Positions 1 through 64,000 of a DNA stretch of 64,000 bases are shown in pieces. The position numbers and the translations under genes are program-made. The notes beneath the pieces were generated by a model. That model saw nothing but the letters and a program-made list of their open reading frames with translations, had not been told where the DNA came from and did not search any database. Position 1 is the stretch's first letter. Each line of letters starts with the position of its first letter. Source of the stretch: Perna viridis (taxonomy: Eukaryota); NCBI GenBank assembly GCA_037379345.1, contig CM074517.1, positions 38,440,001 through 38,504,000 on the forward strand, in the 5' to 3' direction.

Positions 1-1610
1 TTTTGAGGACAAAATCTGCTTGTATGACCCTTTTCATTGCATTTATAACAAGTAATTTCAGTGTATCGTGCCCTTTTTTCCTCACGACTTTCTGTATTAC
101 CTCTGTTAGCACCATTTTGTTGCAATGTAGCAGCTAATTTACTTATTTCACCCGTTAAATTGCTTATCTGATTCTTTACCTCTTTGAATTTGTCTTCTGT
201 GACAAATTGCTTACTGTTACCAACCTTTCTAATTTCATCAGAGTCATCTTCCTCTATTTGCCTTATACTCAATTGGCGTTCGTTTCCATTTCTACAACAC
301 TCATGCCAGGTTATGAGTTGCAAGGTTTCATCAATCGTCTTTGGTTGTTTTGTTCTTACCTCATATGATAGGTTCTGATCTATCAACCCTCTTAAAATGT
401 GCTCAATAGTAAGTGTGGTCACTAAATGAGGTGGACTTAGTTCTGGATATGCCTTATTCACCATCTCCTCTACTCTGGTTGCATACTCAATCATGGTTTC
501 TTTACTGTTCTTTTTTACCCGATTTAACTGTTCCCGATAGTGCTCAGGTAACAGAAAATCACCATATCTCTGGTCCAGTGCAGTATAAAGGTTTCTGATA
601 TTACCTTTTACAGGTACAGGCAATTTGGTCACAAATATCAAAGCTTCATCTTTTAAGCTACACATAAGATGTTCTAATTGCTTGTCATTGTCCCAATTGA
701 ACTTTTTTATTCCAATCTCAAAGATAGCCCAATAACTCTGAAAATCACTTTTACCATTAAAATTTGGCAGTCTGAACTTGGGTTCCTCTGAATGACTAAC
801 ACTACCTGAATCCCATGAGGATGAAGGTTTAGTTCCTATGGTTTCGTAACTGCTAATACAGCTACTATGGTTACCCATACCTGTCTGAATGTAACCCCTA
901 GTATCATAAAACTCATTTCCGTGACCATAATCTACCCTCTGTGCACCAGCGTTTCTCTGTAATGCTGAGTTACTATTCTCAGTGGCACTCCAATTACCTG
1001 CCCTTGACACATTTCTCAACTCTAATGTCAGACGTATCTCTGAATCTTTGTTTTTCATCTCGTATTCTAGTTTGACATTTTCATTCTTTACCTGGTCAAG
1101 ATCTTTTTTCATGTCGTACTGCAACCTGATTTTCTCAGTTTTTACCTTCTCAATGTCTTGTTTCAAATGACAATTTTGCACATTTGCATCATTCAAGAGC
1201 TTTTCATAATTTGACACGTCTTTTGTAACCTTCAACAAACTCTGCATAGTGTCAAAAAGTTCTCTTTTTGTCTCTGCTACATCGTGCTCAGCATGTTCTA
1301 GACTATCTTCTGTCTGAGCTAGTTGATTACTTACATCTGATAACTGCTGTTTGAGCTTCATATTCTCTTGTCTAACATCACTAGACTCTGTATTTACCCC
1401 AGAACTGGTTATATTTAATGCACCTTCACTTAAACATCTCTCATGAAGTGATCCACTACTGTGACTACTTACCAACTGTGATATCTCAGCTTGGGAAATA
1501 TTGTCAAAGTTTGCCATCTCATATACTATATTTTCCCCCTTTTTTGAAAACTGAGATCTAGTAACAACACCAGCACGAGAACTAGAATGAGCCACAGGAC
1601 TATCCGCCAT
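1..1610 (-). CDS. gag: Gypsy/Ty3-type LTR retrotransposon Gag, open to the window edge
   Basis: Manual minus-strand translation from ATG 1610 (MADSPVAHSSSRAG...) showed no stop to position 1 (536 codons). It has a coiled-coil N-half, capsid-like FRLPNFNGKSDFQSYWAIFE and a CCHC knuckle CYKCNEKGHTSRFC. Absent from the ORF track because the stop lies outside the window. Confidence 0.9.
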   Translation of the reverse strand, partial: MADSPVAHSSSRAGVVTRSQFSKKGENIVYEMANFDNISQAEISQLVSSHSSGSLHERCLSEGALNITSSGVNTESSDVRQENMKLKQQLSDVSNQLAQTEDSLEHAEHDVAETKRELFDTMQSLLKVTKDVSNYEKLLNDANVQNCHLKQDIEKVKTEKIRLQYDMKKDLDQVKNENVKLEYEMKNKDSEIRLTLELRNVSRAGNWSATENSNSALQRNAGAQRVDYGHGNEFYDTRGYIQTGMGNHSSCISSYETIGTKPSSSWDSGSVSHSEEPKFRLPNFNGKSDFQSYWAIFEIGIKKFNWDNDKQLEHLMCSLKDEALIFVTKLPVPVKGNIRNLYTALDQRYGDFLLPEHYREQLNRVKKNSKETMIEYATRVEEMVNKAYPELSPPHLVTTLTIEHILRGLIDQNLSYEVRTKQPKTIDETLQLITWHECCRNGNERQLSIRQIEEDDSDEIRKVGNSKQFVTEDKFKEVKNQISNLTGEISKLAATLQQNGANRGNTESREEKRARYTEITCYKCNEKGHTSRFCPQ

Positions 1611-1884
1611 AGTTATTGAACTATTTTACTGTTCAATTTCTACAACTAATTCTCTTTAAAAAAAACTATGGTAGAATTCTCTACCCAAACGTATTCAAAA
1701 CTATTCAGTTTCCGAATACAAAAAAGTCAAATTTACTCTCAACTAAACGAATTCACGTTCCAGTTAAGAGGTATTGCATCAAACAATTCAGTCCTTCAGC
1801 AATGAAAAACCATGCAGCAACTACTATTTTACAAAAATCGTCAGTCAAATATAGCTACACAAACTGATGAGAACTGGGTACGTA

Positions 1885-1898
1885 CACCGCTGCCACCA
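1885..1898 (-). promoter_or_regulatory. Primer-binding site, tRNA-Leu type
   Basis: Minus strand TGGTGGCAGCGGTG, 4 nt after the LTR-terminal ...TTTTACA. Complementary to the tRNA-Leu(AAG/TAG) 3' end CACCGCTGCCACCA. Confidence 0.8.
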
Positions 1899-1902
1899 AT
1901 AT

Positions 1903-2568
1903 TGTAAAACTAGGAAACCGAGCGGAAGTCTACGAAATTATCAGAAACTGATGAGCGTAGAAGCTGCATGTAACACGTATAAAAATGAATAGTTTATTAT
2001 GCAGGAATATAATTTTGACAATCCAAAAACAATATACAAATTCCGTTACCAAGTCAAAGAACCTGCATAATGTCAGTAATTTAGACAAAAATATAAATAT
2101 AACACTAAATAATTATCAGTGATAATAATAAAATATCAAATCTAGGCCGGGGTGGGGCTAACAAAAACAACACCTTCAAGGAAAAGCGTTACGGAATTCA
2201 CCGTCTAAAAACACTTGAAATATAGGAAGATGTGTATAAAAAGAGCTATAAAGCTTACCGTTGACTATATAAATATCCACAAGTCCAAATGTGACAAATA
2301 AACAGGTCAAGGGAACGACACAGCCGATCCCTGGAACAGTCGAATTTCGAATTCCCAACTTTGTTTTCAGTAGAAACACCAACGTCAGATTGTTGACGAC
2401 AACGCATGAAATTTCCCGCAATACACTAATTTCGCAGAATAAAAGACGTTCACAACCCTGACGCAACTGACAAATATGCAGAACGAATAAAACATAACTA
2501 TACAACAATATTCTATAACAAGACTAATTTACTCAAAACACGGAATTTAAACCCGCATCTAGGTTACA
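1903..2568 (-). mobile_element. 5' LTR of the Gypsy element (outer boundary uncertain)
   Basis: TGTAA at 1903 and TTACA ending 2568 give TG...CA termini next to the PBS. The last 8 nt are shared with the adjacent MITE terminus. Confidence 0.65.
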
Positions 2569-3029
2569 GACCACCAATTCAACCAATGAGCATTTGGAAC
2601 GTACGCAAAAATAGTCCTACGCAGAAATTACTCCTGTTCCTCATAGTGCTGTGAAAGAAGTTCTCATCTCATTTGAAAAATTTAAACAGTTTCTGAAAGG
2701 AAAAACATTTCTGTACATTTTATAGGTGCATTTTGCTTCTTGTGATGTGAAGCCTAATCTCCATAATGATTTCTAAATATACCCCTATCTTGTGAAAACA
2801 CTGGGATTTCCCATGCTATTTATAGACACTTCACTTCCGGTGACCAGTACTGCACTGCAAGTCTGCTAACCCCACATGCCATTCTGAGGATTGTGAGCTG
2901 ACATATGTAGAATCATGCTGATATATAGTCCTCTGCGGGTTAAAGTTAAGGTGAAGTCCAGAGAAGCCATTGAATATTGTGAAATTAGCATAGAAGCCTA
3001 TGGGAAGTGGAATTAGTGGTTTTTAGCCT
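2561..3029. mobile_element. MITE family A, copy 1 (~470 bp)
   Basis: Near-identical inverted copy at 35110-35577. Imperfect 19-bp TIR AGGTTACAGACCACCAATT vs AGGCTAAAAACCACTAATT. Confidence 0.85.
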
Positions 3030-3059
3030 CTAACCAGACCTGGTATAAAATTAATGTAC

Positions 3060-3153
3060 GCCAAAAGAACGATAACTCTTCTTTGGCGGAAAATGTAGAC
3101 GTCAAAACAGCGACAGACTTCTGTTAAAATGGTAATAATTAATAACTTAAATG
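3060..3153 (+). promoter_or_regulatory. Candidate promoter / non-coding first exon of the GT43 gene
   Basis: E2F-like TTTGGCGGAAAA 3082-3093, GACGTCA and donor GTAAG at 3154. The first coding exon has an acceptor 1 nt before its ATG, so an upstream exon is implied. Confidence 0.35.
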
Positions 3154-3258
3154 GTAAGACAATGCTAAACCATTATCCCTAAGTATATTTTTGTCTTCCC
3201 AAAATACTTTAGGATAATTAATATATGTGAAAACGTATTTCACAACACATGAGTTTAA

Positions 3259-3446
3259 TGCACCTGGTCCATGCTCCTAGTTTTTAGAATTTAGTCCGAG
3301 TTGCTCATTTGCTGTTGTTACTTTGTATGTATGATTTTAATTGCTTTATGTTCTCTGTTGTGTATGTCTGTTTTCCATGTCTGGTCTTTGTCCCTGGATT
3401 ACATTCTTTTGATTACTGTATAACCTTGGTTCCCTTGGTTACACTT
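3259..3446 (+). mobile_element. Solo 3' tail of Penelope-like element
   Basis: GCACCTGGTCCATGC...CCGAGTTGCTCATTTGC...CTTGGTTCCCTTG matches the 3' UTRs at ~36445-36625 and 58615-58805. Confidence 0.75.
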
Positions 3447-3566
3447 TAAACATATGAAATAGAGTTCATTTATGTTTTATCATTTACCGAAGTTACTGTG
3501 TATAAATCTCAACAGACTTTCTATTTCAGAGTTACTGAGTGCCTCGAACTTTTTTTCTGTTTCAGG

Positions 3567-6500
3567 ATGATGCATTTAAAGATCAAGTCTGTTTTAAACA
3601 GTTTTAAAGTACTTGGAATCGTTATATCTCTTCCTTTCTTACTGTGGTATCTATCTGTGCAGAATATCGTACCTGGTAAGTTCCTCTGGCTTAAGACAGC
3701 GTCAGATGTTCATAGTATCTACTTTCACATCCATGGCCATAGCAATGATTCATTACAAGAATGTTAATCGGCTATAGTAGAGGGATGGAAATGGGGTACT
3801 TCACTCCCGCTTCCCTTACCTTAGACCACCGCCTGACAACCGCTTCCCGTCCCCTTTCATTTTACCCCGCGTGGTTCTAAACCATATTCCCTTCTTCCGG
3901 TATTTTTTACTCCACGTTCCACGCCCTTTCAAACGGCTTTCTCCGTCCCCTTCCCCACCATTACTCACCCTTTACCCTCGTATCCCCACCCCTTTTCCAC
4001 CCTCCAATTACATGATATCGATCGTAATTTTGGTTTTCAATCAATAAATGATGTTTGATGTTTTTTTTGCGTTTGTGAAAATGATAAATTTGCATTAAAA
4101 AGTAATGTTATTTTTATTGCCACAATAGGAAGACAATATATTAGTCAGGAAAATGTGAGACAGTATTGGTATGCAGCGAATAGGAAACTTACGGGAGCTT
4201 TACTTCCTGTTGAAACCCAACTTCCGATTATTTTTGTAATCACACCAACGTATTACAGACTAACTCAAATAGCCGAACTAACTCGTCTTTCAAATACTCT
4301 AAGTATTGTTAAGAACCTTCACTGGATTGTGGTGGAGGATTTTAAATCAACCAACCAGCGTGTTCAAGAACTTCTGGAATCTTCCGGGATGTCGTTCACG
4401 TATCTCTCAAAACAGAGATCTAAAAATACAACTAAACGTTTAAAAGGAGCAGAACAGAGAAATACAGCTCTTCAGTGGATAATGGAACACCATAGATATA
4501 GTTCTAGTGCTGTTGTTTATTTTGCCGACGACGACAACGCTTACAACACAAAAATCTTTCAGGAGGTAAGCCCTAAAATACTACACCCAACCATAATCTC
4601 TCTGGTCGATAAAAAAAGCACTCTATTTATGGCCTTTCCATGAAAAATTATATGAAACGAAAAATACTTTTAAATTTAATGCTTGCAAAAGTAACATTTT
4701 TAAAAATCAGCAAATTTATTTCTAAACAAAGTAGCCCCGTGCAGGTCCGGGTGTTAAAAGAATAGGCCTGCAGCAGAGCTAAGCTTGTCGTAAAAGGCGA
4801 CTAAATAGTGCTCAGAACCCTAGACGGGGGCTAGGGCGCTTTGCCCACAGAGCAACTGGGATGTGTGCCCCAGGTGGTGGAATGGGGTACCCCTGGTGTG
4901 TTACATGCTGGGGTTGTCAGGCTATAATACGGAAAACCTGACCGCAAACCATAGTGGTGCACCGTGTTGGGAAAGATGCCACGTTCCTCGCACGTTAAAG
5001 AACTTTACTGTGGCATTCTTCCGGAGTAGGAACCATAGGGCTCCACCAGAGGAGGCTAAATTGCCCGACCCTACCCACCTCTCCCTATTTCCAGTGGCAA
5101 TCAATATTTGTTGACCCATTGTCCATGTGTCCTATCCCTTTTTCATTTCATCATTTCATGTTCATTTTATCACCCATATCATGTTCATCGTCTGAATATA
5201 GCTGAAATATTGCTGCTCGGACGTTAAACCCCAACAAACAAACAAACAAACTAAACAATTTACAGTGATCCTTAAATCGTATGAGACAGTACCGGCTTCT
5301 TAGTTTGTCATTACATGTATAAAAATGACTTTGATATTAGAAAACAAATTGTAGAAACCTTTTTAACAACCTCTTTTTGAAATAAAAAAAAAATTGTCAA
5401 ACGTTATTAAAGTGTTAAAAACTTTTTTTAGATGAGGAACACAAAAAAGCTCTCTATGTGGCCGGTTGGGTTTTCTGGTGGTAGAACATTTGAAGCGCCC
5501 ATCCTAAAGGATGGGAGAGTAAGTATAATACAGATTATCATACCTTTATATGCGGTGGTTTTACCTTTATATGCGGTGGCTTTATCTTTATATGCGGTGG
5601 ATTTATCTTTATATGCAGTGGATTTACCTTTATATGCGGTGGCTTCATCTTTATATGCGGTGGTTTCATCTTTACATGTATATGCGGTAGTTTTATTTAT
5701 ATATGCGGTGTATTTTCTACATCAGCACTCTTCTTTATATGCTGTAAAAAGGCTTAAATGTTCGGAACTTTTAAACTTGGTCAATTTTGTGCAGCACATT
5801 GTGAAAAAAATCGAGGAAATTTTGCATTAACTAGGCTTCGAGAATCTTGTAGAATTATTTTAAAGGAAAAAATAACAAAATAACACCCGACATTATTGGA
5901 CATCTATCTATTTCTCAAATAGAACAGTAAGGTGTAAAGGATAGATCGCAAATGATGAAATTACGTCTGAAATACTTGCCATATGGAAGTCAAAACCAAG
6001 TAGGTGAAGAGGTGAAAATTTCGAGATTCCTAAAGAATTACTTGAAATTAATTAATTTGCTAAATTTGCTATAGTTCATTTCATTCTATTGTTTTGACTT
6101 GGTGTTAAAATATGCAAATAACTTAATAAATATGTTTAAACTAACGTCATCAAAGTGAAATTTTCACCTTTTTTACTTGGTTTCGACTTCCATAAGGCAA
6201 ATATTTCAGACGTATTTTCATCATTTCCGATCAATCCTTTACACCTAACTATTCTATTTGAGAAATAGATAGATGTCCAATAATGTCAGGTTTTATTTTT
6301 TCCTTTAAAATGATTCTATAAGGTTCTCGAAGCCTAATTATTGCAAAATTTCCTCGATTTTTTTTTTACAATGTGCTGTACAAAATTGATCACGTTTAAA
6401 AGTTCCGATCATTTAAGCCTTGCATTAAGATAATCAAAGCTTTTTTACAGCATACATGTATAATGAAGTTTGAACAGCATATAAAGTCGTATAAACAGCA

Positions 6501-9500
6501 TATAAAGAAGGGTGCTGATATAGAAAAATACACCACATATATAAATAAAACCACCGCATATGAAGATGAAGCCACCGCATATAAAGGTAAATCCATTGCA
6601 TATAAAGATAAATCCACTTCATATAAAGATAAATCCACCGCATATAATGGTAAACCCACCGAATATAAAGGTAAAACCATCGCATATTAAGATACAACCA
6701 CTACATATAAAGATAATACAACCGCATATAAATAAAGTATCGAATATAAAGAAAACAGCACCGCATATAAATATTATTGACCAGTAAGACAGTTACGGCG
6801 TTCCATTGGGAAAGATGAGATCCAGCATTGTGGTGGGGGAAAGTATGAGTCAATTACTGATTTCAAGATGCAGAAAAATACCAATCTAATTAGCATATGT
6901 GTTTTGTGTCTATTTTATTAACTTCTAAGCTATTTTAGAATAAATATATTTTTAATGTCGTTATAAAAATGTCGAAAGTACGTAGTCAGTTATTATAGTA
7001 CTGTTCTCAATATTAACAGTTTTCCAAACTGAACTTTCCTTTTACCAGATTTTAGAAAAGAGATCCGATACTGGTTTCAGCATAACTACGTTCATTTCGA
7101 CAAAGTATTTGTAACTTTTGGAGGGACAATTTTCAGCTAAGTATCGGCATTCCAATAGGAATTAACTATGCCCCTCTCCTAGCTGATCTGTTTCTTTAAT
7201 CTTATGAATCAGAATCTTGTGAAAAATAAAAGATTAAATGGTCTAGATCCGTGTATGTATCCACCTGAACTAGAACTTAAAAAAGACAACTGACACAGTT
7301 CCTTTGTGCCATTTTAGAGCTTCATCTCGAGATCGAATTTGACGACAGTAGTCATATTAATACAAAAATATATGACAAACGAGACGATTTTGATTGAAAA
7401 AATTACAAGTGTCCCTTTCTTGTACAGTAATATGCCAGCTTCCCCTGCATATGGTAATTATATTTCTCAGTTGTTAAGGTATGCCAGGGCTAGTAGCGTC
7501 TATTCTGACTTTTTAAATACACATGAACGTCTCATACGCTGCCTAAAAATGTTTTATTTCTGATATCCACATCTTATTGAAAACTGTTCTGTTTTTGACG
7601 AACATATCGTATTTATATTGGATTTTCATGTGCCTAAAAATTAATTTTTTGTAGATTTTACTATTATTTGATCTTGAACTTGACGCACCATCCACACAAA
7701 GACTTTTTGAAACTTTACATACTTTTTATTGTTATTTTCATTGTTCTTTTTATTTTATTTTATTATTGTTCATATCTTCACTACCGTTTTGTCTACTGAT
7801 TTTACCTATTTTGATCGGTGGCAATTTTATACTGCTCATTTGTGTTGAAATATACCGGAAAATTAACCGGAATCTGGAAGCGGAAGTTCAGCAAGCTATG
7901 GTGACGGGGTCGCTTTTAGTAATTTGTTAAGGTTTATTCAATTATTATTTAAGGCCAAAATTTTGCTACCTTACCTTTTTTAACACTTTATGGTCCTTTT
8001 AGCTCAAGCACCGTTAAAATATAGATTGTTTCCCCATTTACTCAATGAAAATATTTTTAAAGAAATAAAATGATTTCCCTACCTACTTACTCTGTGTTTT
8101 CACAGGAAACAAGACTATTTTATTGTTTTGTCCTTATCAGTTGATATTGAACTTGATTTTACTATTTTTTATTCAGGTGATTAAGTTTGATGCATGGAAA
8201 GCGACATCTAGAAAATTTGCCATCGACATGGCGGGTTTCGCCATCAATGCCAAAGTGTTGTGGGATTATCACCCGATGAGATTTGACCTTTCTGGAGAAG
8301 TAGGTTGGCAAGAGACAGCATTCTTGGAAAAATGTTGTACACTGGAAGAAATAGAACCTTTGGCGGATAATTGTACTAAGGTATGATTCAGTAGTTTGGT
8401 ACAGTACTTTGAAAGGACGAGGCAAATTGGAAAAATCTTAAACATGCATGTAAAAACCTTCCAATCTCACAATACTCTAGGAAGTCTGACTTGCAATTTG
8501 AAATGAACATTGTCTGATCTCCGTATCTCTGAATATGTTAAGAATTTTTTTTCTTTAGAATGCAAAAAAGTTTTCGGCAGAGTTTTCTACCCTTAAGAAT
8601 TTCATTCCAGGGAGGGACTATAAGATCATTTTTTTTTTTCATTTTTAATTGTTTCTGTCACGATCCTTACCGCTTTGTCCAGGATTTTTTCTTCTTTCTG
8701 TCACGATCCTTTAGCTCCTTATCCAAGATTTTTCCCCTGCTTCTGTCACGATCCTTAGCTCCTTGTCCAGGATTTTTTTTCATGTTATTGAATTTGGATC
8801 TGCACCGTTATTTCTATTACTTGTGATCTGAAATCTTATGAGGATTAGCATATTTTTTTTCGACGTGCATGTACAAGTTATATTAATAAAAAAAACCAAA
8901 AAAAAAAAAACCATAACATGAAAACAACAGTGTGATATAAATGAACTTCATGGGCAAGATTTTAAAGATTTAATGGTGTAAACTACTTTTTTGAAGCTTT
9001 TGAAATTTGTCTTTTTTTAATTATTCATGATAGATTTTTGCAACAAATAGCTACATCATTTAATATTCATAAAGCCTAAAAGGTTAGGAACAGACTTCTT
9101 CCGCGGTGAGCAATTCATTAACCCGGAGCAATTGAAAAACGGGTTGCTAAGGCAATAAAAGGTCCAATAGTAATCCTGTGTCGCATAGTCCTGGGTTCAA
9201 CCAGACCCTGAAAGATAACATTTTGTATCCGACTGGACTCATATTAATATGACACCGGGCTTAAAGTTGGAAAATAGAATTCCAGGTTATTAATATCCAG
9301 ATTGAAGAACCTTGACTGCTTAGTAGTATTGTGTCTACAGATTGGAATTTCCTCTCGATAAGTAGCATATTATTGTCTGTTTAAAAACCACAATTATGTT
9401 ATATTCTAAAATTGTTACAATAATAAAGGAAAATATTTATATAACCATCAATGGATGGGTGGTTTTTCAGTGCCCCACAATATTAAAGGTAGTGGAATGA

Positions 9501-10431
9501 ATTAGAATATCATTTTACAAGACTTAAGCCAGATTGAGTTACATGACTACTAGCTCAGAAAATTTTTGCCGCGAGGAACCTTGGAAAGATTTTCTTCAAA
9601 TATTTTCATTTACCAATTTCACGGAGTTACAAACTGTGCTTTAAATTAATGATAACTTACATGGTTTGAAAAAGCTTCTTAAAACGGGTTTTATTGCAGC
9701 AAATAAAACAGTTAACTTCAAGGGGGAGGGTTGGTCTTTTTTTAATGAATGATTAGGTAGTTAACTGGAAAATTGAAACATTTTTATATTTATATGAAAC
9801 CTAGATTTAAATATTTATGGAATATTGTCCATTTTACTACTTAAGGGGTAATAGTTATACAGTCAAAAGAAGACCAACCATTTTTCCTGAAAATAACTAT
9901 TTAACTTGCTCTAAATAGACTATCGGTATATGTACCGGTATAATGGTTTCATCTAAAAATTATAGAAGGGGCATTTGTCACTTCTTTTAAAGCTCATATG
10001 TATTGGCAAGATCCTTAACACTATAGTCAGAAATGTTTAATTAGGATACTTTGTGGGACAATAACTCTTTTTATGATTTTCTCATGGAATAGTACAGCTT
10101 ATTGAATATTAAAATAGTGCTGTAAATTTCTTCTTAATTCAAGACTTTCAAGCCAATGTCTATGGGGCCTACTAAGGGCAATTTTGCTAAATAAAATAAA
10201 TATAGCTTTCCTTTCAACCTCCAGACAATGTGTGGGTACGGGCGTGGTCAGGTCTTTAATTTATGTGGTAATTCAGCGTGGATTTATGAGAATACATATG
10301 CGTTATTTATTTGCAAAAAAAAAGTTACGAATATTTCACGATTATATTATATTATTGTATTTCAGGTGTTGATCTGGCACACTAAAACAGCGAAACCGAA
10401 TGTATGGAAATACGGTGACTTAGAGGTCTAA
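3567..10431 (+). CDS. B3GAT: GT43 galactosylgalactosylxylosylprotein 3-beta-glucuronosyltransferase (B3GAT/GlcAT-like), 300 aa
   Basis: Exons 3567-3675, 4129-4565, 5432-5518, 8177-8380, 10366-10431; all GT-AG and in frame (903 nt). N-terminal TM anchor. Motifs ITPTY, AELTRLSNTL, LHWIVVED, EQRN, YFADDDN, WPVG, IDMAGFA, EPLADNCTKVLIWHTKT. Confidence 0.93.
4734..5250 (+). mobile_element. Structured SINE-like retroelement family 1, copy 1 (GT43 intron 2, sense)
   Basis: Full-length homology to 39986-40498 and 45191-45705. Tail GGACGTTAAACCCC(AACA)n. Confidence 0.9.
5535..6806. mobile_element. Foldback element: inverted 21-bp tandem arrays enclosing a long inverted repeat
   Basis: (TTTATCTTTATATGCGGTGG-like)n at ~5535-5745 and its reverse complement at ~6440-6780. 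Inner arms ~5748-6022 and ~6157-6421 are reverse complements with a ~130-bp spacer. Confidence 0.85.
7060..7560 (+). pseudogene. Degenerate Penelope-like RT fragment
   Basis: Broken GIP.G.N.APLLADLF, YPPELE, YDKRDDF and PASPAYGNYISQLLRYARAS motifs, homologous to 35740-36350. Confidence 0.75.
8653..8780. repeat. ~44-bp tandem repeat, 3 copies
   Basis: TTCTGTCACGATCCTT...TCCAGGATTTTT occurs three times. Confidence 0.8.
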
Positions 10432-13400
10432 TTAACTAACATTTGAGATATTGTGGTGAACGTTGCTTTCTTTTTACTGTGAATATTTTTTGTTGAACAA
10501 GAACTTTTACTCGTAAAAACGATGAGACATGCGCATGATGTCTATTTCTGTGGAAACGTACTATATGACATTGTTTTATTCAGATCGTAAAGAATTAAGT
10601 TCCGAAACAATGGTAAACGGAGAAATTTCTGACTACCTCGTGTTACTTCGAATAGGGGACTGCTGTTTCAGATCTCGACTTTGACATTTGCAATTATCAT
10701 AATTTTAATAGTCTAAGGCCACTTTAAATAACAGAGAGAATACGAGAGAATGTCGGTCGTTCAACGCATTCATCAGGCATATTCTTGCTTATAATGAGAC
10801 AAGGATGAACATGTATAGTACCCGGATGTTCATTCTAGATTTAGAAATTTCATCATACCTTTTTGGTCCTAGAATTTTCAAAACAGATCCATGAATAGGT
10901 CATCTCCCAGTGGAATATGCATCTTATATTTGACGTAAATGGAGTTACAAAAACTGTCGTGCTGCCGTGAACGAAAACATTTGGTTTTAGATGTTTTTTT
11001 TCTGATTGAAAAATTGTTTCAGATGAATTTTTTTCAAGGTAAAAATATATTTGATGTGTTTTTTCCATATCATTGTTTTTTATTTATTAAAATATACACA
11101 AGTGATCCAAAATCTTCCTTCCAAAACAATGACTCCTTTTGTCTCCGTGTTATCTCTTATCATTTTCATTGCTTAAAACATATCTCGAGACGTCAATTGC
11201 ATAATTTGTATCTGGGGAGTAATACTGATAAATTACCGATCTCCTCTGCTGACCTATAACCGATTCCAAATTCACAAGCTGTGTATTACTCCGCTAGCTT
11301 ATTTCACAAGGCATTATTATTACTTATTACAAATCCGCTTAGTTATTTCCGTTGTGCTGTACTAGCTCTCATAAAGAGGCGGGTTGAAGTACTGTGAGCG
11401 ACAGAGATGTAAATCTTTGAAATAGCGAATATACCAGGTATAAGATATTGAAAAGTTCACATGAATTTATATAATAACGTCGTAACTTTCGATTTGCTGA
11501 ACTGATCATGTTGGTTGTTATTAAGTGATAACTAAAATGGATGAAAACTGAATGATTGTTAAGACATTACCAGGGTGCCGCCTGAACTATATTTTGTAAA
11601 GCTGAGACCACGATTTTCATGTTATTGTATAATAGTTATGAATATTTAAGTATAGACCCACCTAAGAATTATGCAGACACGATGATTTAATATTTCTTAA
11701 AACTCTCTCTATACGTGTTTGTCCACCATTTTGTAATTTGCGAACCAATAAAAGTTATGACAGGATAGGGGATAGTAACGACGAAAATGACTAGTTCTAT
11801 GATAATTTACTTTTGTATGACTTTCATTTATATTCCAAACTATAAATATACCTTTTGTTGGTAGTTTTATAATAGTTTACAAAATACTTTTTTTATTTGC
11901 ACGATTCTTAGGTGGCGCCAATAATGGTGGGAATATGAGCTATTTTTGTGCAATTTATTTATTTTTGTTATCTTTTTTTTTTTTTGTTAAATAAAAATGA
12001 AAAATTAGCAAGTTTTGTACGAGAAATTCGTTCACAGACGAATCGGTGCAACTGAATACTCTTAGTTTCTTTTGCATTTTAGAAGCTCTTATACGATAAA
12101 TTGTGACTTTGTACTACTTGTACATGTATCTTATGTTGCTCTTGTCTTGGGTTGAAAAGAATGTGTTGTTTGTTTTGAATGTTCTTGTTCAAAGCAAATT
12201 TAGGATCAGTGATTTTACGAGACACTGGTTTTGTGTTGTTGCCTCATGAATTCATTTTCTCGGTTTTACTATGCACATTATTGGCAGCCAATAAGGTTAC
12301 ATGAAGGAAAGTTCATGGACTTAAAACCGAAGAAATGGTGCAACAGACGAAGTAACACATTACAAATGGCAGATACGAAACAAAAAAGTTCACACACACA
12401 CAAAGAATACACACGAAATACCGGGCGTTAACTTACGAATCAGGTGCTTCGATAAGATCAGAAGTCCGCAGAATGGAAGGGGCATCTTGAAACTAAGACG
12501 TCGCGCACAAAGTTGACTTCAACTGTAATTTGCGCTATTTCGTGTAGTTTAATGCTCTCATGATAAAAATAATGTTGGAGAACATTTTTTTTCATGAAAA
12601 AATAGAAATACCAACTATTTTATTCCACAACTCATTATGTTATCGTTATTATTATATATAAAACATGAAAATAACAGACAGAAAGCTGTAAAAAAAAATA
12701 CCGGGAAACTTGTAACAATATGTGACAATAAAAAGAAGTTTTTGCCCATCACTTCTAAAAAACTTGAAGGATTTTCCAAATTTTGAATGATAGAATTTCG
12801 CGGATTCGGACTATGACGTCATACAAAATTCAATGCAAAAAAATAAATGGCCACGGAATATGTGATCGAAACGAAAAGGTGTACGACACGGGTAAAAGTA
12901 GATATTTAGAGGTTCAATATTGGAAAATGGAAGAATCGGTAAGAAAATACATGTTACAGCTATTTTATATTTCAAAATACCTTACATGTTCTAAATGTGC
13001 TTTTCAGCAGTTTTTTTTAAATTTCTGCTAAATATTGTTGATTCAATGATTCAGGCCGAACACCTTTAACTTTCTAAAGTTGTCTTCTTACAATTTTAAG
13101 TAATTACGTTTTTAAGGCAAATTACTCAGTCTGGATAAGTGTCACGAATCAGTCGCTTACTTTTGTCGTTTCAAAGGTCTTAGCATATATCTATTTTTAT
13201 TCCGAGAATGTTCATATATTATACTATTTTGTACTATAAAAAGAAATCAGTTGAACAATCAAGTTAAATATGTGATAAAGTAAATGTCCAAAGTCTTGTT
13301 ATGCGTCTGTTTTCTGGGGAAAAAATCGACGTCATCCATGGAATTTACGTCGCAATTCACAAATTAAATTTTCAACAGGCAAGCAGGAAGTTATCATCAG

Positions 13401-13883
13401 CGGAAAGATTTCGACTGAACAAAGAATTCAAATTGCAGAAAAGAAGACAACAAAAAAAAGAAAATCCTACCATAAAAAAATCAACCAATTGCGAAAGAGA
13501 ATTCAAGGGTATACAAGGACAACGCAGGGGCAAAAGACTAAAGAGAATATAACGTAAGAAATAGACAAAAGGAAGACAAAAGACAGAAAAGAAAGGACTA
13601 TATGAAACTTGATAGGAGGCATTCCAAAATATCAGAATCTGAATGGAAAAAGCAAGGTAGGCCTGAAATAGGACAAAACTATATAGTAAAAAAGATAAAG
13701 AACTTCAGTGAGTTCACGATAGCGCACATACGCGCCAATAGATGTTTTCTTTGGACAAGATCAAGTCACTATACCAGAAAAGAGCCTCCATGACAAATAT
13801 CTGTTAAAATAATCATATCGAAGCTAACCATTCAACAAAATTGGTAAAAAATCCGTAAAAAAAGATTTGCTATCCCGCTACCC

Positions 13884-15458
13884 ACGGTGGATATCCGTTA
13901 CGGGTACTTTTCGGTCAATTTCCGTTCCGTCATTTCTTTTTGCACAGGAAACGAGTATTTTCAGCGTTACACGAGGTAAGTGACACCAGCCTACTAAAAA
14001 AAACCCAAAATATTAAAAGATTTATTCAAATATCAAGTCTTCAGATATTCCACGGAACTTTTTAATATTTTGAGCATAAATTTATGTATTGTATTTAAAT
14101 TTTAAGTGTGTATTTTCCAGGTTTTTTTCACGGCAAGCTTTTTAACATTCATACCGTACCTCCAAATCTGGCACTGAATATATTCTACATTCGATTTTTT
14201 TGGTTTAATCAAATATAGTGAAACAAAAACACACTCCATAGCTAAATATACCACTCTTCCACATTTCAACACTAAAGTTCAAGAAAAATAAGCAACTATG
14301 GTGAGAAATAAGATGATTTCTGTCTATTTGAAGAGAGAACGGATTTTATTGCTTCAGGAATAGAAATCTTTACGATTCCTCATTTCAGCGGGGAAGTACA
14401 TATTAGTATGTGTATATGTCCTAGCTTATTCCTTTGTAAATTGTATATATAATGGATTAGAATAGAATAAACTTTATTTGCCATCTGAATCAGTGCGCCC
14501 CGAAGGACAGCAAAATCAAACACAATGATTACAATGATTATAGAAAAAAAAAAACGATAAATGTCATAGCTTATTCTTTTGTAATATTTTTTTTACATAA
14601 TTTTAGTAAGTCTGGAGTATCATGACCGCAGACAAAAATTAAACAAAATTACAGTGCTGACATTTTGTTAATTATTTCAAAAACAACCCGCATTTATATT
14701 TTTTCATGAAGATTTTAAAATCATTCCTGTACGGAGGCGTATTAGAGTCATGCATAAAAATATCATCTCGCCACGGCGAGTTACTATCTCGCCGCTGCGA
14801 GTTATTATTAACCGAATCGTTTGATGAATAGTTCAATGTATACATAGCGCGGATTTAGATGGGGCGTGAAAGGCGTGCGCCCCTCAAAAAACGATTTTAT
14901 ATTTACCAAAAAAAAAACCTATAAAAAAACAGCCTTTAAATCCTGAAATCTCAGGCGCTTGCGCCCCCCTCGCCCCTTACCAGGGCGCTGCCATGGACCT
15001 TTGGGGAATTTAAGCGGTCCTCAGTCACCTTCAAGTTTTCGTCGCATCACAATATCTTCTTATTTCAATTGTTCGTTTTTGGCATCATTATTGCGTTTTT
15101 ATTGACATAAGTTTGCAATTGCGTCACCTTTAATTAAGTATTTTCTAAAATTTACAAAATTGAGGAAGCCGGGATCACGTTGAGGACCGACACGCATCAT
15201 TATCTTGCAAGAAAATGTTATTTCCTTTTTAGCAAAAAAAAAATGAACTCAGTCAGTTTTAAGGCTCAAGACATAACAGTGTTCCGTAGTGCAATAAAAA
15301 TAAACAAACTATACCTCTGGTAGTTTCCTTGGTTCGAATTAACATCACTACCCGGCGATGACACGTCCATTTGTGCATCAAAAGTCCGTTCCTTGCGCAA
15401 AAAGAAATGACGGAACGTAAATTGACCGAAAAGTATCCGTAACGGATATCCACCGTGC
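13884..15458. repeat. ~70-bp inverted repeat pair bracketing ~1.5 kb (possible DNA-transposon ends)
   Basis: CACGGTGGATATCCGTTACGG...CCGTCATTTCTTTTTGC at ~13884-13950; reverse complement at ~15390-15458. Confidence 0.7.
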
Positions 15459-15719
15459 TACCCAGGCTATACACATGTATAGGCCTACATGTAATAATTT
15501 TCAACGAAGCCCCCCCCCCCACTTTTCTCCTAAGAAAAGTGGTTTCCCTTGAATGCATTCTATGATAATCAAACTCATCCTAGTATAACTACACCTGCCA
15601 AAATGTAGGTATCGGTTATGACGCAATGACGGACGCTGACAGTCAGGAAAAACAGTATACCATATATAAGAAGTTGTTGCGTGGAGGTACAAGTAAACCC
15701 ATATTAAAACTGTAGATAA

Positions 15720-16480
15720 AAACTTTATAGAGACTTCGCATGCTCGTGGTCCTCAAGATGCAGCCGGCAGTTTCATCAAAAAGCAAGTTGATTTGTCTGT
15801 AATTCGTGGGCAGTATGTGATTCAAAGTGCACATTACTTATATGACTTTGCAACAAAACATCTTTGTAAAACTGCTGATGATTCAAAATGCGCACGAAGG
15901 ATTTTCTGTCATATCGACTCATCAAAAGAATTCACCAAGTATTTTCTACGAAATTAGAAACAGTAACAATTAGAAAGTTTTCCTGCTATACGTGTGAAAA
16001 ATGTTTAAATACAGATTACGACGATTGCATGAATATTGACCAAATTGGCAACTTTTTTTTATCTTAAAAATGACTAAAGAAATTGCTGATCAGGAATCAG
16101 AAGAAGTGGAAGTTGCTGATGACATTGAACACCTTTACGATCTTGTGTCGAATGGAACATTGATTTCCGTTTAAGCAGACGATGCTAATGTTCTTTATTA
16201 TCTTGTAAAAGCGAGCAAACAAATGACGGTTCTAAGAAAAAAATCAACCGACAAATGGGGGATAACCTATCCTCCCGGAACAAAAATAATACACGGATAT
16301 TATTTCGGAATGGTGAACGAAAATCCACTAGGACAAAAACTGATAAAACGTATTCCTGCTATTGTTCCCGTGCTTTCTGTAGTGTATACGTATATGTTTG
16401 GAACTAGAACTGGGTGACGACGGAACAGTTTCTATTGACGATTCCCTCCATAGAAATATACTGTGCTACCTTGACGAGTG
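15720..16480 (+). pseudogene. Degenerate DNA transposase fragment, Sola2-like
   Basis: Translates ETSHARGPQDAAGSFIKKQVDLSVIRGQYVIQSAH, resembling the TSHGKGP.DG.GG..K block, followed by frameshifts and stops. Confidence 0.5.
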
Positions 16481-18324
16481 AGAGGTCGACTAAAATTTTA
16501 ATAACAGTTAATAAACTTTAATTTTGTTTTAGGTTGTGTTTATTTATAAGAAGAGCAAAATGCAGATATTTGATTATTTCTATGATAAATTTGATTCATA
16601 CTCGTGCTCCAAATAAGGCCGTTCGGAAAAAAATATTTTCAAAACAATGAAATAATATAAAATCACCCCGCAATTGATGTTGAATAGTACGCAGACACTA
16701 GGTCATATTTCGAAATTTATGGTATAAAAGTCAATAAGACAAATCATCAGAGAGCCTCCGTTTAATAACACCCACACATAATTAAAATATAAAAATGGAT
16801 TCAGTTAGTGAACAGGAAAAAATGCTTGCAAATAAGGTAACGTTTGATGGTCAATTAAAAAAAAAGAAAAACGTGATTTGAAAACGTTACGTTCGTGGAG
16901 TCAACTTTGTGCGCGACGTCCAACAATCCAAAGAGGACAATCAGACAATTATTACGAACAGACAACTTGGTATATTGGCAGCATTACCTTGTCCAAGTAC
17001 TCACAGAGTCATATCCCGATATTCGGCATAATGGTTGCAATTTCGAGCAAAACTTGTAATTTTCTATTTTTGGATGATTACACTCCTTGAGACGTTTAGG
17101 TTTCCCGCACGCACGACACCTAAACGCACGCTAAACGCTCACTAAACGCACGAAAAACGAACGCTTCTATCGTGCGTTTAAAGAACGCTCCTATCATGCG
17201 TTTAAACGAACATTAAACGCACGATAGACAAAAGATAAAAAATTATATTTACAAATAATGATGTAAGGGAAAATAGAAAATTGAATTAATGATAATTTAT
17301 AAATTAATAATAGTAAATAATATAAACATAACACTTGAATCGAGGAAATAATCAAAGTACAAAAATAAACGAACGCTTCTATAGTGCGTTTAAACGAACT
17401 CAAAACGATGTGTAAACACGATAAACGATGCACGAACGCTAAAATGGAAAACGTGAACGTTTCAAGGAGTGTAAGTGAATGGGTTACTAGAGAGTTGAAA
17501 ACACAGTCGTTGCGCTTATCAGTCTACTGGAGTCGTCTATTTCCAGGTGTATGTCAAGATAAAAGAGCAGACTCCTGGTATGTCCTTTTAGTCAAGTTGT
17601 GACGGATCCTGAATCAGTGAGAGTGGTTTTGGGGCTAATATTACTGCGCAGTTTTTACCAAAATAAAACGCCTAAAATTAATGAAATTTACACAACAATA
17701 CCCTGATCCCCCTTGGCTACACTACCGTCTAATGTCATTAATTTTAAACTCAATGGAAGACAGGGTATCGGTATTAACAAGAACTTTTATACGTGGTGTA
17801 GCGTTTCACAACATTATTCGAAAAATGTCTAAAGTATAACTGCTTCTTGATAAGAAAACAGAAAATTTTGACTCAATCCATAAATTACATCTACACGTAT
17901 ATTCATTCAGGTACTGTAAACTATTATTTTTTCTGGTGTAGTGATTTTCGGTATTTTAGTGATGGTAAATAAAACTGATAGCACAAAAAATAGTAGTAAT
18001 AATTGCTTATAAAAAAACATCATGAAATTTGCAAGAGTTTTAAACAAAAACAAACCTGTCTTATTAAAAATATAATGATACCTTTCAACTAGGTGATCGC
18101 ACAAACACGTACTAACAAGAACGTTCACAGTCATTTTTATAGAAGTACTAACACTTAAAATAAGATTCAACAGCGGGTTTTCAAACTTTAATGGCAGTTT
18201 TTAACGCCGTCGGATTTCTCAATCCAACAAAAAATAAATATTTGACAACATATGCACTAAACACAACACAGAGATTCAAAATCAACAAAAAAATAAATTT
18301 CATTATAACAGGATTTAACCAAAG

Positions 18325-21300
18325 TCAACTAGATTTGAACATGTCGCAAAGCAATCGCTCAATTGGGATGCTTCCAATTGTTCGGCGGAAGAAAACATCT
18401 TCCATTGCACGTGGGCTAAGAGTGCGCAAAACCGGAAGCATAAGTAAAAGCTTTCCAAACCGGAACTTATTGTTCGACTGTTGCGTCATTATGTAGTCAT
18501 TCAACATCAGCTGGGCTTGGTCTTGTAATAATTCTACCTGGAAGTTTTCTCTTATACCTCGTGCCTCTGAAACGAAAATACCACATTGCCAGCTACAGAG
18601 GTTTTTATATGATAGATAGTTGCCTCCGTGATTATTTAACATTTGAATGTTTATACTTCACCAAAAATGAAGGATATCATTTCCAGACGCGAATACAGGG
18701 ACGGGCGTGCAGAATCCACACACTCTGAATAGGCGGGTGCCAGCCGATGTTCCTCAGGAAAAGGGGGGAGCAAGGACATTATTTGTAAATTTAAAATGGA
18801 TCTGCCACTGCCGGGTGTATGTCCCATAAAATTGGGAAACTATTTCTTGCATGAAATTTTGATTTTTCACTAAAAGACCTTGATATGTACAGTTTTAAGT
18901 CCAATGATTTTGGCCTAGTTCCAATATTCATTTTTGGGGAACTATTGGTCAATAAGTAAGCATAGGTAGCAGTATTTTTGTTGTTGTGTTGTTGGTGTTG
19001 CTTTTAAGTTCTTGGACTAAATCTTGCATTTCTATTATTCCATTTTTATCAATCGCGTAAGGAAAGACACTCGATGATGAGGTTTATTTCTAAAACATAC
19101 CAGGTTTGAAGAGAACCACAGCTTTCAGACAAGCGTATTCTGTAGAATCAACTCTAAGCGCGCCAAGCCTCGATGTGAGATCTTGAACCAACCTAAGTTG
19201 AGCAGCAATCAATGAACTCCGATCACCGCTGTTTGTATCAAACGAAAAACCATTGCTGGCCAAAAGAGCACCTAGAAAACAAAGTTAAGGGTGATGTTGT
19301 TTTTTATGTTAAACTTTTCTTTCATATATTTTTTTTGTGTTTCTATCGAGTATGCTCAGTCAATACTTTCGAAGAACATAAGGAACACTTTCACGCAAAA
19401 ATTTAACAGTGTTTTTTTTACCATTCTTTACAGGGGAGAACTGACTGTGCCTTCTCAGATATCAGCATAAATAATATATGACCTAGCTACGAAATTGCAT
19501 AGGAAGAGTTATCAGCTTCCAAATTTTGGAGCACATTGCGACACGGTTTTATTTTCAAGTCATCAGCACCACTATCGGTCGAACTGCAAAATTGCTTTGA
19601 TCAGGATTCGTAAGGAGATGAATAGCTATGTCTTGTTCTTAGCTTTTTCCTAGTTACATTTCTCGCATGCAATAATGACAACTAGAAAATCATAAAACAC
19701 AGAAAAGTTTTTAACGCTAGACTACTATGGGGGGTTCTTTTACACCATGCGCTACTAAACAGAAAAGTTTTTGGATAATAGTGACTTCAATCATCGTGCT
19801 TGACGATTTTGAGAAATATAAGTTGGTATGGCCTCCGATGGTATAGATGGATGAACACAATGTAGGAATTAGAAGAATTAGGTCTTTTGAATTCATCATA
19901 TTATGTACATTTGTACATATAAGCTTTTGTTTAAAAAAAGTTTCAGCACATTAATTTCGTAAGCATCTACTCGATTTTCGACGATTAGATCGAAGGAAAT
20001 TGGAGCCTTTGGAGAAAATCAAATTCTTAATTTAAAAAACAAAATAGATCCATTTTTTGGTGGAAACCCAGCATCCAGTAGTTTAAAGGGATTTACCCAA
20101 TTAATTGCTACTGCGCTATCACGACCATAATATGATACATGCATGTAAAAGCGATTAGATCATATTTATCTTACCAATATCGATGGGAAGTGACCACTGT
20201 GCTGCACTTAGAACAAAAAGTTCGCACCAAGATTCCTCAAGCAGTATGGCTTGGTCTCTAAATGGCAGTTGCAGGAATGACGGGATATTTTTTGCCCACT
20301 TAACACACATGAAAAGCAGTCTAGCCGCTGTTTCGAATACATTTTCACTACCGGAAGTTATGAAAGAATTATCTGTTGGCAGAAGATTGTGCGAAAACTT
20401 TGTGAACGACTGAGGGGCCTGCTGGTACGTCTGCATGCTGGGGGAAAACATCAACATCTTTGGGGCAAGTTTTGGAGACTCATCAGAGTTAGAGCTCTTT
20501 GGATTGGTAGATGACGTGACGTTGGGACTGTCCGTTTTATCTGATGATGGCGAACCTATAAAACAATTAAAGGACTATAAAGTAATTTTTAGCTGATGCA
20601 AATTTAGAAATTCAAGCCTCTCTGTTATGATTAGTCATTAGTAATTAGAAGCAACACATGCCATGCAGTTGACCTTGATTTTTTTATTGTCATTAAAGAT
20701 TTCGTAGCTTCTGTTCGATTTCTTTTTATTGTATAATGTATACGTTTAATAGATATCGTTCCTTGTCCCATTGAGAATAGCATGGTTTTGTAAGCAAACT
20801 TACTATTATCCGACGATGGTGTAGACTGGGGTTCCGGTGACGGCGTCACCCTGTCATGGCTGTTATCCGTTCGGTCAGGCTCGGCGTCGGACTTTTCAGA
20901 CGGTGATGCACATCGGCTGGTTGTGCTGTTCACTGCTGGATGAATAGGCGAGCAAGTAGACGAGGAGTTACTGCCACCATCACTGTTGTAGTTACCAAAC
21001 CTAGCGCGCATGTCCATCATGTTGCATGTAGGGAAACTAGGAGGGTGAAATGGAGGTCGGCGTTGATCAGGTTGATACTGGAAAGCAAAGGATGACGGGT
21101 AAACCGGGTTTGGTCTGTAAGTTTGAAATTCTGGAACCCTCAGATTAGTGTTGAGTGGCTGGAAATGATGGAGCTGTCGACTGCAAAATTTCATAATAAT
21201 GACTAGTTGACGGCTATACATTTTTCTGTAGTCTGTACGATGAATGTATTAAAACTACCATCACCTTTATTAGATGTGAACTTTAATAATTTACCAGCAG

Positions 21301-24300
21301 AATTTACCACTTTGTCAATAAGTAAAACCAAGGTTTACCATGGTTTATGTAGAGTGATAAGCTATATTTAACTCTATGTTCAAGAGAATGGATATGGAGA
21401 CTGAAACAGAAAAAAAAACTACATAGACATCGAGAGAAAACGAGTAACACAGATGGAAGCTTTGACTAGTGCAGCGTAAGTAGTGTAGTCATTTCTGAAT
21501 CCTAAGTTCTCGTTTCTTGAGATCGACAAAAATACATGTACGATATAATAACTGATGACATGTATGTGGGCGGTCTTCATGAATATAATATGTTATGGTA
21601 GCACGTTTATAACATTTACCTCTCAAAGAATTCCTCTAACCCAAAAGGGTAACCAAACTTCATCTGGTGGTCGTCAGGGTTTTCCCTTTTGTACTGGAAG
21701 CATCTAGGTGACCTTTCATGCTGCACAGCTGCAAATTTTAAAATACGGTTACCGTTTTAAAAGCATTAACATACTGTTTAAAAGTGGTTGTGGACTACAT
21801 GAACACTACCATGGCCTTAATGAAATGCACATTATAGATCTATATAAATCAACAAAATTTTATGAATTACTTCGACTTAAATATTGTGCTTCAATACTCT
21901 CATCCCAACTCCCTGAGATGGTGATGAAGGGACAACATACTTAATGTCATAATGAATAGGAATAAAGTTACGGCGCAACAGTGTACTTTTCGCTGTTTTT
22001 ACTAATCTCCGCAGACATATAACCGCTTCCTGATAAATACTAAGTATCTCTCCGCTAGCTGATGACAATTGGGTTTTTTAACCACCTTGAATATTAATGC
22101 AGGCCTCTCTCACGGTCGATGTTATTGGTTAGTAGAACCAATTGGTCTTAGTGGCGGAACCCAGCCTTCGAGATACCTGACCGAAGAACTCGGTCAGAGT
22201 ATGTCCTACTAGCCGCTATACGTTGCTGTGTTGACGCTCTGGCCTACCACGATCCTACGTGGGTCCAAGAGCATTTCCCCAATCTATTTGTGAGTACGTC
22301 ACCGTGTAGAGTGCTTCCGCTAGCTTATAGATGTAACTCTTATAAATAACGAATATACCCTCTGCACTGGATCAAAATGCTCCACATACATTGAAACATG
22401 CATGAAACATTTTGTTGTACATGTATTTAATTTTATAGATAATCATTAGGACCTAACCTACTAGACCGGAAGTAGATTGTTATATAGATAATCATTAGGA
22501 CCTAACCTACTAGACCGGAAGTTGATTGTTACATAGCTAAGTTGAATTATTTAGGTTTCTGTCCTGATATTTTTATATGTCATTTTTTTCCTGATTGTAA
22601 TCACCTGTTTCTTTTTTATTCAATGGATACTGTAAATAATAACTGCTAAGAACAAAATTGTGTGATACGATATGACTGAACACTTTGATAATAACTTGAC
22701 TCATGAGGCACATATCAATTTTATAAGATTACTAAAATGGTCATTAACATACAACGAAGATTGGGCAAAATCGTAATGAAAGCATAATTCAAGCAGAACA
22801 AAGATAAAAGCAACAAAGGAAGACAAATTCGGGCTGAAATCAGTGGTACAATTGTGAAGGTTCATAGATATATATATATAATAATCAATGATGCTTCAAG
22901 ATGTGTAATGCTGCATCTCCAAAATAGGTTAAGTTCTTCTCCCTGCAGTAGTCAGACTGAAGATGGCCAAAAGACACTAGCATACATGTACCTCAGTGGT
23001 TATGTACCGCAATGCTAAAGGATTTTAAAGAACAAAATTGCAACAAGGTACAGAGCTATAAGTATAACCAAGTTAACTTTCAATTATTTAATGTTTAGTT
23101 TAATTCAATCCTATGCATATAACTCATTATAATCATATTTCATTTTTGAACTCAAGTTTTGTTTTTTATTAGTCCCAGTCCCTTTTCTGCATGTATACTG
23201 CGACGTGAAAAAAATATATGTAAATATTTTATTATTATCTTTTTAAAAATGAATTTTTATAACGAAAAAAGAATTTTAATTTGTGGCATAAAAAGAAAAA
23301 AAATAATAAAAATTGATTTTATAATTATTTTGCCTTAATCATCGTAACAACTCATTGGTTTACAGTTTTGTTTTTACAACAGAAAAAATATAAAAATTCT
23401 GCATTTTGCCTAAGTACTTCTTTACCTGTAATTCACAGCTAAGGCGAAACGGGAACACTCAAATGTTCTACAGTCCCTACCCTAAAGTATCAATTATTTC
23501 GCGCTGAATTGAGTATTCTTAAAATTTGCTCAAATGTTTCTCGTCCGGCGTTGTATTGTAGTAAATGATTGCGTATATATACCCTGGTATAAACATATAG
23601 CCTAAATTTTGGAAGTCGGATATCACTTCACAGAGTAAGTCAAAATCAAAATTGTTACAATCAAGTACCCTATTATCGACGACTTAATCAGCACGCGACC
23701 GACGTGATGTCAAGCGCGTGTCTTAAGCTTAGTCTCTCGAGTGTTTAAACAGGGCATGACTGATCACCAATTAGCGAAGATTTTTGTGAAAACGAGATAC
23801 TTGAAAATTTATCAATATCACGAAGTAATGCGTTAAATCTTTACTTGAATTCTGTTCTAAAGATAAATAAATCCACATTTGTTTCCTTCGAGTTATTGAA
23901 CAAACTAATTAATATTTTTACAAGCAGTGACAATGCTTTGAGAAAGTTTGTTTTGTTTTTTTGTCTTTTGATTCAACTAAGTAATGAGACAAGCCAAAGA
24001 AGAGTATATTAAGATTCATGAAATTTAATATGAAATTCCTGAAGGGGGTCAAAACAAAGTGCTTTTTATAGCGTTACGTGGTAGTGGGGGAATTGAAGAT
24101 AAACTTCACCAATGCTTACACCGAAAAATGATTACATTAATAAATATATTTTTGTACACAGAATTGTTAATTTCTATTTTGCTTTTTTTTTAATACCGTT
24201 ACCTATTCATGACTCTAATATAATCTGAGGGAAAAAAATAAATAATTTTAATGCTGACTGTGTTGGTAAAAAAAAATGCACTGCACACGTGTACTTAATT

Positions 24301-27300
24301 TCGTCAGGAGGTTAAAGAATAATTTATAATTTACTTAACAGTCTCAATCTTAAAGGGAATCGTCAGTTAACTGAAAATAGTGACATTTTCTGGAATCATA
24401 GTAATTTAAAAAAAAACCTAATTATTCATCTTGCAGAGGACACACATCTTTGGTGCTAATAATAAAAAAGAACTTTACTATTCTTATAATTCCCTGTAAA
24501 TGAGATATGAGAATCATTCTATTTTGCTTATTACTTTACGTCTTTTTCCTCAAACGGCAATTGATTTTATATCTGTTACTCCGCGTTATGTTGCTCGTTT
24601 TACATTCCCTGAGCAGAAGAGCAAGACAAACTCTTCATTTGATCACAATTACATCAATTATCAACGTAATTATCTAATCTGACAAAGAAATAAGTACCAA
24701 AAAATCTGCTCATCTGTCGTTTTCTCAAAATCATGTTTGCTTATAAGCGTTTAAATATTTACAGAACATCCGGAACTGAACTCCTCAAGAAACATAACTC
24801 CAGACCAGATCATCCTCCGATACTAAATCTGATCATGCGCAAACATTTTATTTCGAGTGTTTTTCAAAAAGCTTTGGTCATATCTTCAAAAGGGTGTAAC
24901 AAAGAAACGTATGCTGCGATAGGGAAAAAAATCTATAAAGACGACGTATGCGTCACTATGAAAAGGTGAAAATTAGAATTCCTGCGATTTGATGCAAAAT
25001 TTTTAGAGGTCGAGGTTGTTTTTTTAAATAACTTTTGTGCCTCTCTTCCATTGTATTGATTGGAGACAAACATATCCAACTTTTTTATCGAAATGGAAAA
25101 TAAAAATATATTAAAATCAGTAGAAAGTAAATTTGAGCCTGCATGTGTATAATAATGACTTGTATATCTTACCATCCTTATTCATTTTGACTTCAAGACA
25201 TTTTTTGAAGCGACAGGCCTGACATTGGTTTCTTCTGGCGACGTCGACTATACACTTCCCATTCTCTTTACATACATAGTCCAAACTTCTTCGTATACTT
25301 CGTTTGAAAAAGCCTCGGCATCCATCACAGCTCATAACACCATAGTGCTTCCCCGACGCCTTGTCCCCGCAAACCCGACATAGCGATTCCGGCTTCCTTG
25401 TCACGTGTACATTATCTGTAAAAGTGCATTTAAACCAATTATAACGTCGATTAACCAGTGGTAAATCAAAGATGGTGGGTACAGAGGACCGGTATACCAA
25501 CTTTTTTTTGAAAAGTTTCCTTGACTTCGTGTAAAATTTGAGAAAAATGTGCCAATAAATTTAATGATAGCCTGGATTCCTATTTTCACGAACTCCCTTT
25601 TTTTCAATATCTTTGGACCCGCCCATGCTATTTGGCATCTGATTTTTTAAGGTTTGGCTAAAACCAATTTTTTCCTTGACGTTTTCACTATATTTGGATA
25701 AAGGGCTCGCCTCAGGTTTGCACACGAATTTTGGTACTACAATTTATTCAAGTAAAATGGAGACAATACTTTGCAAATATGCACATCTTTCAGAACTTAT
25801 GCATATTTGCAAAGTATTGTCTCCATAAGTTGTGTCTTATGCCAGTTACATTACATCCACAGTCATTTTAACAGTGGAAAAATGTCGACATGACTATCGC
25901 AGTTCCAGTGGCGGATCCAGGATTAATTCCCATGTTTTGATACACCTTCCTGCGCCTGGTTGATATATATAGCCCTGTTATTAGTATCTACATGTTAGTC
26001 TTCCATGTCCTTTATATATATCGGCAATAAGTATTAATTACTTTTATATTTGTCATACAAATTGGCTATGAGTTTTTAGCAGCATTTATGTTTTCCCTTG
26101 CAATTCATTGTCTTCCATAGGAACGTTAAAACCAGGTTTTCCCTTCCTCTGGTAAATGCTGAGATCTATATTTTGTTTATTCTTATAAAATGTACATTTA
26201 AAAACATGTAATTACAATGTCCACTTTTATAACCATGCATAAAAAATGCAACTAATCGACATTGGCGCCTCGTATTAGTACTTTTCGGCAAGAAACGAAA
26301 AAAATGCATGCATGTATACAGACCACATGTTTATATAGCATTGCTGTTCAACTATATGAAAATCCGTTACATGAAGCCGAAAACCAAATGGAATGTCGTA
26401 TGCAAGAGATATATAACTTCCTGGAGTTACTGTTTCCTCGATCCAGTGCAGGATATCAGTAAATACAATTATAGCCTATAGGCAGAAATTAATTTCATGT
26501 TATCAAAATTACTGTCTGCCCACGTTTAGGCGAGTATACATACTGCACATTTTTTTCTGGAATCTTCTTGAATCTGTGCCTGGTTTCCAGAATTTTGGGA
26601 TTAACGACAACCGTGGAACCAACTGGTACCTTTCTGATTGTCGTTCGGTGACTATTCATTTAAGATCCCTAGTGATTTTAACTTTTGATACAATGTTTGT
26701 CTTTATGAAGAAATTAAGCCCCCCCCCCCCAACTCTTTTTCCTTTATTATTTGTTTCAGAGTTATAAATAGTTTAACACGAATAAAATGACCGGCTTGAA
26801 GGCAGCTGTTTATTCAATATGTACATCATGTTTACATTATGGTTTGAGACTAAACAGCATGTGGTTAGTTTAAACATATTTATTCAAATATAAGCACAAG
26901 CAAATACAGTGTACACATTTACATACACTCATGGTAGGATTCGGAAAGAAGCTAGATAGCTTATACAAAGTTCCGTGTCCTTAAGAGTATTCTTATAAAT
27001 AAGATGCATGTGGAATGGTTTTCATAATTGACTTGTAAATAAGACAAACGAATAGAAAAACAAAAATGGAATTACAAAATTAGTGTGGAGATGCAGTACA
27101 TGGAAGTCATGCATTTATAAACCTTCTACTTTTGATAATAAACTTCTGAACTTTAAGTAAAACTGCTACATTTTGTTCAGCATTTAGAATATTTGAGCCA
27201 TATAATACATTTACAGTAATAGGTACATCAAGTGCCATAGAAAATATGATTTCATTTCGTAATAAAGTATATTTGGGACAAAAGAGCAAAAAATGGGAAG

Positions 27301-30300
27301 TTGATTCGACATGACCACAGGTGCAATTAGGGGAATTAACAAGGTTACGACTGAACAGATGTTCGTTGAGTGAAGCGCTGTTCTTTCGCAGTCTGGCATG
27401 TAATATTTGCCCAAGTCGTGTACCAATAAAGTAAAGATTCGGATAATTTATCAAATGTTCCTTAATCTTATTTCTAAAAATGTTAGTGGAACTAGAACTC
27501 CTGGTATTTTGAGGAAGTTTGTTCCACAATTTAACTGTTGATGGCAGAAAGTATTCAGAATAGAAGTTAGTTGTCGTGCGAATTTCTAAACTATTTTGTG
27601 ATTGTCTAGTATAATGTCCATGCAAGGAATCAGCCGACTTCGGAATTAACGATTGCAAATACTCTGGTGTTTCCCAGCATGTGGTTACAAAGATTAAAGA
27701 GTCGACAATGGGTCAAAAGTTGGATTTATTTGGTAAGAAGTAAAAAAGTCAGACATTATAATCTCTCTCGCCTTTTCAACAAGAATTAAACGATAAAAAG
27801 CAAGAGTAATCTCCCATTCAATCTTGCAATAACGCGTAATAATATAATGTTGAGCAGAAGTAAACAGGTTACTTATTAGATATATAATTCAATCTTTTAA
27901 TAAGGTGTTAAAATCAATATTTGTAAATAAAAACAAACAGGCCATTTATAACTTAATTAGGATAATTTTTTGTCCGAATGCGCCGTAACTAGGCGCAGCA
28001 AACGTAACCATTCGACAATTAAAGCCGAGATCAATAGAATGTAAAGAATTACAGTTCCAGAGTGAAACTGTGTCGGGATACCTACACTGTAAATGATTAG
28101 TTGCAAGTATGCATGGACTTTTAGGGGTTGGGTTCAGAAAATTATAAAGGTTGAGGTCATGGCTACCATTTGTTCATTTTTGCACCAATTTTCCACGAAA
28201 TTAACAAATTTTTTCTACAAATCTAAAGAGGGGTGTGGTTTCAACCAACGGAACCCCTGGATCCGCCACTGACTTCTCATACTTCAAAGATTTTTTTTTC
28301 AATATTAAATGAGAAAGTACTTGATTGTATGCTTTCCTGAAAAGAAAGGACAGAAATGTTTATCTTGATAAATTCAACATTCAGTAAAATTAAAAAGAAT
28401 AATAAATTAGTGAAAATTAGCCGTGTTTTAATGGTAAAAAGGAACTAAATACAAATAAAATATGAATAAAACGTAAAAAATATTGAAAAATATGAGCCCC
28501 AGTTGTGGCTATTGTTCACTAATTCATTATTCTTATTAACGTTTGATTTGAGCCACTTCAACAGATTTTTTTTTATCTTGTAAAATAAAAAAAAGAAAAG
28601 GAAACAGCAACTGCTATTCAGGAGAATCCACAGTTCCGAATACAACCAACCTAGCGTTTTTTAAGCATTTTACAGAAAACTTTTTTTATTCAAATTTTCA
28701 TTTTAGCTATAAAAATTCTTGGATCTCTGATTTTTTTCGCATATTTTAATTTTTTAGACTGTCAATTTTAAGTAACCGATGACTTGGTTAAATGTTTTAA
28801 GAGGAATTATCTATAAGCATAAAAAATAAAAGGAAATGCTGGGTTTCCGAAAACAACAAAACTTCCGCAGTTTTAGGGACCCTAAACTGTACTGATGACG
28901 ATGATTGGGGGGTTTTAACGACCTTGAATACCAATACAGGCCTCTTACGGTCGATGTTAGTGGGTTAGTAGAACCAACTGGTGTTGGTGGCGGAGCCCAG
29001 CCTTCGGGACACCTGATCGAAGAACTCGGTCAGAGTATGTCCTACTAGCGGCTGGGCTGCTGTGTTGACGCTCTGGCATACTCCCAGACCTCACGTGGGT
29101 CCGAGAGCGTTTCCCCACTCCAACTGTTTGGGAGTACGCCAACGTGAAGAGTGGGAAACGGTACTGGAAAAACCATGCTTATCTAATTTGTTTCCCATGG
29201 GAACCCTTATTCGTGTAAAAGCTTATGAAAAAAAGTTGTTTTCTTATTGATCAAAGTATTACAACATAAAATATAGTCACCATGTACAATTTGTCTTTAA
29301 TATATACATGTAACATCTCATTTCAAGAACAAAAATACACTGAACTAAACATGTATATTTTTCTTTAAAATACCGATCAAAACTGTAAACGTTTCAATTA
29401 GAAGGGCGGGGTATTATTTTACCAGGTTGTGAAAGTCCTAAAAGTAGGGTTATCCCCCCGTTTGGAATACTTCCCCTGATATGGAGGGTTTTACCCATTA
29501 TAAAATCAGAAAGTTTAAAAAAAAAATATGCCATATCAAAGATGAAAGAGGGGATATTTATTGTATTTGAAATATATTTTTCTGCTGAAAGACCACTTTT
29601 AAATTTCATATTTATAAAGTTGCAGACCTCAAAATATTTCATTTGATTAGTATTATAATGGAAATAAAACTAAACTTCCTTTTGTAAAAGTTATTCAAAG
29701 TTACACAAACATTCCCACTTTTTAACAATATTTTATAATAGAAAACTTTACATTTATTATAATGGATGAATACAATCCATATGAGGGGTAGTACCCCAAA
29801 TTGGGGGGGGGGGTTAACCCTTATTGCTAATCCTGACGGTGCACCTGGTCCATGCCCTCAGTTTTCAGTTGCTCATTTACTTTTGTTACTTTGAATGTAT
29901 TATTTTGGTTATTATATGTTCTTTGTTGTTTGTGTCTGTTTTCCATGCCTGATCTTTGTCCCTCGATTACATTCTTTTGATTTCCGCTAGAATCTTGGTT
30001 CCCTTGATTACTCTTCCAGGACTTGTTCCCAACCTGTTCACACAAAGTCTTTGCCTCAAAATATACCCGACCTATACAAATTGCTCGTCTAAAATATGGG
30101 TCCTTCATTTGATTTCAAATTTTTTCTACCCTTTGTTCCCGTAAAATGAAATGAGTTAACGACATCATAGGTATTTCGACGTTTTACACAGAAAACCAAG
30201 CTTTGCCATTTGACATTATAATTTGCAAGTTAATTTGAAAAAATATGAAGGTAAACGAGTATGCCCTCAAAAGGTACATCCGACGCAATGACGTATGCTT

Positions 30301-31763
30301 GAAATACATGTTGAATTGTATGTAGTAAAAAACATCTGAAATACAATTGTTTACAAGTATACTGGGACTTTTTATTCCAGAGACTTTACATAACACTCCT
30401 TGATGTATGCCTATATTTGACTTTCGTACAATTACTGAAGTGTGTATTTACAATTATTTCTACGTACAGCCTAATACTTAAAGAGCATGGTACGTAGTTC
30501 CTGCATCTAAGTCTGTTAAAAATAAAATCACATACCTTCAGTCTTGGGGAAACGAACTTTAAGGCTATTTTCGAACTGGGGATGCTATTATTCACGGAAG
30601 TGGCAGAAATATATTTTTTCCGGATAACATGCTATTTTTTCTTTTCTTATTTAAGTGTATTATTTGTTTTTCGAATTTTCGTCTTCATTATTTTCTGATC
30701 CATTCATAGGGTTTTATTGTACTATTTGTCGTCTCCGCGAAATCAAGCAATGACCAAATTCGTTCAAATATACCTCGAGGCATCAGATGTCCAAATAAAG
30801 ATTGTATTCCCAAAACACGTGCATGAGCACATTGGCGGGAAATATGGTACATGACCTGATGAATAGAACTCAAAAGATTGTCGGGTATTGTCACTTGTTG
30901 ATCTCATTTTCACGCTTCATTGATCATAAATGGTGTGGTCTTCGGGGACCATCAAGGCTATGGGCTAATAAATCATTTGAAACAATGAATTAGTTTTTAA
31001 GCAATCAAACATAGTTTTGTCTTTTTGAGGAGATCATTCAACTTTAATTTTTGAGAAAAGTTTTCAATGGTAAAAATAATGTAAATAACGTAAGAAAAAA
31101 ACTTTACTTGTAAAAAGATCAAATGCTTTCAAAACCTCCTTATTCTGGACATTGAAATATAATAGACCATGTCATACATGTGTAAACTGATACGACAGGT
31201 ACAACGCATTATTTTTTAGAATTTTGCACGACATTCAAAATTTATAAAACTCGATTGAAATTTAACCTTGACAACTCGACTGGTATTAAAATTTACGTAT
31301 GTAATTAAAAAAAAATGCTGATTTAAAATTATAGAATACTACAATATGTTGTTATGATAAAAACGCAATTGATACAATTGTGACATACACAATTTTTGAT
31401 ACATAGAAAACGGGCGTGTGACATTTACGCCAATAAAAAAAAAAAACACATTTTCCAATCTTTCACGTTGATAGAAGCAAAAGGCTGAGGCTATGGTGCG
31501 CCGTTTACAATGCACAAGTGAACAAAATGAAAGTTTAATGCAAATGTAATGCAAATGCTAAACGCCGATAAAAAACGAATACAGTTTCTTTGAGATGGTA
31601 TAGACCAAATTAAAACTTATATTGACTGACGCATATAATGATTAAACAGGTCTCGGGATTGTTTGAACGACACCGAACGCTAGTGCAAGTGAATAAATGA
31701 AAAAAAAAACTCACTGTTGTTGAAATTCTGTAATTCGGAAGGTGGCGGCAAACCGGCGCTCAT
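18325..31763 (-). CDS. NR2E-subfamily nuclear receptor (NR2E6/PNR-like), 523 aa
   Basis: Exons 31763-31715, 25415-25173 (C4 DBD, P-box CDGCRG), 21728-21620 (AVQHERSPR), 21180-20804, 20555-20175 ([34 protein letters not shown]), 19271-19101 ([13 protein letters not shown]), 18566-18325 ([23 protein letters not shown]). All GT-AG with consistent phases (1572 nt). Exon 1 is the least certain. Confidence 0.92.
22061..22315 (-). mobile_element. Structured SINE-like retroelement family 2, older copy
   Basis: Homologous to 28895-29155. 10-bp TSD TCCGCTAGCT at 22051-22060 and 22316-22325. Confidence 0.85.
22434..22536. repeat. ~48-bp tandem duplication
   Basis: ATAGATAATCATTAGGACCTAACCTACTAGACCGGAAGT.GATTGTTA occurs twice. 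Confidence 0.85.
25757..25826. repeat. Perfect 27-bp inverted repeat with 16-nt spacer
   Basis: ATGGAGACAATACTTTGCAAATATGCA at 25757-25783; exact reverse complement at 25800-25826. Confidence 0.9.
26868..27674 (-). mobile_element. 5'-truncated LINE (CR1/L2-group ORF2 C-terminus plus 3' UTR)
   Basis: ORF 27107-27658 has [18 protein letters not shown] and [17 protein letters not shown]. 13-bp TSD CAGCATGTGGTTA at 26855-26867 and 27675-27687. Confidence 0.88.
28895..29155 (-). mobile_element. Structured SINE-like retroelement family 2, well-preserved copy
   Basis: 11-bp TSD AAAC(T/G)GTACTG at 28884-28894 and 29156-29166. Tail GGTCGTTAAAACCCCCAATCATCGTCAT. Extensive internal pairing. Confidence 0.88.
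29836..30015 (+). mobile_element. Solo 3' tail of Penelope-like element
   Basis: CGGTGCACCTGGTCCATGC...GTTGCTCATTT...CTTGGTTCCCTTGATTACTCTT, as in 36440-36625. Confidence 0.75.
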
Positions 31764-31869
31764 AATGTGTCACAGAATCTATTATTTTCCTCTTTTCCGT
31801 ACACCATCGGATGGAATGAAGCAAAGATGTCAAGTGATGAGTCGATGTCACTCCTTCATTTTCAAGAAC

Positions 31870-32010
31870 TCAAGCTTTGAGTAGCACACGATTGGTTCGC
31901 ATCACGTGGGCTTAGCATAGCCGATGACCCTAACAATTGATTGGTGTCACACGGTTGACAGAACCAAGAACATCGTGTTCATTGGATAATATTTTAATCC
32001 TACCAATTGA
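31870..32010 (-). promoter_or_regulatory. CCAAT-box-rich promoter of the NR2E gene
   Basis: ATTGG at 31891, 31940 and 31981, CCAAT at 32003 and CACGTG at 31903, all 130-245 bp upstream of the ATG at 31763. Confidence 0.55.
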
Positions 32011-34491
32011 GGAATAATTAGCGTTTATTCATTTTTAAATATTTTTATGCAATGATTTTACGATATTACATGATTATTGAAAATTAAACCACTTTAATGG
32101 AATTAATATTTTGAGCAAATAATGGGGGGTTCGGCTTAATCCTTCGTCTTTCTGCATAGAATCCCCCATAAAAAGCGATTATCCCCACTGTTTGGATCAG
32201 CTTAAATGAAAGAATGTTATTCGTTGTTAAACGTTAAAAAATTAAAGGTTAAGCGCATTTGTTGCCATGAGCGAGGGGCTCTGTATACCATACCCCTTAA
32301 TTTCTTCACCCAGCGAAAAAATGCATTAATTTGATGATTTCAGTGTTTTTATTATTATTTTTTTTTGGTGGCAAAGATGAATAATGTTTTTTTCTTTTTG
32401 TTTTAATTTTTAATTGTGATTCGTAAATAGAGTTCATAAATTTTTATTCATTTTTTCTGAGATACAGAAATAAGGGAACACTACGACAGAGACGAATGAC
32501 ATTTACCAGAAAAGAAAATGATGGAAAACCATCAAAACCAGTTGAATGAACATGTTTGTCAAGACTGTTTGTCTATAAAGTCGATAACTTTTGACAATAA
32601 TCATATTCATACTTTCATTTCTTTTTCTGAGGTCTACCGGACTACATTAAACTGGATAAATCAATCTCTCTGTCCTTCGGACAAATTCGTTTGAGCAAGA
32701 TACAGCATTTATAAACAAACAAATTACACCCTTACAACAGTGAAGTGAATCAACTTGTATGAAGTGGCAAAACCCATTAATTGATCAAATATCTGTATCG
32801 GCTGCAGCCGTTGTTGAAGTAATCGAGTGTCGGTCGCACTCTTTGCTGTAATGTAACTTCACAGGTCCTACTCGAATGCTCTCAATGGAGACTGGATCAA
32901 AGTTAGGTGATGAAAATTAGCTTAGTTAGAGATTAACGTCGCACCATTACGTGTCTTGATATTTGAGACAAGTTGTTTGGGTCATGCTTTTGATCGTTCA
33001 TGGTCTGGAACTGCAGGACAAAAATAAATAATTGGAATTAGTAACTTTTCTATTCAGTCCAGTATATGTTTTTTTAGGAATCAATGCGTTTGTGAATACT
33101 CATTGTTTTCTTTGTTCCGTTAAAATTCTGAATAGTTCATTTTATTTTATTTTTTTATTTTTTTTTTTTTTTTTATTTTATTTCTTTTTTCGTTCAATTT
33201 GCTTTTTTAATAATTGTATTTGGTTGAATTTTTTTATTTAATTATTTTGTCATTTTATATATTTCAGTTTAAAAACTCATATGATACAATCAACCCTTTT
33301 AATAAACTCACATAGATGTATTTTTTTTTTTCTATATAGATACGAATGACATGTCTTCTTTGAAAATCAAAGAAAACTCCCAAGAATATTCAAGAGTACT
33401 TATAGAGTACCTCAGATTCAAACTGAAGGGCAAACGTGACATTCAGAAGACTGACACAGGCAATTTTTATATATATAAGGATGAAAACAATCCTCTTCAC
33501 AGAAGATTTACCCTCTCAGAAATTTCTAGTTTTATTCTTTAATTCATTTATTGAAATAATCTCTGGTTAATTGCAAAGTTAATTGTATGTCTTAATTTTG
33601 TCGTATTTTCATGGTTTTATTACTTTTATAACAAACTGAGTTAATGACCACGATATTGACACGAACTAATGAAAAATGAAAGATGTTTTTCTTTCCCATG
33701 GCTGTTTTTGCAAATGGATTTCTATCTTGAACACGATTCCCAACGACTTGAGTTAGACTCTTTGTCTATAGCGGTCAAATTAGATGCGGGTATGAGCTAT
33801 ACTATATGATTTCAGAGCTTTTTGAACAATTGTGTTCTATTCATTTTTGTTGTGAAAATTATGAAAAATAAATACTTTTAAAGGAGTAACAATGTTCCTC
33901 TGGACTTTTGGCGTTTTTCCCTTCAACATTCGTTTAATTCAAAATAGCTCAAGCAGCGGCGGCCATTTAAATTGTTTAAAAATCCAGGTTTCTTGCTAAC
34001 AAAATGATTAAATTTGGAATTTGACTCAGAATTAAACATTCTTTACACAGGTGTTTATAAAGTTAAATTTACACTTTCAAATTTAGTCATCATAAAAGAC
34101 CAAAATATCTATTTGAAACAAAAAATGTCTGCCCTGCCTTATCAAAAGCGACGCCCCTCCGAATTCTACTGGCAAACCTCTTTGACTATATGTAAGAACG
34201 TCACACTGGTATCATTTTTTAGGTCATCATTCAAAATTTGCTATTTAAGTGCGAAAAATTCCAAATCAATTTTTAGGAGTTATGATATTTTTTTTGGTGA
34301 GGGTGTGGGTGTGGTTGAGGATTCAAGACAATATGTAACCGGTAAAAAACGAATTTTCCCAATGCATGGTGCCATTTAATTATTGTTTTACCGATTCTTT
34401 TTTCCAAGATTTTGTTAAATATACTACAATTACACATGTATGTTACGAGGGATATCTTGAGAACAGTATCGGGGGTGTGAAACATAATTAA

Positions 34492-34875
34492 GTACTTCTC
34501 CGTCTAAGAATCGGGCAAAATGTATAGAAGGTTTGGCACATGAATAGAAAAACGCAGAGATTTTATTGCATTAACCAATTAATTATACCCGATAACTACC
34601 AGAAGTAACCATCAAAGTGTTAGAAAAAATTGTCTTTTTAAGATATTGATAGGTCGAATTTAGTTGAAATGCACTATGGAAAAATGGCGGGAAAATTTTC
34701 CTGCACTCTTTCCCTATATAAACAATCAAAAAATATTTACGTCAAAGATGCTTCAAGATAAATTTAAACAGCTTTTTGGTTGTTTTCTAGATGTACTGAA
34801 TATATTTTAGGCAAAATGACTAATTTGGGGGAAATGATGTGCCACCCATTGCCTGATTCTTACACAGAATGGTAC
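34492..34875 (+). mobile_element. MITE family B (TTAA target, GTAC termini), copy 1
   Basis: TTAA|GTAC...GTAC|TTAA. Homologous copies at 37201-37561 (inverted) and ~56662-57041. Confidence 0.8.
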
Positions 34876-35109
34876 TTAAAACGTGCCTTTCTTAAAATAT
34901 GAATTTGCCCTAATTATCTGAAGTACTTAATTTGATTTGGTCTGAACCACACGCAAGTCACTCGCAGCGATTTTTGTGTGTGAATTTTCTCGTGCATTTC
35001 GTGAAATTTCGACTAATTGGCTGCATTCGTGGCAATCTATAATGACGGTGAAAGGGTAAGATGGGGAAAGTTCTAGTATTTACGCCGAGATCAACACTCC
35101 TTTGTATTA

Positions 35110-35577
35110 AGGCTAAAAACCACTAATTCCACTTTCCATAGGCTTCTATGCTAATTTCACAATATTCAATGGCTTCTCTGGACTTTACCTTAACTTTAAC
35201 CTGCAGAGGACTATATATCAGCATGATTCTACATATGTCAGCTCACAATCCTCAGAATGGCATGTGGGGTTAGCAGACTTGCAGTGCAGTACTGGTCACC
35301 GGAAGTGAAGTGTCTATAAATAGCATGGGAAATCCCAGTGTTTTCACAAGATAGGGGTATATTTGGAAATCATTATGGAGATTAGGCTTCACATCACAAG
35401 AAGCAAAATGCACCTATAAAATGTACAGAAATGTTTTTCCTTTCAGAAACTGTTTAAATTTTTTAAATAAGATGAGAACTTTTTTCACAGCACTATGAGG
35501 AACAGGGGTAATTTCTGTGTAGGACTATTTTTGCGTACGTTCCAAATGCTCATTGGTTGATTGGTGGTCTGTAACCT
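35110..35577. mobile_element. MITE family A, copy 2
   Basis: Reverse complement of 2561-3029 with few differences. Confidence 0.85.
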
Positions 35578-35739
35578 GTACTATATTTGTTACCGATTTG
35601 TTAATTTAGACTAAGTGTCAGTCTCTGTAGAATCAGTCAGTGGGTTTAACATAGTGTAAAATATCTCACCATTTTAAAAGTGTAATTTGACTATTTGAAC
35701 CATTAGAAAATCTGGTAAATACAAGATTTTCCGCATTTT

Positions 35740-36625
35740 TCAACAAACGGTCGGCATTCCAATGGGAACAAATTGTGCTCCTCTACTTGCTGATCTATTC
35801 CTTCTCTCTTATGAGGCTGACTTTATAGCTGATCTGATCCGAAAGAAAGAATATCGTTTAGCTAGATCCTTTAATCTCAGTTTCCGCTATATAGATGACA
35901 TACCATCTTTAAACAATCCTAATTTCGGGGATTTCATACATCGCATCTACCCCAAAGAACTTGAGATAAAGGATACTACACACACTGTGGGGTCAGCCTC
36001 ATATCTTGACTTACACTTACAGATCAATGGTAACTATTGACCAAACTTTACGACAAACGTGATGACTTTTCATTCAGAATTGTCAACTTTTCTGTGGCAA
36101 CATCCCTTCAGCACCTGCGTATGGAGTTTTCATATATCACAGCTCATACGTTATGCCAGAGCTTACCGAAACTACGTAGACTTTTTGTATCGCGCTATAA
36201 TTCTAACAAATTGGCTTCTTGAACAGGGTTGTGTTGCTACAAGATTGAAGTAATCACTACAGAAGTTTTATGGTTGTCATCATGAACTCATGGATCGCTA
36301 CGGTGTATCTATCTGCGCCATGAAAACTGATTTGTTCAACGTGTCATAGTTTTTCTTTCCTCTTTCGTCTACCCTGGACTTGACTTTTTATAAGCAACTC
36401 GGCGGGTGTTTGTAGAAAAGCAGAGGACGCTTACCCTACCGGCGCACCTGGTCCATGCGCCCAGTTTTTAGTGAAATCCGAGTTGCTCATTTGCTTTTGT
36501 TGCATTGTATGTGTGATTTTAGTTACTTTATATTCTTTGTTGTGTGTGTCTGGTATTTTCCATGTCTGGTTCTTTTCCCTAGATTACATTCTTTTGATTA
36601 CCTTGGTTCCCTTGATTACTCTTTC
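35740..36625 (+). mobile_element. 5'-truncated Penelope-like element (C-terminal RT, Naiad-like) with 3' UTR
   Basis: GIPMGTNCAPLLADLFL, FRYIDD, IYPKELEI, SASYLDL, TKLYDKRDDF, ISQLIRYARA. Frameshifted. The coding region ends ~36349 with no C-terminal GIY-YIG. Confidence 0.85.
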
Positions 36626-37200
36626 CATATCACTTTGGTAAATTGAATTTTAATTGCATTGGAATGCAGTGAAAATGAACATTTCAAAATATCACTTCTA
36701 TTGAAAAATTTCCGAACAAATCCAGTAATGCAGAAATCAAATTGTGGTCTTTTCAAACAAAGAAATCATCCTTGAGTGAAATAATATTATCAGATCGATG
36801 TGTTTTTGGTATGGATGTTTCTGGTTTTTCACAGTTTGCCTGATTCTTACACATATATACTGTCTTACACCGCCTCAACAAGTAAACTTGTCTCTGCTGT
36901 TGACTTGTTTGTGTTTGTGTTTTTTTTCGACATTTTTGGCAGACGAAAAATATCGATTTCAACTTTTTATCTGCATAGCTAATCGTAAGTTTCCATGTAT
37001 ACGTAACTGCGATTAGTTTTTTTGAAACACGCGTAGTCTTAATTTACATTACCGTAAATGTTCTTGTGAAACGGTCAGCTGGGTGGTGACTGCATGCAGT
37101 CAAATGTGTCCTTATTGCTTGTGTTGGGTTGTATAAACCTTTAGTGTGTTCATAGTAACAAAAAAATCAAGTATAGCAAGTTAAGCTTCGTCAATTTTAA

Positions 37201-37561
37201 GTACCTTTCTGTGTAAGAATCAGGCACTGGGTGGCACATCATTGATCTCAATCTGGTCTTTTGTATATTCAATACATCTAGATAATTTAAAGTCATTCTA
37301 AAGCATCCGAGGCATAGATACTTTTTTACAGATTATATAGGAAAAATGTGCGGGGAAATTACCCTGCCATTTTTCCATATATATTACATTTCAGCTAAAT
37401 TTGATCTATCAATATCTAAAAAAGGCAAAGTTTACAAACACTTTGAAAGTTATTTCTCGAGGGTATGAGGTATAAATACTAGTATGCTGCAGTAAAATCT
37501 GCTTTTTTTCTCATGTGCCACACCTTATATACATTTGTCTGATTCTTAGACAGAGAAGTAC
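37201..37561 (-). mobile_element. MITE family B, copy 2
   Basis: Inverted homolog of 34492-34875, preceded by TTAA. Confidence 0.75.
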
Positions 37562-39363
37562 ATAAACGCAACGAATTATATCTCCCGCCATTACCTTAAG
37601 CGTTTTTTTTTTACAATAAATATTATAATTTAAAAAAAATCGAAGACTGAAGTCTTCAAAGTCGCTAATGGTCAAATATTCAGGGTCACCGATTTTGGCT
37701 TACTTTCAACATCCGAAATGGTACGAATGCGATATGCTCTAAAATCGGGCGACTTCCGCTAAAATATTGGTTCCCTTGATATGATTGCGTACTCTTTCGT
37801 AACCGTGATGACCCGAATGTTTTCAATCACCCGGAACAAGATTAAACAACTTGCAAAGGCTATGCATAGATATCGGGTTCTGATGACCTTAATACAGTCA
37901 ATTGTCACGAACGCCTGAAGAAAGAAAGAAAAACACGCACAGACATGTGTATGATATGTTTTAAAAGAGGTACGTTACTGACCAGTGAATCAGCTTAGGA
38001 ACCACATTTTGCAACTGGCAATAAATAGTCATAAATATTGGGGCGTGCTAATGTATATGACATATATAGTCTTATAACGAGCCCCAGTGCCTGAATTGGA
38101 AACTGACTAATGTTCAAAGCTAACCGATCATTTCAAGTAAAATTCCCATTCTCATACAGGCAAGAAACACACGTAGAACACACGTGTATGATACTAAATT
38201 TCCAACTCGTATGAAACTAGAACTATGACGCTATGGCGGTAAACACGGCGAAGATTTGCAGCATTGCGTGGCGTATATTTATGCAAATCATATGCGAATA
38301 TTAAGTACCGAAATTACGAGTGCAAGACGTTGCTAACAATATTAGCGACTTAAAAAGAGTTGCCCACATCAAGAAATTTTCTTCAATTCTAAAGAAAAAA
38401 GGAATAAAATAAATTGAAATTTCCATGAACTGCATAATTTAAATAAGTGCCTTTGGATTTTAAAGGAAAATAATGTCTTTAAACGAAACTAAAAATTTTC
38501 CCTCGTCTACGTTAAAAAGCCTTTTGAAAATGTCCGAAGAAAAGGAAAATATTTTGTGCTGCCTTTAGCTTCTACATTGCGACCTGCGCAAATATGCAGC
38601 CCGAATTTGTCATATATCCACGTGGAAATCGAGCTACATATTTGATAGTGGAAACAAGCCCCTGCGAACAAACACCTGTCTATTCAGCTGGGGGATGACG
38701 TCACATGTGGGTTTGATTAAGACTTAAAAGTATATGTCTGTAAGAATGAGGCAGAATAGGAAAAATCTGAACCATGTATCATGTCAAAAACTGATAAGAC
38801 AATATAATTTCACTCATGGGAGTTTGTTTGAAATTACAAGTATCACTGGAGATGTCTAGAAATTTCATTAGAATGTAGGAAAATTTTGGTCAATGACAGA
38901 GTACGTTATCTGCCCCTGGAATGTTTAGTTATGTACATTTGAATGAAATTATAATTCATTTTACCACGATGATATGGGAAATCTTGTCTTAATTTCTCGA
39001 TCCTGATGATCCCAGTAGTCAAGTTGCAATGTCAAAGTTTCAGCTGCTACCTGATATCCACAGAAAATGACAATTAATTAGTTGTATTTAATATACATGT
39101 ACCTGGGACATCTGATTATTAACTTGAAGTGCGATTTAAGGGTGGGTTATCACTCAGATAATTACAGAGAAACATGTAAAAGCAAGACTCAACAAGCTAT
39201 CTTATTTCTATAATCAAATACATACACCTGTCTCTTTTGAAAATTTAATCTTTAATCAATATAAAAAGATCAATGGGCGAAGTTCGCTAGACCGGATAAC
39301 TGGTGAATAAATTATTTTAATCTCATTACCCCATTACCTGAAAAAGTTTCAGTCTTTGTGTTT

Positions 39364-39368
<5 letters not shown>

Positions 39369-39398
<30 letters not shown>
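39369..39398. repeat. (TA)n microsatellite
   Basis: Direct read. Confidence 0.95.
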
Positions 39399-39400
<2 letters not shown>

Positions 39401-39985
39401 TTTTGTTCTTAATTAGTAACAGCGCACCAAATAGAACGGATCCTGGATTTCATGATATGAACGATATAAACTGAAAGAAACGAGGCAAACAGTTGTTTTG
39501 GGGGTATAGTTCGTGAAAAAATCAAGATTTCATGCAAACTCCACCTCCCCAATTTTAGGGGGCGTACGCCTTGTCTGTCCTCTATATGAATCCGCGCCTG
39601 TCAAATTCAGTCGTAGCCATTATTGAATCTTTTTTTTTTCGACAGATGTCCCGAAGAGTAATCTCCCTTGTCGCATTTCCAACACCACCACTCAGCCATA
39701 CTTAAAAAAAAGAGCAGCCCGAATTTTATTTGTATTTGCAATTCCCAATTTTATTTTTTTTAATTTTTTTGGGGGGGTTGGGGGTATTTGGACATGGGCA
39801 TTTTCCAAAAATGAGGCCTTTTGCGCCAGTTTACTTTTCGACTTTCATAGTTAAATGAATACAGGTAACTTTATATTTGATATTGTTTTTGTGCTATATT
39901 AAATGCGCGGTGTGGTTATTGTATGTTATTCACCATTTAAAAAAAAAATCTCGTTATAACTGGTTGTTCATCTCTTTGGCAAGTA

Positions 39986-40498
39986 GGCCCGTGCAGGTCC
40001 GGGTGTCAAAAGAATAGGCCTGCAGCAGCGCTAAGCTTGTCGTAAAAGGCGACTAAATAGTGCACAGGAACCTAGCCGGAGGCTAGGCGCTCTGCCCACA
40101 GAGCAACTGGGATGTGTGTCCAGGTGATGGAATGGGGTACCCCTGACGTGTTACATGCTGGGGTTGTCAGGCTATAATACGGAAAACCTGACCGCAAACC
40201 ATAGTGGTGCACCGTGTTGGGAAAGATGTCACGTTCGTCGCACGTTAAAGAACCCTGCTGCTGTGGTATTCGATAGGAGTAGGAACCTTTGCGCTCCGCC
40301 ACAGAAGGTTAAATGTCCGACCTTGCCCAATCCCCTTTTTCTAGTGGCAATCAAAGTTTGTCGACCATATAGTCCTTGTGTCCCATCCTTTTTTTTTTAA
40401 ATTTCATGTTCATTTTATCATCCATTTCATGTTCATTGTCTGAATATAGCTGAAATATTACTGCTCGGACGTTAAACCCCAACAAACAAACAAACAAA
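39986..40498 (+). mobile_element. Structured SINE-like retroelement family 1, copy 2
   Basis: Perfect 14-bp TSD CTCTTTGGCAAGTA at 39972-39985 and 40499-40512. (CAAA)n tail. Confidence 0.92.
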
Positions 40499-41454
40499 CT
40501 CTTTGGCAAGTATAATCATAAAAATATAAGAAATATAAGACTTTTATTTTAGTATAAAAATGTAAGAACAGACCCTCCTCTTTTTTCCTGGCTTGGGGCC
40601 GGCAGCTTTCCCTGGCGGAGTTAATGTTAAAAAAGTTATTTTGATATATCATGGAGATATCTTTAATCTCCTTATCTTTTATTTATTCATTTCTAACTCA
40701 TTTTCTTTATTTTATGATCGTTTTATTTTAATTTTTTTTACCTCATTGATATTTTATTTCCTTATTTGTATTTGGCGCAAAATGTAGTCTTTTTACACTG
40801 TATTTTAAGTCATCAGTTAATAAATTTTGGTTATTCACTTTCCGATTGATTGTCCTGTTATAGTCGGGCTCTATATTGGATGGAGGCAGCGATAATCATA
40901 AGCAGCAGTCCATTTAAAATTCTGATAGTGCTAATGATAGAAATGATTCATGGTATAGAAAAACCCACCGAACAAACGATGCATTTTTGTTATACGCATA
41001 TGTTATATTTTAACGTCACAATAGTCCTTACTGTATTTAAAAACTGTATTTTTTTACGAAAACCATAAACACGGAATTTTTTTTGTTAAAAAGAAAATGA
41101 AATACTAAGTTATGTGTTATAACAGCAAATAATGCACTTATTCTATCCATATGACGTTTTTTGATATGTGGTGGTCGACTGGTATATAGGACGTCTTATA
41201 TATGTAAATATATATAATACCAATCATTTTGACATGTTGATGTAAAAACTGTTTTTAAGCGTGTTACAACTACATGTTTAAATTTATCTAAATATTGTCT
41301 AAAAATAGATTTTGAGTTACTTCCCTTTGTAATACACCCATTGATTTAGTGTTTGAATTTGAACTTCCTCGTTAACAACTCGGGATTTTCGAAGCTGTAC
41401 ATTTTCAGGTATACATGTAGATAGATTCTTGTTTGATTTTCTAATGCGAGTAGT

Positions 41455-43382
41455 TTATTTTATTGTTTATAGAACTGTTTATTCACCAATTAAGGGCCCA
41501 TAAAGGGCATGATTACAATACATTTTTTTTTACATACAACAGTTTTGATTGAACATATATAATAACATATAATATCAACAGTTAATTTACAAACTAAATA
41601 ATTGTCACGTTTTTGTTTTAGCTTTTACTTGCATTATGAGTAATACATCATAGTAATCAACACATAGTGTTTAGTTATCATACTGGCACACCTCAGTTTC
41701 ATTTACAAAATGATATAATGGATTATAATAATGGAGATTATAATTATGATCATCTAATTATTATATGAATAAAGAATGTAAATGCATATTCACTTAAGGG
41801 CATATCTATTTGCAATAGTGATAATAATGCATTAAAAAAAGAAAGAAAGAAAAGAAAAAATAAATAAGTGCAGTGGACATAATACTCACTAGAAGCTTCC
41901 TTGTGCCCAGTGCAGAGAAGCAAGTCTTTTGAGTTGCTTCAAGACAAAGGACACCAAGGGATGGTGCTCTAGGCTTCAAGTATGAAAATTAAGGATCAAA
42001 TTTGCATATACTGGGCTTTTAATTACCCAAAATTCTTACATTACATATTACAATATAGGCAGAAAAAGATATGGGAAGATATTAATGATAGATAAAAAAA
42101 GTAATAATTATAATAATAAATAACATATACAAAAAGAAAAAAGAAAAATTATAATTTAAACACCACTTGATATAACAAGATCACTTAAACCAGATAAAAT
42201 AATAGAGTTTTCACAATTTAAGATCCATATCAATTTGTTTTCATCACTGAGGTTAATAAAATGTGGACATGTAGATATTATTAACTTATATAGTATATCT
42301 CTCTCTTTTTTATTTGATGAGCATGGAAAAAGAAAATGTACTTCATCATCTACCTCTCCTGAGGCGCACCTGCGACATAATCTATTTTGTCTAGGAATAC
42401 CATGATTGTGCCCTGTTTCTATCTCTAGTCTATGAGATGAGATGCGCAGCTTTGTAATATTTCTCCTTTGCTCAAAATTTACTTGAGATAAGTATTTCTC
42501 TAGCCCAAAATTGTTTTTAATTTTAGCATATACATTAAGTTTGCCTTCTTTGTTCTTTCTCAAATTTCTTACCCATGTCTCTCTATAGTGCTGAGAAAGG
42601 ATCAGTTTAGAGATTCGTTCAAATGAGAATTGAGTCATGTTTGCTAGACTATCTTTTATATCCTGAACAATGTTCATGATGTATTTTATTGATCCATACC
42701 ATGAGGGTTTATTTTGTCTAAACAAATTTTTAGATTCTGCATAGGCCTGTTGAAGCAATGGAAAGTCCGACTGTAACTTTTCTAGTCTATACCAATATTT
42801 TATCATCAATTTGATAATATCAAAGTGAAGTGGAAAGCAACCTAGTTCTGACAATACTGCTAAATTTGTTGACCTTTTATGAACACCCAAAATGAATTTT
42901 GAAAATTTTACATGAAGTTTTTCACATATAAGTCTTTGGTATATATCATCGAGTGATAAAACTTCCTTTTTAAGTCTAGTTTTGTATGGGTTAAAATATC
43001 CCCATATTTCAGCACCATATAGAAGAATTGGTTTGATGGTATGATCAAAAACTTTAATAGAAGCTTTTATGGAAGGATTTAAAGATAAAAAATCATTTCT
43101 AAGCTTGTGATATGCTTTCAATCCCTTTTGATATAACTCATTCTGAGCAAAGGAGAAAGTGCCTGAGCAACTAAATGTAATGCCAAGGTACTTATACTTG
43201 GACACACACTCTATCTGTGAATTATTAAATAAAAATTATGTTTGATGAGTCTGCCTGCTTTGTTGAAAGTCAAAATCTTTGTCTTTGAGGTATTAATATT
43301 TAAGCACCAATCTTTACAGTATAAGTGTAGCATATCTAATTTAGCATGTAAGCCTGCTACTGAAGATGACAATAATACTATG
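41455..43382 (-). mobile_element. 5'-truncated LINE (CR1/L2-group RT C-terminus, ORF 42156-43205) with long AT-rich 3' UTR
   Basis: YCKDWCLNINTSKTK upstream of a frameshift, then YKYLGI, PILLYGAEIWG, AVLSELG, KLRISSHRLEIETG, CRRC...DDEVHFLFPC. Confidence 0.85.
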
Positions 43383-44143
43383 TACTAAACAGTGGAGTGG
43401 GCTTGAGTTCATATACAGTGCATATTAATGCATTTAACATGCACATTATGCCCTAGAAGACCGCATAATGGGGTACTTTAATTTCATTTTAACAAAAGTT
43501 TTATTTTATGTGATTATGAATATAATAAGCTATCATTATATAAAATGAAAAATAGAAGAGTAAGCGTCTGCTTCATCGTCAAGTGAGTCGTTCGGTGGTC
43601 TTCGCGAGTGCTTTTTGAAAAAGGGAGATAATTGATGTTGGCAAAGATTTGTTCAATCATGAAGACCAGAAATTAAATTACAAAAATTTAAATACCTTAC
43701 ACATTGAAACATGAAAAATATGATATTGTATTGCAAGGTTATTTTTATGTGTTTTTCCATTGTTCTTTCTTTAGATTTGAAAAATCTTATCTTTAAGAAT
43801 TAGACCGTTTTACATGGTAACTTAATGAACATGTCAACTTCGGTAACACACATATATTATACAAGCACCATGTAATATGTTAAATCCCGAACACTGTAGT
43901 GATTAGCATATTTGTAGTGTTGCATAGTATTTTCACGTGTAATTTTCTGATTGTCGATTGCTTTTTCGCAAGCATATGTTTACAACCGAACTGAAGGCTT
44001 TATTCACGTGAAAATCTGATGTTTTAATTCGTATGTTATTATTATTATTATGTATTTTTATCGATTTGGTCTTTATTTCTCTATATCGTATATTTAGATT
44101 AGAATATAACTGTTTTTGTATATTCATTGTAAGTGTTTGTTTA

Positions 44144-44800
44144 ACCCTATATCACACCTCTAGACCTATCTCGCATACCCTTTATTACACCTCTAGACCT
44201 ATCTCGCATACCCTTTATTACACCTCTAGACCTATCTCGCATACCCTATATTACACCTCAAGACCTATATCGCATACCCTATATTACACCTTCAGACCTA
44301 TATCGCATACCCTATATTACACCCTAGACCTATATCGCATACCCTATATCACACCCGGTGGCCCTTGGGTTAATATAGGAGTCATGGGTTGATACAGCAT
44401 GTGATACAGATTTTGACATGTAATATTCTATTCAATATATATGCATACCCTATATCACACCTCTAGACCTATATCGCATACCCTATATTACACCTCTAGA
44501 CCTATATCGCATACCCTGTATCACACTTCTAGACCTATATCGCATACCCTATATCACACCTCCAGACCTATATCGCATACCCTATATTACACCTCTAGAC
44601 CTACATCACATACCTTATATCACACCCCTTCACAGACCATACTTGAAGTCTGGTTATAGTATATGATATAATGAACATGACATGTTTACATCTGTATCAA
44701 CCTTCGACCTATATCACAGCGCGGGTCGGTGGCCCTTGGGGAGATATAGGAGTCTCAGGTTGATACAGCATGTGGTACAGATTTTGACATGTAATATTCA
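44144..44800. repeat. 33-bp minisatellite in two blocks, each followed by a shared ~70-bp unique segment
   Basis: (ACCCTATATTACACCTCTAGACCTATATCGCAT)n at ~44144-44355 and ~44444-44625. GGTGGCCCTTGGG...GACATGTAATATTC at ~44357-44428 and ~44728-44799. Confidence 0.9.
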
Positions 44801-45190
44801 GTAATTATCACTCCCTTTTCTATAAAATAAACTACAGGTACATGGTGCAGAAAATGTATTTTTCTATTACTTAAGCCTATGAGATATTTTTCGGAAAAAT
44901 GAAAAAAGGTGGATATTACGATCAAATCATTGCGGCTAGTACCTGTAAACATTTAGGATCTATTTTTAAATATCCTTGAAATTTTTGTAGATAACACCAA
45001 AGTAATTTTCCTTCCTGTTTAGCTTGAAATTTTGGAGTACAATTAAATCAAATTAGTTACGCTATAGCATAAGGAAAAAGCTTTAGAAACCGAACAGTGG
45101 CGAAATTCTAAGCGTTGTCAAGGTATAGTGAATAAATATTTCAAATTTAAGTTTGTCGAACAACATAAACTTATACAAGTTGTATTTTTT

Positions 45191-45705
45191 GCCCCGTACA
45201 GATCCGGGTGTTAAAAGAATAGGCCTGCAGCAGCGCTAAGCTTGTCGTAAAAGGCGACTAAATACTGCTCAGAACCTTAGCTGGGGGCTAGGGCGCTCTG
45301 CCCACAGAGCAACTGGGATGTGTGCCCCAGGTGGTGGAATGGGGTACCCCTGGTGTGTTACATGCTGGGGTTGTCAGGCTATAATACGGAAAACCTGAGC
45401 GCAAACCATAGTGGTGCGCCGTGTTGGGAAAGATGCCACGTTCCTCGCACGTTAAAAAAAACCCTGCTACTGTGGTATTCTCCCGGAGTAGGAACCATAT
45501 GGCTCCGCCACAGGAGGCTAAATTGCCCGATCCTACCCACCTCTCCCTATTTCCAGTGGCAATCAAAATTTGTCGACCCCATTGTCCTTGTGTCCCATCC
45601 TTTTTTTCATTTCATGTTCATTTTATCATCAATTTCATGTTTATCGTCTGAATATAGCTGAAATATTACTGCTCGGACGTTAAACCCCAACAAACAAACA
45701 AACAA
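45191..45705 (+). mobile_element. Structured SINE-like retroelement family 1, copy 3
   Basis: TSD ACAAGT(T/A)GTATTTT at 45175-45188 and 45706-45719. Confidence 0.9.
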
Positions 45706-46034
45706 ACAAGTAGTATTTTGATTTTAACAAGTTCAATGTTTTGATTGGTCAATTCAAATTTAAAAAGACCTGCCATTTTTTTTCATAAATGTTGCATTTC
45801 GAATACCAAACATTCTTTTATGTCCCTTTTACAGTGTTTTGGGACATGTATTTCCTTATCGTTTTTTTTTTTGCGATTTTATTCCCTCATCAGGAAAAAT
45901 TGTAGAGAATGTGTATATGCAAATCAGTATATAGGGGGGTTCAGCCCTCACCAATCTAATTAAAATTAAATCTTTAATTATGCTACCCCCCATAAAAGGT
46001 GACTTGGCACAATACAGATCGTGTATTTTAATCA

Positions 46035-46115
46035 GATTGAGCCCTCACATGTTTAACCCCGCCACATATATTATATGCCTGTCTTAAGCCTGGAACCTGT
46101 AGTACAGTGGTTGTC
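46035..46115 (+). ncRNA. Twister-ribozyme-like motif, degenerate, heading a retroelement-tail-like segment (~46035-46350)
   Basis: TTTAAC-CCCGCC-ACATA...TATAT-GCCTGTCTTAAGCCTGG-A resembles the twister core UAAC-hCyGCC...GCCGGUCCCAAGCCCGG. The GGAGGG partner strand is missing. Confidence 0.45.
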
Positions 46116-48193
46116 GTTGCTTTTTTGTGTTCACTTTTATTTGTTTTACGTTTGTTATATAGATTAGGTAGATTTTCGTCTTTTATGAATAGTTTCACAT
46201 CATTTATTTTGGGTCTTTTTACAGCTTGCTTTATGGTATGGGTTCTACCCATAATTGAAGACCGTGTTGTAACATGTAAAAGTCTAATTGTTTGTTGCTA
46301 GCCATTTGGTTGATGACTATCTCATTGGCGATATAACACATCTATTTTTATGTATACTACATGTTTTATTTAAAACAACTTTTCTTGGTATTACTACTGG
46401 TCTTGAACATTCAAAACTAGAAATTTCTATAAAGAAAGTCAGAACTAAACAAATACCAGTCCATATAATGTTTAGAAATTGTCTATTGTAGAGGTAATTC
46501 ATGGCGTAGAAAAACCCACCGAACAAACGATGCTTTTTTTCTCTGCATATGCTATATTTTAACATAACAGTAGTCCTTTCTGTGTTCAGATTTGTATTTT
46601 ATCATTTCCCACTTAAATCAACCAAATTAAGAACAGTAACTCTTGCACTCAATTTCATACACAACATTTATCTCGAAAGTGCAACAACCGAATGAAAATA
46701 AGACCTCTTAATTGCTTTTATCTGTTTCTGTATTAAAAATAAAGGTGAATTTGGTGGATTTATGACATGCATGAATCCAACTGTCTGATTTTTTTATATA
46801 AAGAGTGCTACTTTAAAAAGTCGACAGTTCGACTTTAAAAAGATTCGTATAAATACGCTTTCGTGTGGTACAGATTTGATCTTTTCCGAAAACAATTATA
46901 CTGAATCTTAATCTATGACAAAAATTAATGTTATGATGTATTGTAACAGAAATGCACGGAGACAGCAGTTAAGAGCACGAATAAGTTGCAGGCAGAAGTA
47001 TTTGTCATTGTGTAAATTGGGAGGCACCATTCTCCGAAGCTATGACCATCTGATATATAGTAATATTCCGTTTAATTTTTTTCCCTTTTCTATCGCTGTA
47101 TAAAATATATAATCTTATATTTCATCCACTGATAAACGACATCTGTACTTTATTTTTCTTTAAATTTAAGTGGAAGGCCCGCCGAGCATTTCAAAATTGA
47201 AAATTTAACTATCGAGATTGTAGAAATTTAGTATGGCCCAAAAGGGTACAGTTCTGTTACCCTTAAACATTAAACTGTTAAATAGTGTTGTGATGTTTCT
47301 TGTTCGTGTGAAAAACAAGTTTTGATGAGGTAACATGCCAATCTCGATCCGACATGTAGGATGAATTCGCTGTTTTAAAGTTTACGCCTATTCCACAATC
47401 AGTACTCAACCCTGACTCTTTATGAAAATAAGTACAATACAACAAAAATAACTTCACAGATTTGTAATGAGATGTGCTCGTGCCTTATGAATGTTTTCAC
47501 ATCCTGTATGCCAGAGCCTATTATTTAGCGAAGTGATACGTAGTGAAACAGGAAGTGGTTATTTGCGGAGGAGATAGACAATGAAACTTAAACCAACCTT
47601 CTGCCGAAAACAAACATTTCTCCAGGGTAGAACATGCTTTTTATCACAGCGATCAGGGGAGTGAAAATTAAACAGAAAGATGTTTCATGTTGATCCGTGG
47701 TTTTATTTTCAGTCTCTCTTCCTGATGTTTTTTTTATTGTGCTTCTTGATACCGGTGGTCGTTTTGACAATAGCCATGAAAAAATAATAATGTGGGGCAG
47801 ATTTAATCTGTAAGTGGTCCAAGTTTTTAGCTGGAGTGGCATTATCGATGACGACACAAGTTTTAGTAGAACGTGAACCATTTTTCTGTGTGTTTCTGAC
47901 ATGTTCCATCTGTTTAGATACGAAGCTAGCTTACTCTACATTGAATTTTTTTTTTTCATTCGGAACTAATTTGCTCATTTTGCTTATACAAAAGTCATAA
48001 ATCCTGGAGAGTTCCGCTGGATGTAACTTCCTGTCAGACTGAATCAGGCTTTCAGTGCTTTTAATGTTATATCATTAACGCTAAGATGATTTCGTCCTCT
48101 ATTAATTTTAATTCTTATATGTTTTCTCCTTTGAAGGTTGGTGCACGATTTGAATAAACTAATAGAACAACGGAAATTAAATACAAATTAAAG

Positions 48194-50005
48194 ATGGATG
48201 ACCGCGACGAAGACGCCGAACGCAGGGAAAATGATAGGAAGAGAAAAAGCAATTTTTCTGCGACGATTCGAAACATGGCCGAGATGGGTCTCAATGGAGA
48301 AATGGCAGACTTGGAGATCATTGTCGAGGGTCAAGCATTCCCTTGCCACCGACTCATTTTATCTGCAGTATCACCCTACTTTCGAGCAATGTTTAATTCA
48401 GGTATGATAGAGTCACATAATGGCAAAGTTGAGTTGCCGGATGTGACGAAAGACGTTTTCGAAATCATCAGAACGTTTATTTACACGGGAAATATCGAAA
48501 TGGATAAGATTAATGAGGAGAACATTTTTGATATTTTGTCTGCATCAGCGTTGTTTGAAATAAATGCTATGCAAGAAGAATGTGAAAAAGTGCTTGGTAA
48601 CGAAATTAGTAACGATAACTGTTTGACCTTGTTTAAAATGTCGCGAATGTTTGGAGCAAAAACGTTATTCGAGACATGTAGACCATTTATCATGGAAGGA
48701 TTTAACGGTCTTTGGAAATCGGAGGAGTTCACCACATTACACCAGGAGGATTTAGAAAGTATTGTTCGAGATGACCAACTTGTTCCTGTTGATGAAGAGC
48801 AAATATGTGAAGCCCTTCTAGCATGGATTCACAAAGACCCAATAGAAAGACAAAAACACACGGGCCGGTTATTCAAACATGTGCGCTTCATAAATATCAG
48901 TCCGGAGTACTTAATTTACGAATTATTTACACAAAAGACACTCACTGAGGATAAAGACTGTAAGCGATATTTGGAGGAAGCGCGCGATTTTCATATGCTT
49001 CCAGCTCGACAACACGAATTCTCGTCTGTTAGGTTTCATTTAAGAGACAGTGATGACTACGAAGAAGTGATTTTAGTTCTAACAGAATTCGACATGGAGC
49101 GTTCTGGATCATTTTATCAGGACGGAAAATGTCTCTGGGCTTTCAGTTTGCAACAGAGTAGGTGGTTTACACTATCTCCTCTTCCACACAAGGAAAATCC
49201 AGGCCTTTTTATGAATATGGTTTCCTACAGGACAGACATATTTATTACGGGCGGTAATGAATCGAAAACGTCGAAAAATCTTCTCAAGTATGACTCGGAG
49301 AAAAATGAGTTCAACCTTGTGCAAGATGCAACATTGAAAAAAGGTAGATTTAAACACATGATGATTGCAGTTGGTGAATCCTTGTATGTTATCGGTGGTT
49401 TAATCGACAGACAGAGGAAGGATGGTTCGTATCCGCTTATAGGAACAATAGAAGAAATCCAAGTTCACGGGAAAAGATGGCGAGTCGTTGGCGAACTAAA
49501 AACACCTGTTCATTCGGCAAGTATAGCTGCCTCTGGTGAAAAAGTTTTCGTTTTTGGCGGAATTTTAGATGACGGTACATTCTTGAACAAAGTTCAAGTC
49601 TTCAACGTGCGTTTGCGCGAAACTGAATACGCATGTGACATCAGTAAAAATATAAGTCAACCTTTTAAAGTCCTCCATTTTGGCGGGAGAATTGTTGCAT
49701 TTACAAGCAAGGGAGAAATGTACGACTTTGACTCAGATAAATTAAGATTCGAACTTATTAAGAAGATACCAGCACAATATTTGCCCATAATGGCAGTATC
49801 GCATTACAAGGGCTGTATCATACTTCTTAGTGGTAGAACAGATATGCCCCAGTGCTACAAACAAATGTTTAAAATAGACTTAAGTGTAAACCCAATGAGA
49901 ATTGAAATAATCACAGCAAAATCGACAAGTAAGCCGAAACCGATTCACGCTTGTCAAAGGGGAAGAGTCAACAAGCAGTTTATGTATCACACGTATTTTC
50001 AGTAG
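48194..50005 (+). CDS. BTB-BACK-Kelch (KLHL-like) protein, 603 aa, single coding exon
   Basis: BTB (FPCHRLILSAVSPYFRAMFNSGMIES, FIYTG), BACK (EEQICEALLAWI, LFKHVRF) and kelch GG repeats (IFITGG, LYVIGG, VFVFGG). Acceptor ~48136 upstream; AATAAA at ~50598 and ~50651. Confidence 0.93.
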   Translation: MDDRDEDAERRENDRKRKSNFSATIRNMAEMGLNGEMADLEIIVEGQAFPCHRLILSAVSPYFRAMFNSGMIESHNGKVELPDVTKDVFEIIRTFIYTGNIEMDKINEENIFDILSASALFEINAMQEECEKVLGNEISNDNCLTLFKMSRMFGAKTLFETCRPFIMEGFNGLWKSEEFTTLHQEDLESIVRDDQLVPVDEEQICEALLAWIHKDPIERQKHTGRLFKHVRFINISPEYLIYELFTQKTLTEDKDCKRYLEEARDFHMLPARQHEFSSVRFHLRDSDDYEEVILVLTEFDMERSGSFYQDGKCLWAFSLQQSRWFTLSPLPHKENPGLFMNMVSYRTDIFITGGNESKTSKNLLKYDSEKNEFNLVQDATLKKGRFKHMMIAVGESLYVIGGLIDRQRKDGSYPLIGTIEEIQVHGKRWRVVGELKTPVHSASIAASGEKVFVFGGILDDGTFLNKVQVFNVRLRETEYACDISKNISQPFKVLHFGGRIVAFTSKGEMYDFDSDKLRFELIKKIPAQYLPIMAVSHYKGCIILLSGRTDMPQCYKQMFKIDLSVNPMRIEIITAKSTSKPKPIHACQRGRVNKQFMYHTYFQ

Positions 50006-50739
50006 CATTCTTGTGAATTTAATTGTGTATGTATGTATATTGTGATTTTATTCCGGTTTTAACAGTACAGTCGAAGTTTTAAACTTCTGTTGTATATTAT
50101 TTTGTTGTTTTTTAAATTGTACACAAATAAGACGAAATTGATATAATCAGAAATTGTCCATGCCTCCCTCGTTTTTTCTGTTTTTCATCCTCGTCCAAGC
50201 GTACTTGTCGGAAATGGACCACACTTGGAATTTAGAGCATATATCAAATATAAATGTACATTGTTGCTTCAATTCATTGGATGCATCTACACCCCTCTCA
50301 CAAGGTCGATAATATATGTCAAGTATTGCAGTTTGAACGTCAATGGCAGATACATCCGGCTTCAATACTTGACAAGTTTGCGATCGATTATTTCGCTAGA
50401 CAGTGTAACGGAGTGATCTAAAGGAGGAGTACAGATATATGCATGATATGATATATACATGATGATTTAAGGGAAGCTTTGTCGACTGATTTTATCTTCA
50501 CGCTGTCGTGCTGTATTTTTATAAGAATATTGTACATAAGCAGAAAGACTTTTTTTAAAGAAATTGTTGGTTTGCTTTGATGTAATTTATTTTTAAAAAT
50601 AAAATATTTAAAGAAATCGTTTTTTTGCTTGGATATAATTTATTTTTAAAAATAAAATATTTTATCTTAAGAGTTCATTAATATCTTTGATTGGGGTCGA
50701 CAGGACATGGGAAAATGTCCACCATTTAAGGCATTTACT

Positions 50740-52460
50740 ACAGAATTATACTGCTGCATAGAAACTTGGGTTATATCAATGTCTTACACCACTGTTGTAT
50801 GGGAAGTGGGGTTATATCCAAGTCAAACACCACTGCCACATGAGAAGTGGGGTTATACCCAAGTCAAACACCACTGCTACATGGGAAGTGGGGTTATATT
50901 AATGACTAACACACTGTTACATAGGAAGCGGGGTTATATATAATGCCTTACATGACTGCTACATGAGAAACGGGTTATTTTAATGACTAAAACTACTGCT
51001 TCATTGGAAGCGATGTTATATCAATGTATTGCATCACTGTTACATGAGAAGCGGGGTTATACCAATGTCCTGCACTGCTGCAACATGGGAAGTGAGGTTA
51101 TATCATTGACTAACACCACTGTTACATGGGAAGTGGGGTTATATCAATGTCCTGCACCGCTGCTACATGGGAAGTGGGGTTATATCATTGATTAACACCA
51201 CTGTTACATGGGAAGTGGGGTTATATCAATGTCCTGCGCCGCTGCTACATGGGAAGTGGGGTTATATCATTGACTGACACCACTGTTACATGGGAAGTGG
51301 GGTTATATCAATGTCCTGCACTGCTGCAACATGGGAAGTGAGGTTATATCATTGATTAACACCACTGTTACATGGGAAGTGGGGTTATATCAATGTCCTG
51401 CACTGCTGCAACATGGGAAGTGAGGTTATATCATTGATTAACACCACTGTTGCATGGGAAGTGAGATTATATCATTGATTAACACCACTGTTACATGGGA
51501 AGTGGGGTTATATCAATGTCCTGCACCGCTGCTACATGGGAAGTGGGGTTATATCATTGACTAACAGCACTGTTCAGTAGGAAGTGGGGTTACATCATTG
51601 ACCTACACCACTGTTACATGAGAAGTGGGGTTTTATCAATGTCTTACACCACTGCTACATGGGAAGTGTGGTTATTTTAATGACTTACACCGGTGCTACA
51701 TGGGAATGGGGTAATATCAATGATGTCTTACGTCACTGCTTCATTGGAAGTGGTGTTATTTTTATATCTTCCACCACTGCTATTTGATCAGTTTTGCACT
51801 ACTGCTGCATGGGACTTTAGGTTATTATAATGTCTTACACCACTGATACATAGAAAGTGGGATTATTTCAATGTTCTATACCACTGTCATATGGGACGTA
51901 GCAGTATATGATTAGAATGTTTTACAACATTGCTACATTAGAAGTTTGGTTAATATATTGTTTTACACCACTGCTACATGAAAAGTGGAGTTATAGTATT
52001 GTCTAACGCCACAGCTACATGTGAAGTGGGATTATATTAATGTCCGACACCACTGCTACATGGGAAGTGTTTGTATTAGTGTCTTACACCACTGCTACAT
52101 GAAAAGTGGAGTTATAGTATTGTCTAACGCCACAGCTACATGTGAAGTGGGATTATATTAATGTCTTACACCACTGCTACATGGGAAGTGTTTGTATTAG
52201 TGTCTTACACCACTGCTACATGAAAAGTGGAGTTATAGTATTGTCTAACGCCACAGCTACATGTGAAGTGGGATTATATTAATGTCTTACACCACTGCTA
52301 CATGGGAAGTGTTTGTATTAGTGTCTTACACCACTGCTACATGAAAAGTGGAGTTATAGTATTGTCTAACGCCACAGCTACATGTGAAGTGGGATTATAT
52401 TAATGTCTTACACCACTGCTACATTGGAAGTTTGGTAATATTAATGTATTATACTACTGT
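50740..52460. repeat. 41-bp satellite array (~40 monomers) with 82-bp and 121-bp higher-order repeats
   Basis: Monomer ACCACTGYTACATGGGAAGTGGGGTTATATCAATGTCTTAC. Alternating variants at ~51030-51600. GAAAAGTGGAG recurs at 51980, 52101, 52222 and 52343. Confidence 0.95.
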
Positions 52461-53306
52461 TACATGATAACTTCGGTAATATCGATTTCTTGGTATGGCG
52501 CTGTTTTCGTTGTCCGGACGAGTGTATGGCTCTCTGTGAACTATACCAGAAGGTACTGCCGGTATATCTAGCACAAAAGGAGGACGTATTGTTTTGGGGT
52601 CGTGACTTGAACCGAATAGGAACAAGGGGGCAAAAAGAAGCATTTTTCTAATGTCAAGGCAATAACTTACAGATAAATGTTGATGGACCTCAGTGAAATT
52701 TTCCAACAATTTCTTATACTACAAAATGAAGACTGAAAGTTGTGATATGAACTGTCCAGAAATTGTGTGCTATATCCAAAAGAATAGCCAAGGACGTTAA
52801 AAATTCACTTTGTAGTAGTAACTTACGCGTTTGCAATACAAATGCATATAAGGTAGTAGTATCGACTTGATTAATTGAAATTTTATTATCAATCAATTCA
52901 TAAATAACTATAAACGAAGGCAGTCATTCCAAATTATACATCCGAAAGTAAAAGTTAGTATAAACGTATATCTATTAACTTCATCATACTTTGACATACT
53001 GCGCCGAATGTGTTATAGTTCTTATCCAACTATCAAATCTGTTCCCCAGGTAAGTTCGATTCTGAAAAGAACAAAAAAATCGTGGATCAGATACTTGTTA
53101 CTTCTTTGAGGTGAGGGAATAGTATATGTTATATTTGACGAATCTCTATTTTAGAAGCTTCTAAAATCGAATTGTGGAGGTCAAGATATAATTGAAGGCT
53201 TCCTTTATGGTAATTTTATATAGACTAATACCACTATCAATACACATTGATGTTCCTTTTTGGGTAGTTTAAATAGCTCTCCTTGGGACAAAATGTGCCC
53301 TATATG

Positions 53307-53546
53307 CAAGGGCGGATCCAGGATTTTAGATTGGAGAGGAGGGCGCACAGTTAAAATTTTTTAAGATTAAATTTTTTAAATATTCTAGAGTGGGCGCAAT
53401 GCAGATATCTTTTGTGGTAAAATTAGCGAGAAATTAAAGTTTCAACCTAAAACCACCTAAATCAATCCGGGACAACCCATGCTTTGCAAATTTTAGGGGT
53501 GGGAGGGGGGCGCACGCCCGCTACGCCCCACCTGAATCCGCCTCTG
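53307..53546. mobile_element. Short MITE with CA.GGGCGGATCCAG-type TIRs
   Basis: CAAGGGCGGATCCAGG ... CCTGAATCCGCCTCTG. Related termini at ~18800, 25906, 28260, 39590, 60268, 60732 and 63985. Confidence 0.7.
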
Positions 53547-54491
53547 CAATGATAAAATGTGTTCTACTTTATGACCACATTCTTTCTTTGAATAACTGTC
53601 AATAATGAGAAAACCTTAGCCTGTGGCTTATTACTGTTCGGAATACCACACTGGTGAGTGGGACACATGGGTATAATGTTGGACAGAGTTATACCTTTTG
53701 CAAAATATCAAATAACTGAGTAGCCGACCTAGATCTGTTATGAAATTGGTATCACTTTAAGTTCAAATTGCTAAATTTCTTAAGAGGTCCGTGCATCATT
53801 TATTCTGGGAAAGTAAGTTTATATTCATTCAACCAAAGTAATTTATCCACACCAAATAATGACAGTAGAGTGCACATTCCAGTATTTGTTATATCATTAA
53901 AAATTATACCTGAATACTCAATTATTAAAGTTGTCATTGTGTTCGGTTGATTTGACCAATTTGGAACGTACGCAAAAAATGTCCTACACCAAGATACAAA
54001 GTAGTCCCTTAAGCATGCCAATATAAAAAGTTAACAATATTTTTAAATGCATGAACTTTCTTCAAAAAGGGAATTTTATTCTGATAATTTCGAGTCCAGA
54101 GTATGCTGTCTCAAACTTAAATAAACTAATTTGGTGGAACTATAAATCGAGATGGTCTAAATGAAGAATTTTTAGGATTCTCCAGGCTATTCTTAGGGTA
54201 GATGAGTTCCGAGTATCAGTGCTGCACTGCAAGGCAGTAAACCCTTGTGAAATTTTGAGTGACATAGCAGTTTATGTGTATGTTTCAGATGATATATGGT
54301 TTTGGTTAGTTTAAACTTAAGGTAAACTACTGAGGATCCCCTGAAAATGAGCAAATTAACATAGAGAGTAATGGGAATCTGAATTAGTGGTTTGTAGCCA
54401 TAAGTATTTTTGTAAGGAACTAAGAATAAGTTGAGGTATATGTAAATGATAAACCGTTTAAACCCATTTGTGAAAGTATCGACAACCGTAC

Positions 54492-57184
54492 GAGCGTTCA
54501 CAGAGCGGAGCTGCAAGTTTTTGACAAAAGAAGTCATCCCATTGAAAATCTTGATCTTTTTCCATTCCAAGGCAATGTTGGTTCATTCCGCCATTGTTTG
54601 GTTCATTCGGAGCCCATCTAGTGTATGTGATCTTTTGGAATGTTTTAGCCCATAACCATTCGCTTTCATTTAACATGTCTGTACCCCCTAGCCAAACCTC
54701 TCTTGTTGGTATAGATGCTGCAAAGTATAATAATATTATAGTATAAAGATGTTTTTTTTCTGGATCCGATTTGAGAGTTAAAAGAAAATTATCGCTTTTA
54801 CCAAACAATATTTGATAATTTATGCCACGTGGAGTGGAGAGAGAAAAATTGTCGAATATCATATTAAATAACCATATGTCTTTTGGGTTTTGAATGATAA
54901 GAACGTTACCAATTGATATGGAGCATGCCCATGGTGTATAAATCTCCGCGTTGGGTTTCTAGTATGGCAAGCCCTGACCCGAATGTCTTTTTGTGGATCC
55001 GAATTAGGAGTTAAAAAACATTTTTTGCAAACAATATTTGATAACCTTATGCCACGTGGAGTGGAGAGAGAAAAATTGTCAAATATCATAATGATTAACC
55101 ATATATCTTTTGGGTTTTGAAAGATAAGAAAGTTACCAATTAATTTACGGAGCATGCCTTTGATGTATAAATCTTCGCGTTGCGTTTCTAGCATGGCAAG
55201 CCCTGATCCGAATGTCTCACAGAGTTGCTGAAAAAGGCAAGTTAATATAGACGTTTCATGTTTACCAACTTGTATTAACTTGATGCTAGCTAGAAATTTC
55301 TCTATGTCTAAAGAATGGTGATTATAATACGTTCCCTACCTCCCCGCCTTCTCAAGGCTGAAGACGTCACAAGTGTTCGCACTTTCGTTTAGCCCGTAAG
55401 TTTCACGTCAGCTTTCATACTTCTATTTTTAAATGCTTCAAACGATGTAATTTTGCTATTTGTACTTTAACGAGAATGGATGTATGTGCATTTATGATGA
55501 GTTTATAGATTATTTTGAGATTCACTTTGAGGGGTGAATGCTTACCAATAGAAAGTAATGTTTTTAATTTCCGTTTTAGTAGCTTTTGGTGTGAATATAT
55601 TATATAGTTCGCCAATATCCACATTTTTTTTTCACAATGACATCTGGGTACTTAATGCAATTTAATAAAATTATTCGCTAAAGCACATGAAACATCCCTT
55701 TTTCAGTATTAAAATTACAGACTTCTAACTTGAAAATTATGGGGGGGGGGTAGAATAAAAAAAAAATGAATGTAAAGTAAATTGGTTCAAACCATGGTGT
55801 AAATTGTACAATTTTTTTTTCTAGATTCAATACATTTAGACACACGAACAGACAGCGGTATCCAAGTCCGTAATGCGTCTGTCACTGACGTAGAAAACCA
55901 AGCTCCATGGTGAGTTTCGATCGGAGCTTAGAAGAAAACAATTTTTTTTTGTTATCGATACATCTTCGGTTACAATGCCAACTTTACCATTGCTTCAGCC
56001 CAGGTACAAGTTACATTCAGGAGGACATAACACGACTCCTCATGATGGAAAAATCCAGGAGGGCATGATGATCCCAATACTGAATATATATCAAAATGTT
56101 TAATTTATTTTTAAAGCTTTTTCATTCATTTTTTTTTTATTAAGTATATATGAGTAACAATCATTTCTGATCATTGTCAGTGAATAACGCATAATTTTGC
56201 TATACACTGGACCAACATCAACATATGTCGAGTTGTCCGGTTGTCCTGTTTTTCGTTTCGTTTGTTTGTTTGTTTGTTAACATTGTTTTTTTCTGTTCTG
56301 TTCTGTTTTTTTTTGTTGTGTCATGTTAATAGGCAGAATTTTCACATTTTCATCTCTAGTACGTTTTCCAGCTTCGCTTGAAAAATTAATTGAAATCCTG
56401 TTTAAACCCAACATTTTTTTAAGTCCACAAAGTGTTCTGTTTATACAGGTTTTGTGTTAAAAAACTCGCATTAGTATATATATAAATTTTGCAACACAAG
56501 TTTTAAGTACTCATGCCCAGACAAACCGCTCCAGAATCCAACTTTAGACCCTGCTGAGATAATAGATACATTAATGACCACATCTCTACTATCGCGTTAC
56601 CAAAGATATTAATTAGTGCCTGTAGGGGGCAGATCAAAATTTTTTGGGGGTATTTCTTGGCATTTCTCCGTCTAAGGTTCAGGCAAAATGTGTATTAAAT
56701 GTGGCACATGAAGAAAAAAAACGCAGAGATTTTATTACATTAACCAAGTGTTTTTACTCGATAACCTCCAGAAATAACCATTAAAGTGTTTGTAAAATTT
56801 GCCTTTTTAAGATATTGAAAGGTGAAATTTATTTGAAATTCACTATGTAAATTGGCGGGAAAATTTCCCCGCACATTTTCCTTAAATAAGCAGTCAATAA
56901 TATCTATGTCACAGATGCTTCAGTATAAATATAAATTACTTTTCAGTTGTTTCTAGATGTATTGAATTTATTTGAGGAAAAAGGACCAAATTGAAATATA
57001 TGATGTGCCACCCATTGCCTGATTCCTACACAGAGTGTTACTTAATTATCGCAATAATAAAAACATCGGCAATAATTTCTGAATTTACAATATTTTCGCC
57101 CATGTCCTTTCTACTTAAGTACTTTACTAACCACTTACCACAAAGAAAATATGAACAAACTACAACAAATGTCTTCATCTCCAT
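54492..57184 (-). CDS. C-type lectin A (perlucin-like, secreted, EPN/WDD); terminal exon unresolved
   Basis: Exons 57184-57139 (signal peptide), 56079-55988 (CPPGFFHHEESCY, TWAEAM), 55227-55137 (LCETFGSGLAMLET), 54717-54492 (WLGGTD, WAPNEPNN, HCL, WDDFFC, PLCE). Same exon phases as lectin B. Confidence 0.85.
54770..54995 (-). pseudogene. ~225-bp tandem duplication carrying a partial, frameshifted copy of lectin A exon 3
   Basis: Duplicates ~54995-55215. It keeps the ATTG|GTAAC donor but lacks the exon 5' end and acceptor. Confidence 0.8.
56662..57041 (+). mobile_element. MITE family B, copy 3 (lectin A intron 1)
   Basis: Homologous to 34492-34875, followed by TTAA. Confidence 0.75.
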
Positions 57185-58105
57185 AACATATTATATACTC
57201 CAATAAATTCGTGCAGGTATATATGATAAGCGAGTAAATTCCTTTATAGTTCAGAAAAATCCGAATCGTTATGATAACATGGTAAGAGTTAAATGGGGTA
57301 TGAATGGGAACAGGTAGTAGTGGTGGATATAGGGCGTCCTGGAGTTGCTAACTTTTGTACGATGAACATCCACCTTTTATATAAATATGTTGATCCGCCC
57401 CAGGAGGGTGTTCTGATCGAATATAAATTAACTCGCCATCAGGGAGGTTCAGACCATTTTTTAAACATCATTTTATGAGTTATTCAAGTTTTTTTTTACA
57501 ATTTCATTCTACTAAAACTTCATGATTTGTACAACATATGCAGGAGTAAATACGGGAACTGACGAACGGGGGTGAGGGTGGCTGACTGAACACATATTGG
57601 GTGCGCACCATCACGTGTCAGTGATTTTCATTCATTTCAAGTACCTTTTTCCGAAAAAAAAAAAAAAACAGACGGATGCACGCCGGTCTGGATCTGCCTT
57701 TGACATACCCACGACTTGTTAGCATTACTTGTACATGTATTTACTTAACTGTTATCGACGTCGGGTTTTCTTTAATCCAAGAGTTATATTTCTTAGAACG
57801 CTATAGAACTACCGCTGTCTACAGTTGCAAGTTCCTAAACTACTACAATAACAATAATTGGTACTTCGTTTCCCATACTCCTAATGAATGATGGCAGTGA
57901 ATCCACAATTATAAGCAGCTTACAAGCCAACCTCTAGCAACGCTGGAGAATAATTCCAAAAAAAAAGCTTTTTTTGTATTATCGAGGTTGTAAATATGGA
58001 CCTCAAAGTATGTTTGTGAGTTATTATGTCAGTTTATGGACTCCATGATTTCCGTCTTTATGAAAAATAAACAAACACAATTTATTTAATGTTTATTTCA
58101 AATCC

Positions 58106-61100
58106 TTAACCTATAATCTCTTGGCCAACATCGGTATCCATGCTGAAATACATAATAGGAAATACATGTCTTAATTTTTTGTTTAAAAAGATTTTTTACG
58201 GAAATCAGATTCAAAAAACTATTGCTGTAAACGCCATCTGAACTTGTTTTAAAATCTGTTCAAACTGCGTTCGATTACAGAAAAATCAAGAAACCCAGTT
58301 TAAAGAAAACGGGCAAATATACTATTTAACCGTCACATTCCAGCCATAGGCGACCAAAAACGGTCTGAAAAATTGGTTCTTAATTATATAGTAAATCTCT
58401 GGAAATTACTGGAGCTGGTCCACTCTTAGGTTAGTCAGTATCCATTTTTTTTCGAAATGTCTGGATCCGATACTGCTAGTTGCTTACAAATGCTACATGT
58501 CAGGAAAGATACAAAATTCTTGTAGCCTGGTTACGAATTTTTTGATGAGCAAACTGGTACATGTATGTATGGAATTTCTGAACTAAGATTATTTATCCGA
58601 AATTTAGACTTCGAAAGAATAATCAAGGGAACCAAGGTTATAGCGGTAATGAAAGGAATGTAATCCACGGACGGACAAAGATCAGACATGGAAAACAGAC
58701 ATACTCAACAAAGAACATAAAGTAACTAAAATCATACATACAAAGTAACAAAAGCGAATGAGCAACTCGGACTCCATTAAAAACTGGGAGCATGGACCAG
58801 TTGCACCGGTGGGATAAGCGTCCTCTGCTTTTCTAGAAACACCCGCCGAGTTGCTCATAAAAAGTGAAGTCCGGGATAGACGAAGGAGGAAAGGGAAACT
58901 ATGACACGTTGAACAAATCAGTTTTCATGGCGCAGATGGATACACCATAACGATCCACAAGTTCTTGATGACGACCACAAAACTTCTGTAGTGATTACTT
59001 CAATCTTGTAGCTACACAACCTTATTCCAGAAGCCCATTTGTTTGAATTCTGGAGCAATACAAAAAGTCAGCGTAGTTTCGGCGAGCTCTGGCATAACGT
59101 ATGAGTTGGGATATGAACACTCCATCCGCAGGTGCTGAAGGAATGTTGCCACAGATGAAAGGAAAGTTGACAATTCTGAATGAAAAGTCATCACGTTTTT
59201 GGTCAATAGTTTACTTTACCATCGATTTCTAAGTGTAGGTCAAGATATGAGGCTGACTTCACAGTGTCTGTGGTATCCTTTATCTCAAGTTCTTTTGGTT
59301 AGATGCCATGTATCAAATCCCCGAAATTAGGATTGTTTAAAGATAATACGTCATCTATATAGCGGAAACTGATATTGAAAGATCTAGATCATACTTACGA
59401 ACGTTCACAAAAAGGCGTAGCCATTTTAGTACAAAAGAAGTCATCCCATTTAAAGTCTTGATCTCCCTCCATCCCTAGGCAATGCTGGTTCTTTGCTGCG
59501 AGGCCATTATTTGGTTCATTCGGAGCCCAGCGGGCATACGCAATTTTCTGGAACGTTTTAGCCCATAGCCATTCCCCCTCATTGAGCATGTCTGTTCCAC
59601 CTAACCACACTTCTTTTTCGTGTATGGATGCTATATTAATTGAAAGAGAGAGTGAGAGGGGATTACATTCTAATATTGGGAAGTTCTGGATTAAAACTAG
59701 ATTTTTAACTGGAAACTGCTTTATCTTAACGGATTAAAAAGGTATAAGAGGACAATCATGGGATTAAATTAAAACAGTCTAAACCAAACTCTTTTTGGAC
59801 TGGGAAATTTGTCCAGTTAAGGCAGGTGTTTTGTTTACAGAGGTTCAAATTCTTTTGAAACTGAATGGACCTAAGATGATGTCTGGTTTATGCTGCTTGT
59901 TTACCGGTTTGGTCAGTGTTCGATTTTGACAGTTTATTGTCCATGGCACAGTAAAATGTATTTACATATGAAATAGGGATCAACTAAAAATTCTCAATTC
60001 AAGGAACATATGGTATTAATTTTAGATGATATTTTGGAAGGTTCTTTGTTTAAAATAAGTACATACGAAAAAGTAATCAAGATTACACAATAACAGACGG
60101 CAAATGATGATCTATACTATTTACCCCTTAATTTTTGTAACATTCCTTTAATAAATATATCTTCGTGTTGTGTTTCTATGACTGCCAAACCAGCACCAAA
60201 AACTTCACACAGTTGCTGTCAAAGAGTAGTTAAAAAATCAATTAGATCAAAACTCCGCTTTTAATGCCAGGCGCGGATCCAAGAACGAGTGTGCATAGTC
60301 GAGCCTACATCCCATATATTGGGTATTTTTTTATTCCATATTTGTTTTTGTTGTTGTTGCTTCTTTTGCGTGAAGACTTTATTTATCTATTACAAGTTCT
60401 CTTCTTCTAAAAATTGTATTGCCTCGCTTCGCTTGGTGTGTAATTCTATTAACGCCTCCTGGCAGGCTGTTGAAGGATTGGTTCCATACTTTATTGTTTT
60501 CCCACATAATCTTGTATTTAGTCTGTTCTGGTCGTAAACTACAATTCGACGTTTCTTTAATTATCAGCCGAAAACACAAAATGAGAGACACAAACGGATG
60601 AACTGACAAACGAACTTATGAGCATCAATACACACCTGACTGGACCGATTTGAGCTTGCCCTAAGGTGTTATTTTATTTGTATTTTATCAGATGAGGTCG
60701 TTGTCTAGTAGCAATATTTCTGCACCCCACTGTGGCAGACCAAGGGAGGGGGCTGGGGTTGTTAAACCCTCCCCAATTGTTCGAAAATTTTGTTTTGTGC
60801 AAAATGTTGGGGAAAAAAAGAGCAAATTATAGCCTGTTACACCCTAATCTAGTTGTCTGGATCAGACTTAATTTGATTAATTTCTTGATCCGCTCCTGCC
60901 CCTCCCGTTTGACTATCATATCAAAATAATATTTGGTAAAACTTAAATTATAGAACTCTTACCATGGCCTCAGCCCAAGTACTTGATACATTTAATATGA
61001 CGTAGCATGACTCTTCGTGGTGGAAGAAACCAGAAGGACAAGATCCAAAGACTGCAAGCGAGGCTACAGTTGAACAGCACCAAACCATAATTACACATAA

Positions 61101-61697
61101 AAAGTTGTGAAATAGGCAAAATGAAATGGCAGTTATGACGTCAGTTTAAAAAATAAGTTATTTGGTACAAGTCTTTAAGAAGCACTCCAGCTAAGAATCA
61201 TGCAAAATGTGATTCACGGGTGGAAAGCCTAAATATTTTTATTTTTGATATTTTGTTTGAATTGCCACAGTAAACAGATATTAACATTCGGATTCTCATA
61301 TATCCCGAGTTCTCAGGAGATAAAAATTATATGGAATGCACTGTAGATTTCAAAATTAAGGGAGATAACTCTGTAGATGAAACTCAGATATAACAGATTC
61401 TATTGGATTTCCAAAGTTGATTATCTCCTAAGAGCAGACAGATTTGTATGAATAATTACACATTTCATGATATAGACCCATAAAATAACTTAATTACAAA
61501 AATAAAAATATGTAGCCATAGAGAGAGCTAATTAAAAATGGGACACAATGAAAGTATGCTTCACTGTAGATGTAAGCTTTGACTGTGACATAACACGTAC
61601 TTCCCACCACTCACGTTCTGAATAATAATAAAAGCTAAACATGCTTACCGTAAGAGCATATCAAGACTATAGTAAAGAATCGATTGTTACACTCCAT
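58106..61697 (-). CDS. C-type lectin B (perlucin-like, secreted, EPN/WDD), 165 aa
   Basis: Exons 61697-61649, 61051-60963, 60215-60125, 59630-59399, 58142-58106 (SMDTDVGQEIIG*). GT-AG, in frame, 498 nt, with AATAAA just after the stop. Confidence 0.88.
58615..59388 (-). mobile_element. 5'-truncated Penelope-like element in lectin B intron 4
   Basis: Reverse-complement homolog of ~35860-36625 (FRYIDD through 3' UTR). Confidence 0.85.
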
Positions 61698-62199
61698 TTT
61701 GAGAATTGTATATGTATTATATGCTTTTATCTGTAAATACTAACGTATTAAATTCCATTTTAGTTTGGTACATAAACCATTCAACCCTGGTCAATGTTTA
61801 ACATGTACTATGGTATCAGCACGTGTTCCTCTTCCCAGTCCTCAACATGTAGGATTACCCGATAATCTTGAGTTTTCAATGGAATTTCTCTATTGGGGCC
61901 TGAATCATATGACAAATGCAAATCAAGTTTTATCACAAATATTTCCAACTAATTGCAATCGCAATCGCAACTACTCGGCCATTTCCGCTGCAAGTTTTTT
62001 AAAGCCTGGGTAATTCCGATTGTTTGCTATCGTTGAAACGCGGGAAAGTTACTATTTCTATTAATTTAAAACACTAAAAAATGACAAGATTAAAATTAAA
62101 CTAAACCTTAACATTACTATTTAGGAAGTACATGGTCATATTCCCCGAGGGTATTTGTCCGAAATACTCGTATGACATGAAGAAAACCAGAAACATAAC

Positions 62200-63938
62200 A
62201 TGGCACTTATAGATACTACCAAGGTCAGTTTAATTAAAAACACTTATTATGGGTTTAGTAATAAATGAAAGAGTATAATCTTATATTAAGAGAGTTTTTT
62301 GTTTACTTTCGTTTTTCTTTATCGTTCAGATAATTGCTTGGAGTCATTCTGAATCGGCTAAATCTGCGTTGAAATTACAGGTCTTTCAGATTTTAACATT
62401 TTATGTATAAAAACTTACTAGTTGTACTTTATTAACTTTGCATTGAAATAACATAAGTAAATAAAGGAAAATACTTTGAAAAGACCCTTTGTGGTAAGTT
62501 GATGAGCAAGGTCATCATACACTTCCGTGAGGTAGAACAAAATAAGCATATAATGAGCATGCTGAACGCATGCTCATCGACAATTCCACAGTGAGCACAT
62601 AATGGCCTATTGCAGAACAAAAATATGCATCCAAAAACTCTTGGTAAACATTTTCTATCGCTTCGCTCGACTTTCGACACATGAGCACCAAATGCAGCTT
62701 GTAGTCTCTGGAAGCCTTATAAATAAAATAGTTCGCTTTACTGAAGGGGACGATTATTTTTGACGACCATTGTATTAATTCGTTTTTAATTCTTTTTACA
62801 GGAAAAGTTGAAAGGTAACAGAAACAAGACATTAACTTTAACGGCAGTTTTCATATTAACTAGCTGTTGCACATTATTAACTCTTAGCAAGTATAAGTTG
62901 AGCTTCGCGATGATACGTAATTCTGTAATCAACGATTTTGACGTGTCCACTACAAATTCTACTATCGATTTCCTTTCTACTACCAAGGGTAAAAACAGAT
63001 CATTTTACATAAAGTGGTACAAACACCCACCATGGCTTCCGAATAAATTTGATTTTAAAACTTGTGAATTTTTTAACTGCAAATTAGGAGAGAAAGTTAA
63101 TCACATACCTAGTGACGTTATCATATTCCACCACAGACATTTGAAGACAATATTTCCGAGAAAATCAAAGGGCCAAATTTGGGTCCTATGGGATACAGAG
63201 AGTCCTGCTAACGACAAACCCCTCTCAACAGCCTTGGAGGGGCTGCTCGATTGGACAATTACCTATCGAACCGATAGTGAAATCGTAAATCAACGGATGA
63301 TCATTAGAAACAATTATACGATTCAAAAGAACTATACAGATATTTTTCGAGGAAAAACTAAGTTTGCCGCATGGGCTGTAAGCAACTGCAACACTCAATC
63401 AAAAAGAGAGGAATATGTGAAAATGCTTCAAAGTTATATCGACATTGATATTTTTGGAGAATGCTCGAAAAAGAAAAACATCTGTGAAAATATGAGTTCT
63501 ACAAAGTGTCAGTTGTTGCTTTCACGAGATTACAAGTTCTATCTAGGTTTTGAAAATAGTATTTGTAAAGACTATGTTACGGAGAAACTCCAGCTAAGTT
63601 TTCTTATCGGAAATAATATGATTAATGTATATAGAGGCGCTCCGAATGTTGATTCGTTAGTTCCCTCTGGTACTTTCATTAATACAAAACAATATGGCAC
63701 CCCGAAAGCTTTAGCAGGATATCTAAAACGTTTAGCCTCTAACGAATCTGAATATACTTCGTATCTGAAAGAAAATGATAAGTTTATGTTGTTTGATCAG
63801 AAAACTGAGCGTGCATTTTGTGATTTGTGTAAACTTCTTAACTCTGGTAGTGACAGTGTATCACGGAACACTGGCAAACATTTCAATAAGTGGTTTAGGG
63901 AGGGCGCATGCTCTCAGCCCTCTGATCTTGAAGTATAG
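62200..63938 (+). CDS. GT10 alpha-(1,3)-fucosyltransferase (FucT-C-like)
   Basis: Main exon 62802-63938 (acceptor TTTTACAG, phase 0): TM anchor, ESP, WTITYRTDS, AWAVSNC, REEYVKML, IDIFGEC, YKFYLGFENSICKDYVTEK, FCDLC. Probable first exon 62200-62223 (MALIDTTK|GTCAGT) is less certain. The track's start at 62808 is TTG. Confidence 0.9.
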
Positions 63939-64000
63939 AAAATAATAAAAGTCAATAATAATATTATTTTATATTCATCTTTTTCAGAGGCGGATTCATA

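Follow-up and report, generated by a model that had tools for sequence, protein, structure and literature searches.

A dispersed short retroposon family with a predicted HDV-like ribozyme head, a LINE-like tail and a TATA-like motif upstream of many of its insertions

Genes and repeats at the locus

The window, meaning the whole stretch of 64,000 nucleotides analysed here, carries the exons of a nuclear receptor gene with zf-C4 and ligand-binding domains on its minus strand (20158-25560). Two single long open reading frames are found on the plus strand, one for a BTB-BACK-Kelch protein (48158-50002) and one for a glycosyltransferase family 10 fucosyltransferase (62790-63935). Minisatellite arrays with 21-, 33- and 41-nt units are present at 5520-6750, 44078-44693 and 50709-52495, and the array at 5520-6750 makes a large inverted repeat. 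A short repeat family other than the one discussed below occupies 4734-5250, 39981-40499 and 45186-45707, and by eye its head looks like the LP-SINE head of PMC4758252.

A non-coding element of about 255 nt, without an open reading frame, lies at 29153-28895 on the minus strand. It is 3.3 kb upstream of the zf-C4 exon of the nuclear receptor gene and on the same strand. The sequence-only reading of this locus had placed a member of a SINE family at 28895-29155. The element is real, and an alignment of 30 copies sets its start at 29153 and the end of its ATC-type tail near 28895, so that the two leading C residues fall between the target-site duplication (TSD) and the element. The 5' TSD copy is at 29156-29166 (11 bp, with one mismatch to the 3' copy and followed by the two extra C) and the 3' copy is at 28884-28894, next to an A/C run and (ATC)n-type tail at 28895-28918, all read on the minus strand. 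A second, older copy on the minus strand (22061-22313, 83% identical, with TSDs at 22316-22325 and 22051-22060) sits in sense orientation between two of the nuclear-receptor exons. Both copies had been called full length with TSDs, and this is confirmed, except that the second has lost the 3' strand of P3 and has a broken P4 in the ribozyme fold described below. Its loop-E motif is kept.

A dispersed retroposon family

The element belongs to a dispersed family in the host assembly, an animal genome of 723 Mb in 46 contigs. The genome search gave 1361 first-look candidates; the best 40 were scored, and the 39 best other copies are 90-94% identical. The exact core pattern of the element is present at 141 places in a genome pattern search. 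TSDs are found in 69 of the 91 copies with an intact 5' end, and 38 of them are 11-12 bp long. Just 12 of these 91 copies have a G at -1, showing no excess of cap-derived G. Tandem copies from different subfamilies have one TSD in common. The copy at 29153-28895, called the window copy below, departs from the majority of its subfamily at 7 of the first 165 positions. Four sets of RNA-like contigs cover the element, and the contigs show neither 5' ends nor strand.

The earlier description of the family as SINEs holds for its dispersal and its TSDs, but not in the strict sense of a Pol III head derived from tRNA, 5S or 7SL RNA. A tRNA scan found no tRNA, and no Rfam match and no A or B box were found in the element; the head is not recognisable as such a derivative, in agreement with the sequence-only reading. 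Rfam searches at gathering and E-value thresholds gave no meaningful match for the window, for five subfamily-B loci or for the head of a LINE (L228) that is described below. The variable TSDs, the repeat tail and the absence of an open reading frame fit a bipartite LINE derivative. The family may already be catalogued in Repbase or Dfam.

Related sequences are also found in other settings. A degraded copy lies inside a 5.8-kb tandem unit (loci L110 and L131; the end of contig C1, and C25), and near-identical matches to the tail are present on the small contigs C43 and C45. At L130:8783-9137 (contig C14), five tandem units of about 73 nt have the tail of the element but differ from it further upstream. 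One copy, L008, is inserted in a member of the above short repeat family with the LP-SINE-like head, behind a TATA-like motif.

Predicted ribozyme fold of the head

For the first 90 nt of the element, a complete self-cleaving ribozyme fold of the HDV-like type is predicted, with P1, P1.1, P2, P3, P4 and a cytosine in J4/2. An earlier claim that the 261 nt are structured is borne out, as they fold better than shuffled sequences (z -2.74, with 1 of 200 as good). In the window copy the predicted ribozyme occupies 29064-29153 on the minus strand, and the predicted cut is just 5' of 29153. P1, of about 7 bp, starts at nt 1 of the element. Its 5' strand (29147-29153, nt 1-7) pairs with 29116-29122 (nt 32-38), at 7 of 7 positions in the subfamily A majority and at 6 of 7 in subfamily B and the window copy. 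The 5' strand of P2 (29136-29143, nt 11-18) pairs with 29064-29071 (nt 83-90), and all 8 pairs are present in A, in B and in the window copy. P3 (3 bp, nt 19-21 with 29-31) and its 7-nt loop L3 lie at 29123-29135, and CC in L3 pairs with GG at 29114-29115 to form P1.1 (nt 23-24 with 39-40). The P4 hairpin (29080-29108, nt 46-74) has 12 bp (nt 46-57 with 63-74), of which all are paired in A and B and 11 in the window copy. The strands follow the nested double-pseudoknot order of HDV, with P2, P3, P1.1 and P4 complete in both subfamily majorities.

J4/2 (29072-29079) contains C-A-G-A, a cytosine followed by a conserved A: of the 112 copies, 102 have C79 and 107 have A82. By analogy with HDV we infer that C79 (29075), rather than C78, would be the catalytic cytosine. 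The positions equivalent to U20 and G25 are C and A in L3 of the window copy.

The fold was compared with controls. A generic HDV descriptor matches at nt 1 of natural copies, the window copy included; 1 of 3000 dinucleotide shuffles gives any match to the descriptor, and none matches at the start. A strict descriptor is passed by just 14 of 51 copies, and the descriptor gave two weak matches on 29 LINE-region loci of about 10 kb. When the HDV fold is applied to 51 copies, 92.8% of the cells are paired, versus 27-45% in slid controls. The covariation score of the fold is reached by 1 of 500 shuffles. The count of pairs changed on both sides is not above that of the shuffles (476/500 and 320/500).

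The sequence-only reading had proposed a different structure, a multi-pseudoknot with a 13-bp helix and a kissing loop that might function as a ribozyme or as an IRES-like or protein-binding RNA. It was right in seeing an HDV-like pseudoknot, but it took P4 and J4/2 to be missing, and both can be recognised when the family is used to assign P2 and P3. All of the complementarities it listed exist in the window copy, where the long helix is the minimum-energy fold, and an 8-bp core of this helix is possible in both subfamilies. The complementarities are due in part to substitutions private to the window copy. None of the four distinctive helices is perfect in both subfamily majorities, whereas P2, P3, P1.1 and P4 are complete in both. 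The 13-bp helix has 13 of 13 pairs in the window copy, 11 in A and 10 in B. Both the kiss between the loop and the 5' end and the GGACAT/GTGTCC helix fall from 6 of 6 pairs in the window copy to 5 of 6 in A and in B, and ACGCTCT/AGAGCGT, with 7 of 7 pairs in the window copy and in A, has 6 of 7 in B. A near-majority copy is predicted to form P4 and P2. The subfamily changes described below fit the HDV-like fold and break these alternative pairings, and it is highly improbable that they are the functional structure.

The HDV-like fold is therefore preferred for the family, and the window copy is a special case. Through two of its substitutions, a helix in which P3, L3 and J4/2 are sequestered becomes perfectly paired. 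Since this helix is its predicted best fold, the window copy, which keeps the ribozyme core, is probably a poor cleaver. Other copies have lost part of the fold. Deletions across the 3' strand of P3 are found in 14 of 112 copies, yet these copies start at nt 1. Seven have the same 4-nt deletion, and two of the seven have three further changes in common. Either such copies stem from a source with a dead ribozyme, or slippage is frequent at this site.

Subfamily changes and the ribozyme

The differences between subfamilies A and B are located where the HDV fold tolerates or predicts them. The older subfamily B makes up 15 of 112 copies, and further B copies were found in later searches. Eight majority positions and one inserted base in L3 set it apart from A, and all of these fit. 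The changes consist of a two-sided change in P2, two P4 pairs that go from G-U to Watson-Crick, a shorter J1/2, a seventh P1 pair and the change in L3. The compensatory pair in P2 is U13-A88 in A and A13-U88 in B. Among hand-picked rows it is A-U in 10 of 10 from B and U-A in 10 of 10 from A; across the 112 copies, 12 have A-U and 91 have U-A. The covariation support comes from few evolutionary events, with one two-sided pair, and all of them fit the fold.

The loop L3 has 8 nt with the canonical U..G in B (6 of 8 rows). In A it has 7 nt with C..A (37 of 43 rows), and the window copy likewise has C-A. Judging from these sequences, the younger subfamily A replaced the canonical U-G of L3 by C-A. 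In the antigenomic HDV ribozyme, C/A is the single active double mutant of the U-G pair and is 232-fold slower, and the authors remark that mutants of this kind had not been found in nature (PMC3386971). There is precedent for C at +1 in the ribozymes of L1Tc and SIDER (PMC3185411, PMC4035085).

The loss of U-G from the young subfamily, together with the P3-deleted copies that still start at nt 1, would suit another explanation, in which the head acts mainly as a Pol II promoter inside the element, the HDV fold is a relic that cleaves slowly or is decaying, and the 5' end is set by transcription rather than cleavage. The head can also be read as having an initiator-like start and a DPE-like AGTTA at +28 to +32 from A2, labels that assume agreement with the consensus motifs. 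Against this, the DPE-like motif is also lost in the 4-nt deletion, the subfamily changes in P2, P4 and L3 preserve the fold, and G is not in excess at -1. We consider a head that is mainly a promoter unlikely. A possible variant of it is a dual role like that of Pr77 in L1Tc, which is both promoter and ribozyme (PMC3383444). The predicted ribozyme remains our preferred reading of the head.

Body hairpin

The body of the element contains a hairpin at 28995-29057 (nt 97-159, minus strand). In its internal loop, AGUA (29043-29046) stands opposite GAA (29003-29005), and the loop is closed by helices. The motif was said to persist in the diverged copy at 22061-22313; it does, and it is found in all subfamilies, as is the long hairpin, which the diverged copy also has. 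A loop-E reading of this internal loop is compatible with the sequence. In the family alignment, none of the 21 pairs of the hairpin is changed on both sides. The hairpin is unchanged between the subfamilies and so gives no independent support for a loop-E function. A K-turn reading of the loop was rejected by eye because the order of G and A is wrong.

Tails and a LINE partner

One head and body occur with either of two different tails. Two ACUAAC motifs at 28956-28969 (minus strand) of the window copy are also kept in the alternative tail, and at least two such motifs are present in 46 of 87 tail-1 copies and in 15 of 25 tail-2 copies. We take them to be a candidate site for a STAR protein (Quaking/SF1). 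The terminal stem-loop (28919-28953, minus strand), a putative recognition site for reverse transcriptase, covaries across tail 1, tail 2 and the 3' end of a LINE found at loci L061-L067, with compensatory changes.

The tail of the element resembles the end of this LINE. The last 47 nt of the element are 81% identical to the 3' end of the LINE and share its stem-loop, as would be seen in a bipartite derivative of an autonomous LINE. The LINE encodes APE, RT and RNase H domains and has an upstream ORF-like region; a regex search found no 2A motif in it. The partner of an Ingi/Vingi derivative would be a single-ORF element of that clade with matching ends. By its domain order it is presumably a member of the I group (Nimb-like). 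It ends in a TTAG repeat, and its 5' end is unlike that of the element. Because its terminal repeat differs from that of the element, it is possibly a sister family. It is likely that an RNase-H-bearing LINE mobilises the element.

The short element and LINE-type sequences also occur side by side. Ten of 134 copies adjoin a LINE-type tail, several of them visibly with one common TSD (11 rows were flagged, one of which was spurious), and two LINE copies of the L061-L067 type have inserted into repeats that also contain the short element, at nearly the same position. Tail-only LINE-type inserts of about 55-60 nt adjoin element copies with a common TSD at L092, L100, L106, L153 and L365, and these inserts carry further compensatory variants of the 3' hairpin. 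In bivalves, SINEs that share 35-61 bp of their tails with Nimb LINEs have been published (PMC11481361).

No LINE with the element's head was found by RNase H and RT family searches, by tail and head patterns, by a protein search or among the best-scored candidates, nor was one found in 20 further RNase H loci, in 20 long-ORF loci or with a covariance model run on 44 sources. The case for a bipartite LINE derivative is thus half made, with the tail accounted for and the head donor missing.

A second LINE was rejected as the partner. The L228 type has a different tail, and none of its 18 junctions has a TATA at -35 to -29. It is a young two-ORF LINE with APE, RT and RNase H domains (L228:1244-7300, contig C15) and has 122 matches, many with a 1247-aa frame. 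It has its own predicted HDV-like ribozyme at its start (L228:1244-1390, folded by eye), with a 7-bp P1 from C1, an 8-bp P2, the canonical U..G in L3 and a U-U in P3, and 13 of 26 fetched copies of this type begin exactly at the predicted ribozyme start. At loci L283-L305, one 5'-truncated LINE insertion has been amplified many times inside another repeat.

A TATA-like motif upstream of many insertions

Many copies of the element have a TATA-like motif at a narrow range of distances upstream. The sequence-only reading had noted neither this motif nor the exchange of tails nor the link to a LINE. In the flank of the window copy, a motif that matches TATAWAWR at 7 of 8 positions is present at 29178-29185 (minus strand) and begins 32 nt before the element, and the second copy has a TATA-like motif at 22337-22344. 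In the family, TATAWA starts at -33 to -29 in 25 of 81 copies, versus 0.9 per control window. TATAWAWR (7 of 8 positions) starts at -34 to -29 in 42 of 78 copies and does so in all three subfamilies; in 56 copies the count is 32, versus a control mean of 2.9. The signature was replicated with a test fixed beforehand on held-out copies. After 6 with damaged 5' ends and 5 flagged as tandem were dropped from 40 new copies, 16 of the remaining 29 had the motif, versus a control mean of 1.47 (about 5%; p 7e-14). About 45% of copies are without it.

The motif is found solely upstream, about 20 nt before the TSD. At -32 the sense reading has it twice as often (18 vs 9 of 56 copies), and its position varies slightly less relative to nt 1 than relative to the start of the TSD (sd 1.44 vs 1.89). 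A position of about -32 is the textbook distance from a TATA box to a transcription start. If transcription from a TATA box began close to nt 1, some sources might do without cleavage. At locus L013, at least one target is TATA-like merely as codons of another retroelement. The sites therefore need not be promoters, and the signal is one at the level of sequence and no proof of promoter use. In the LINE of the L061-L067 type, the motif is present at 2 of 9 automatically called junctions and at 3 more by eye, a thin link to TATA for the LINE that shares the tail.

Targets that are not promoters are also in keeping with another account of the motif. It accepts the ribozyme and holds that the -32 motif reflects only what the LINE protein prefers in nicking or bending DNA and plays no part in transcription, with expression by read-through only. 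A full TATAWAWR at the textbook distance, upstream only, biased to the sense reading and tighter on nt 1, speaks against such a preference. In its favour are the split signatures upstream of TSDs in RTE LINEs and the binding of R2 at a point some 20 nt upstream of where it nicks (PMC13295347), and L1Tc too has an upstream pattern (PMC5814959). This account overlaps the explanation that we prefer, is compatible with most of it, and has a substantial chance of being correct, though somewhat below even.

Discussion

Overall it appears that the element is best explained as a ribozyme-headed non-coding retroposon with a tail like that of an RNase-H LINE, which captures TATA-like DNA on insertion and trims its own RNA. 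We give this explanation as a whole a probability of roughly 70%. A LINE protein complex would bind TATA-like DNA about 20 nt upstream of the first nick, either directly or via TBP, and integration would place nt 1 about 32 nt downstream of that DNA. Transcripts driven by the TATA would begin one or two bases before nt 1. Lacking a Pol III promoter, the new copy would be transcribed from the captured TATA or by read-through from the host or from tandem neighbours. The ribozyme would cut away everything 5' of nt 1, giving unit-length RNA and freeing monomers from tandem arrays. The 3' stem-loop and the repeat tail would recruit the reverse transcriptase of the LINE for target-primed reverse transcription. 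The body hairpin would most likely be a docking site for a protein or the ribosome, inherited from a LINE 5' UTR, and this is the weakest step.

A more specific version joins these steps. The LINE and the retroposon would as a pair target TBP-bound TATA boxes, land where transcription starts and so capture an external promoter with each insertion, the ribozyme would remove the capped leader, and the active subfamily would use the swap from U-G to C-A. We regard this joint reading as tentative and rather doubtful.

By comparison with published systems, the element appears to work like NARTc/RIME and the R2/R1 hybrid SIDEs (PMC3383444, PMC3414825). NARTc, RIME and SIDER of trypanosomatids, which belong with the L1Tc-ingi clade, are likewise non-coding retroposons (about 260 nt) with an HDV-like ribozyme from C at +1, and they have TSDs, tandem copies and a non-random upstream pattern (PMC3185411, PMC3383444, PMC4035085, PMC5814959). 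Unlike them, the element has an animal host, a 12-bp P4, a loop-E-type hairpin and a tail like that of a two-ORF RNase-H LINE, and an autonomous element with the same head was not found among the loci examined. The upstream signatures also differ, being a TATA-like motif at about -32 for the element and a pattern adjoining the TSD for NARTc, RIME and SIDER. The R2 SIDEs and R2/R1 hybrid SIDEs of Drosophila are similar in having a ribozyme head, a LINE 3' end and transcription from outside, and in forming tandem copies one TSD apart that are interspersed with the mobilising LINE (PMC3414825). Unlike these SIDEs, the element is dispersed rather than specific to rDNA and has two exchangeable tails.

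The mollusc LP-SINEs share with the element a non-tRNA head, a Nimb-related context, TSDs and a repeat tail, and no ribozyme is proposed for them in PMC4758252. Their head is homologous to the 5' 68 nt of Nimb-17, whereas the head of the element is a different sequence, with 0 of 6 motifs found, so that the element is not an LP-SINE. TRE5-A of Dictyostelium and Ty3 of yeast, which act via the TBP-containing TFIIIB, offer a precedent, since they integrate at a set distance from a site bound by TBP (PMC5911963). These two target Pol III genes, whereas the target of the element is a bare TATA-like motif at which the role of TBP is hypothetical. Among the papers listed by a literature search, there was no report of TATA-spaced targeting, which is a weak indication of novelty.

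Ribozyme-headed non-autonomous retroposons were already known, and what is added here is the strong, replicated signature of TATA-spaced insertion. Insertion at this spacing would explain how a short element without a promoter of its own is transcribed. It could also place copies at the start sites of TATA-driven genes. The family further provides a natural pair of ribozymes, with U-G and C-A in L3, that is a ready test of the level of catalysis a retroposon needs.
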